Notes under the pieces: generated by a model | The model's database searches: none | Told to the model about the DNA's origin: nothing | The model's input: only the letters and a program-made list of their open reading frames with translations | Program-made: the position numbers and the translations under genes | Shown: positions 1 to 64,000 of the stretch, piece after piece | How the letters are laid out: each line of letters begins with the position of its first letter | Position numbering within the stretch: the first letter of the stretch is position 1 | Assembly (NCBI RefSeq): GCF_031769215.1 | Contig: NW_026782217.1 | Span: 620,001 to 684,000, forward strand | Reading direction: 5' to 3' | Length of the DNA stretch: 64,000 nt | Source: Ylistrum balloti | Lineage: Eukaryota

Positions 1-1560
1 GAGAGAAGTCGGGCAAAAATGTACAAAAAAGTACAAACCGAGAGAAGCCAGTTACGTGCGCCTCTTGAAAGAATAAAACTTTACCTGTAAACATTATGCA
101 TTGCTAGCTGAGGTATATTCCATATTTTACGTATCAAATAGAACATTGCCATACACACACATGGAATGCGCGAACAACTGCGAAGTTGAAACAATAAACG
201 TTAATGTTGATTTGGCAAACATCAACAGGATTTATAGGGAGTTGGTCGGGACAAGTTTTTAAACATTTCAACAACCACAGAAGAACAAACATCATTTATT
301 TAAGAAAAGATTCTGCAAGGCTAATTATGTGAGACTTTTCTTGGAAATGAATATATCTAATTGCAGTAAAAGTCAAGGATGCTGGACAAAGAACATGGAA
401 ACTATTCGATCCAAATGTTTCGAAAATGCATTCAACTCGTTCTTGGATGTTGAAATATTAGATTGATCAATATATCAGTAGAAAAAAGATTGGTAGGAAA
501 TAAGAAAAATAACAAAAACTCAAAGCTTTGTCTAAAAAAAGTGTCTCTTTAATGGAAAGAAATAGGAAAGTAGCGAAAGCAAAAAACTAGAAATATAACA
601 GTAGGAAGCTCGATGATAAAATTGATTTGAACGCTCCAAAATATAAGGTTGAATGCATTTGACAGAAACATGAAATCATGTGCTCTGGTTTGAGCCAAAT
701 ATGAAGGGTAGATTAAAAATGGTGCACGAGTTTTCAAAAAGTCGCATTTGCATAAATAGACATCTCTCTAAATTCTTCTGTGTATCTAGGTTAGTAAAAC
801 AGGGATGCCCTATAGCACTGATTCTATAAATCATCCATGTTGAGACTTGAGCATGCTCTATTAGAAATGACAGTTATATAAATGGTAATGAGAAACGTAA
901 CGACATCAGTTCATAATGTCAGACAGACATTAACAGGTGTGTAGACGATTCTCAGCTTCTTGCTAGTTGCAAAAACAGCCTGCCTAAAATATTCAACACT
1001 TACCCAGAAATGAAAACCTATTGGGAGCAAAAGTTAAAAAGGATTTAAAAAAATGACTGTGTTTAGAAATATGGGAACAAAAAATGTTCAAAAAGGGAAA
1101 TTTCGTGGTTAAAAGACAACATCAAAGCACTTGGCATATACCATGGCTACAAAACTGAGCAATATAAGGTATAAATATACAAAATAACGAAGATGCAGGA
1201 CATGTTGATGCAATGGAAAAAGAGAAATAATTACAACAATTGAAGAGAAAGCCCTGATAAAGTACACGTAAATATATTTTTTCAGTAATATATATATATA
1301 TCCCAAAATACTTTTCCTCATTAACATAAAGATTTAAATAAAATACCTTATGTAAGTATTTCTATGGAAAAGTGAAATTCGAAAAGTGTCAAAGTATTGT
1401 TTCTGATTACGATCAAAGCATGGCCTGAGTATGCTGGATACAGAAATAAAATCAAAGTCAAGCACAAAAACGGCTTTACCAGAATGACGTCTTGCCTCAC
1501 TTGGAAGTTTTCATAACAAGCCATGCTTTTAACATTTAACATGGATATAATCACACCGTT

Positions 1561-1785
1561 TCAATCATTAATTGACGGAGTTCTTTCTGCCGGAAGTGTC
1601 GTCATATACTCATTTCTATTCTTAGAAGATAGCAATCTTTCCTTTTCCGATGTTTTGGTGTTGTTTTCATCGATTGTGTCCTTAAGAGGAACACCTTTGG
1701 TCTCTGGTACAAACATTGTACAGAATGCGGACAAGAGCATGAGACCTCCACATAAGAAATACATAATCCCTGGAACACGATTATT
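1561..1785 (-). CDS. SLC22: SLC22 transporter, terminal coding exon 8
   Basis: TTTCAG|AAT; NNRVPGIMYFLCGGLMLLSAFCTMFVPETKGVPLKDTI (PETKG motif) to TGA at 1563-1561. The eight exons sum to 1602 nt = 533 aa + stop. Confidence 0.93.
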   Translation of the reverse strand, partial: NNRVPGIMYFLCGGLMLLSAFCTMFVPETKGVPLKDTIDENNTKTSEKERLLSSKNRNEYMTTLPAERTPSIND

Positions 1786-2128
1786 CTGAAATAAACAAGA
1801 AAATAAGTTTTTGTCATATTAAAACAGTTCAACTTGTTATACTAACATGTATAATATTTTTCTGTTTCATTATGGAAATCTGGGTTTCGTCCTTAAATGT
1901 CTTTTTGTACAAGATAGTTATACATATGTGCTTTGCACGTGCACACGTTATGTAGTTCAAGTGCTATTAAAACTCATTTGGATATTTATACGTTATATGT
2001 GGAAAATAGAATTACAGAATTTATCTAATTATGGGGCTGCTGCACCTCCCCGTCTAGATTTTGAATTTTCTTTTCATCACTTTGGATTTTCCTTTGTCGC
2101 TTCCTAAGCTTCAAACTTTAGGCCCTTG

Positions 2129-2172
2129 GCATCACTGACGAGTCCTAGAGGGACGAAACAGCTGTATGATGC
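2129..2172 (+). ncRNA. Single minimal type I hammerhead ribozyme motif
   Basis: GCAUCA-CUGACGA-GUCC(UAGAG)GGAC-GAAA-C(AGCU)G-UA-UGAUGC with a perfect 6-bp stem I. Predicted cleavage after 2166. Confidence 0.85.
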
Positions 2173-2821
2173 AATTAAATTCATTGTTTGCTTCTACTGT
2201 ATCCCACTCTAAATTATGAAAAGGCGCTATTCACTTGTGTGTCTTTTGTACAATCTCTTGCGAAGACTAAAAGATTGTCGGATATTGCTTAAACAGCGAT
2301 TTATCAGAAAAAAGTTCAACAGAGCAAACGAGTTAGCCGTAATTGAGTCAGCAAGATATTGTTGTATGATATGCCCAAAAATCAAAATAAGGTTGAGCTT
2401 CATAGATCAGTTATATGAAACAGATTCCTTAAACAACTTATTGTGAACAGGTCCTTAATTCAAACTTAAACTCAATAAAGTTATGGCAAATATGATTAAA
2501 ACAATGTTTTAATTGAATACGCATGAAACTATACAAGGAGAATCAACCAGATGTTTCGGAATGGTAAACGTCTGCAACTTCAACGATAACACCTATCAAC
2601 AAAATTTTACTCAATCCAAGTAATTAATAACATGTTCCTCATGAGAACAAAGCAAACAATGACGAAATCACAAATCATAACATAGAACATCAAACGCATC
2701 CATCTTCATATTGAAAAAAAAGCCAGGACACATCCCAATGAGGCTAGCATGACGACCGTTAACATTTTAAACACACTAGGTGCGAATACAGCATCCGTTT
2801 GATTGACAAAACGGTACCGCT

Positions 2822-5800
2822 AAACAATGTGAGACATACCCATCAATAAGACAAACAATGTGAGATACACCCATTAATAAGACAAACAATGTGAGACATA
2901 CCCATCAATAAGACAATGTGAGACATACCCATCAATAAGACAATGTGAGACATACCCATCAATAAGACAAACAATGTGAGACATATCCATTAATAAGATA
3001 AACACTGTGAGACATACCCATCAATAAGACAATGTGAGACATACCCATCAATAAGATAAACAATGTGAGACACACCCATCAATAAGACAATGTGAGACAT
3101 ACCCATCAATAAGATAAACAATGTGAGACATACCCATCAATAAGATAAACAATGTGAGACATACCCATCAATAAGATAAACAATGTGAGACATACCCATC
3201 AATAAGATAAACAATGTGAGACATACCCATCAATAAGACAAACAATATGAGACACACCCATCAATAAGACAAACAATGTGAGACATACCCATCAATAAGA
3301 TAAACAATGTGAGACACACCCATCAATAAGACAAACAATGTGAGACACACCCATCAATAAGATAAACAATGTGAGACATACCCATCAATAAGATAAACAA
3401 TGTGAGACATACCCATCAATAAGACAATGTGAGACATACCCATCAATAAGATAAACAATGAGAGACATACCCATCAATAAGACAAACAATGTGAGACATA
3501 CCCATCAATAAGATAAACAATGTGAGACATACCCATCAATAAGACAATGTGAGACATACCCATCAATAAGATAATGTGAGACATACCCATCAATAAGACA
3601 AACAATGTGAGACATACCCATGAATAAGACAATGTGAGACATACCCATCAATAAGACAAATAATGTGAGACACACCCATCAATAAGACAATGTGAGACAC
3701 ACCTATCAATAAGACAATGTGAGACAGAGCCATCAATAAGACAAACAATGTGAGACATACCCATCAATAAGATAAACAATGTGAGACATACCCATCAATA
3801 AGACAATGTGAGACATAGCCATCAGTAAGACAAACAATGTGAGACATACCCATCAATAAGACAATGTGAGACATACCCATCAATAAGATAAACAATGTGA
3901 GACATACCCATCAATAATAGAAACAATGTGAGACATACCCATCAATAAGACAAACAATGTGAGACATACCCATCAATAAGACAATGTGAGACATACCCAT
4001 CAATAAGATAAACAATGTGAGACACACCCATCAATAAGATAAACAATGTGAGACATACCCATCAATAAGATAAACAATGTGAGACACACCCATCAATAAG
4101 ACAAACAATGTGAGACATACCCATCAATAAACACACCCATCAGTAAGACAAACAATGTGAGACACACCCATCAATAAGACAAACAATGTGAGACATACCC
4201 ATCAATAAGATAAACAATGTGAGACACACCCATCAATAAGACAATGTGAGACATACCCATCAATAAGATAAACAATGTGAGACATACCCATCAATAAGAC
4301 AAACAATGTGAGACATACCCATCAATAAGATAAACAATGTGAGACATACCCATCAATAAGACAAACAATGTGAGACATACCCATCAATAAGACAAACAAT
4401 GTGAGACATACCCATCAATAAGACAAACAATGTGAGACATACCCATCAATAAGATAAACAATGTGAGACATACCCATCAATAAGACAAACAATGTGAGAC
4501 ATGTGAGACACCCATCAATAAGACAAACAATGTGAGACATACCCATCAATAAGACAAACAATGTGAGACATACCCATCAATAAGATAAACAATGTGAGAC
4601 ATACCCATCAATAAGATAAACAATGTGAGACATACCCATCAATAAGACAAACAATGTGAGACATACCCATCAATAAGACAAACAATGTGAGAGACAAACA
4701 ATGTGAGACATACCCATCAATAAGATAAACAATGTGAGACATACCCATCAATAAGATAAACAATGTGAGACATACCCATCAATAAGATAAACAATGTGAG
4801 ACATACCCATCAATAAGATCAATAAGACAATGTGAGACATACCCATCAATAAGATAAACAATGAGAGACATACCCATCAATAAGACAAACAATGTGAGAC
4901 ATACCCATCAATAAGACAAACAATGTGAGACATACCCATGAATAAGACAAACAATGTGAGACATACCCATCAATAAGACAATGTGAGGCATACCCATCAA
5001 TAAGACAATGTGAGACATACCCATCAATAAGACAAACAATGTGAGACACACCCATCAATAAGACAAACAATGTGAGACATACCCATCAATAAGATAAACA
5101 ATGTGAGACATACCCATCAATAAGACAAACAATGTGAGACATACCCATCAATAAGATAAACAATGTGAGACATACCCATCAATAAGACAAACAATGTGAG
5201 ACATACCCATCAATAAGACAAACAATGTGAGACATACCCATCAATAAGACAAACAATGTGAGACATACCCATCAATAAGATAAACAATGTGAGACATACC
5301 CATCAATAAGACAAACAATGTGAGACATACCCATCAATAAGACAATGTGAGACATACCCATCAATAAGATAAACAATGTGAGACATACCCATCAATAAGA
5401 TAAACAATGTGAGACATACCCATCAATAAGATAAACAATGTGAGAAACAATGTGAGACATACCCATCAGTAAGACAAACAATGTGAGACATACCCATCAA
5501 TAAGACAATCTGAGACATACCCATCAATAAGATAAACAATGTGAGACATACCCATCAATAAGACAATCACTGTGAGACATAGCCAGCAATAAGACAAACA
5601 ATGTGAGACATACCCATCAATAAGATAAACAATGTGAGACATACCCATCAATAAGACAATAAACAATGTGAGACATACCCATCAATAAGATAAACAATGT
5701 GAGACATACCCATCAATAAGATAAACAATGTGAGACATACCCATCAATAAGACAAACAATGTGAGACATACCCATCAATAAGACAAACAATGTGAGACAT

Positions 5801-8800
5801 ACCCATCAATAAGATAAACAATGTGAGACATACCCATCAATAAGATAAACAATGTGAGACATACCCATCAATAAGATCAATAAACAATGTGAGACATACC
5901 CATCAATAAGACAAACAATGTGAGACATACCCATCAATAAGATAAACAATGTGAGACATACCCATCAATAAGATAAACAATGTGAGACATACCCATCAAT
6001 AAGACAATGTGAGACATAGCCATCAATAAGACAAACAATGTGAGACATACCCATCAATAAGATAAACAATGTGAGACATACCCATCAATAAGATAAACAA
6101 TGTGAGACATAGCCATCAATAAGACAAACAATGTGAGACATAGCCATCAATAAGACAAACAATATGAGACACACCCATCAATAAGACAAACAATGTGAGA
6201 CATACCCATCAATAAGATAAACAATGTGAGACATACCCATCAATAAGACAAAACAATGTGAGACATACCCATCAATAATCAATAAGACAAACAATGTGAG
6301 ACATACCCATCAATAAGATAAACAATGTGAGACATACCATCAATAAGATAAACAATGAGACAACCCATCAATAAACAATGTGAGACATACCCATCAATAA
6401 GATAAACAATGTGAGACATACCCATCAATAAGATAAACAATGTGAGACATACCCATCAATAAGATAAACAATGTGAGACATACCCATCAATAATATAAAC
6501 AATGTGAGACATACCCATCAATAAGACAAACAATGTGAGAGACATACCCATCAATAAGATAAACAATGTGAGACACACCCATCAATAAGACAAACAATGT
6601 GAGACACACCCATCAATAAGATAAACAATGTGAGACATACCCATCAATAAGACAATGTGAGACATACCCATCAATAAGATAAACAATGTGAGACATACCC
6701 ATCAATAATATAAACAATGTGAGACATACCCATCAATAAGACAAACAATGTGAGACATACCCATCAATAAGACAATGTGAGACATACCCATCAATAAGAT
6801 AAACAATGTGAGACATACCCATCAATAAACAATGTGAGACATACCCATCAATAAGATAAACAATGTGAGACATACCCATCAATAAGACAAACAATGTGAG
6901 ACATACCCATCAATAAGATAAACAATGTGAGACATACTCATCAATAAGATAAACAATGTGAGACATACCCATCAATAAGACAATGTGAGACATACCCATC
7001 AATAAGACAAACAATGTGAGACATACCCATCAATAAGATAAACAATGTGAGACATACCCATCAATAAGATAAACAATGTGAGACATACCCATCAATAAGA
7101 TAAACAATGTGAGACATACCCATAAGACAAACAAATAAGACACACCCATCAATAAACAATAAGACAAACAATGTGAGACATACCCATCAATAAGATAAAC
7201 AATGTGAGACATACCCATCAATAAGATAAACAATGTGAGACATACCCATCAATAAGATAAACAATGTGAGACATACCCATCAATAAGATAAACAATGTGA
7301 GACATACCCATCAATAAGACAAACAATGTGAGACATACCCATCAATAAGACAAACAATGTGAGACATACCCATCAATAAGATAAACAATGTGAGACATAC
7401 CCATCAATAAGATAAACAATGTGAGACATACCCATCAATAAGATAAACAATGTGAGACATACCCATCAATAAGACAAACAATGTGAGACATACCCATCAA
7501 TAAGATAAGACAATCAATGAAAACAATGTGAGACATACCCATCAATAAGATAAACAATGTGAGACATACCCATAAGACAATGTGAGACAATAAGATAAAC
7601 AATGTGAGACATACCCATCAATAAGACAAACAATGTGAGACATACCCATCAATAAGACAAACAATGTGAGACATATACCCAATCATACCCATCAATAAAT
7701 AAACAATGTGAGACATACCCATCAATAAGACAATGTGAGACATACCCATCAATAAGATAAACAATGTGAGACATACCCATCAATAAGACAAACAATGTGA
7801 GACATACCCATCAATAAGATAAACAATGTGAGACATACCCATCAATAAGATAAACAATGTGAGACATACCCATCAATAAGATAAACAATGTGAGACATAC
7901 CCATCAATAAGATAAACAATGTGAGACATACCCATCAATAAGATAAACAATGTGAGACATACCCATCAATAAGATAAACAATGTGAGACATACCCATCAA
8001 TAAGATAAACAATGTGAGACATACCCATCAATAAGAAAATGTGAGACATACCCAACAATAAGAAAAACAATGTGAGACACACCCATCAATAAGACAAACA
8101 ATGTGAGACATACCCATCAATAAGATAAACAATGTGAGACATACCCATCAATAAGATAAACAATGTGAGAAACAATGAGACAACCCATCAATAAACAATG
8201 TGAGACATACCCATCAATAAGATGAGACATACCCATCAATGACAAACAATGTGAGACATACCCACAATAAGATAAACAATGTGAGACATACCCATCAATA
8301 AGATAAACAATGTGAGACATACCCATCAATAAGACAAACAACATACCCATCAATAAGATAAACAATGTGAGACATACCCATCAATAAGATAAACAATGTG
8401 AGACATACCCATCAATAAGAAAAACAATGTGAGACATACCCATCAATAAGATAAACAATGTGAGACATACCCATCAATAAGATAAACAATGTGAGACATA
8501 CCCATCAATAAGACAAACAATGTGAGACATACCCATCAATAAGACAAACAATGTGAGACATACCCATCAATAAGACAAACAATGTGAGACATACCCATCA
8601 ATAAGATAAACAATGTGAGACATACCCATCAATAAGATAAACAATGTGAGACATACCCATCAATAAGACAAACAATGTGAGACATACCCATCAATAAGAT
8701 AAACAATGTGAGACATACCCATCAATAAGATAAACAATGTGAGACATACCCATCAATAAGACAAACAATGTGAGACATACCCATCAATAAGACATACCCA

Positions 8801-9458
8801 TCAATAAGACAAACAATGTGAGACATACCCATCAATAAGATAAACAATGTGAGACATACCCATCAATAAGATAAACAATGTGAGACATACCCATCAATGT
8901 GAGACATACCCATCAATAAGATAAACAATGTGAGACATACCCATCAATAAGATAAACAATGTGAGACATACCCATCAATAAGATAAACAATGTGAGACAT
9001 ACCCATCAATAAGATAAACAATGTGAGACATACCCATCAATAAGACAAACAATGTGAGACATACCCATCAATAAGATAAACAATGTGAGACATACCCATC
9101 AGATAAGATAAACAATGTGAGACATACCCATCAATAAGATAAACAATGTGAGACATACCCATCAATAAGAAAAACAGAGACATACCCATCAATAAACAAT
9201 GTGAGACATACCCATCAATAAGATAAACAATGTGAGACATACCCATCAATAAGATAAACAATGTGAGACATACCCATCAATAAGATAAACAATGTGAGAC
9301 ATACCCATCAATAAGATAAACAATGTGAGACACACCCATCAATAAGATAAACAATGTGAGACACACCCATCAATAAGATAAACAATGTGAGACATACCCA
9401 TCAATAAGATAAACAATGTGAGACATACCCATCAATAAGACAAACAATGTGAAAACAT
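2822..9458. repeat. Minisatellite, 31-bp unit AAACAATGTGAGACATACCCATCAATAAGAY (27-bp variant), about 215 copies
   Basis: Read directly; 6.6 kb inside SLC22 intron 7. Confidence 0.98.
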
Positions 9459-9797
9459 CTCTGTTACAAAGACGCAGTAAACTTATGTAGGATAGTATTA
9501 AGTGCCCATGCACGAACGTAGCCTAGATATACTTGGGGACACGTTTTACTGACTGGTCTTAAACAGGTACATAAGTACGACCACCAAGTTTTAGTTTTGT
9601 ACTGGTCTCAAATGTTGGAACTAATCTGATTGTGTAATCTGTTTATGTGATTTCAAATAAAAATTGGTATTTGCCTTTCTTTTATACAATATAACAATTA
9701 ATTCAGTTCCCTTTAATTGATCTGGCGGCTATCACATACGATTTTCTGATCACAATGAAACGCATACAAACATTTTTTTTATTTGATACATTTCACT

Positions 9798-10010
9798 TAC
9801 TGTTAAATGATTAATTTTCGTGGGGATTTCTTTTCATTGGTTTCGTGTGTACTGTTGATCCGCGAAATCAAATGTCCACAAACTTTAAAAATATGTATAG
9901 ATAGATTAATTGAACTATAGTTATACAAGAAATCAGGTGTCCAAGGAATTTAATTGTTGTGAAAATACACGCAAATTAAGGCCCATGACGATAAGATTAC
10001 ATTACAATTA
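9798..10010. mobile_element. MITE-like element, same family as 42449-42654
   Basis: TACTGTTAAATGATTAATTTTCGTGGGGATTTC...AAATCAGGTGTCCAAGG...; the right TIR is degenerate. Confidence 0.45.
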
Positions 10011-10430
10011 AAAAGAAATATTTTTATCGTTTTAAGTCTTCACTAACACATGTCTATAGTTATGTTATTAAGCAAGTTATCATTCGAGAATGTATCTCGT
10101 CACCTGGTCTAGAACACCATGTCTTATTCTCCTGGGTGTTTTTCCGTGTGAATTATCCATATTTGGCTTCCTTTCTTATTTGGATTAGAGATACAATTGT
10201 TTTGATATGTTGTTTTGTTTTACCATTTAGATTTGCGTTTCACATACAGGTAAAGTAAAACCTGGGTGCTTGAACCCGGGGTATATCTACATGAAAATCG
10301 ATAGTTTTATGAAGTTTAGGGGAAATATTGATCATCAATCACACCTACGAGTAATGAAGTCACTGTGCCCGGAGGATATGTTGGTATTTCCAAGCCATAC
10401 CTAGGATAGTCACAGTTTTAATGCGGCATC

Positions 10431-10650
10431 CGGAAGTGTCGCTCTAGCTTTAATACCATGTCTAGTTGCAACATGATGTATACGATGATTCTGATTGGCT
10501 GACTGGGTTTTCACGTGAAGGGGTAGGCGAGTACGATTTTCATCAAACTGATCACAAACTTTGTAATATGAACCATAATTTACAAGAGAATACGACGGAG
10601 TCTAAACAGTCTGCCACTATATAGCATCACATTAGGTCATTGCCATCGCG
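10431..10650 (+). promoter_or_regulatory. Putative promoter of the nested gene
   Basis: CCGGAAGT (ETS-like, about 10431), reversed CCAAT (ATTGG 10494-10498), CACGTG E-box (10512-10517) and TATATAG (10618-10624), clustered upstream of the ORF. Confidence 0.45.
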
Positions 10651-10793
10651 CTTAAGTGGTACACTGACTGAAGACTATATTAACCCGAGTAAGCAGGATA
10701 TTGACACCAATAGAATATCCTCGTACACACTTCTACACATAGCCTTCAAACGGGATCATATTGCTAACAGAAAAAAAGCTGAAGTTAACAGTC

Positions 10794-11786
10794 ATGCGGG
10801 ATCTGTATGTGGCAGTACTTGTGCTGCTCTTTGTCTCCACAGTAACAGCAGGGGGCTACGGACACCGTCGAAAACACCACGCCAATATCTATGGTCATAA
10901 TATTATAAGAACATTCCCAACACATCAGCAATATTCCTTCGGTGGACAAACGTACTTTGAAAATCCGATTCAGAATAGATTTCAGTATGTTACCTATCAG
11001 AATCCTGTTATAACTGCGGCCACCGTCCCGTTTCAAGGTAATAGTGTGATAACTGCTACTGGAATACCTTCTTCTTTCGCAAATGGCGCCTTCACTGGAA
11101 CAATTGGAACGACAGGAGTTCTTCTACAACATCCTCCACAAAACATCTACCCGAGCCAGACTCTTAGACTCGCATACCCCAGTACTCCGGTTGTCCCAGG
11201 AAATGTAGGCAGTCCAGGAATGACATTCCTTTCGGGAGCAACACAGAGCGTGCCTTTTCAATCTCCTGGTACTATTAACCTAGGAACCCAGAGCATAACT
11301 GCAGGTGGAATACCAGTTTCTCCTCTTGGTACCACCATACAGACTTCAAATGGGCCATTTCCATCCTCAACACTAGCATCTCCAGTTGGAATCACCACCG
11401 GAAGTACAATAATTCAAAATGGAGCTGCTGGTGGGATCGTCCCATTCAGTACGCAGCCAACTTCCGTGAGCTTACCTACTTCGTCGATCGGAAATATCCA
11501 AAATGGTGTGGCATTCCAGGATGTCGGTTTTAATTTGCCCGTAACCTCCAATTCTGCTTTTGACTCGGTGCCACAAGCATACGAACAAGAGCAAAATGGT
11601 CTTAAAACTGGCGTACCAACACTTGGCAATCCATTCAATGTAGAGGAGAAAGTCGGAATCCCTGAATTCGGGGGTTGGGCTCCACCTGTTGTGAACGACA
11701 TTGTCATCAGGGAAGACAATGCACTTCCAACGAGAATACAACATCGATCACTGGCTTCTATACTGAGGAAATTTCACATGAAGTAG
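10794..11786 (+). CDS. Intronless secreted low-complexity protein (330 aa, G/T/S/P/Q/N-rich, no Cys), nested antisense in SLC22 intron 7
   Basis: 993-nt non-repetitive ORF in AT-rich DNA. MRDLYVAVLVLLFVSTVTA is a signal-peptide-like start, followed by GGYGHRRKHH. TATA-like upstream; AATAAA at about 12069. No family recognised. Confidence 0.8.
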   Translation: MRDLYVAVLVLLFVSTVTAGGYGHRRKHHANIYGHNIIRTFPTHQQYSFGGQTYFENPIQNRFQYVTYQNPVITAATVPFQGNSVITATGIPSSFANGAFTGTIGTTGVLLQHPPQNIYPSQTLRLAYPSTPVVPGNVGSPGMTFLSGATQSVPFQSPGTINLGTQSITAGGIPVSPLGTTIQTSNGPFPSSTLASPVGITTGSTIIQNGAAGGIVPFSTQPTSVSLPTSSIGNIQNGVAFQDVGFNLPVTSNSAFDSVPQAYEQEQNGLKTGVPTLGNPFNVEEKVGIPEFGGWAPPVVNDIVIREDNALPTRIQHRSLASILRKFHMK

Positions 11787-14700
11787 CACTTAATAAGGTT
11801 TGTAATCTTGATATATTTTAGTGCCAAACTTTCATATCAATTTGTAAATAACATTTTTCACATTTACAATTGTATTTGTTATTTCATCATACATGTAAAA
11901 TATTTTTCCAATCAGATGACCTCTGCGGTAAACACACGGTTTAAACATATAAAATCGGTTATTAAAACAAAACAGAACCTTTATATTGAAATACCTTAAT
12001 TCATATAAATTTATTTATATATAGAAATCATTCATCTGAAATTTGCATTTCTGGCGGTTATCAACCTCAATAAATGCAGGACTTATTCGTCAGCGTAATA
12101 CGATATGAAGACACATATCCGTCTAGATTTAGGAAAAGATGAGCTTATGGTTAAAAATTAATGCGGATGTTTGACGTCTTTGGGAATGCCCTGTACATTA
12201 TTGCAGGTACGCGTTTCAAAAAATCCATGTGGTGTTTCCGCTCTAATCGCGCAAGTACGCTTACGCTGATACTTACTAACCTCGGATGATATTTGATATA
12301 GGCAAAGTGTGATAAACAGAATCAGAATGATGTATCACTTCACAATCAACGAATCGAGATATGTGTTTCTTTTATCAATAACTCTTAAAATGTCAATCGA
12401 CGTGAACTTCAACTGGTGCCTCGTTCCATAACTATTAACCAGGATAACTATAGTGAAATCATTAGGCTGACGAAAGAGTACCACAAGACTTCGATCTTCA
12501 TATACCATTAAACATCTCCCAATGAGATTGAGAACATTAAATATGACAGACAGGGTTTCCATTAATTTAGTTGTCATAGTATAAATACTTCCTACACTAG
12601 ATAAAAAAGTTAATCTTCAATTGAGTCAAGTAGTTCGTGTACAGCAAATGCCAAACAATACCTATTGATAACTAATCACACACATCAATATTCGTATTAA
12701 TTCATTGATATAGTTGTCATAATAGGTCTTAATAGGGTTGGCAAAGAAATCTTAGGTTATGTTGAAGATGAGCTTTTATTGATCCAGTGTAGAAAGCTAA
12801 TTTGGCATAGAAAAAAAGCGTCGTTAATATTTATTAGCATTAATTTAATTGAATTAATATGACTTTATTTCTCTTTTCAGCAAATCACACACAGGATGAA
12901 TTCGCGTACTAAACAGTCACCGAAGGGGCAACATTGTCTAATCTATACTTAAATGATGGAGAGGTCGTTTGAATACATCAAGGAATCGGATTAGGAACAA
13001 GATAAAAACACAATGACATTTTCAGGAATATTCCTTCGTTCGATTGGCAAAAGATTTTTTACCTAAAAGATCACCGAAGTAAGAGTGTTTTGTATTGAAA
13101 TTTTGATGTAGCGTGAACTCTTACTACAACCTTGTTTTCTCTTTAGTTTTATATCATTTAAAAACCAAAATAATTTCAGCGAAGGATTTATTCATCTTAA
13201 AAGATAGGGGTAGCGTACCAATTAATCTGAAAAGCTATTTATTTAAAAATATATCAGTTGCAGATATACTAATATTGTCGGGAACATCTAATTAAAATTT
13301 AGTATGTATTTGTTTATTTTTGTTTCTGGATGACATCACTTTTTAAAGCCTTAAATTCTAATTTTCTATGTAAACAATTTGATTCAAAATCACACGTGTA
13401 TTGGTAACGCTGATCATATAGAAACAGGAATGTGATTACATCATGGAAGGAGAAATTAGATCACACTATGGGTAAGGAGACTAGCAAAGTACAGAATAAG
13501 CCATGTACGATGTAGAACATAAAGATATTGGAAAAGATATAAACTAATTTGGACCTTAAATGTCTGTCGTCTGCCCCTCCGTGAGTAGTTTCTCGACATA
13601 TGTTAATGATATTTTCATCCAACATATACCGAAGTTCCTTGATGAAAATAACGCCATTCTCATATATAATCTTAGGTTATCCGTCAATATACAGTTTTTA
13701 GCGAAACAGCCAATAATTTATGAATACTTAAACTTGCTTCATATGTATTATCACGACTGATTATTGCTTGAAACAGTTGCTATGGTAATAAAAAAGGACG
13801 CGTGGTTGAGATTGCTGTTCCGATATATCTCACCATACAAATACTACTTTCTTGCCAAATGTACTTGCTTAGCAACCCTATTATTACCGAGACATCCGAA
13901 ATTTGACAAACCGAATTAAGTGGTAATGATATTTCATTATTTTATAATGATTTTCAGATATATGAGGTGAGGGCGTGGTGATCATGTTGTCTATATATGA
14001 CTACACAAACACATTGTAGACAGGATATCGAATAGTATACGATCATACGGCTGGGTCCTTACTGACTGCGGTCAGTATTCTAGTTCACTCACTTTGGTTC
14101 CATTATCTATGTAGAAATTCATTAATATCTTACTAGATGTAAACAGTTTACTGCGGAATAAGCTAACAGCTTATATCACTTAAATAAGAAACACGTGTTT
14201 ATACTTTGTACCTTATATATTCAAAATAAAGAAATAAAGCTTTAATTATGTACGTATTGGAATTCCTTATTGTTTAAAGGAGCCATATGCTTTTACAATT
14301 CTAATCTTCCATGTTGACTACAAAGGGAAAATCATCACTTTTAATCTTATGGAATGAAATAACTGAATGAACAAAATATTACGTAAATAAAAAATTAACA
14401 TTAATTACAATAAGAGGCTTACACATGTCGTTGTTGATCAAAGCAACGGCAAGATTCAGCTAGGTTGTTTATTTGTCTGGCTTGTTTATCCCGGGGTAAA
14501 GTTTGTGACAGGATTGTCTTGTAGTTGTAGTCAGTAAATAATTGAAAAACCATGCGAGAAACCCGTTAAAAATGCCATCCAGAACAATTACAGCAACTTG
14601 AATCCCAAGGACACCACAAAGACACAACAGGGCGAACAGAATAACAGCTTTCTCAGATATTTTAATCGGTACGGGTAGGGATCGCACCACACCTCCCGAA

Positions 14701-15160
14701 TATTTACCCGAGGTTACAGCTATCAAATGACCTGCGCTATTATGACCCTTTCCATGTATACTATAAACTTATTAACACAGTCTTCAAATGGAATTATCAT
14801 TCGTGATATAAAATTGTAAAATTTCTGCCTCAGTCCATTTTCTTTCGGCATTTGGTTGTGATTAGTTTTAAGGAACAGTTGACTTTCATGAAATATAATT
14901 ATATTATATTTATGGTAAACCATAATTTACCTCCTGCAATCTCTAAAGGATCTTCAAAAGCATTTAATTAGTACCTTTTCAAGAAAGCCGTTACCATGCC
15001 TACGTCGTGAACAACCAAAGCGTTATCGTAGAAAAAACATATCCATGTATGTCATATTATGTCGTTAACGAGTCAACACAAAGATGATTTAAAACAACGT
15101 GTATATAATACATGTATGTTACTATTTTAGCAAAACTAACACGTTTTAGCATTTACTTAC

Positions 15161-15233
15161 CACGTAAATTATCAATGGGGAAACCATCCCTCCAAGTCTC
15201 GATAATGAATTCTGGAGTCCGTTTCCAATATTT
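15161..15233 (-). CDS. SLC22: SLC22 transporter, coding exon 7
   Basis: TTTTTCAG|A; (R)NIGNGLQNSLSRLGGMVSPLIIYV. Donor GTG|GTAAGT; phases match both neighbours. Confidence 0.92.
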
Positions 15234-15977
15234 CTGAAAAAAAAAATAATTCGATGCAGTTCAATATATTATTAGACATAAATTGTTATTTTTTTAAAAT
15301 TTGATTTGAAATTAGATATTAACTTACAGCTGTATCACCATCACAATAACCACTCAAGGACGATCACAAAAGTATCATGAAGTAATAGCAGATAGCTAGA
15401 AGGAATACCATAATCAAAACTAACTAGAATTTTTTTCCTGAAAGCAAAAACTAGACAAGAGAGAAAACAAACCAAAAAAATCTTAACTTCACACACAAAT
15501 AGTCCGAAATGTTCCAATCATCTATCCACGATTTTATTTTTGGTCGTGGTCGCAACCGGTAAACATGCACGATGATGTTAAAACAGTCTGATAGTTTTAA
15601 GACAAGACGGCAGTCAAACACTCTTCAGCCTGTTTAGCAGACTGACCCGTCAAGACCAAAACCTTGTCTCCCATACTTAATTTTATCCATTTTATAAACT
15701 CAAATAAGGTATGTCTCTCCAAGAAGGTGTTGTGCAGCCAACAATATTATTCTTCGTGAAATCAGCAGCTAAGACAAGGATATATTTTCTTTGTGTTGCA
15801 TTTTATCATCCTTTAGGAGGAAATGTGTGGGCTCCTCATATGGCTCGATTTATTTGACATAATAAATCTTATTTTTTATTAATCGAATGAAAAAATGAAA
15901 TATACTACATTGTAATCAACACCTTATATAGCTTGACCCTGATATTGACAATCAGATGACTTTCAGTTTTCTTGTTC

Positions 15978-16075
15978 GTTTGGTGGTGCATTAGTTACAC
16001 GCACTCGCCTTTGACCTAGGTGTCCGGGGTTCGATTTTCCGGGCGGACGTGAAAAGGCATGTTGGTCAGTCACAC
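15978..16075 (+). mobile_element. Degenerate tRNA-derived SINE head
   Basis: A-box-like TGGTGCATTAGTT and B-box-like GGTTCGATTTTCC at tRNA spacing; continues into non-tRNA sequence (GTGAAAAGG). Confidence 0.55.
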
Positions 16076-17442
16076 TTTGGGTGCATTCACTGCAATTTTC
16101 TTATTTGTTCATAACTTGCTTTATTCTTGTTTATAACTTGGTTTATACTTGGTCGTTCATCAAACACTCATTGGAATGATAAAACGTTTCTCGTCAAGGT
16201 AAGGAATATTTTACTAAGGTCTGTTGCCCCTAGAATAGCAAAATACATAATAGAAAAAACATCCTTGTCGGGAGTTACACCTCTTGTCCCATACATATAT
16301 ATGGACCGTGAGTCGGGAATTCGTGTTAAATCCCTGTGTCTTAACATTACACTTCTAGATTTTAATCTGAGGAAGTTTTTTGATGGTTTTAACAAATTTG
16401 AATCATGTGACCCTGGAAAAGAGCTTAGGTAATTTCTTACAAGCTCTATCGCGCTTCAGTTCCGCTATAACCTATCAGCTAGATATCCCGTGTCTAGACG
16501 TTTTAGTTAACTAATCGTTTGAGGGTTTTAATAAATTTTATCCCTGTGGCCTAGAGAATTAGTTAAGGTTACTCTTTTTTGCTTACTTTGCTGGTATTTA
16601 TTCCAGAAACCTATCAGCCAAATGCCTTTAATACCTTGACCTCTAAGTATTGAGAAAAAGTAGTGTAACAAGAGAGGTTAGCACCGAATGGATGGGTCCA
16701 ACACCATGGCACAAGCTTACTTAAATCCTAAAATGATTTTTTTCTATCTTTGACCTTGAGTTAAAGGTCATTGTAATTTAATTTCAAAGTACATCCCCTT
16801 GGCTGTAGGGGGCGGTATGTATCAGCTTCATCGTGGTGTCTTTAATGTTTCAAAAGACAAAAATGGCCGAAAAAATTGCTAGGGAGTACACTGTCTGTTT
16901 ATTTAATTTTTATCAAGGTATCTCTCTACCGGCTCAAACGTAATGGTCCTGACAAGAAAATGCTGCACATATTTGATCTTTGACCAGACGAACCCTTAGG
17001 GATTTAGATTTCTGTTCTTACAAATAACATTTTTACGCGGCAATATGTAGTTAACTCTGGAAATACACTTCGATACATGTACAGTTAATAAAATCCTTCT
17101 ATATAAATTTGATAACCCTAAATGTTCATAAACCAATTTAAAAAAACATCGTATGAACAGCATCGAGTTCAACTGGACTCCCATAGTATACCGTAAGATT
17201 TTTTTTATGAATTATTCGCAAATATTATTACTATTATGCATCACTTAAAATCACATTTAGATGTGTGACATTATCTTCAAATTGAGACCACGATAAGCAA
17301 ACATCGCGCATATACAACAGGTGTAAGTAATACCAGGACTTTCTTGCTGAAAGCTGATCACCACGCGTAAATATTGATACACTCAATGTGGTTGGTTAGC
17401 TGCTCCTAGAGACTCCACACAACTGTTAATATATGTTCTTAC

Positions 17443-17560
17443 CTAACCACTGTAGGATATGTTTCCGCCGTGAAAACAATTAAGGATGTCCACGCCGCTC
17501 CAACACTTAATTTACAAGTCAGAGCAAATCCACTGATGACTACAGCTTTGTCTTCAACAT
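17443..17560 (-). CDS. SLC22: SLC22 transporter, coding exon 6
   Basis: TTTCCAG|AT; (D)VEDKAVVISGFALTCKLSVGAAWTSLIVFTAETYPTVVR (AExYPT..R motif). Donor AG|GTAAGA. Confidence 0.92.
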
Positions 17561-18574
17561 CTGGAAAATATAAACATAATTTACCAGTCTGTCTCATAGG
17601 CTGATCGCCATCTTGAAAGAGACATGTTTATTTTGGATTAATCGATTTTCGGATAAACAATATTCTTGGGAAGCAAAGATGTTGTAGGTAAAATAAGTTT
17701 TCAACATATGCTTTGAGCCATATAAAGAAAAGAGCACAAAAGTGTATTTGTATCCCTTTTTTCGATTGGGATGCTCGTTCCCATAAAGGTAATTTACCTG
17801 TTTGCATAATCTTTTTAATAATTGCAATAGGTTAGCGAGTACTGTCTATCAAATTGCATTATTTATATATGTATATATTTACTGGTAAGTAATATTAATC
17901 CTATACCTACTGTTCCCAGAGTCATAAACCACCTACCACGTGTATCTTTGCTGTCATCAGCAGTGCCGAAAAACAGCTGTTTTAGCACAAGCATCATATT
18001 ATTTTAAAGGCATAACTATCTTTTAAAAAAACGAGTTTTGGTATCGCTTTGGACAACTTATTTTGGATAAAAAAACGCAAATGCTATTATTTACGTTGGA
18101 AGGAGAGAAACTGTTTGGACGTAGGTGATCTGGCCAAGGTCAGTATATTGTCAATGTAAAGTAAACCCTGTTTAAACTCAAAATGCCGATGTTTCGCTTG
18201 TCTAAATTCTAAATATAATATAAATGTTCCTAGGTAAACAGAATACAATTTTTTTTTTTAAATAAGCTTCATTTTTTATTATAAACAGAAAAACAAAATC
18301 GACTCGCCCAAGCCTAACTGCTTTTGTCTTTCTTCGCTCTCGCCGTATTACAACTTACATCTTATGACACTGACCCTGTATTCTTCTATACATGCCATTA
18401 TTTGTCCACTCTATGTTGGTTTCAAGTACAATTCTTGACACAAGGGAACTATTTATCGAGTAGGTTAATAACGGAAAATATATTAAAAATAAATTGAGAG
18501 CGTTTTATCAAAAGTTCTTTAGTGTTTGTCGTACACCATATCAATTAGACATCGTTATTCTCGTCAGATCTCAC

Positions 18575-18657
18575 CTACAACTTCCACAACTGCTACCACA
18601 ATACCGGCCACACCTCCAATCACAAAAAACAGAAGGCATGTTAGTCTCCGGCCAATA
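18575..18657 (-). CDS. SLC22: SLC22 transporter, coding exon 5
   Basis: Not in the ORF track. CAG|T ATT; (C)IGRRLTCLLFFVIGGVAGIVVAVVEVV (GRR motif plus TM helix). Donor G|GTGAGA. Confidence 0.9.
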
Positions 18658-18941
18658 CTGTTAAACAGCAAGTCCCAAAAAGCAGTGTTAATATTGATGG
18701 CAGTGTAATGTATTTGGGTCAGTTTGATTCAATATACAAGAATGTACCTTACACTTAGTGATAGCAAACAAAAAGTTTACCATTAAATGGAATGGTACAG
18801 AGTTTCTAAAACTGTGACCACATACATACTAGATATAGTGATTCATTAATCTTGAATGTCTGCACAAAACATCTAATTAAATTGCACATTTCCATACATA
18901 TTTAGAGCTAGATACAATAAAACCAAATAATGAATTAATCT

Positions 18942-19660
18942 GCATCATACGGCTGTTTTGTCCTTCTAGGACTCGTCAGTGTTGCTACATCATACAGCTG
19001 TTTCGTACTTCTAGGACTCGTCAGTGTTGCTACATCATAAAGCTGTTTCGTCCTTCTAGGACTCGTCAGTGTTGCTACATCATACAGCTGTTTCGTCCTT
19101 CTAGGACTCGACAGTGTCGCTACATCATACGGCTGTTTCGTACTTCTAGGACTCGTCAGTGTTGCTACATCATAAAGCTGTTTCGTCCTTCTAGGACTCG
19201 TCAGTGTTGCTACATCATACAGCTGTTTCGTCCTTCTAGGACTCGACAGTGTCGCTACATCATACGGCTGTTTTGTCCTTCTAGGACTCGTCAGTGTTGC
19301 TACATCATAAAGCTGTTTCGTCCTTCTAGGACTCGACAGTGTCGCTACATCATACAGCTGTTTCGTCCTTCTAGGACTCGTCAGTGTTGCTACATCATAC
19401 AGCTGTTTCGTACTTCTAGGACTCGACAGTGTTGCTACATCATACAGCTGTTTTGTCCTTCTAGGACTCGTCAGTGTTGCTACATCATAAAGCTGTTTCG
19501 TCCTTCTAGGACTCGTCAGTGTTGCTACATCATACAGCTGTTTAGTACTTCTAGGACTCGACAGTGTCGCTACATCATATAGCTGTTTCGTCCTTCTAGG
19601 ACTCGTCAGTGTCGCTACATCATACAGATGTTTCGTCCTTCTAGGACTCGACAGTGTCGC
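18942..19660 (-). ncRNA. Tandem array of 16 minimal type I hammerhead ribozyme motifs (45-nt unit)
   Basis: Minus-strand unit GCAACA-CUGACGA-GUCC(UAGAA)GGAC-GAAA-C(AGCU)G-UA-UGAUGU-A: canonical core, 4-bp stem II, palindromic loop III and a pairable stem I. The copy at 19347-19390 matches the full consensus. Confidence 0.85.
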
Positions 19661-19892
19661 TATGGGCCGCAACTAGAGAAACCTAGATAGCAACTGCTGA
19701 TACTTTTTGAATATTTTTTAGTGAGTTTCAGACTTGATTTTAATTGTTACTGTCGTGGTATGAAATGTATGGCGATAAATATATTAAATTCGTTCCATCT
19801 TAAATGCATACGTTCTATAACACATACTTTGAGCGACTAGTTTCCTCACAGATTAATTAAAAACGATAAGCTTAAGATTCCGCTTAACTCAC

Positions 19893-20027
19893 CAGTTCGC
19901 CATGTAGTACGTGATTAACTGTGCAGGAACGTCGATAATATTGATGAGGAATATATTGATGTAGATATTACCGGAAAGGTTCTGGACACCAAAGGAAATG
20001 GCGTAATACACGTACGACGCCGTTACC
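19893..20027 (-). CDS. SLC22: SLC22 transporter, coding exon 4
   Basis: CAG|G GTA; VTASYVYYAISFGVQNLSGNIYINIFLINIIDVPA...MAN. Donor TG|GTGAGT. Confidence 0.93.
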
Positions 20028-20288
20028 CTGGCAACAAAAAAAGAAACGGCGTAATACACAAACGTCACTCTCACCAAGGCAACAGAAAGGAAATTACTTC
20101 ACACAAACACGACACTGCCGTTTATGATTACAAAAATGAAAATACCGAAATACTCATAGGATCATGTTACCATAGCAACAAAGAATATTTGTAAACGTTA
20201 GAAAATCTATGTTAATTCCAACTTTGTCACTTCAAAGAAAAATGTTACCAATTTATTTCGAAAAACGGAATATTATTAATTATCTTAC

Positions 20289-20522
20289 CATCCAACTCCC
20301 AGTAACATACTCCTCGACAGCAGTATTCTGGAGCATAATATATCTCGTAAATTATATGCGTGTTTTGAATGCCTGATGGACATGTCATTTTCTACAATAT
20401 CTGACAACATTGTAAAATCAGGAACACTTTTCTTGTTTGTCTTTGCTATCTTGTTTACGACTTTCATTGCATCACCCTGTTTCCCATGCGTTACCAACCA
20501 TCGAAAACTTTCTGGAAAGTAC
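20289..20522 (-). CDS. SLC22: SLC22 transporter, coding exon 3
   Basis: CAG|G TAC; YFPESFRWLVTHGK (PESxRWL motif) through SMLLGVGW. Donor TG|GTAAGA. Confidence 0.95.
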
Positions 20523-21476
20523 CTGGACATTATCAAAATAAACACAAAATTAATTATTAATCCTTCTGTCAGTTCCCAAACTCTGACAAGTAACATTTAA
20601 TTAGCTTAAATCTACACAAAACACATCAACGTTGAAAGAACGGTGTAGTTATGTCCATCTTGAAATACATATACATGAAATCATTGCGGCAGGAAGCGTT
20701 TATTTTTGCGATTGAAAATAATACCTTGATGAAGTGATATCGTGAAATAAAACTTTATATTAAAAGGTTTAATGACGTCAATTGGGAGTATAAGACCTAA
20801 ACTTGTACAAAGTTCCCTTGGACTAACGAAAACTGAATTGTTTTATTTGAGAATCTTAAATGAGTTAGGTGGTTTGGTATGATACCAGCCTTCAGAAAAT
20901 GGCATTATTCAAGTTCTAAGTGAATAAATTCAATATGGAAACTAATGTATTGATCTCATCTATCTGATAACTTAAATTAAGTGATATTCTCAAAATCAAT
21001 TCCACGTTTTTTTTTCATATCTTAGACAATTTTTTCACGTCTTTCGGTAAAGGTACAAGTGTGTTATGACATGTGTGTCTTTCTATAGTTCAGATCAGGT
21101 CGGACAGCTCAGTTGTGAGATAAAATCTCATTCATTTGAAGTTTAAGATAATGATATTTACATAATTTATAACGTATTTCAGAAATCTACAATGTTCAAA
21201 CATTAGGAATCTACTGACTGTAAAAAGAAAATTTTCAGTTGGTTGAAATTTCGTGGTTTTCAAAAGTTGAAATACGTTAGTTTATGAGTACTTATTTTCG
21301 TGGATGAAGAGCTCTAAAACAAAATACTAAATTACAATATAAGAGTGAGTTGATTAATTGATTAACTATATAAATTGGTGGGTTAACAGTGCCCACGAAA
21401 TCAGCATAAATATTTTCTGTCGTAAATTAACTATTCTATAGTACTTCAGTGAAGATGTTAACAAAGAGTCACTCAC

Positions 21477-21898
21477 CACCAAGCCAACAGCCATGGAAAA
21501 GAGGCGACAGCGGTTGCTAGGTGCAAGTATTTCCAATTATGCAGCCACATGCAAAAGAAGGCAAACAGGCCACACCATACTGCCCATATAGGGAACGTCG
21601 TTGTTATTGCTCTATATTGAGCAGGTGTGAACTCAATCAGGTAGGTGTAGAATACTGCTATATAGCACCCAACGGCGAAACCAATGAAAAATCGGAGCAC
21701 GGCGAACATCTGCCAGGACACGGAATATGCCGCTATTGCATTAGTTATCACAAGGGTCAACAAAGATAAGAAGTAAATTGGTTTTCTTCCATAAGCATCC
21801 GCGAAATGTCCAGAAAAGAATCCGCTAACAAAAAGTCCCGCCATTTGAATTGTTGTGATAGTTGATGTTATCAGCTCCCGATCACAAACAAGATCCCA
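21477..21898 (-). CDS. SLC22: SLC22 transporter, coding exon 2
   Basis: AAG|TGG acceptor; WDLVCD...FADAYGRKP...LRFFIG...YLIEFTPAQYRA...HNWKYL (SLC22/MFS motifs). Donor TG|GTGAGT. Confidence 0.95.
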
Positions 21899-22561
21899 CT
21901 TTGAAACAAGAAACAAAAACGTGACGAATTCTCCAGAACTAAATAAAATTATCCTGAAGGGAAATACGGACTTCTAAATATATTGGAAAGGAGTACTATT
22001 GAAAACATATTTTTGCACTTGATGGGGGTTAAGTTGGGTGGGAATGGGTTATAACTTTCACGTGATATGAAATTATATGCCCCACCCCACGACGATAAAA
22101 TAAGCGTAAAATATTGCCTACAATCCGTGGAAAAACGATATAGTTAAAAGCTAACTTATAGCCTTTTGTAAATAAATGTACTCGATAGTTTAGAAGATCC
22201 TGCGTTCAGAAGTACAGAATAACACCGAACACTCCAACACACAGTTTACCGTTTTTCAATCATGTTATGTTTTATTTTGTCAGTAGAACCGTAAACCCAA
22301 AATCTTGAATTTCATTAGCGGTATCGCCATTGCTATTTCCAAAGAACCCGTTATAAGCAAAGCGATTTTTGTGCTAGATATCACGTCAACTGACAGACAA
22401 ACTGAAAACATTTGGTTTCATTAGATAATAGTTGATAAAAAATATGGGAAGGTTTCATGCTGTCAAAGTCATCTCATTGAAAAATACTCTATTTCTTTGC
22501 GTGATATGAAGCTGGGCGTGTTTGACTCTCTTTAGGTTTACGTGGCGGGTGTCGTCGATGA

Positions 22562-22629
22562 AGCAGAAGACGCTTACCCTTCCGGAACACCTGGTCTTAT
22601 TCTCCTTGTACTTCTTCAAGAGTCTCCGT
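22562..22629. repeat. Interspersed repeat fragment (CTTACCCTTCCGGAACACCTG family)
   Basis: A homologous copy at about 24470-24534 and an inverted decayed copy at about 2545-2575. Confidence 0.5.
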
Positions 22630-22708
22630 ATTGGTATCTTCTATTAGTTTTCATTGAAATAAGAGGGGGAAAATATGTGTTAACATATTGAAAAGTTTCT
22701 AAACTCAC

Positions 22709-23020
22709 CTCATTAACGATATCGTACAGGTTGTTTGTAAACCTATGTCGAATACAGGAGGACGAGGATGTATTGGCTGGCGGTGAACACTCCTGGAAAG
22801 AGGAGTTTGTCAAGGGAATCTCCGTCACGGTGCTGTCAGTTCTATTTATAGTGTAATCGCACCACCAATCAGGTATAACGCCTGCGTATGACATCATCAT
22901 CATGCTCCAGGCAACCGGAAGTTTACTACCCATGACGACCGTGTACATAACAAACTGGAACCTTCCGAACCCACCACATTCCTGTAGTTTACTCTCAAGA
23001 TATTCGCTGATTGATTGCAT
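22709..23020 (-). CDS. SLC22: SLC22-family organic cation/anion transporter, coding exon 1 of 8
   Basis: ATG at 23020; MQSISEYLESKLQECGGFGRFQ...YAGVIPDWWC...DIVNE, a typical SLC22 N-terminus and extracellular loop. Ends at donor GAG|GTGAGT and joins in phase 0 to WDLVCD. Confidence 0.93.
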
Positions 23021-25362
23021 CCTAGTTTTTCTTCGAATAGTGGCTGCTGAAATTGTTAAAAATTTTACAAATCAGTGACTGTTAACGCTGTTTAAATCCC
23101 CTAGAAACAGACCCGATCGGTCGATTTAACAAACAGTAAATGTTGACAGTTTCAGCTGGACCAAATCAATCTGTACATGAATGCCACGGTAGCATTGTCA
23201 TAATCAGTTAATAACGCTAAAACGTGCAAATGTCTTTCTGCTAAGAGTCAGGACGATGAGCTGAATGACGAGAATGGTTTGTTTACTCGCCAAAGGCTAA
23301 GATGCCAAAATTTTAGAGTTGTTTGTTTATTTGAATAAGAAGACATGTTCCCTTAAGAGGAAGTTTGGCAAAAATAGCTGAAATCAAATTTTGCCAAAGA
23401 ACATTATATGGTGTTAAACTACATTCTTGCCTCTAGGCATTAAAATGTGTTCTTCGTGGGATCATCTGTTTCACCTACCAAGCAGTAAAACGGAATTAGA
23501 AAATGGCGTTAGGGCTGTTATACTATCACTGACACATTTTACTTAAGCCTACACCCCTGGTTGGTTTCTGTCATCAACAGTGATTCATTTAAAGAGTCAC
23601 TTAAATATTAACTAAAACAACAAGATATTGTTCTGCAAGGTCACTTATGTTATAATGAGAACGTCACAAGTTTGTTCCCAGGCACAGCTGAATCTTTACC
23701 TATCAAACGAGAATACTATATGTAATTTGGTTTCTATACCTTGTATTAGGGAGATGTAAATACATGTAAATATGTTTTGTTTAAAACAACAGTTAAACTT
23801 CGTGTCCGAAACTTACTACAGATGTGCTGCTGTCATTATGTTGTAATTTTGTTAAAATACACACACAATTCAAAAATGCAATATTGATTGTGCGTATGCA
23901 AAACATGTAAATGCTATTGTAAAAGCATTACTGCGTACGCTGATATGATTAAAATGACTGAAGTTGAATTTCATACAAACCTGACAAATTTAGTTAGAAA
24001 ACACTTTCCACGCCACGCCTCTGATGTACCAACCATGATAGTAGTATACACTATATATAGGTATGTAATCGATTGTACCGTGATAAACCACAGCTTCCGA
24101 TAACGTTATATATAGTATGTACTGTCGTGTATTAGTAAACAGACGGCGGTACAAAACTAGCACGCGCTATCATCTAGATCAGATTAAGAATAGGAAAACA
24201 AATAAGTAAATACTGTGGAATCGACACTATTTCGTTGTCAACTGATTTTACACAGTGCTCAAGTAATCTCCAGGTACTGATGTAAACAGTTGATTTGTAG
24301 ACATGTTAATTCGTGGATTTGAGTGCCTACAAAATTGACGAACTTACAACAGCACCTTTCTATAATATTCAGAACTATATAAAGGAATACACTGTAACAT
24401 ACAGCTGTTTCTCCCTCGTGGATGCGTTAAGTTTCTTCTCAGTCGATAATGTGACTTAACCTTTATAGGAGCGGAAGACACTTGCACTTCCGGAACACCT
24501 GATCTTATTCTTGTACTTTTTCAGGAGTCTCCGTGTAAATCTTACTCTTGTTCATATACTGTTCTAGTTCAGTTGATTTGTAGTTTCGATATACGCATTT
24601 CGTATGTCTGCTATGAAACGGCTTCATAATAAGTATTTGTATAGTCTATATATGAGTTTGGTATATTAGATTAGATATCTCTGACGGTTACGTCGCGGAA
24701 ATGATTATGCAAATATTTAAGAACTTCGTGGTTAGGAAAGTAGACATAAAGACAAATTAAACATGTACTGGGTAGATTATTTCTGTTTCACTGGTCATTT
24801 CAAGTGCCGGACACGTGTAAGTGACGGGAAACATCCTTGTTTACTCAATTTATGTCGCACGAGGGGCTGACTGTGGTGTATCCCTTGTAGATCGGAAGTT
24901 AATTCTCTGATACCTTCTGTTAGGGGGACGTCGTGGTATCCAGGAAAAGGGTCTACACCTTAAGCGGAGACTGAAATCAGGGTCTTGCAGAATCGGAGGT
25001 TGTCTTCCATCCTCTTCTAACTGAATGTTGAAAACGAGGTCAAATTTCCAAGCGATGCCCGATACTCCGATCAGGAGACGACTTTTGCTGGTGTTGTCCA
25101 CGTTTGCAAAAATATGTACAGATAAACAAGATCATCTTTCAGTAACATCCAAAACTTTACCAAATTAATAGACTATGGGCTGAATAACTTTCCCTCTAAA
25201 GCTTGATTTTTCCCTCTTTCTGTTTTAGGATTCACCTAATTTGGTCACTAGCATCACAGAATAGTACTGTAAGGTGCAATGCTATCTTCAGTATTGTGCA
25301 ACTCTTAAACTGCAGTGGTAGCATAATGGGCCACCATCCAACAGGTGTCTCTGAATACAGAA

Positions 25363-26060
25363 GGGGATACACGGCCGCTATCTGGGGTACATGGTCGGCT
25401 GTCGGGGTAGGTGGCCATCTGTCGGGGTACACGACCGCTATCTGGGCTACACGGTCGGCTGTCGGGGTAGGTGGCCATCTGTCGGGGTACATGGTCGGCT
25501 GTCGGGGTACACGGTCCACTGTTGGAGTAGGTGGCCGGCTGTCGGGGTACAAGGTCGGCTGTCGGGGTTTGGGTACACGGTCGGCTGTCGGGGTAGGTGG
25601 CCGTCTGTCGGGGTACACGGTCGGCTGTCGGGGTCGGGGTACACGGTCGGCTGTCTGGGTAGGTGGCCGGCTGTCGGGGTACACGGTCGGCTGTCGGGGT
25701 TTGGGTACACGGTCGGCTGTCTGGGTAGATGGCCGTCTGTTGGGGTACACGGTCGGCTGTCTGGGTAGATGGCCGGCTGTCGGGTTACACGGTCGGCTGT
25801 CGGGGTCGGGGTACACGGTCGGCTGTCTGGGAAAGTGGCCGGCTGTCGGGGTACACGGTCGGCTGTCGGGGTTTGGGTACACGGTCGGCTGTCTGGGTAG
25901 ATGGCCGTCTGTCGGGGTACACGGTCGGCTGTCTGGGTAGGTGGCCGGCTGTCGGGTTACACGGTCGGCTGTCGGGGTCGGGGTACACGGTCGGCTGTCA
26001 GGGTAGGTGGCCGTCTGTCGGGGTACACGGTCGGCTGTCGGGGTACGCGGCCGACTGTCG
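25363..26060. repeat. GC-rich minisatellite, about 20-bp period (GGGGTACACGGTCGGCTGTC / GGGGTAGGTGGCCGTCTGTC)
   Basis: GTCGGGG recurs at 25461, 25481 and 25501; two alternating variants with 7-nt insertions. Confidence 0.95.
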
Positions 26061-26097
26061 ACACTTGATGTCGAAGCTATGTTACTCACTTCTGCTG

Positions 26098-27510
26098 CCT
26101 GAAATGGTGTATAATATGACCTGTGTAGGGTATTACAGTTCCTGTGTGTACCCATATCGCTGACACTCCAGTGACCTGGAATGGTGTATAATATGATCTG
26201 TGTAGGTATTACAGTTCCTGTGTGTACCCATATCGCTGACACTCCAGTGACCTGGAATGGTATATAATATGACCTGTGTTGGGTATTACAGTTCCTGTGT
26301 GTACCCATATCGCTGACACTCCAGTGACCTGGAATGGTATATAATATGACCTGTGTTGGGTATAACAGTTCCTGTGTGTACCCATATCGCTGACACTCCA
26401 GTGACCTGGAATGGTATATAATATGACCTGTGTTGGGTATAACAGTTCCTGTGTGTACCCATATCGCTGACACTCCAGTGACCTGGAATGGTATATAATA
26501 TGACCTGTGTTGGGTATAACAGTTCCTGTGTGTACCCATATCGCTGACACTCCAATGACCTGGAATGGTATATAATATGACCTGTGTTGGGTATAACAGT
26601 TCCTGTGTGTACCCATATCGCTGACACTCCAATGACCTGGAATGGTATATAATATGACCTGTGTTGGGTATAACAGTTCCTGTGTGTACCCATATCGCTG
26701 ACACTCCAATGACCTGGAATGGTATATAATATGACCTGTGTTGGGTATAACAGTTCCTGTGTGTACCCATATCGCTGACACTCCAATGACCTGGAATGGT
26801 GTATAATATGACCTGTGTTGGGTATAACAGTTCCTGTGTGTACCCATATCGCTGACACTCCAATGACCTGGAATGGTATATAATATGACCTGTGTTGGGT
26901 ATAACAGTTCCTGTGTGTACCCATATCGCTGACACTCCAGTGACCTGGAATGGTGTATAATATGACCTGTGTTGGGTATTACAGTTCCTGTGTGTACCCA
27001 TATCGCTGACACTCCAGTGACCTGGAATGGTGTATAATATGACCTGTGTTGGGTATTACAGTTCCTGTGTGTACCCATATCGCTGACACTCCAATGACCT
27101 GGAATGGTGTATAATATGATCTGTGTTGGGTATAACAGTTCCTGTGTGTACCCATATCGCTGACACTCCAGTGACCTGGAATGGTATATAATATGACCTG
27201 TGTTGGGTATAACAGTTCCTGTGTGTACCCATATCGCTGACACTCCAGTGACCTGGAATGGTATATAATATGACCTGTGTTGGGTATTACAGTTCCTGTG
27301 TGTACCCATATCGCTGACACTCCAGTGACCTGGAATGGTGTATAATATGATCTGTGTAGGGTATTACAGTTCCTGTGTGTACCCATATCGCTGACACTCC
27401 AATGACCTGGAATGGTGTATAATATGACCTGTGTTGGGTATTACAGTTCCTGTGTGTGTACCCATATCGCTGACACTCCAGTGACCTGGAATGGTGTATA
27501 ATATGACCTG
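26098..27510. repeat. Minisatellite, 77-bp unit, about 18 copies
   Basis: GACCTGTGTTGGGTATAACAGTTCCTGTGTGTACCCATATCGCTGACACTCCAGTGACCTGGAATGGTATATAATAT repeated. Confidence 0.98.
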
Positions 27511-27925
27511 GAATATAATATGGTTTTGGTCGGATTTATCACTTCTTTTCTGTGCTGTGTTTAAAACATACACGGCACTATGAAAGATTTGGATGGAAGC
27601 ACAGTCCATGAGCAAACAGAACACACAAACAAATGTGCCTAGCACACTGGTAAGCTTGCAAACATATGGAGAATAGTGAGCTTGTTGAAGGTGTCTCTTT
27701 AACAGGAAGATCCCGCTCTTAAACACAGAAAAAAAACTTCTTACTCTCAGGCGGTGTAATATATTCTTTCTCTCTAATAAAAAATATAATAAGGAGGTTC
27801 TTATGACATCACAAAGAGTCCAATACATACAATATAGATATAAAAAAGCAACTGCCAATATGATTTTATCAACAATATTCAAGTTTTATTTTCCTGTAAC
27901 ATACTCTAAAACCTCAGCAATCTGG

Positions 27926-28293
27926 TCACTTTTGTTTTATTCGCTGTATCAGTACAGATTCTAATGGATTCAGCATCCGTTTAGATTCAGATGTTGCTGA
28001 TTGAACTTTAACCTTTGAATGTGCCACGTCTCTTTCATTGTCAGGCACCCCTAATCTTGTTAAAAGTCTTGAGGAGAATGCAGGAATCACTGGTTGTATT
28101 AAAATTCCACAAACTCGTAGTGTCTCCATGGCGATGTAAATCACTGTTTCTAAATGCTCCTTCTCACTTTCAGTTTTCACTAAAATCCAAGGTTTATGAT
28201 CATCGATCAGTTTATTTAGCCAGAAAAGATAGGTCATCAGTGTCTGTAATACTAGGTACACATTGCCATCTTCATAGAATCTATCCACTCGAT
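27926..28293 (-). CDS. MARS2: MARS2 terminal coding exon 12 (anticodon-binding domain)
   Basis: TTTCAG|AT; ...KLIDDHKPW...METLRVCGILIQPVIP...RIKQK-TGA; AATAAA at 27890-27885. The twelve exons sum to 1755 nt = 584 aa + stop. Confidence 0.93.
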
Positions 28294-28332
28294 CTGAAAA
28301 ATCAACAAATAAAAACCACATCAGAAAATGTA

Positions 28333-28502
28333 TACTGTAAAATCACTCATTTTTGTGGGAGTATTATTTTGTAGGTACTCTAAACTCACAAATTGTTTAA
28401 ATTAGTACAACTGGATTCATTGACCTATCTTTCCATGAAAAGATTTTTTTTTTTTTTTAAACGTGAAAATTGAGTGACACAAAAATATAAAATTTTACAG
28501 TA
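28333..28502. mobile_element. MITE-like element with TACTGTAAAAT...ATTTTACAGTA terminal inverted repeats
   Basis: TIRs read directly, with an inner CACTCA/TGAGTG match; 170 bp, non-coding. Confidence 0.6.
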
Positions 28503-28550
28503 TCAGTTTTTAACAAGTATCAAACTAGTCTGTCTCTCACTATTTCAACA

Positions 28551-28622
28551 CCTCAGCTAGAGATCAAACCTACAACCCCTGGTTTTCTAGTCTACATCTC
28601 AACCATCAAGCTAAAGAGAAGC
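28551..28622 (-). mobile_element. Degenerate tRNA-derived SINE head
   Basis: Minus strand GCTTCTCTTTAGCTTGATGGTTGAGATGTAGACTAG...GGTTTGATCTC resembles decayed A/B boxes. Confidence 0.4.
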
Positions 28623-29129
28623 GTGGTATATTGCAAGTAGTATTTGACCTATCCACAATTTATGAAGCATATTCTTTATTGTTGTGTGCTTGAAACAACT
28701 CACTTCCATTTACATAGGGAATTTTGTAACTAAATTTAGTTTAACTTTGGTTGTTTGTATTTTACCCTAATTGCTCTGGATGGCATGCAATGGGCCTCCA
28801 GTAGGTTTTTCTGCTACATAGCAACCAGCTACTACAAAATGAACCTACATTTTCATCAGGTATCAAACCCATCAAGAGACCTAGCAGCCTTGATGGTCAT
28901 CTGAGATAAGCAATATTGAATATAAAGGTTAAAGGATAGTTATCAAATGTCAGGAAACAGAAATTGTGACATTGAATATAGTAAGGCAGTGTCAATACAT
29001 GCATTCCATCAAAACTGTCATCCTATACTGATAATTCTTAAAGTTATTTCCAGTGGGAAATAACCAACATTATGCTCAAAAATACTAATTTCCTATGAAA
29101 TTTACAGGAAAGAGTATTTGTTTCTACCA

Positions 29130-29402
29130 TACGTGGGTCTTGAGAAGAAGATTTTTGAAATTTAAGTCCATTTGGCCCCTTTTGGCCTCACCCATCAGCC
29201 CCTGGGGGGCAGGGACTGTATAATTTCACAATTTTGGTTCATCTTAGGCCAAGGAATGTTTCTGCAAAATTTCATTGAAATTGGATCTGGGGTTTTTGAT
29301 AAGAAGTTGAAAGTGTTAAATTGTTTACGGACGCACAATGCACAACACCGGATGGATGGTATTAGAATAGGTAACCATGAGACTATGTCTCAGATGACCT
29401 AA
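29130..29402 (+). mobile_element. HINE/pearl-like non-autonomous element, 3' part
   Basis: Decayed ACGG-type microsatellite followed by the terminal hairpin TAGGT..TGAGAC-TAT-GTCTCA..ACCTA (29368-29401), the architecture of bivalve Helentron-associated elements. Family assignment is from memory. Confidence 0.55.
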
Positions 29403-29426
29403 CAGGCAGTTTGAACCATAACAGAC

Positions 29427-29618
29427 CTGCTAGTCCATAAAGCTCCTCTAAAGTGTGACGATCCTCGTCTGTGAAGCGAGTCAACAAGGCATCTGTTGAT
29501 GGATTGGTGAAGAGTTGTTCTGGATTGAGAGATTTACTAGTAATCCTGTTCAAAGCATTTCCTATAGTGTTCACCAACTCACTATTGATTACCTTGACAA
29601 TCTTCCCCTCATTAAAAT
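29427..29618 (-). CDS. MARS2: MARS2 coding exon 11
   Basis: CGCAG|AT; (D)FNEGKIVKVINSELVNTIGNALNRITSKSLNP...LYGLA. Donor G|GTCTGT. Confidence 0.92.
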
Positions 29619-30059
29619 CTGCGAAAGAAACATTTTCATATTCTTCAATATCACCATATGTAGAATAAAAAATAAAGGAAGCATTTTTTTCCCAAAAACT
29701 TCATATGTATACAATGTACCTACTGTAATGAAATTCACAGTAACTGTACCATAATTCTTTGTGTACAGAATCTAATCTTGATGTTTTTCAACACAATACT
29801 ATTTCAGCACTTTCGTTGATGAAAAGTACTCAAAAAATTCATAAAAGATAAATATTAAAATTTAAAGGGATTTATCAATTTGTGAAATTTGTGTAAAAAC
29901 TGAAAATAGTTTATGGACAATCATACCTAAACATTAGAGAGTCTTTCTGTGCCAAGACATTGTATGTTATATTGGTGTATCTTTTTATATGTAGGTGGGT
30001 GATATCACCAGGCATGGGCATGAATGTGGGTGGGTGATAATACCATGCATAAACTTGGT

Positions 30060-32748
30060 AGGTGAATGACAATAACAAGCATGGACTATGAGGTGAGTGA
30101 CAATAACAAGCATGGACTATGAGGTGGGTGAGTGACAATAACAACCATGGACTATGAGGTGGGTGAGTGACAATAACAAGCATGGACTATGAGGTGGGTG
30201 AGTGACAATAACAAGCATGGACTATGAGGTGGGTGAGTGACAATAACAAGCATGGACTATGAGGTGGGTGAGTGACAATAACAAGCATGGACTATGAGGT
30301 GGGTGAGTGACAATAACAAGCATGGACTATGAGGTGGGTGAGTGACAATAACAAGCATGGACTATGAGGTGGGTGAGTGACAATAACAAGCATGGACTAT
30401 GAGGTGGGTGAGTGACAATAACAAGCATGGACTATGAGGTGAGTGACAATAACAAGCATGGACTATGAGGTGGGTGAGTGACAATAACAAGCATGGACTA
30501 TGAGGTGGGTGAGTGACAATAACAAGCATGGACTATGAGGTGGGTGAGTGACAATAACAAGCATGGACTATGAGGTGGGTGAGTGACAATAACAAGCATG
30601 GACTATGAGGTGGGTGAGTGACAATAACAAGCATGGACTATGAGGTGGGTGAGTGACAATAACAAGCATGGACTATGAGGTGGGTGAGTGACAATAACAA
30701 GCATGGACTATGAGGTGGGTGAGTGACAATAACAAGCATGGACTATGAGGTGGGTGAGTGACAATAACAAGCATGGACTATGAGGTGGGTGAGTGACAAT
30801 AACAAGCATGGACTATGAGGTGGGTGAGTGACAATAACAAGCATGGACTATGAGGTGGTGAGTGACAATAACAAGCATGGACTATGAGGTGGGTGAGTGA
30901 CAATAACAAGCATGGACTATGAGGTGGGTGAGTGACAATAACAAGCATGGACTATGAGGTGGGTGAGTGACAATAACAAGCATGGACTATGAGGTGGGTG
31001 AGTGACAATAACAAGCATGGACTATGAGGTGGGTGAGTGACAATAACAAGCATGGACTATGAGGTGGGTGAGTGACAATAACAAGCATGGACTATGAGGT
31101 GGGTGAGTGACAATAACAAGCATGGACTATGAGGTGAGTGACAATAACAAGCGCGGACTATGAGGTGGGTGAGTGACAATAACAAGCATGGACTATGAGG
31201 TGGGTGAGTGACAATAACAAGCATGGACTATGAGGTGGGTGAGTGACAATAACAAGCATGGACTATGAGGTGGGTGAGTGACAATAACAAGCATGGACTA
31301 TGAGGTGGGTGAGTGACAATAACAAGCATGGACTATGAGGTGGGTGAGTGACAATAACAAGCATGGACTATGAGGTGGGTGAGTGACAATAACAAGCATG
31401 GACTATGAGGTGGGTGAGTGACAATAACAAGCATGGACTATGAGGTGGGTGAGTGACAATAACAAGCATGGACTATGAGGTGGGTGAGTGACAATAACAA
31501 GCATGGACTATGAGGTGGGTGAGTGACAATAACAAGCATGGACTATGAGGTGGGTGAGTGACAATAACAAGCATGGACTATGAGGTGGGTGAGTGACAAT
31601 AACAAGCATGGACTATGAGGTGGGTGAGTGACAATAACAAGCATGGACTATGAGGTGGGTGAGGGACAATAACAAGCATGGACTATGAGGTGGGTGAGTG
31701 ACAATAACAAGCGCGGACTATGAGGTGGGTGAGTGACAATAACAAGCATGGACTATGAGGTGAGTGACATGAGGTGGGTGAGTGACAATAACAAGCATGG
31801 GCTATGAGGTGGGTGAGTGACAATAACAAGCATGGACTATGAGGTGGGTGAGTGACAATAACAAGCATGGACTATGAGGTGGGTGAGTGACAATAACAAG
31901 CATGGACTATGAGGTGGGTGAGTGACAATAACAAGCATGGACTATGAGGTGGGTGAGTGACAATAACAAGCATGGACTATGAGGTGGGTGAGTGACAATA
32001 ACAAGCATGGACTATGAGGTCTGTGAGTGACAATAACAAGCATGGACTATGAGGTGGGTGAGTGACAATAACAAGCATGGACTATGAGGTGGGTGAGTGA
32101 CAATAACAAGCATGGACTATGAGGTGGGTGAGTGACAATAACAAGCATGGACTATGAGGTGGGTGAGTGACAATAACAAGCATGGACTATGAGGTGGGTG
32201 AGTGACAATAACAAGCATGGACTATGAGGTGGGTGAGTGACAATAACAAGCATGGACTATGAGGTGGGTGAGTGACAATAACAAGCATGGACTATGAGGT
32301 GGGTGAGTGACAATAACAAGCAAGGACTATGAGGTGGGTGAGTGACAATAACAAGCATGGACTATGAGGTGGGTGAGTGACAATAACAAGCATGGACTAT
32401 GAGGTGGGTGAGTGACAATAACAAGCATGGACTATGAGGTGGGTGAGTGACAATAACAAGCATGGACTATGAGGTGGGTGAGTGACAATAACAAGCATGG
32501 ACTATGAGGTGGGTGAGTGACAATAACAAGCATGGACTATGAGGTGAGTGACAATAACAAGCGCGGACTATGAGGTGGGTGAGTGACAATAACAAGCATG
32601 GACTATGAAGTGGGTGAGTGACAATAACAAGCATGGACTATGAGGTGGGTGAGTGACAATAACAAGCATGGACTATGAGGTGGGTGAGTGACAATAACAA
32701 GCATGGACTATGAGGTGGGTGAGTGATAATAACAAGCATGGACTATGA
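30060..32748. repeat. Minisatellite, 35-bp unit GTGGGTGAGTGACAATAACAAGCATGGACTATGAG, about 77 copies
   Basis: Highly homogeneous array in MARS2 intron 10. Confidence 0.98.
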
Positions 32749-32786
32749 TGCATCAGGCTGTGAATTTTTTATCATATGAAAATTAC

Positions 32787-32898
32787 CAGCATCTTTCTGA
32801 GGAGTAGCCTGCCTTAGTAAGAAATAACGGACTCCATCCACAGTGTATTTGGACATACACTCCAGGGGATCCACTACATTACCCAGACTCTTTGACAT
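32787..32898 (-). CDS. MARS2: MARS2 coding exon 10 (K|MSKS motif)
   Basis: TTTCAG|ATG; [37 protein letters not shown]. Donor G|GTAATT. Confidence 0.95.
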
Positions 32899-33909
32899 CT
32901 GAAAATATAGATATAAGTGTAGAACTAAAATACAACTTAACCTGTGATGTATGGGATGATGAAGTAATGACAGATGACTGGACTATTTTCCTACACAATC
33001 AGATACATGTATTTAACATTCTGTGAATCTGTAACTGCAGCCATCTTGTTTTTCTTCTACCGAGACAAAAAATCAAACTAACCAAACTTTATTTGTGCAA
33101 TGATAGAAATATTTTGCCTTATTAGAGTTCATTAAAATGTACTAAATAATGCAAGGGCTGTGGCCTTAAACTTTTTCATAAATGAAATGACTAATTTGCT
33201 TTGTCTTGATCCTTGAAAATTTATTTAAGATGGACCAGTATACAGCATAAAACACAGGTTAATACACTGCAGATGACTTGTTTCAACTTTGCCCTGTGAA
33301 AATAGAATTTGAAATTGGGTGAGCTCCGGATTATCAGCTTCATTTAATGTTAATATAGCGACTGATTGTAATTAAGAATCTCAGGTGTTTGTAACCTACA
33401 ACATCAATAGTAACTAACATGGTTAGGAACTCTTTCAAAATGAAGGCAATTTTAGACATGTCACTGGGGCACCTATGTTAACAGTAAACATGGCTGCAAA
33501 TTTCAAACTAATGGCTTTTGCTGACCAATAATCTCAGCATAATCATATCTTCTACATATGTGTATGATTTTTACTGGAAAGTCTGTATAAATATAGATTA
33601 AATTAGGTGCTGCTTCATGAACAAAGTATCAAGCATTACAAAAAAAGTGACAAACATCTGATGACACAACTCCGTCTGAAATACTTTTTTTCTATTCCGC
33701 TTCACCATTTCACTACGTTGAGATACTTTCATTATGAGAATATCTAGAAAGGCTGAAAATTAATTTTTCTGGTTCAAATACACATTCCACTGTTACTTTA
33801 TGTGCCCAAAATCTTGAAATATATTGATTGAGAGTTATCTCTTTTTAACTCAAGTGCACAACATTCAAAGAAGGGATGAACTCCTGTGCAATCATGCTAA
33901 CACTGATAC

Positions 33910-34009
33910 CTTCATTCCGTCCACCCTCCAATGGGAATGACAAAGGATTTTCTTTGGCAAGGAAAGACCAGCTGCTAGCAGAAAGGCTGGCCAATAAACT
34001 GCATGGAAC
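33910..34009 (-). CDS. MARS2: MARS2 coding exon 9
   Basis: CAG|G TTC; [33 protein letters not shown]. Donor AAG|GTATCA. Confidence 0.95.
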
Positions 34010-34667
34010 CTGTCAACAAATTAACACTTAACTTTCCTGAGAATAATTACAGAATTTTTCTCAAATCATGTTACAGGTTTGCTGATTGTGAAATACTGGC
34101 ATTATGTCAGAAGTTTTTTATCAGCTGTTGATCTAGACCCATTTACAATACATACTTAGAGAGTAAGGAGATCATATTGTCTGTGGTAACTTCAGTACTT
34201 ATGCCCTTAGCTTTCTTTAAGGGCTGACAGAGAAGAATCATGAGGAAAATGTCTGTTAGAAATTAATAGCATTGTGACCTGACTCCCATACAAGAAAAGT
34301 TTGATAAATTTGCATAAATTGTCAAATTTTACCTTTGACCTTGACCAATAACCACCTCAATATGATAAGGTGTTGAATTTGATGTTATGGTATAACATGG
34401 TAGATATAAAACTAATAAGGTTCTCAATTAGCAGAGAACATGTTGTGATACAATTAGAAGGGATAAATGGACTCAGTATACGCCTGCTCTATAAAATGAC
34501 TTGGGCAGAACAAGTTGTCCTCGGCGAATAAACTAGAATCTTTGGTACCAAAACAATGTGTCTTTTAATAATGCCTTGGGATCAATATAAAATTTTGGTT
34601 CAAAGTCATTAGGTTGGGTTTAATGCAAGACCATAAAAAAGTAAGTTTTGATAACAGAACAGCAATA

Positions 34668-35202
34668 GATATGGGTATCAACAGACATGATATGGGTATT
34701 AACAGACATAATATGGGTATCAACAGACATGATATGGGTATAAACAGATATGATATGGGTATTAAGACATGATATGGGTATTAACAGATATGATATGGGT
34801 ATTAAGACATGATATGGGTATCAACAGACATGATATGGGTATTAACAGATATGATATGGGTATTAAGACATGATATGGGTATCAATCGATATGATATGGG
34901 TATTAACAGACATGATATGGGTATTAACAGACATGATATGGGTATCAACAGACATGATATGGGTATTAACAGACATGATATGGGTATCAACAGACATGAT
35001 ATGGGTATTAACAGACATGATATGGGTATTAACAGATATGATATGGGTATTAAGACATGATATGGGTATTAAGACATGATATGGGTATTAAGACATGATA
35101 TGGGTATCAATCGATATGATATGGGTATTAACAGACATGATATGGGTATTAACAGACATGATATGGGTATTAAAAGACATGATATGGGTATTAACAGACA
35201 TG
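34668..35202. repeat. Minisatellite, 21-bp unit GATATGGGTATTAACAGACAT (19-bp variant)
   Basis: Read directly; MARS2 intron 8. Confidence 0.97.
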
Positions 35203-35253
35203 GGCATTTGTTTTTGGAAAGTATAGCATAGGACTTACAATTGTCTCCTATCA

Positions 35254-35442
35254 GAATCAAAGAGAAATCGCAACAAGCCAATGATATGTGTTTTTTCTTA
35301 TTTATTGGTATGTCAACTGGTTTTGCCCTAACTTTTGGGCTTTTAAGGGTCCTGATGAAGCCCAAAAGTTCTGGCGAAACTGGTCGACATACCAATTAAT
35401 AAGAAGAAACACATATCCTGGGCTGCGATTTCTCTTCAATTC
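35254..35442 (+). mobile_element. About 190-bp imperfect inverted repeat carrying a hammerhead-like motif (Penelope-type terminal remnant)
   Basis: Arms of about 85 nt are reverse complements around a 15-nt spacer. The right side reads GUC-CUGAUGA-A-GCC...GGC-GAAAC-UG-GUC-GAC (35349-35388). Confidence 0.6.
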
Positions 35443-35623
35443 TTAGTTTGTCCCTGTACTCTAATCGCCCAGCATACCAGAAGGTATCCAAGCAAGAGAT
35501 ACAAGGAACTACTTGAACTCTTCCTAAAAGTACGGTGTTGGTTCTGTCCTAGTATCTCTATCGTCAAAATCTGGTTACATTGATAGATACTGATCTACAC
35601 TGATATAGGAGTAGTTTGCTTAC

Positions 35624-35739
35624 TTGAGAATATCTTTGCCAACCACATGACAATCTGCAGGCCAAACACTGCAATATTCGTCTCCAGGGTAACCAGTTAC
35701 TGTGAGGTAATTTGTGAGGGCATCCAACCATACATAGAT
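35624..35739 (-). CDS. MARS2: MARS2 coding exon 8
   Basis: CAG|ATC; [39 protein letters not shown]. Donor AA|GTAAGC. Confidence 0.95.
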
Positions 35740-36099
35740 CTGTACCAAAACACAACCAGTCAAACATTAATGTAAATTATTGTAATATCAGAACTACATA
35801 TACCTTATACAACTTACCAAATACTCCATTTGATTAAAATAACACAAAAATCATGCACGTAATAAAAGTACAGCCAAACCTGTCTTTGAGGCCAGTTTTA
35901 TATAAAGGCATTCTATCTATACAGGCCACAACGTCAGTTCTCTGTGTATTGAAATTCATTGTAACTAAAACTCTACATAAAGTCCACCTTTGTACAACAC
36001 CCACTCTGCTCCCTATCTTTTCAGTGATATAAGTGTCTTCTGAAATATCTTTATTTATCAAGTTAAACCCATATAAAATAAATGCATCTTGGTTTCATT

Positions 36100-36620
36100 A
36101 GCAAAGTGGTTTGGCAACCTGCAGGTGTGTTCAAATAATGATTTTAAGCTTATGTCATGGCACAGTGTTGGTTGCCCCATCCTTAATCCAGTATACTCCA
36201 ACTTGTTACTACTTTTCATGAACAAATGAACAGATTTTGACCAAATTTGGTCAAAAGCATCCTTGGTAGAATGAAAAAAAAAGATTTGTAAAAATATTGG
36301 TTCTTGAAAGAGAAAAAGAAAATGAGGAAATTCTTTGAAATCTTGTGCAGAAATATCGGGATCCCGATTCAATCATAAGCATACTCTGGTGAAGGGAATT
36401 AATTTTGTATAAATGCTGGATCTCAGCCCTCTGGGAGGCGCGATGCAAAATAGTGGAAATAGAGAAAATTCTCTAAAATCCTTTCTTTATGAGAATACAT
36501 TGATTCTGTTCGATTTGGTCTGAAGCATACCTATAATTGAATGAAACCTAATTCTGTATCAATCAGTCTGACATCAGAGATGTGGGGCTCAATAGGGAAA
36601 ATGTTCTCATATAGAGCCTC
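36100..36620. mobile_element. Degenerate HINE-like internal repeats (Cg170-like)
   Basis: CAAATTTGGTCAAAAGCATCCTTGG and related decayed copies at about 160-170-bp spacing resemble oyster Cg170-type monomers. Recognised by eye only. Confidence 0.4.
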
Positions 36621-36837
36621 CTTCCAGACAAGTTTTTTTTATTTCTTTTATAATTTTTTAAATATTTTGACAAAATTTGACAATTCACTTGCACGCCAGA
36701 CAACACCACACTCAAACACATACAGAGTACATACACACACATTCACATACAGAGTACACACACACACACATACACAGACACACAACAATATCTAAGGGTC
36801 TGATATCATCGTCACTCTACAGTACATTCTTCATTTC

Positions 36838-37180
36838 ACTATCATCATCATGAACATCATCATCATCACCCTCCAACATCATCATCATCTTAAAATATCA
36901 TCATCACCCTCCAACATCATCATCATCTTAAAATATCATCATCACCCTCCAACATCATCATCATCTTAAAATATCATCATCACCCTCCAACATCATCATC
37001 ATCTTAAAATATCATCATCACCCTCCAACATCATCATCATCTTAAAATATCATCATCACCCTCCAACATCATCATCATCTTAAAATATCATCATCACCCT
37101 CCAACATCATCATCATCTTAAAATATCATCATCACCCTCCAACATCATCATCATCTTAAAATATCATCATCACCCTCCAA

Positions 37181-37221
<41 letters not shown>

Positions 37222-37267
37222 CCCTCCAACATCATCATCATCTTAAAATATCATCATCACCCTCCAA

Positions 37268-37299
<32 letters not shown>

Positions 37300-37424
37300 C
37301 CCTCCAACATCATCATCATCTTAAAATATCATCATCACCCTCCAACATCATCATCATCTTAAAATATCATCATCACCCTCCAACATCATCATCATCATCT
37401 TAAAATATCATCATCATCCTCCAA

Positions 37425-37463
<39 letters not shown>

Positions 37464-37580
37464 ACATCATCATCATCATCATCATCATCCAACATCATCA
37501 TCATCTTAAAATATCATCATCACCCTCCAACATCATCATCATCATCTTAAAATATCATCATCATCCTCCAACATCATGTT

Positions 37581-37646
<66 letters not shown>
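36838..37646. repeat. (CAT)n-derived 38-bp minisatellite grading into pure (CAT)n
   Basis: ATCATCATCACCCTCCAACATCATCATCATCTTAAAAT repeated; pure CAT run at the right end. Confidence 0.96.
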
Positions 37647-37648
<2 letters not shown>

Positions 37649-37683
37649 GATTATTGTATTTCATCATCCCATGCGGGATATAG

Positions 37684-38440
37684 TCAAACTTTATATATAA
37701 ATGTAGCTATTGATGTTATAAACATACTGTATTATAGGTACAGATATGATGAATACACTCAAACTTTATATATAAATGTAGCTATTGATGTTATAAACAT
37801 ACTACATTATAGGTACAGATGTGATGAATACACTCAAACTTTATATATAAATGTAGCTATTGATGTTATAAACATACTACATTATAGGTACAGATGTGAT
37901 GAATACACTCAAACTTTATATATAAATGTAGCTATTGATGTTATAAACATACTACATTATAGGTACAGATGTGATGAATACACTCAAACTTTATATATAA
38001 ATGTAGCTATTGATGTTATAAACATACTACATTATAGGTACAGATATGATGAATACACTCAAACTTTATATATAAATGTAGCTATTGATGTTATAAACAT
38101 ACTACATTATAGGTACAGATATGATGAATACACTCAAACTTTATATATAAATGTAGCTATCGATGTTATAAACATACTACATTATAGGTACAGATGTGAT
38201 GAATACACTCAAACTTTATATATAAATGTAGCTATTGATGTTATAAACATACTGCATTATAGGTACAGATGTGATGAATACACTCAAACTTTATATATAA
38301 ATGTAGCTATTGATGTTATAAACATACTACATTATAGGTACAGATGTGATGAATACACTCAAACTTTATATATAAATGTAGCTATTGATGTTATAAACAT
38401 ACTACATTATAGGTACAGATGTGATGAATACACTCCAACT
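37684..38440. repeat. AT-rich minisatellite, 75-bp unit, about 10 copies
   Basis: GAATACACTC recurs at 37751, 37826 and so on. Confidence 0.97.
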
Positions 38441-39099
38441 TGCTCACGTACGCAATCATTCTTCAACATGTCCCTGATTAAACAAGGCAGAAAATAGATA
38501 CACTCAAACCAAGCAGATAGCGGTGGCTATAAAAACTGGCTCAGCTCAAGCACATTACATTTACAGATATCATTGTCATTATGGAAAGAGGGGCAAGAGA
38601 GAGCGAAAGAGAGGAAAGGCGATGAGTAAAAAAGAGGAAAAGAGGAGGACAAACAAAGCTGGGAGGGTTCATTAAATACTGTCTATTTCTACAATCGTTC
38701 ATTTATAAGAAATAAAGAGAAAAATCAAACTATAGCAGTAATTATGGTGATGCCAAGGTCAATGGGGAAAGAAGCTCAAAGTGTATTTTATGATTCCAAA
38801 ATAGGTCTCCATTTTTTCCAGTTGTTTTTGAAATTCCTTTTTATGTTACAATTTTTGCCAGAAAATATTTTCATTGTTTCTAATTCTTCCAAAACTTCAA
38901 CACATAAAAATATATGGGGCTACTGGGTCGCCTTGACGACAACCACGCTGAATGTTAATTGGCGTTGATTGGTTAACCCCTGATTAACCACTGAATAAAC
39001 ATTAGTATACAAAATTTTCACCCACTTCCTAATATCCAAACCAAAGTTAAACTCAGAACATTATCAATAAAATGCCAAGAAACTGAATCAAATGCATTT

Positions 39100-41192
39100 A
39101 CAAATTACACCATTAGCAGCACTCCTGGAATATTCAAATCTTCTGCATAACGCATTACATCATAAAGAGTACGAATGTTTTCCCCGATATAATGCCCAGA
39201 CAAAAATCCTGTCTGATCTTCATTAATAAGTTTCCCTAAAACTGACTTTAATCTATAAGAAATTATTCCTGATGCTATTTCATATGTAAAGTTCAAAAAT
39301 GAAATAAGTCTCCAATTTTTTAAGAAATGAAGAGGCTTATCTCCCTTAGGTATGCAAGTTATCACACCTTGTCTCGGAGTGGTTGAAAGTTGACCTATTG
39401 AGAAACTGTAATTGATGGAATGCACCACAAAAATACTTAGGAATTTCCAAAAAGTTTCATAAAATTCTGAAGTAAAGCCATCCGAAACTTGATTCTTGTT
39501 ATTTTTCATATCTTTCAATACCCTTCCAGCCTCCTAAAATGTAATTACACCTAAATTAACTTATAAACAGTACAGTGATGGAGATGTTGATCCAAATCAA
39601 TAAAGTTAACTTATTTAAATTTGTGCAAGTTTTCATAGAATAATTTAACTTCTTTTAAATTGTTATCTTGATTTGTAATCATATCACCGTTATCCTTCTA
39701 GATTTTCGGAATAATTTTGGAAGTAAAATCTAATTCTTCCTGGTCAGAATCTATATTGCCTTCTAAAATTTCGATAGATTTCTTTAAATTTTCTTCTTTA
39801 AGGTTCTGTTGCATTTTTCTATGAGATGCATATCCTATTGACTTGCCTCTTATTTCCATTACTAAAGTCTCCGAAAACAACTGATCATTAATTAAGAACT
39901 AAATTTCTGTATCAGGTATAAATACAATAGAATTAAGGTTATACACTGGCAGGCAATAATGTATTTCTGTATCAGGTATAAATACAATAGAATTAAGGTT
40001 ATATACTGGCAGGCAATAATGTATTTCTGTATCAGGTATAAATACAATAGAATTAAGGTTATACACTGGCAGGCAATAATGTATTTCTGTATCAGGTATA
40101 AATACAATAGAATTAAGGTTATATACTGGCAGGCAATAATGTATTTCTGTATCAGGTATAAATACAATAGAATTAAGGTTATATACTGGCAGGCAATAAT
40201 GTATTTCTGTATCAGGTATAAATACAATAGAATTAAGGTTATATACTGGCAGGCAATAATGTATTTCTGTATCAGGTATAAATACAATAGAATTAAGGTT
40301 ATACACTGGCAGGCAATAATGTATTTCTGTATCAGGTATAAATACAATAGAATTAAGGTTATATACTGGCAGGCAATAATGTATTTCTGTATCAGGTATA
40401 AATACAATAGAATTAAGGTTACAGGCAATAGTGTATTTCTGTATCAGGTATAAATACAATAGAATTAAGGTTATACACTGGCAGGCAATAATGTATTTCT
40501 GTATCAGGTATAAATACAATAGAATTAAGGTTATATACTGGCAGGCAATAATGTATTTCTGTATCAGGTATAAATACAATAGAATTAAGGTTATAGGCAA
40601 TAATGTATTTCTGTATCAGGTATAAATACAATAGAATTAAGGTTATACACTGGCAGGCAATAATGTATTTCTGTATCAGGTATAAATACAATAGAATTAA
40701 GGTTATAGGCAATAATGTATTTCTGTATCAGGTATAAATACAATAGAATTAAGGTTATACACTGGCAGGCAATAATGTATTTCTGTATCAGGTATAAATA
40801 CAATAGAATTAAGGTTATACACTGGCAGGCAATAATGTAATTTTATATCTTCTATACATTTCTTAACTATGTCTAAATAATCAAGTTCAACTAATAAGGA
40901 GTTATTAAACTTCCAGAGACTTCTTCCTCTTCTAAATTCATTTAATTTCAAAGCAATCACTGTGGCATAATGATCAGATCTATAACTCGGTTAAATGAAT
41001 GACTTTCTTGTGCTAGATAATAAACAACCTGAAGTGAGAAAAAGGTCTAAACTAGCCTGTTTAAGTGGATTTTTTCTTCGCCAAGTATATCTCTTGATAT
41101 CTGGATGGAGTTCTCTAAAAATATCAATAAGATTGTATGCCTCACTGACTTTTAACACCTTCTCCCGAGTAGATGCATTATTGATATTGTTG
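39100..41192 (-). mobile_element. Degraded L1/Tx1-clade LINE ORF2 fragment (APE C-terminus, linker, start of RT)
   Basis: Minus-strand translation shows LIDIFRELHP..YTWRRKNP..SYRSDH (APE), WKFNNSLL, DQLF.ETL.MEIRGKSI, then MKNNK...DGFTSEFY...QGVITCIPKGDKP...LKNWRLIS.LN...DQTGFLSGHYIGENIR. Contains stops and frameshifts. Confidence 0.88.
39901..40839. repeat. Minisatellite, 60-bp unit (52-bp variant), about 16 copies, within LINE ORF2
   Basis: TTTCTGTATCAGGTATAAATACAATAGAATTAAGGTTATACACTGGCAGGCAATAATGTA repeated; the minus strand reads HYCLPVYNLNSIVFIPDTEI. Confidence 0.97.
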
Positions 41193-41194
41193 TA

Positions 41195-42043
41195 GTTGTA
41201 AGAGATAAATTGCTTGGGGTCATCATCGATAATTCCTTAACATGGTCAGATCACATTTCGTCAATATTGGGCAAAATAAGGCAAAAGCTAGGCTTGTTGC
41301 ATCATATTAGTCCATATTTACCCATGGAAGGAAAACTGAATTTTTTTCAGGCATGTATTTTCCCACATTTTGTGTATTGCAGCACTGTGTAGTCAGGTTG
41401 TTCAGGAAATTTAATGGGCAAGCTTTTGAAAACTCAGAAACAAGCTGCCTGAATGATTCTCGATGTACCATTTCATACCCCTTCCAAAGACATGTTTGAA
41501 GTTTTACAGTGGATACCTATTGATAGATACTTGAAGTTTAGAAGATTATGTATGAAGATGTCCCAGACTACTTATCTAGCAATGTCTCATTAGTTAGAAA
41601 TAGTCACAATAGAATTACAAGATATGCCTGTGATAACAACTTTTTAGTTCCAAAACACAGAACTGTTTTTTACTCAAACTATTTTTTGATATCGAGTATC
41701 AAAGATTGGAATCTTTTACCTCTTGAACTTAAGGGGATCAATTGTTTTACTACTTTTAAAAGACTACTAGTCAAACTTTTACTTGATTTGTAGACAATTT
41801 TGCAAGATACTGCAGCTTTTTACTTTTTAGAGCAACCAAGTCTTTTATTTGTACACTGTATACTTTTCAATCATGTATGTAATCATGTAATTTTTATCCA
41901 ACAGATGAAGTATATTGTTTACTCATACATGTTGTTTTTACTGACCCATTGATATGTACTTTTACTAACAAGAGGACCATGTGTTAGATAAGCCTTTGGC
42001 TTAACATGTATTTATCCTCTGAAAATAAAGATTATTATTATTA
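41195..42043 (+). mobile_element. 5'-truncated CR1/L2-type LINE 3' end
   Basis: KLLGVIIDNSLTWSDHI...IFPHFVYCSTV...VPDYLS...DWNLLP..LK RT-thumb-like sequence with stops; ends AATAAAG(ATT)n. Confidence 0.82.
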
Positions 42044-42205
42044 TAACATTTTTCTCTACAGTGACAATCCTGTAATGTCATCAAGACTTCACTTATCTAT
42101 GTCACAATACTATCATTGCACATGTGTTTTACGAAATTTATGACAAAGTGACATGGCATAACACAAAATGCCAGTGATAAAAACACTTAATCAGCTGTTA
42201 CTGAC

Positions 42206-42333
42206 CTTCTGACTGGGATCATTTGGTACGGAAATACCCCAGGACACTCGGTCACTGCTGCGAGTCACAGATAAGTCAGTCAGGTTTTCTAATGAGGATT
42301 GCACAACTTGTTTGAACTGAGGAGGTTGTATCA
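42206..42333 (-). CDS. MARS2: MARS2 coding exon 7
   Basis: TGTAG|TG; (V)IQPPQFKQVVQSSLENLTDLSVTRSSDRVSWGISVPNDPSQK. Donor AAG|GTCAGT. Confidence 0.93.
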
Positions 42334-42448
42334 CTACAGAAAAACAAATATTATTCCTAGCATTTTGAACCTTTATTAATATCTAAAGAAAACAATGTTT
42401 AATATCTTGTAATCTTTTACCCATTTCTACTGAGCTGTTGACAACACG

Positions 42449-42654
42449 AGTGTAAAATCATTCACTTTCCTTGAGGATTTATTTTCATTGACTTTGTGGG
42501 TACACTTAATCCACAAATTTATATGTTTTTGCAATGTTAAAATAAGTATGAGTAAACTTACTAAGCTGCATTTATTCTGAAAATCAAGTGTCCATGGAAA
42601 CGTGATTTTTTTAAAATGAAAATCAAGCCCCACAAAATTCTACGATTTTACAGT
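42449..42654. mobile_element. MITE-like element, same family as 9798-10010
   Basis: Both copies align by eye at the left end (TGTAAAATCATTCACTTTCCTTGAGGATTTATTTTCATTG) and right end (AAATCAAGTGTCCA...ATTTACAGTA). Confidence 0.5.
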
Positions 42655-42914
42655 ATTACCAGACCTGGGCTTGTGGCTTAATGAACAGGTAATTCACTTT
42701 GAGCTGATATCAAATTCATGGGCAGATATTGTTTCTTGTTTTTGTTCCAGATGTAATGATGACATCTAATAAGGAATTTTTCACAAGACATTCTAAAAAG
42801 CATTCAGACATCAATACAATGTATTCAAACATATTTGAATTTTTTTTCTAGATAATTCTGTTAGGTAAATGATTTTTATTTAAAAGAGAGAAACTGGCCC
42901 ATTTAAGGTTCTAC

Positions 42915-43020
42915 CTTCTGTATCTATCCACTGCTGGAGCTGAGGCTTGAACTGCGACAGTCTGAACTTGTAATTCTCTTCCTCCATCCACACCACAGGA
43001 TGACCACTCTCCGCAGAGAC
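42915..43020 (-). CDS. MARS2: MARS2 coding exon 6
   Basis: CAG|GTC; [35 protein letters not shown]. Donor G|GTAGAA. Confidence 0.93.
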
Positions 43021-43351
43021 CTGTCAATCACACATGGACATTTTCTATAACACAAAAAGAGTGGTTCAACTCACAGATTCTTTGCATCAAGTATGACCAA
43101 ACTCTCTCCCTTCATTCATCTAATGGCTTCTGTACCTAGAGTTAGCTATTCACTTTAACAATATACAATTCCTTCAGCTCTTGTACACTGAAGAAGGCTA
43201 ATCTATCCAAAATCATTGATATCATATTCACATCCAAATACCACTGTTGATCAAATCCTTCATAAAAAATCTAACAAATTAAATTTGACTTGTCCATAAT
43301 TCATTGTTCACACTAAACATGGTATGTTTATTCTTTACTACTCAAGATTTA

Positions 43352-43612
43352 TTTTCATGCTCCCTGAAGGGAGAGTATACAGTTGCTGCTTTGTCTGTCC
43401 ATTTGTTCATCCATTTGTCTGTTCATCATATTTTTTCCAGAGCATATCACAAAAACTTTTAGAGGTATCAACATGAAACTTCATAGGTAGATAAATCTCA
43501 ATAAGAGGCAGTGCTGTGTACAAGAATCATAACTCTCTTTTGCATAAATAGTCCTTTTGGAACAACCATTTATTTGGGGAACATCTATCAGGTCTACCGA
43601 TTCTCTTGTTTT
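43352..43612 (-). mobile_element. HINE-like non-autonomous element
   Basis: TTTTCATGCTCCCTGAAGGG end, decayed GTCC/GTCT microsatellite, ATGAAACTTCATAGG core and CTCTTGTTT end. Confidence 0.45.
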
Positions 43613-44001
43613 AGACTTTACTAAGTAACCTTCCTTTCATACATCGTTCAAACTTGTATTCATTGTAATATGCATCTCTTCTTCTACTGGAAACTTAGAT
43701 CAAATGTTACCTCTGGCCATTCAAAACTGAATGATAATTGCTTCAATATGATAAAGTTTAGTTAAGATACTATGAACTAAATATGAATCAAAGATATTGA
43801 AACATTTGCAAAATATGACATTTTTCTGAATAGGATGCCACAAAATGTGACAGAATGACAGAATGAAGAGACATGTGAAACAATATATGCCTCTTCCTCT
43901 ATCAAAACGGCATTAAATGTCACAGGACGAACACGTAAATCAGAATGTGTAAGTTCACACTCTGTACACAAAAGCAAAGGAACCATCACTCTTTTTTTTA
44001 C

Positions 44002-44130
44002 CTTCTGTGTTTCTCCTGACTTTGTTGTAACGTCAACTACATCATTATCAGAAACAAAAGCTTCGTCAGAAATAGAATACCATCCCTTGTATAAATCCTT
44101 GTAGATGAATCCTTTCTCATCAAGTACATT
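44002..44130 (-). CDS. MARS2: MARS2 coding exon 5
   Basis: TTTTAG|AAT; NVLDEKGFIYKDLYKGWYSISDEAFVSDNDVVDVTTKSGETQK. Donor AAG|GTAAAA. Confidence 0.92.
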
Positions 44131-44655
44131 CTAAAACCAGAAAACATTGAAGTTATCAGCAAAGTGATGTTGATATTTAGTCAGTTATGACTGTGCAATA
44201 GAGAAGTTTGATTCATAATTCAGTTGTACTGTATCTTCGTATCTAAATTTGCATTGAAAAGCGGTATGATTCTCTAGAGTGTGTTTTGTAAAATCCCTTA
44301 AGCAAGTATTTCTAGCGAGGACACTTTTAGAGAAGTTTATGTAATGAACACACAATAGTTTTATACCCGTTTCAGTAGACAAAGTGTTTTCTTATGCTGA
44401 TTTGGAATGGGACATTTAAGTCTCATTTAGGGGAGAAAATTGGCGAATTGACAAACAAATTTTCAGTAACAAACTTCAAATTCAAGGAATTGTTCCTGAA
44501 AATCAAAAATGTCATCTGGAAATGGGGCCAATAATTGACAAAAATATAAAAAAAAAGTCTTCACAGTGGCCCTCAAATAATGCATTTTACCAAAACTCAA
44601 AATGGCAAAAAATATCAGAAAAGTTTGTAGATTGCAAATGTTGAGATAGTTTTAC

Positions 44656-44742
44656 CCATAACTGATGTACAGCCTTCACATGACTTTCATCCGTTGTACG
44701 AACAAAGGTGGAGAAGTTTATATCACTCTTCTTAAACAGGTC
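44656..44742 (-). CDS. MARS2: MARS2 coding exon 4
   Basis: CTAG|GAC; DLFKKSDINFSTFVRTTDESHVKAVHQLW (FxRTT motif). Donor TGG|GTAAAA. Confidence 0.9.
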
Positions 44743-45029
44743 CTAGGGTAAAAAAGAGAAGGTCAATATCTAGATATGAAAGGCTTTCTTGAACCCTACT
44801 GGATGTCAAGTTTATCCTCAGTCCAGATATGTTATAGAAGGTCTTTATTTATCACATTTAAATGTTGAGAAAACCACAACTTCGGTCAATAATTTGGCAA
44901 AAATTGCTCTTCAGGATTATGTAATTTCATTTTTAGAGGGGAAGTTTGAAATATGGCAAGCAGAATCAGGGCCATTCATCTTTACTTCAAAACAAGATGA
45001 CCCCTCTACTCAAAGGTGTTGACTTTAAC

Positions 45030-45101
45030 CTTAAACTTGTCGGAGACCTCATCACAGAAAACTTTGGGTGCCACACCAGCCTTCTCAGCTGCTTGTTGAA
45101 C
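45030..45101 (-). CDS. MARS2: MARS2 coding exon 3
   Basis: TAG|GTT; VQQAAEKAGVAPKVFCDEVSDKFK. Donor AAG|GTTAAA. Confidence 0.9.
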
Positions 45102-45886
45102 CTAAACAAGGCAAAAATATGATAAGAGGTACAAAATAAGTAGGTGTAGGTTTTCAGCTAAAAACCTGTACATGAGCTGCACCAGTGTTACAGAATGTCA
45201 GCACATGAAGACTGCAGTTAATTGATATCAAACACATTCTAATAATAGCTTTCATATATAATTGTACAAAATTTGTATAAAAAGTTACATCTTGCATTTA
45301 CATTTTACAATCTGTTTGGAGAAATGAACTACCATGTCATTCTATGCAAAAAAATCAACTCTCTAAGTGTTCCCCTATAGGAATTTGACAAGTTAACTTT
45401 TCCTTTGAATCATCAAAATGACAATGATTTTACATGCCTTATTATAATACATCACTAAATGCAAAGTAAATGTCTGGCATCTTAATACTTCACTCCTTTG
45501 AGTTCAGAGATGAGGTATCTCAACACCTGGGACAAGATTCTTCAGTTGCCCAACAGTTAAGGCATCAAATTTCTAGTGCGGGTATGGTATCAGACAGATT
45601 GGACAAGAGAATATTTCACTCCTTTTGTGGTCAAAGATGAATGACCACAACCTAAAGGGCAAACTTCTTAAGTTGCCTTACATTAGGCTTGTCAAGTGTT
45701 GCAGTATTAAGCTGTCAATTCAAGTTTGGCAACTTAATATTTGTCCTCATTTTGAGTTTCAAAAAAGAACCAGCCACCACAATTAAGTTGCAGTAAACTT
45801 ATTACAGTACAATTAGGACACTTATGGCCAAATAGCTCACTCCAATTCTCAGCAACATACATGTATCTTTAAATAGTCAAAGATTA

Positions 45887-47088
<1,202 letters not shown>

Positions 47089-47491
47089 TATTAAGTAAGA
47101 TATAAGATTGCTTAACTCCACGACACTCATCTCTTGTTGCAACAATTACATACGAGAAAGACTTGTAAAGATATGTTGCTATTTGGGTGCTTAGAAAGAA
47201 ATAAGGAAAAGGATTTTTTTGTTCTATAATATGTATCCTGTAAACTACGATAAATTCAATAGATATCCTACAGTATATATGTATTTCTTATTTTATTTTT
47301 CATTCCAAGTATCCATACTTTAAACAATAAAAACAGAGTTCATGTCTCTGAATCAGGGGACTTAACTCATTTTGACAATAGATACTATATATGGCTAGAC
47401 TACACCAACGTGAATTCAGCACAAATAATGCAGTAGATTGTAGAGTGTCTGAACGTTCAATTTAAGTGTTTTCGTTACATTTTATACGTAC

Positions 47492-47720
47492 ATGCATTGA
47501 CATAGAATATCGGAGTAGACACATAAAATGCAGCTTTCTGCGGTCGACTTTCCTGTGAAGATGTGGGAGTTGATATAAACGACGTCGTCTGCAGCCATCT
47601 CTCCACAAAAACTTTCTGTCGTCTTTTCAGAAACACACGTGCGTACGCACGCCATAAGTTTACAGATCTATACGTGAATACTTTAGACAGTTCTGTCAGA
47701 GGTCTTACGGCTAGCATCAT
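47492..47720 (-). CDS. MARS2: Mitochondrial methionyl-tRNA synthetase, coding exon 1 of 12
   Basis: MMLAVRPL...: Arg-rich, acid-poor presequence, then FYVSTPIFYVNA. Donor T|GTACGT. The start codon is inferred because the frame is open further upstream. Confidence 0.85.
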
Positions 47721-48481
47721 GAAAGGCAAACGTGGTTTTCCAAAAATAACTCGAGTGATACTAACTACCGTCAGATATAACTCGGATAACGCCAAGCACA
47801 GCCAGCAGTTATGAATGGGGAACCCTAAAAGCCCTGTGAATTCTGCAGACAAGACGAAAGCGACAACAGAACCAAAACTGGAATCGTGAAAAATAACATC
47901 CCTTTGCTGGTCAATGCATATAAGGAAAAATGATGGGTTCATTATGTAAACGGGTATTTCGGACGTTGATGATGGTGTAAAGAGATCATGGCAACTACCT
48001 CTGCTGATTTACAGTAAAAATGTTTTGGAGAAAAAGTAATCCATCACCCCTAACTTTGAAAAAATGACCATGCATAACTCGACAAAATCCATTTTTTCAT
48101 ACTTAAAATTTTCGTAGTTCCACCAATGTGACTCGAAGAATGTCCCGGCCAAGTATTATTGTTTTCCGGGTCGGCCCGAAATTCTAGTTGGCCACTATTG
48201 CAGACATCTGAAAATAACATTTTTAATTTCTTGTCCAGTTCCTCTGATGCTGTTGAGATAAAAAAAAAATACTAAAGTGAAGGGAAAAGAATGCCGAAAG
48301 TTCTACATAGCATTGAAGTCACAGCTACCATCTGTAAAATGCAATCATGATTTTCTTGAACAACCCACATTTCCAAATTCTTCTCAAGTTCTGCTTTAGA
48401 GGTTAAAAATATAATTGACATTTGTTGTGATTGATTCTGAAATGTTATCAATAAAAGTTGTTATTTTTGGATAGAAGAAGT

Positions 48482-48492
48482 CCGCCATCTTG
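48482..48492 (-). promoter_or_regulatory. YY1-like motif (CAAGATGGCGG), candidate marker of the MARS2 transcription start region
   Basis: Motif match about 770 bp upstream of the inferred ATG and in the expected orientation; motif evidence only. Confidence 0.3.
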
Positions 48493-48994
48493 AAACACCA
48501 TTTCTTACTCACTTACACCAGTGTCACTGAGCTGAAAATTAAAGAAAGGATATCGATAAAATAAAAAGGGGTGGGGGATGTTGACTTGGTTTAACCAATC
48601 CAATGTTCTGCGATCGATTTAAAACGACCAAAAGTATATTCAAGATACCTTCGAGCTCCGCATCATGCATGCCGAGCCGTGTTCCTTGTAACAGGATGCA
48701 AAATATTGATGGTTTCGCGGGCTTGACAGTTCATTAAGAAATTACGTGCTAGGATAATCCAAAATGTAATTCAGATTGACACAACCCTTTTTTCTGGTAC
48801 AATTTTTAACTTAATCTGGTCGAAAAAGAATGCATACAAAATTTCAGCATTTTCTATTGAATAGTTGTACAAATATAACACATTATTCTTTTATGTAAAC
48901 GTGTACATTGCCTCGGTTTGTTAATAACTATTGGACATATGTGGACCAAGAATTGCCTATATATACACAAACAATATGCATGTATACCAGAAGT

Positions 48995-49430
48995 TATTAA
49001 TAGAATGATCACAGACTTGACTCGATCCTGTAAATCCAGTGTGCTCCTGTGGACATCCTTGTGAGAATGCCTTTCACTTCTTCTTCGAGTGTCGAACTTT
49101 CAGAAATGAAAGACACATTTTGTTTCAAAATCTGGCTGAGTTAGAAGTAGATTTGAATTTAGAGCTTCTTTTATTTGGTAATAACGATCTTTCTGAGGAC
49201 CTAAACTATTTTGTCTTTACACATGTACAAAATTTCATTAAATCCAGCAAAAGGTTTTACAAGATTCTTATACGATGATGTATTTATGTCTGTGTGTGAA
49301 TGCTTAATATGTATAATTTATGTTTAAGCCTATCTCTTTATGGGAGAGGGATCCAATAAGTTGTAATAACTTGTGCCCAGTTCCCTTGTTCAAATTTATT
49401 TTGGCAATAAAATATGTTTAAACTAAACCT
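48995..49430 (+). mobile_element. CR1-type LINE 3' end fragment
   Basis: CSCGHPCENAFHFFFEC...LLLFGN...VQNFIKSSKRF C-terminal ORF2-like segment, followed by a 3' UTR ending AATAAAATATGTTTAAACTAAA. Confidence 0.72.
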
Positions 49431-50099
49431 GTAAATACTTATCACAGACACGAACTGCGTCCAATTACTTTTCTTCAAGTTTAAATGTTTTTTTCAGAGA
49501 TATCGGAATGTGTCAGATTTATTGCATAAAGGATTGTCAAACAAAATGAAACGTAAACAACGGATTCAAAAACGAATTTCTAAATTAAATTCTTTAAAGA
49601 TATATTGGAATGCGTCAGAGAATTATTAAGACAAATGGGATAATCAATATACTAAATCCATACCCTGTCAACTTCGTGTTCTTTAGAGCTACCCTTAACT
49701 ATATATAACTATAGTATCCATTGTACTTGGCAGACACAAGTACCTAGAGTATATAACGATACACCTGGGTGGTGTACATATACACCCAATCAATATTTTA
49801 AAACCACACGGCCCAACAAAACCACTATGTGATTCGGGTAGATATATATAAAACGCTAAAACACGGCGGTTAATTACTTTTCGGATTATGCGGTAAAGAT
49901 CGGCTTCTTATGCCGTAAATTTTCTATAGATTTCAAACCGAATACTGACTTCTAATTACGTCAGATTCTAAAGACAGGTGTAAAATTAAATGACCACGCG
50001 ATTTCTAACATGCGCTTTTCTATAGATTATTTATAAACTACCTGTAATGCACCACGTTTTAGTACTATCAGGATAGCTTTGTCAAGATAACATAGAGGA

Positions 50100-50214
50100 G
50101 TGTTTGTACTGTGTGTGTTTTGGAGATAGTTGCTATTTTTCTCTTGCGACGGTGAAAAGGCGCGGCGTTATTGTGTTGGAGTAGAGGGAAAACTCACACG
50201 ATTTCCAGCAACAG
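50100..50214 (+). other. Candidate non-coding first exon of the KY-like gene
   Basis: Locally CpG-richer stretch ending in the strong donor CAG|GTATGT. The first coding exon begins with an acceptor upstream of its ATG, so a 5' UTR exon must exist somewhere. Confidence 0.3.
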
Positions 50215-52321
50215 GTATGTGTATTTTTATAAAATAAATTTTCTATTCTATTGATTTAATAATTATTTTATTGCAGAAAGTTCGTACAATAGGATTGGAT
50301 ACAAGTTTTATCAACTTATAAAGCCCTCTCCACTACATAGTTTATACACAAATACTTAAACAACAAGTAATGTAACAATATATATAATAATAATAATTTT
50401 TGATTGAAACAAAAGTTAAGGACTGAAGAGAAGGAAGGAGGGTAGGTAAGGAAGGAAGAAAGGAGTATATAGTACAAAGGAGGAAAGGTGGGGAATGCAG
50501 AGAACTAGCCAAATCGCTCAGGTGCATCAATAAATTTTTGAACAGCTCTAGCTAAAAGCGAGTTTTTAGCCGAACCTACTTACGTCTCCGTTTAAAAGAA
50601 CGTTTACCGAAATATCACCCGAATACAATGACAGTTCGGTAAATAGGGTGTTACGAATTTGTATATAGTTGGTACAGTGAAGTAAGTAATGAAAGGAGTC
50701 TTGGAGGGATGTCCGCAGGAGCAAGATGTAGAGTTCGTGAGATTGGCTCTGAATAGGTCATAATTGAGTGAGCTCTATTTCTGAAACGACAATGAAGAAT
50801 ATCTAGCTGACGAGGGCCATATGATAAAAATCACGATTTAAGCTTGTTGGTGCTTCTTGTAAATTCAGTGAACCAACAATTTTTAAAGACTCCTCTAATA
50901 TATTCCAGAGATCAGTTGTAGAAGGGGAAAACGAGTTACACATAGATTGAAGGCGGTAAGTTGGCTGTCGTAACTGATCTGTGTTTTCTATTCTATTATT
51001 TACGAAGGCTTGTTATTCGCATAATCTAGTTGCATTTCCGCATTTTTTATTAATTAGTCTCACCTGGAATATTTAATGAATAAAACAATTTATAGACTAA
51101 ATCAGCAACATTAATATGAACGTAAATTTTACATTAACTGTAACTTTGGTTATAAGGCTGCTTAGTTATGTTATTGTTTATCTATCAAATTTGATTGATT
51201 TTGAAATGGAGACTTATTTTAGTAATATGTGGAAGACAAAGAATGATAAGCTGATTATTCCTACCAAACCCCTTGGCCCCACCCCATCCGCGTTATTTGA
51301 TCATCAAATTCGACAAATTTAATGACGTCATTTTGATCGCTGTACTACACATGTACTGGTATCTATATAAGCCTGAATGAAGTCGAGATACATGTGTTTT
51401 ATTTGAGACATGCTGACTCAAATATTTTCTATATAGGCTCATATTCAATGCTACTTATAATTTTTTTTTCTATAACGCCAATTCGACTATGATCGATCGT
51501 AAAAACTCAATTCTATTTAAATTTCATTCGACATCACATTATCCAATCAGTAACCCACGGATATTTACCGTAATTAATTAATTCACCGCTGATTTTGTCC
51601 ACGGCCGAACATTGTGAAGATATTTAAATCGACTGTTACTGAAGAAGTTTTAAACGTTCGTTATCTTATGTGTCACCATGTGTTATTTTAAGTGTACCTA
51701 GCATTGTAAGAAAAGGAGTTCGTGCCAAGTCCTCCTATTTGTAAATGTACCTATAAGAAGGACGAGTTATCAAATTACAACAATGCTTGTCCAAAATAAA
51801 TGATCAAATCCATTTAAAAGCATTATTGGCGATTTCACGTCTTCATAAAAGCCGTCAAAGTTATTAAATGAAGGATGTGTTGAGTTTTGTGTGAATGCCC
51901 AATTTAAAGTGCTATTTCGCTGGATTGTGTTAACGCCCTGGCACGGTAGCGCAACACTCAATGTTATTTTAATCTGTGATAGACCTTTCGCAGATGTATC
52001 AGAGTGCGGCATTACTACACCTCTGTTATGATCTTTATAAACATAATGTATATTTAACACCATTTGAAATCGACCGTTCCGTGTTTGATCATGGTCTTAA
52101 GATAGAGTGTCACAGCACTATTTTAACATATAGAAGAACTCAGAATATTTTCCTTCCGTTTTACGATGTGAAATATATATTTGTACAAGGGGATGTATAG
52201 ATAGCGATTTTTTCTACATGACTTATGTTAATTGTTTTTATTCCAGTCTCCGATAATCCCTTTGAGCTTTTCAATTATCTAAACAATATTTTGAAAAAAG
52301 TGTTCGTGAAACACTATGTCA

Positions 52322-52516
52322 CCGGTTGCAACAAAATTAAAACATATGGTGAAAAATCTTCGTACACCGGAAAGGTCACAAGGAGTACACATGCTAAATA
52401 TCAAAGCCTTACCTCTTACGGTGCAATAGTCATGGGTAAGATTAAATTTGACAAACAAACAAACAAACAGCTCAAAAACAACATGTCCCCGATCTTTCGA
52501 TCCGGAGGCATAAGAA
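52322..52516 (+). mobile_element. HINE-like non-autonomous element, 3' part
   Basis: (ACAA)n microsatellite, then the hairpin CCCGATC-TTTC-GATCCGG and GGCATAA end. Confidence 0.55.
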
Positions 52517-54208
52517 AAATCGAAATCAGATATTTTCTAAATATTATGACGACGGTTTATTATAATAGATAACAGAAAACAACTCCCAATTATTAATTTA
52601 GACACGTTTATTACTTAAAATGAAAGAAAAAAACAAACAAAAACAAAATATAAATATAAATAAAAAAAGGACAAAACAAACAAACACAAAAATAAACAAT
52701 AAAAACCCCGTACAACTCTTACACTGAAGCCTATCAACAGAAGTTATCGTCAGAGTTTATATTATCTTGTTTTTATAACAAGCAATTAGTAATTTCCTTG
52801 GTTGTCTTTCCAATAAATAAACAAAATGTTGTTTGTTTGTTTTTAACTATATCTAACGAGGGACACACGATAAAGACAAACCAAAACTCTTATATTCGAT
52901 ATTCCAACAAATAATGTTGTGAAGATTTCAACCCTGGGTAGTGACATTTAACCCCAAAGAGTAATTTCACTTTTGGAGTAATTATTGTAATGTACTAAAG
53001 GGAGTGAGACATCGAGGACGAATTTCATTTCATTTTTGTATGTCCTTTTTATATTGATTTAAGGTTAAAATATATAAAGAAGTATTATCATAAGAGTCCC
53101 TCTGTTTACAAACTTGTCCAACTATTATCTGTAAATAACGTCAAAGAGTTGTCAAATATAGGTAAATATTTGTATCTAGCCACTAAACGACGTAATTAAT
53201 TAATTACAGCTACATGTATTTATAACTTTTGTGCTTCTGTATTATGCTGTATTGTATGCTTATAGTCACTCTCCTATAACATATACATGTACAATATATC
53301 ATGTTTAGTCTGTACCTATAAGTCTTAAGACTTTTGGTGAATAAAAGAAAGAAAGAAAGAAAGGGCAGGAATTTCCGACCCTACGGGCCGATTATAATGT
53401 ACACAGGTCGTGGGACTGGGAATCAATGCAGGGTCCCTGTAGAACAGATCCATAGTATACTGTGGTCTAGCGGGCCTTAGTACTGAAAGGCTTGGTGATA
53501 CAACACGTAAGTCAAATATGACATAGTCATAAACGGGTATCGTATTTCCAGAAGGAATCAATACAAACATATCGAGGTTTTCAATATCAACCTAGACCCA
53601 CCTGTACAAAACCTAATTACCTTCCCACGAAAATACAAATAACTCATCATGCATATTTTACAGCGTGCATGAATTAAACACGAAATCCGAACATAAACTA
53701 TATCGGAAGCGATTTTAAAATAACATTATGGCTATGAAAACAATAATAAATTAATTAATATTAACAAATCTTAGATTATAAGACTAACCATGCTTTGAGT
53801 AATTTTAAACATGCGTGGTGTAGACCCAAGTAATAAACGCGGAGATAAGTGTTTAATCTTTAATGCAGTTCGGACCATTGATAGGACGAAGCTAGTGTCT
53901 TTACACGGTGAGCCAGATCATAAATGATAGATTGTTCGAGGTAAGTGGATTGCAGCAAGTAGGACGAAAGAATAGGCAAGATTGTTTATATAGAGAGGAG
54001 ACGAAGAGGAAATAGACGAATATTAGAGATGAAATGACAAGCATAAGGGATGCCACGAGCGATCGAGAAATTATAAAGTGAAAATAGAAGAAGCAAACAG
54101 ACAGAAAGTTGAGATATCATAAAGTAGATATATACGACGTTGGAGATAACAGGGAGTCGATATAGTCAGGAGTCGAGGGCGAAGAAAATAAAGAAGAAGT
54201 CGATATGG

Positions 54209-56243
54209 AAAGGAGACTGAGATGAAGGGACAGGAAGCAGGTGTAGAGAGTAGAATTAGGATGAGAGGACAGGAAGTAGGTAAAGAGAGGAGACGAGGGA
54301 AGAGAGGACGGGAAGTAGGTATAGAGAGAAGACGTAGGATGAGAGGATAGGAAGTAGGCGTAGAGAGGAGACTTAGGATGGGGGGGACAGGAAGTAGGCG
54401 TAGAGAGGAGACGTGGGATGAGAGGACAGGAAATAGGCGTTGAGAGGAGACATGGGATGAGAGGACAGGAAGTAGGCGTAGAGAGGAGACTAAGGATGAG
54501 AGGAGAGGAAGTAGGTAAAGAGAGGAGACGAGGAAAGAGAGGACGGGAAGTAGGCGTAGAGAGGAGACGTGGGATGAGAGGACAGGAAATAGGCGTTGAG
54601 AGGAGACGTGGGATGAGAGGACAGAAAGTAGGCGTAGAGAGGAGACTAAGGATGAGAGGACAGGAAGTAGGTAAAGAGAGGAGACGAGGGAAGAGAGGAC
54701 AGGAAGTAGGTATAGAAAGGAGACGTGGGATGATAGGACAGGAAGTAGGTAAAAAGAGGAGATGAGGGAAAAGGAACAGGAAGTAGGCGTAGAGAGAAGA
54801 CTAAGGATGAGAGGACAGGAAGTAGGTAAAGAGAGGAGACGAAGAAAGAGAGGACAGGAGGTAGACGTAGAGAGGAGACGTGGGCTGAGAGGACAGGAAG
54901 TAGACGTAGAGAGGAGACATGGGATGAGAGGACAGGAAGTAGGCTTAGAGAGGAGACTAAGGATGAGAGGACAGGAAGTAGGTAAAGAGAGGAGACGAGG
55001 AAAGAGAGGACGGGAAGTAGGCGTAGAGAGGAGACGTGGGATGAGAGGACAGGAAATAGGCGTTGAGAGGAGACGTGGGATGAGAGGACAGGAAGTAGGC
55101 GTAGAGAGGAGACTAAGGATGAGAGGACAGGAAGTAGGTAAAGAGAGGAGACGAGGGAAGAGAGGACAGGAAGTAGGTATAGAAAGGAGACGTGGGATGA
55201 TAGGACAGGAAGTAGGTAAAGAGAGGAGATGAGGGAAAAGGGACAGGAAGTAGGCGTAGAGAGAAGACTAAGGATGAGAGGACAGGAAGTAGGTAAAGAG
55301 AGGAGACGAAGAAAGAGAGGACAGGAGGTAGACGTAGAGAGGAGACGTGGGCTGAGAGGACAGGAAGTAGACGTAGAGAGGAGACTAAGGATGAGAGGAC
55401 AGGAAGTAGGTAAAGAGAGGAGACGAGGGAAGAGAGGACAGGAGGTAGGCGTAGAGAGGAGACGTGGGATGAGAGGACAGGAAGTAGGCGTAGAGAGGAG
55501 ACGCGGGAAGAGAGGACAGAAAGTAGGCGTAGAGAGGAGACTAAGGATGAGAGGACAGGAAGTAGGTAAAGAGAGGAGACGAGGGAAGAGAGGACAGGAA
55601 GTAGGTATAGAGAGGAGACGTGGGATGAGATGACAGGTAGCTGGTATAGAGAGGAGACGAGTAAAAAGTGACAGGATGTTGGTAAAGAGAGGAGACGAGG
55701 GAAGAGAGGACAGGAAGTAGGTAAAAAGAGGAGACGAGGGAAAAGGGACAAGAAGTAGGTATAAAGAGATGTGGAATGAGAGGACAGGTAGTTGATATAG
55801 AGAGGAGACGAGGGAAAAGGGACAGGAAGTTGGTATAGAGAGGAGTAGTGGGATGAGAGGACAGGAAGTTGGTATAAAGAGTTGTTGAATGACAGGAAGT
55901 TGGTATGGAGAGGAGTGGTTTAATGAGAGGACAGGAAGAAGGTATAGAGCGGAAACGGAGATGAAAGTACAGGAAGTAGGTGTAGAGAGGAGACGAGGGA
56001 AAAGGGACAGGAAGTAGGTATAGAGAGATGTGGAATGAGAGGACAGGAAGTTGGTTTAGAGAGGAGACGCGGGATGAAAGAACAGGAAGTAGGTATAGAG
56101 AGGAGACGAGAGAAAAGGGACGGAAGTAGTTATAAAGAGATGTGGAATGAGAGGAAAGGAAGTAAGTATAGAGAGGAGTAGTGGGATGGGAGGACAGGAA
56201 GTAGGTATAGAGAGGAAAAGTGGGATGAGAGGACAGGAAGTAG
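54209..56243. repeat. Purine-rich minisatellite, 39-bp unit GAGAGGACAGGAAGTAGGCGTAGAGAGGAGACGTGGGAT
   Basis: Read directly; degenerate toward the right end; 467-bp higher-order duplication (54762 vs 55229). Confidence 0.96.
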
Positions 56244-56979
56244 CAACTTAACCGGATCGCATACATTTTTTTTCACCAGTCGATTGTATCATCATCTAGA
56301 CTTGAATAGATATTTTTGAATAATTACCGACACCATTTCATTTTGAAATGGACCTACTTTCATAAAACTATACATTTATGAAAAACACAACAATTTGTAT
56401 AAATTTTCATTACCAATGTTTGCCTTACTTGAAAGAATTCGATTTATCATAAAGTTCAATCCGTAGATACGACTTTGTTTCACCTGAACACCAAAAATTG
56501 ATTACTATTAATTAATGGTACGTTGGAAACGGATATCGGTTACTGACGGTGTTGTTTGTGATGGATTTCCAGGTTCTCAATTACACCAAAAAAATCAATC
56601 GGTGTAGAAATTTTCTAAATCTGGTAATCTATAACGTAAACAGTTCATTAATCGTGGTTCTAGTAATATTAATAACGATAACAAATTCTAATATTAGGTC
56701 CAAACACTGATGGTGCAATGGATGTTATAAGCATTTCATGGATATTTGTTCCGGAATCCCATTTCTGTTTGGTTCAAATATAAGCACGATTTTATTAAAT
56801 ATTAAAGTTGGCCATAGAACGGATTTGACACGAAAGCATGTAAAGAACTTCCTCCTCTATCATTGATCAAATACGTACGTGCCAAATATAAGTATTTCTA
56901 TAAGTGTATCTAAGAGAGAATAAAATATAATTTACAACGTGTAGACTCACGACATTCTTAAAGAGAAGTGTGCATTCGT

Positions 56980-56983
<4 letters not shown>

Positions 56984-57032
<49 letters not shown>

Positions 57033-57044
57033 GGGGGGGGGGGG
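56984..57044. repeat. (GA)n microsatellite followed by a G23 homopolymer
   Basis: Read directly. Confidence 0.95.
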
Positions 57045-57825
57045 TAGCAGGCACGTTTTTTAAGGAACTGAATGTGAAAAGTTTTCCCATGAAATGTTTA
57101 ACCTCTAATCAAACTACATGTGATTTCATGGTTACAAAATACAATAATGTAGTTCAAAATGCAAAACAACAGCACAACTTGCCCCAAATATGACAAGTAC
57201 ACAAGTACAATCAATAAAAAGGATGAATTAGACATCCTGATTACACCAATTTAATAATTGGTTTCACTGAATTTCTAGATAGCACTGTAATACTTTTAAC
57301 TGGCCCCTTCTTCTTCAGAAAAGATATTACATGTAGATGTATAGGTATGGTATTTTTCATGATATAATTTTGGAATCGTTATCGTTTGAAAATGTTAGAC
57401 CAATGGCAATGACACTTCCGGTTTATGTGCCTTATTGTTGATGCTTGGGTTTTGTGCTTTCGCGGTGAACTAAGAAGAGTATTGTTCTCAAATATTATTT
57501 CATAATGATAGTCCACAATATGTGAACTAAATTATGAGTTGGATATCTTTAAGCATGATCTTCTTTCATTTGTCATTCATAGACATATGAATGATAACAG
57601 AATGGAAAGAAGCCATTTATGTTGGACTTGCCTTTATCCAGTTGGCATTCATGAATACCAAGTAAAATTTGATTGCTTACGTTTAATTTTCATTTTCTCA
57701 CCAGGGAGAACGACATTTAATAAAAAAAAACCATTCCTCTGTCAAGCACGTGATTATGTAGACTGAAACATCTACAATTTTTAGTATATTTGTTTCAGAT
57801 GAGAAATAAGTGATCTGAACGCACC

Positions 57826-58176
57826 ATGGGTTGTGGATCATCAACCGATACCAAACCGACGAATAGTCGAGAGACTCGGGATACCGTCATCAGTGATGTA
57901 GATATAGACGACAACTTCAACGAATCGTCCAAAAACAAGAATTGGAGCAACTCCTCTAGGAAGTCCCCGTCGCACACCGCCAGCTCACCAGCTCTTACTA
58001 ACAGACGTCAAGATTTGTCCAAGCATCAAACACTTAAATCGACCTCTGTCGATGAAGGTATTGAATTAGAAGCGTTAGACGAGGAAGATTATCCACCGAG
58101 ACCGTGCAGATTGAAGAAATCTGATATGATACAACACCCTAGTATGTTTACGAGCATCGATAGCCATGTTGCGAAG
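57826..58176 (+). CDS. KY: Kyphoscoliosis peptidase / hillarin-like protein, coding exon 1 of 4
   Basis: Acceptor TTTCAG| at 57798; ACCATGG start, MGCGSS...; ends HVAK|GTACGT. Family-level call only; orthology to vertebrate KY is not established. Confidence 0.82.
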
Positions 58177-58652
58177 GTACGTACAATAATGACACAACAT
58201 AGAGTTTATATGGCCCTTCCAATGTTTTCTATTTGTGGTCCAAACAACGTAAAATCTCACGAAAAAGATGTCAAAATTACTAGCCCTGAATCAGTTTCTA
58301 TTGGGTATACGTTGATGGCCCGAATTGACTGGCATATTAGTGTGACAACACGATGACTGACTTGAAATAGATCTCCATGGTCTTCCAAATCTTATCTACT
58401 ATCAACAAACTTTCTTTCGCATGCAAGTATTATTATTATTTATTTTTGTTTTTTATTTGCTTATTTTTTCAAATTTCGCATCAAAACGAATTGGCGAAAG
58501 TTGACAACCGCGAATATAAAACAGTATGATGCAGTCTATATCGCAAAAGTTAAGCAGAAGTGAAATGACAATGGTTAATAATACCAAAACGAGGCCTAAA
58601 TAGTGGCCTATGACATCAATAAATACAGTTTCATTTTTTTTTATTTTTGCAG

Positions 58653-58768
58653 ACTCCTAAATCAGCGACAACATCTATCCCAGAACTAGCAAAATATCTT
58701 TGTCAGCCAGCAAAGAATCGGCTAGAAAAGATTCGGGCCATTTACCAATGGGTGTCGAGAAACATTGA
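58653..58768 (+). CDS. KY: KY/hillarin-like, coding exon 2
   Basis: TTTGCAG|ACT; TPKSATTSIPELAKYLCQPAKNRLEKIRAIYQWVSRNI(E). Donor GA|GTAAGT. Confidence 0.9.
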
Positions 58769-58937
58769 GTAAGTGTAGGACTTCGAAAAAATGATGTTCA
58801 ATAAGCTCGTCCAGGATGGCAAATAACTGTCATTTTACCATCTGAAGACTAACTGATATAGCGTTTCATCGCCAATAAAAAAGAAAAAGAAAAATGGTGA
58901 AGTGATCTGGTAATTAGCTTTACATTGAATTCGATTA

Positions 58938-58953
58938 TGTATGTATGTATGTA

Positions 58954-58993
<40 letters not shown>

Positions 58994-59025
58994 TAATGGT
59001 GTGTGTGTGTGTGTGTGTGTGTGTG
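58938..59025. repeat. (GTAT)n/(GT)n compound microsatellite
   Basis: Read directly; intron 2 of the KY-like gene. Confidence 0.95.
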
Positions 59026-59083
59026 ACATAAGTATGTATTTTGTCTAACTCTCATTTAGTCATTAGTCAATGGAATGTTGCAG

Positions 59084-59209
59084 ATATGACGTCGCCGGAT
59101 TCTTCAATCTGGGTGGAGCTCAAAGAAAATCATGTGATCCAGAGTCTGTACTGCGCAGCCGCAGCAGTGTGTGTCAGGGCTACGCTGACCTATTTTTATT
59201 TCTCTGCAG
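59084..59209 (+). CDS. KY: KY/hillarin-like, coding exon 3 (catalytic Cys region)
   Basis: TGCAG|A; YDVAGFF...SVLRSRSSVCQGYADLFLFLC. Donor AG|GTGAGT. Confidence 0.92.
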
Positions 59210-59789
59210 GTGAGTCATTTCTGTCCTTAATGTACGTATCAGACAAGATTTCCCTCAAACTCGAAGTGATCTATTGATGTGTTTTCGACGTCATTTGAAA
59301 ACAAATGTGCTTGTTGTATATTCTTTATTGGTGTATATTGTCGTTCAATATACATTTTGTTTCGTTATATCTTCCGAAGGTTGTCATTGTGATTGACGAT
59401 ATTGTTTTGTGGTAGCACTAAAATCTCCAATGTTCAATGCTTGCTGACGTTATGGTACCTTTCGGCCTACCTCGGGTGATTCCAGTAAACTTCATTGATT
59501 GGTATTAATTTTGTTACGAAATCAGCCGAGATGTGACGAGCGGTAATGTGTGTAGTTCATATTATTAGTTTGTTTGATAATCTGTTGCTTTCTTCATGGT
59601 GTGCTATATATGTTTCGACTTCTAATCGCTGTCCTTGGGCACTGACGATGTAAAATGTTGATTTTTCAAAATCCCCTCCTGTTAGCAAATTTTGAACTTT
59701 ATGTAAAATTTCTAAAGATGTATTTGGTCTGGCCGGTACTACATTTTTTCTCTCAGACACAATATTTTTTACGACGTTTGATATTTCAG

Positions 59790-61092
59790 AGAAGCACGTG
59801 TTCCAGCGAAGACCATCTCTGGATATGCCAAGGGATATGGCCACAAACCTGGCGTCGCCATAACAACCAAGACAGATACCAACCATGCGTGGAATGCTGT
59901 GTTTGTTCAAAATGAATGGCGGCTTGTTGATTGCACGTGGGACGCCGGTCACGTGGACGGTAATACATTCCACAGACATGAAGGAGAGTTTTATTTCTTG
60001 ACTGACCCAGATGTCTTCATCAACGACCATTTCCCATACAACAAAACGGACATGGCAGTAAGTCAGCAGTGGCAGCTGATAAGCCCTCCACATGACTTAG
60101 AGACATTCAGCAAGTCTGCTGCGATAAAAAAGCATGCCTTTCTGTATAATCTTGAATTCATGTCACACAGAGATGCGGTGATTACAGTGAACAAGGACGT
60201 CATTGTCAAATTTGTTGCTAAAGGGAAGGCTCTCAAAAATACAGGAGCACACCTTAATGATATGGAGGGAACTTCGTTCGACCAATGCGTATTTGTCGAA
60301 AAAGAAAGAGACAAAACCTATTGTGTAACCGTTAAACCTCAAAAACCGGGAACATACAATCTGAGAATATTCGGTAACCAAGGAGAACAACAAACTTTAG
60401 ATAGTCTAGTTACATACGTGATTGAATGTAAAACAGTTGACAAGGCCGTAAAATCATTTCCGGTTCATTTCGGTTTGTGGGGAGCCGGACCTTACTACGC
60501 AGATTTCGGTTTCGACGATCGAGTAGCACAAAAGGCATTGTTTGAATCGGATTCAGGAGAATTAGAAATACGTTTGCCGTTCACGGAACCAGTAAAAGCT
60601 TTAGGAAAACTGGCTAACTCAGAAGATGAGAATGGCGATGATCAATTTCTAATGATGGAGCAAGGGCAAAGTGAGCTCCTGGTCCATGTACGAATGAACA
60701 GATTGGGATTTTACAAATTACTCATATTTGCTAAAAAGGAAAAAAGTGCCTCTTATGACCTAGCATTGCAGTATCTCATTAACTGTAAGAATCCGGGGAA
60801 ACAGTATCAGGCATTCCCGCATGTCTATCCTGAAGCTTTGGCAGGACGCATGACCCTAGTTGAACCTAAAACAAGGTCACTTCCGGCGGAAACGAAAGTT
60901 CATTTTCGACTTAGTTCTTCCGTTATCGACACTCTAATGATAGGACATACTACCTTTGAAAGAGGAGTCAACAACACTTGGGACGTAGATGTGGTGACGC
61001 CATCTTCTGGCGAAAATTTATGCGTTTTCGGACGTAGCAGTAACACTGGTGGTGGTTCCTTCACCGGTCTTTACAAATTTGACATTAGATGA
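59790..61092 (+). CDS. KY: KY/hillarin-like, terminal coding exon 4
   Basis: TTTCAG|A; ISGYAKG...NHAWNAV...WRLVDCTWDAG...FYFLTDPDVFINDHFP, then C-terminal beta-rich repeats and a stop at 61092. Total 1896 nt = 631 aa. Confidence 0.93.
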
Positions 61093-61751
61093 TTGTAGAT
61101 ATTCTAATATCTTATTGTCTTAGATAACGTCTAGAACGAAGCCCGGTTATACTGTAAAAATTGTTTTCATCTTGAAATTGTAGGAACTTTATGTCAAGCG
61201 GTTAATAGACTTGAGGTATCCGAAAAGCAAAGAATTTTACTGAAAAACGTACGTTAATAACACATCCTAGATTTTTGTATCAACAACAACTGCTTAACAA
61301 GCTGTCAGCTGATGGAAGAAATCGGACATGTTCATGGGGAGACCCACGTGGCATGTGACCTCATACATTTCCTGTTATGCCTAGTTCATAGGTCATTTTA
61401 TTATCGCAGTTTTTCCCGGCCACTCTTCCTGCACTTTTTCCATGAAGTCAGGGGTCAAAGTGCGCAAATCTATGAAGGGAAGTATAAAAATCAGAACAAC
61501 CATAGAACACATCTTAAAATATGTTTGTTGTCATAAAATGACCTCAATATATGTTTATCACATCTACAGAAGACGCAAGTTAAACATTTTCATATTTCCT
61601 GTTGTTGCAGCAAAGGCTTTTGAAATGTAAAATCTTTTCATATACCTATCTTCAACAACATCGCAGTTTTCAATCGTCCTTCTGTGGTCTGCATTTTAAG
61701 TTCAGACTAAATCTGTTCTACAATTGCTTGCATGACAATAGAATAGAAATT

Positions 61752-62120
61752 TTTATATCACAACCAGTAGAAGATTGGACTTCACGGTCATCTTCATCAC
61801 ACAAAAGCCCAGTGTGAAGCGTACTAACACTGACAAAAGCAATACACTACCTTGTGTATTTTTGGTCTATAATCTGTTTACCATCTCGTCACACTATTTT
61901 CGACCTTGGTGTACATACGGTTATATAAAGTTAGTCGATTTCGTACCATCTCGTCCACTACGTAGGCCAGTGATATTACGCTATACTCTGGTCATTTGTC
62001 TGATGAAGGTGACCATGTAGGTATCGAAACGTCACTCCGTAATCTTCTACTGGTTGTGTTATAATATGAAGGTGACCGTGTAGTCATCGAAACGTCACAC
62101 TCTAATCTTCTACTGGTTGA
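61752..62120 (+). mobile_element. Penelope-type terminal remnant with two tandem and one inverted hammerhead-like modules
   Basis: CUGAUGA-A-GGUGAC(CAUGUA)GGUAUC-GAAAC-GUC at 62000-62033; a degenerate second copy about 65 nt downstream; an inverted partial copy at about 61752-61805 sharing AATCTTCTACTGGTTG. Confidence 0.55.
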
Positions 62121-63163
62121 CATTATTGACAAAATGTTCCAAAATATGCTTAAATGATAGTTGTTTTGGAGGCTATTTGCTACATAGCTATTATTTTGAT
62201 TCTTTATTTTGTTAAATTGTTACATTTTCAAGGTTATATTTATACTCTAGCTCTTTCAAAGTGTTTGTGTCATTTATTCAGTATAAAATGTTTTTAAAAC
62301 ATTGTGCGATCAGGACTAGGTTAAACCCAAGGGTCAAGAAGTTGTCTATGGGTATTTGCATTCTTAAAGGGGAAACACGACATTTTAAGCTAGGTCGACA
62401 ATATTTCATTTGTTGTTATAAAAAATATTGTTTATGTGCTTTGAAATATGTCACAATAACATGAATATTCATATTGGAAGATTATATTGTTGTGAAAGTA
62501 GTTAATCCCGAAACACATATCCCTAATTGGGTAACCTGGCTGTGTCTAATGGGTTTATAGTCCGTTTCAAATTAGTTATCTCGTGTATATCTATTAACCT
62601 GTGCTTTTATCTGTAGCTACGTGTTATATTGTGTTTAGTTGCTTTGGTAGGAAACTGGTGATGTTAAATATGATAAAATCAATACATATTGAAATTTATT
62701 TTCATTTCAAATCTAGAAATTTTCTTCATGTTAAACAAAATAAAGTAATTATCATTAAAATTTTACTTCTTCACTAATGATTATACCTGTATTATTCTTT
62801 AAGAAATGTAAACTATTTTTGTAGTCTGATAATGACGCTATATTGTATTGTATGAAATGTTGGATTATATACTGATAACGTTAATGTTTTTAGCAGTGAA
62901 CTTATTGTAGCGATTGTGTTGATTACAGTGCCTTTAAGCTGATTAAATAGCAATTATTGTAGAACAATGAATGGATCGTTACTCTAATTTGCCAGTGTAA
63001 TGATAACGAGCTAAAATCATATTGCACTGTATTAAGTACGTTTAAAATATTCATCTGTAACATTTGACCGCATTTTGTTCCAGCACGGAATGTGATGAAC
63101 ATCTGTCACAAGGTACAAGCGGAGAGTTTAAAATAGTGATTAGTATTAACTTCTGACCCCACG

Positions 63164-63169
<6 letters not shown>

Positions 63170-63220
<51 letters not shown>
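63170..63220. repeat. (CT)n microsatellite
   Basis: Read directly. Confidence 0.95.
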
Positions 63221-63222
<2 letters not shown>

Positions 63223-64000
63223 CGTAAGATCTCATATGATATAAACTGCATTATTACATTTTGTTCGAAAATGGATACATACCGATTATCTTCCACTGTC
63301 CGAGAAGTCTATTTGTATTAGAAAACAAGTACCTGTCACGATCACCTATTTCTCGAGGTTATATCAAACATCTCTATATAGACCAATCTGAGTTATATAA
63401 CCTTGACATTCATACTAAGGGGCCCTAGATCATACATTATATCGACAGGATGCAATTTACAACAATTGATAAAACATTAAATAAACGAGTTAAAGACTAA
63501 ACTTTTTGTAATCACAAATCTTCAAATAGATAAACTTCTGCATAGACAATAACAGAAATCCATTCATAAATACCATGAAATAGAGACATGGTTATTGCGT
63601 ACTCACAAGTAAACGGAACAGTGTACAAAACCTCAGTATACCGTACCTCATATGGCACGACCGCATATATAGAATCCATTAGGAATGGGCACATGTGGAG
63701 CACTCTTTTAGGGAGCTTTGTTCATGTGACAACCCATGCTCGACAGGAAAATCACACTTGGCTTCTTCTTGAAGACGTGTTTAACACGCTCTTGTATTCT
63801 GTATATATATAACAGGACAACTCTTAATCGCGGTGTTTCGAATCTATTCATTTCAAATGCACTCATTTCAGAATACCAATGAAATCAGACAGAGAACTAA
63901 TGTCGGGCATTGCATTTTGTAAATTGTGGTGATGAATTTCGATCTTCACCTCCGTTTAACTGATTTTATTTCATTGTTTTTACATGAAATCGGTAGGTAT

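What the first reader, a model, noticed from the sequence alone, without database searches (positions are those of the whole stretch)
18942..19660. A minisatellite whose 45-nt monomer is a whole hammerhead ribozyme, in the sense strand of an SLC22 intron
Seen: 16 head-to-tail units; on the minus strand each reads stem I (GCAACA) - CUGACGA - GUCC/GGAC stem II - GAAA - C(AGCU)G - UA - stem I' (UGAUGU), with a single linker base. The array lies in intron 4 of the SLC22 gene and is transcribed as the ribozyme strand. Established: minimal type I hammerheads with a palindromic loop III occur in Penelope-like elements and non-LTR retrozymes and cleave efficiently as dimers, but retrozyme monomers are normally well over 100 nt with the ribozyme as only one part. 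Inference: here the repeat unit is reduced to the ribozyme alone. That could give a self-processing RNA ladder or 45-nt-multiple circles, or a co-transcriptional cutter inside a host pre-mRNA.
Basis: partly seen in the sequence, partly recalled or inferred. Interest (0 to 1): 0.92.

Follow-up and report, generated by a model that had tools for sequence, protein, structure and literature searches.

The report
Hammerhead-ribozyme minisatellite inside a decayed retroelement
A 720-base repeat in a transporter-gene intron is 16 back-to-back copies of a 45-base self-cutting RNA motif, but it is one worn-out copy of a mobile-element family found thousands of times in this genome, with no sign that it serves the host gene.

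Summary
Window 18943-19662 is a 16-unit, 45-bp tandem array. Its minus strand reads as a canonical type I hammerhead (HHR), sense to an MFS/SLC22-like gene, between exon-like ORFs 4 and 5.

It is not a stand-alone 45-nt retrozyme. It is the internal part of a 5'-truncated copy of a ~398-nt non-coding, retrozyme-like retroelement. That parent has thousands of copies with a common 3' end, variable 5' truncation and more-than-unit copies. Only its HHR segment has been amplified.

- The same unit-to-unit junction occurs 17,769 times in the assembly, against 0 in controls.
- Arrays grow at the DNA level: 74- and 135-bp blocks, and arrays fixed for dead cores. Units decay neutrally.
- The family-consensus dimer folds (MFE) into an exact double hammerhead, with neighbours forming helix III together.
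- The focal copy does not fold that way. Eleven of its 16 cores are mutated, helix I has an A.A mismatch, and the best Rfam score is 43.5 against a threshold of 48.5.
- No RNA data exist.

Most likely this is an old, decaying insertion with at most weak residual cleavage and no host role. The scan has already reported this family several times elsewhere in this genome. HHR-only units are unusual: published monomers are 150-450 bp, and one preprint lists 51 bp.

The parts
18943..19662 (-). 16-unit, 45-bp tandem array; each unit is one hammerhead module (parent-element positions 267-311)
   Evidence: TRF; unit listing; Rfam relaxed search
19346..19390 (-). unit 7, the only unit matching the array consensus at every position (type I reading; A17 at 19353)
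19355..19405 (-). best junction-spanning hammerhead. The site of unit 6 (A17 at 19398) lies next to the core of unit 7. Helix III is formed by the palindromes of the two units, and helix I is the hairpin UGAUG-UAG-CAACA.
   Evidence: Rfam Hammerhead_3 43.5 bits, E 6.5e-8, below the threshold of 48.5; isolated 51-mer MFE keeps helices III and II
19490..19540 (-). junction hammerhead, units 3 to 4 (predicted cut 19533|19532)
   Evidence: Rfam Hammerhead_3 39.2 bits; rule-based check
19175..19225 (-). junction hammerhead, units 10 to 11 (predicted cut 19218|19217)
   Evidence: Rfam Hammerhead_3 39.2 bits
19040..19090 (-). junction hammerhead, units 13 to 14 (predicted cut 19083|19082)
   Evidence: Rfam Hammerhead_3 39.2 bits
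18986..19255 (-). two copies of a 135-bp, three-unit block (units 10-12 and 13-15) differing at 1 of 135 positions: a recent DNA-level duplication
   Evidence: unit listing; identity at lag 3 is 0.95 against 0.93 at lag 1
18854..18942 (-). 3' tail of the parent retroelement (parent positions about 312-398), diverged
   Evidence: local alignment to the family consensus, score 95, window 18948-18861; 0.79 identity
19663..19672 (-). last about 10 nt of the parent 5' body (GGCCCATA-like); nothing recognisable further upstream, so the copy is 5'-truncated
   Evidence: upstream alignment score 29, which is noise
19893..20077 (-). exon-like ORF upstream of the array (host MFS/SLC22-like gene), ending at a GTGAGT donor
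17439..17611 (-). exon-like ORF downstream of the array, preceded by a pyrimidine tract and AG
2020..2256 (+). a separate, 5'-truncated single-hammerhead copy of the same retroelement family, antisense to the host gene (HHR at 2129-2172)
   Evidence: Rfam Hammerhead_1 33.7 bits against a threshold of 34

Best explanation
The array is the hammerhead module of a mobile element, amplified into a minisatellite and now decaying in an intron.

The parent. It is a ~398-nt, 39% GC, non-coding retroelement of the non-LTR retrozyme kind. It carries one canonical type I hammerhead with a perfect 6-bp helix I, a 4-bp helix II, and a 2-bp helix III with the palindromic loop AGCU. Its copies share one 3' end and are truncated at variable 5' positions. 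Full-length copies run on into the end of a preceding unit. This points to reverse transcription of a multimeric or circular RNA (inferred).

The array lineage. In one lineage of this element the 45 nt that make up the ribozyme were duplicated head to tail. Every array examined has the same junction (GATG|TAGCA). I therefore infer that the duplication arose once and was then spread by retrotransposition.

Folding. Back-to-back units can fold as a double hammerhead. The palindromes of two neighbours form an 8-bp helix III, and the 3' helix I strand of one unit pairs with the 5' strand of the next through a UAG loop. This is the predicted minimum-energy fold of the family consensus.

Array growth. 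After insertion, arrays grow and shrink by ordinary DNA-level unequal exchange or slippage, regardless of ribozyme integrity. Units decay neutrally.

The focal copy. It is a 5'-truncated insertion, about 18854-19672 on the minus strand, lying about 220 nt downstream of the intron's donor site and sense to the gene. Eleven of its 16 cores are dead. Four or five junctions still pair an intact cleavage site with an intact neighbouring core. At most this gives weak co-transcriptional cutting of intron RNA. I propose no function for the host.
For: Array and motif.

Dispersed family:
- 154 matches and 683 first-look candidates with a 180-nt query.
- Arrays of 6 to more than 59 units on about 20 contigs.
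- 17,769 unit-to-unit junctions, 2,258 HHR-to-tail junctions and 1,359 body-to-HHR junctions, against 0 for the reversed controls.

Parent element:
- Conserved flanks on both sides of the arrays.
- At least 3,829 candidates for the single-HHR form and a consensus from them.
- Constant 3' end with 5' ends at positions 1 to 170, plus partial head-to-tail tandems.
- Full-length copies preceded by the tail of another unit; GC 0.39.

Bona fide hammerhead: family members pass Rfam Hammerhead_1 gathering (35.8, 34.6 and 34.1 bits against 34).

DNA-level growth:
- The focal 135-bp block is duplicated with 1 difference.
- L015 has a 74-nt higher-order unit containing a 16-nt deletion, amplified at 96-97%.
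- Arrays on contigs 643, 418 and 220 are fixed or nearly fixed for G5>U, A6>U and G12>U.
- The window holds at least 10 other minisatellites.

Neutral decay: across 455 units, catalytic positions are no better conserved than loops (about 0.95 against 0.94), and 51% of cores are intact. In single copies the HHR diverges 6.9% against 8.1% for the 3' flank.

Folding: the consensus dimer MFE of -27.9 kcal/mol is the nested double hammerhead. The monomer's HHR fold is -6.4 against an MFE of -12.2. Focal neighbour pairs share only 0-12 of the 27 target pairs.

Insertion anatomy. Gene context. Both array edges are present in an independent run's contigs.
Against: - No RNA evidence of any kind exists, so transcription, cleavage and circularisation are all inferred.
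- The autonomous partner (presumably a Penelope-like element) was not identified. No target-site duplication was found: only 7-nt matches.
- The single origin of the 45-nt duplication rests on the shared junction. A structure-directed mechanism that recurs would give the same junction.
- Array units are 2-3 times closer to the family consensus (2.5-9%) than the adjacent flanks are (roughly 10-30%). Simple neutral decay in place does not predict this. It may reflect lineage differences, turnover or constraint.
- My sample is the 21 arrays most similar to the focal one.
- The isolated 51-nt junction 19355-19405 does fold compatibly with a hammerhead, so residual activity cannot be excluded.
Confidence: 0.8

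Rival explanations
1. The array is a working co-transcriptional cutter used by the host: sense-strand hammerheads cleave the SLC22-like pre-mRNA inside the intron and so tune its expression.
For: The array is in sense orientation, about 220 nt downstream of the donor site. Four or five junctions keep an intact site next to an intact core. The isolated 51-mer folds compatibly with a hammerhead.
Against: This is one of thousands of family copies, present in equal numbers on both strands. Eleven of 16 cores are dead, and lesions are spread as in other arrays. Neighbouring units are not predicted to adopt the active fold. Rfam scores are below threshold. A preprint on vertebrates reports retrozymes depleted from introns, suggesting they are harmful there rather than recruited (10.64898/2026.07.22.740005).
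Confidence: 0.04
2. The arrays are made at the RNA/cDNA level. Two adjacent hammerheads release a 45-nt RNA. It is ligated into a circle and copied by rolling-circle reverse transcription. Template switches back to the full-length RNA supply the flanks.
For: The unit equals the distance from one cleavage site to the next. Some arrays are uniform for one variant, as copying one circle would give. The parent's more-than-unit copies suggest circular or multimeric templates.
Against: Higher-order blocks of 74 nt (with an internal deletion) and of 135 nt cannot come from a 45-nt circle. Arrays uniform for dead cores could not have released their own circle. Two precise template switches would be needed at every locus. 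The genome makes many unrelated minisatellites of similar unit size.
Confidence: 0.08
3. The array-bearing form is an adaptive innovation of the element, not just slippage. Adjacent hammerheads give a built-in dimer, so even a solitary insertion can process itself. On this reading the focal copy is a dead descendant of such a lineage.
For: The duplicated segment matches the ribozyme's limits to within 1-2 nt. The same junction occurs 17,769 times, about 8 times the count of HHR-to-tail junctions. The consensus dimer MFE is the exact double hammerhead, whereas the monomer disfavours the active fold. Array consensus sequences stay within 0-2 differences of a perfect ribozyme while flanks differ much more.
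Against: Units decay neutrally in place. Arrays also grow when the ribozyme is dead. The copy-number excess could be produced by DNA-level expansion alone. No activity data exist.
Confidence: 0.3
4. The array is an assembly artefact, or it encodes a repeat protein (the 245-aa open frame 18935-19672, minus strand).
For: Short-read contigs do not span the array. Open frames run through it on both strands.
Against: Independent contigs cross both edges into the array (18581-18972 and 19627-20300). The same structure recurs at many loci. A 45-nt unit is 15 codons, so stop-free frames stay open automatically. Variation among units shows no codon pattern. Pfam gives only a sub-threshold chance hit.
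Confidence: 0.02

Closest known systems
Non-LTR retrozymes of metazoans (Cervera & de la Pena 2020, PMC7229834), e.g. the mussel repeats of 350-390 bp
   Same: The parent element has a canonical type I hammerhead with a weak helix III and a palindromic loop. It has low GC (39%), no coding capacity, a size of about 398 nt, head-to-tail or more-than-unit copies, thousands of copies, and a bivalve-type host.
   Different: Here the hammerhead module alone (45 nt) is repeated inside the element, up to more than 59 times. Described retrozymes repeat the whole 150-450-nt monomer. circRNA expression was not tested.
Short retrozyme families in vertebrates (Li, Clavereau & Pollet 2026 preprint, 10.64898/2026.07.22.740005)
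   Same: These are tandem repeats containing type I hammerheads, detected with TRF plus a motif search. Consensus lengths are reported from 51 to 972 bp, so near-ribozyme-only units have been listed. The preprint proposes a link to Penelope-like elements.
   Different: The 51-bp case is only a number in a range, with no structure or context described. The hosts are vertebrates. Here the unit is 45 bp with a single linker base and is shown to be embedded in a larger element.
Hammerhead satellites: newt satellite 2 (330 bp), Schistosoma Sm-alpha, Dolichopoda pDo500 (PMC2837043)
   Same: They are tandem DNA whose transcripts carry a type I hammerhead with the same helix II (GUCC/GGAC) and core as the Rfam Hammerhead_1 consensus. 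Activity depends on dimers (Forster et al. 1988, as cited in PMC4209133).
   Different: Their monomers are 330-500 bp and the ribozyme is a small part of each. Here there is no spacer at all, and helix I of the junction form is a hairpin closed by 3 nt.
Minimal hammerheads of Penelope-like elements that act as dimers (Cervera & de la Pena 2014, PMC4209133; Lunse et al. 2017, known to me only from reference lists)
   Same: Helix III is formed between two copies. They are associated with retroelements and show low activity as monomers.
   Different: PLE min-HHRs lack helix III and loop 3, have a long helix II (6-8 bp) and a short helix I, and sit in pseudo-LTRs about 3 kb apart. This ribozyme is the canonical type with a 4-bp helix II and a 6-bp helix I, and its copies touch each other.
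Intronic hammerheads of amniotes and Xenopus (de la Pena & Garcia-Robles 2010; from my own knowledge, not read here)
   Same: They are sense-strand hammerheads inside introns of protein-coding genes.
   Different: Those are single, conserved across species and intact. This one is a multi-copy, mostly mutated copy of a transposable element with no evidence of conservation.

Membership tests
Hammerhead ribozyme (general definition) | Conserved core C3 U4 G5 A6 N7 G8 A9 / G12 A13 A14 / A15.1-U16.1 / H17 | tested here: met
   The array consensus and the family consensus carry every core nucleotide. In the focal array 5 of 16 units keep the core and helix II, and 16 of 16 keep U16.1 and A17.
Hammerhead ribozyme (general definition) | Three helices I, II and III around the core | tested here: met
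   Helix II is GUCC/GGAC. Helix I is 6 bp (perfect in the family, A.A mismatch here). Helix III is 2 bp within a unit or 6-8 bp between neighbours. The consensus dimer MFE equals the double hammerhead. Focal pairs do not reach that fold.
Hammerhead ribozyme (general definition) | Self-cleavage 3' of H17 | not testable with these tools
   No RNA runs are available. An in vitro assay is needed.
Rfam Hammerhead_1 (RF00163) | Score at or above the gathering threshold of 34 bits | tested here: inconclusive
   Family members pass: L015 units score 35.8 and 34.6, and L035 scores 34.1. The window's single copy scores 33.7. Focal array units reach at most 17.5.
Rfam Hammerhead_3 (RF00008), junction-spanning reading | Score at or above the gathering threshold of 48.5 bits | tested here: not met
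   The best focal hit scores 43.5 bits and the others 34.6-39.2. The topology fits, but loop 1 is only 3 nt and helix I is mismatched.
Non-LTR retrozyme (parent element) | Non-coding tandem or head-to-tail repeats of 150-450 bp, each with one type I hammerhead, and GC below about 45-50% | tested here: met
   The consensus is 398 nt with GC 0.39. Partial tandems and more-than-unit copies are present. This holds for the parent, not for the 45-bp array unit.
Non-LTR retrozyme (parent element) | Expressed as linear and circular monomer RNA | not testable with these tools
   No RNA data.
Non-LTR retrozyme (parent element) | Mobilised by an autonomous retroelement (a PLE is proposed); target-site duplications | tested here: inconclusive
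   The 5'-truncation series with a fixed 3' end fits target-primed reverse transcription. No PLE ORF lies next to any of the 60 loci. No convincing TSD was found at the focal copy.
PLE minimal hammerhead (min-HHR) | No helix III or loop 3, long helix II (6-8 bp), short helix I, located in pseudo-LTRs | tested here: not met
   Helix II is 4 bp, helix I is 6 bp, and helix III with loop AGCU is present. There is no flanking RT/GIY-YIG ORF.
SLC22 transporter gene (host) | MFS fold with SLC22-type motifs | tested here: inconclusive
   Pfam Sugar_tr hits at E 1.1e-15 and MFS_1 at 2.3e-12 on exon-like ORF 2. The subfamily rests only on motifs seen by eye. The exons were not joined or searched as a spliced model.

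The most novel reading that the evidence does not exclude
A retrozyme lineage has turned its ribozyme into a spacer-free tandem array in which each unit supplies half of its neighbour's helix III and helix I. This would be the most compact natural self-cleaving repeat known. If so, intact arrays elsewhere in this genome are processed in vivo into 45-nt (or multiple) RNAs, possibly circles, and the built-in dimer is what made this form about eight times more numerous than the single-hammerhead form. The focal intronic copy would be a dead relic of that system.
Probability: 0.25. Interest if true: 0.6.

Novelty: new variant of a known kind. Interest (0 to 1): 0.38.

Why it matters
Animal hammerheads with a weak helix III need a second copy to cut. 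Described elements provide that copy by repeating a whole monomer of a few hundred nucleotides.

Here the ribozyme alone is repeated with one linker base. The consensus is predicted to fold into a perfect nested double hammerhead.

If intact arrays are active, they would be a natural minimal system for dimer-dependent self-cleavage. They would also be a possible source of very small linear or circular RNAs. And they would show how a functional RNA module inside a transposon can seed a minisatellite of roughly 18,000 units.

For this particular locus the practical message is the opposite. It is an ordinary decayed transposon copy and should not be read as a regulator of the transporter gene.

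Tried and rejected
- Rfam at gathering thresholds over the whole window: no hit.
- RNA evidence: the look-up of sequencing runs returned no RNA run, only one run of unknown kind kept as contigs. Read laying on it confirmed the two array edges but could not span the array or show RNA ends.
The sample therefore stayed at 21 arrays and 30 single copies.
- A general three-unit higher-order repeat: seen only weakly here and clearly in one other array (contig 1032). It is not a family trait.
- Stronger conservation of catalytic positions than of loops in genomic units: not seen.
- Target-site duplication at the focal insertion: only 7-nt matches.
- A Penelope-like ORF next to family copies: none in 60 loci. 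One unrelated LINE-type RT fragment lies in L005.
- Coding reading of the 245-aa frame: rejected.
- The 'progenitor' reading of the single copy at 2020-2256: rejected. It is one of thousands of copies and is itself 5'-truncated.
- Literature: searches for the sequence itself and for hammerhead plus scallop found nothing relevant. A first fuzzy-regex script timed out.
- The spliced gene model was not joined or searched as a whole. Exons were searched one by one by reference only.

Full report
**Observation.** Tandem Repeats Finder reports one array at 18943-19662: period 45, 16.0 copies, 92% matches, no indels. On the minus strand in 45-nt register, the consensus unit reads as follows:
- GCAACA (5' strand of helix I), then CUGACGA;
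- GUCC-UAGAA-GGAC (helix II), then GAA;
- ACAGCUGU (a 2-bp helix III with the palindromic loop AGCU), then A17;
- UGAUGU (3' strand of helix I) and one linker A.

It is not true of every unit. Unit 19390-19346 alone is fully consensus, and 5 of 16 units keep an intact core and helix II. The recurrent lesions are A6>U, G12>A, a G>U change in helix II, and two changes in the palindrome. All units in this array carry an A.A mismatch in helix I.

**Rfam.** At curated thresholds Rfam reports nothing in the window. A relaxed search of 18700-19900 gives six Hammerhead_3 matches of 34.6-43.5 bits (threshold 48.5; E down to 6.5e-8). All are in a permuted register that spans unit junctions. In that register:
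- the cleavage site and the 3' helix I strand come from unit n;
- the 5' helix I strand, core and helix II come from unit n+1;
- helix I closes as a hairpin with loop UAG;
- helix III is formed by the palindromes of the two neighbouring units.

**Gene context.** Exon-like ORFs lie on the minus strand at 22616-23020, 21473-21916, 20285-20596 and 19889-20077. The array follows, then ORFs at 17439-17597 and 1561-1764. The second ORF hits Pfam Sugar_tr (E 1.1e-15) and MFS_1. The ORFs either side of the array end in GTGAGT and GTAAGA donors, and the downstream one is preceded by a pyrimidine tract and AG. So the array lies in an intron, about 220 nt from the donor, with the ribozyme strand sense to the gene. 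The 'SLC22' label rests on motifs I recognise by eye. No RNA run holds the stretch, so transcription is inferred.

**The array is one member of a very large family.** A 180-nt query from the array finds 154 matches (683 first-look candidates) on dozens of contigs. In the loci returned, arrays range from 6 to more than 59 units. Pattern counts in the 648-Mb assembly, allowing up to 2 mismatches in 26 nt, are:

| Junction | Count |
|---|---|
| unit to unit | 17,769 |
| hammerhead to 3' tail | 2,258 |
| 5' body to hammerhead | 1,359 |
| reversed controls | 0 |

The unit-to-unit matches are nearly equal on the two strands. An independent run's contigs cross both edges of the focal array (18581-18972 and 19627-20300). 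They pile up inside it to summed depths of up to about 2.3e5, against about 9 in the flanks. This fits roughly 10^4 units, although the tool warns that this depth is no copy number. The number of units at this locus is not verified by short contigs.

**The arrays sit inside a larger element.** Sequences on both sides of the arrays are homologous between loci. They are also homologous to a single-hammerhead copy at window 2020-2256 on the plus strand. That form has at least 3,829 candidates in the genome. A consensus from 30 copies is about 398 nt with 39% GC. Three features describe the copies:
- They share one 3' end (...GTACAATCTTT).
- They start at parent positions 1, 11, 13, 15, 20, 43, 47, 59, 93 ... 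170, which is a classic 5'-truncation series.
- Full-length copies are preceded by the tail of another unit, and some loci hold partial head-to-tail tandems.

These are the features of non-LTR retrozymes, described in a mussel as 350-390-bp repeats (PMC7229834). The best-preserved members pass the Rfam Hammerhead_1 threshold (35.8, 34.6 and 34.1 bits against 34). The window's single copy scores 33.7.

The array unit corresponds to parent positions 267-311, which is the ribozyme to within 1-2 nt at each end. The focal insertion keeps only about 10 nt of the 5' body, the 16 units, and a diverged but complete 3' tail reaching about 18854. No target-site duplication was found, and no Penelope-like ORF lies in any of the 60 loci.

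**How arrays arise and change.** Every array has the same junction, GATG|TAGCA. The simplest reading is one ancestral duplication followed by retrotransposition of the array-bearing form. This is an inference; a structure-guided mechanism that recurs would look the same. Later growth is at the DNA level:
- In the focal array, units 10-12 and 13-15 form a duplicated 135-bp block with one difference, while adjacent units differ at 3-5 positions.
- Locus L015 has a 74-nt higher-order unit, made of one full unit plus one with a 16-nt deletion, repeated at 96-97% identity.
- Arrays on three other contigs are fixed or nearly fixed for core-killing changes (G5>U, A6>U, G12>U).
- The window itself holds at least ten unrelated minisatellites with 21-77-bp units.

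Decay looks neutral. Over 455 units from 21 arrays, catalytic positions are conserved no better than loops (about 0.95 against 0.94), and 51% of cores are intact. In single copies the hammerhead diverges 6.9% and the 3' flank 8.1%.

One point remains unexplained. Array units lie 2.5-9% from the family consensus, and array consensus sequences differ from it at 0-2 positions. The adjacent flanks are roughly 10-30% away. Lineage differences in the flanks, inter-array exchange, or constraint in the replicating lineage could each explain this. My biased sample cannot decide between them.

**Folding.** For the family consensus, the minimum-energy structure of two units (-27.9 kcal/mol) is exactly a nested double hammerhead. 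Four units give two nested pairs. A single unit prefers another fold (-12.2) over the hammerhead fold (-6.4). This agrees with the known dimer dependence of such ribozymes (PMC4209133).

The focal array behaves differently. Neighbouring unit pairs share only 0-12 of the 27 target base pairs in their predicted folds. The isolated 51-mer 19355-19405 does keep helices III and II. Rule-based checks leave 4 of 15 junctions with an intact site next to an intact core and at least 5 contiguous helix III pairs. These are the same places as the best Rfam hits.

**Comparison with what is known.** The library I could search describes hammerhead repeats of 150-450 bp (PMC7229834), 330-500-bp satellites (PMC2837043) and PLE minimal hammerheads (PMC4209133). 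A 2026 preprint lists vertebrate retrozyme consensus lengths of 51-972 bp, without describing the short ones, and finds retrozymes depleted from introns (10.64898/2026.07.22.740005). I found no description of spacer-free 45-bp hammerhead arrays, nor of this sequence.

Earlier notes of this same scan had already reported the family at several other places in this genome. They called the genome a scallop, which I did not verify. Their conclusions were like mine. I tested the shared points independently here.

**Verdict.** It is a decayed, 5'-truncated copy of an array-bearing retrozyme-like element. The family-level design, a built-in ribozyme dimer, is the interesting part and remains to be tested at the bench.

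Noticed in passing
window 2020-2256 (+), HHR at 2129-2172: A second copy of the same retroelement family lies in the same gene, with a single intact-looking type I hammerhead (Rfam Hammerhead_1 33.7 bits, threshold 34). It is antisense to the gene and 5'-truncated at about parent position 150. It is one of thousands of copies, not the progenitor of the array.
   Followed up: yes
L015:961-1532 (genome contig 495): An array of the same family with a 74-nt higher-order unit: one complete 45-nt hammerhead plus a 29-nt unit lacking 16 nt. It is amplified at 96-97% identity. This shows that DNA-level amplification ignores ribozyme integrity.
   Followed up: yes
arrays on contigs 16 and 19 (places listed): Some junction matches are spaced 42 nt or 87 nt apart instead of 45, so unit-length variants of the array exist.
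   Followed up: no
21 arrays in L001-L030: Array units are 2-3 times closer to the family consensus than the flanks right next to them. Neutral decay in place does not predict this, and it is not resolved.
   Followed up: partly
window 2821-9452, 25364-27510, 30057-32748, 34668-35202, 36841-38441, 39903-40839, 46094-47088, 54196-56243: The window is packed with unrelated minisatellites. Unit sizes are 31, 40/66, 77, 35, 21, 38, 75, 60, 49 and 39 bp, with up to 218 copies. The genome is therefore very prone to this kind of expansion.
   Followed up: no
window 27926-28321 (-) and 32743-32898 (-): Exon-like ORFs of a methionyl-tRNA synthetase gene (Pfam Anticodon_3, tRNA-synt_1g). The 35-bp minisatellite at 30057-32748 lies between them.
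   Followed up: no
window 39105-39518 (-): A fragment of a LINE-type reverse transcriptase (RVT_1, E 4e-5, below the cut-off), next to a 60-bp minisatellite.
   Followed up: no
window 10761-11786 (+): A 341-aa open frame with a signal-peptide-like start and a Pro/Gly/Thr/Ser-rich body. It has no Pfam family. It lies between exons of the transporter gene on the opposite strand.
   Followed up: no
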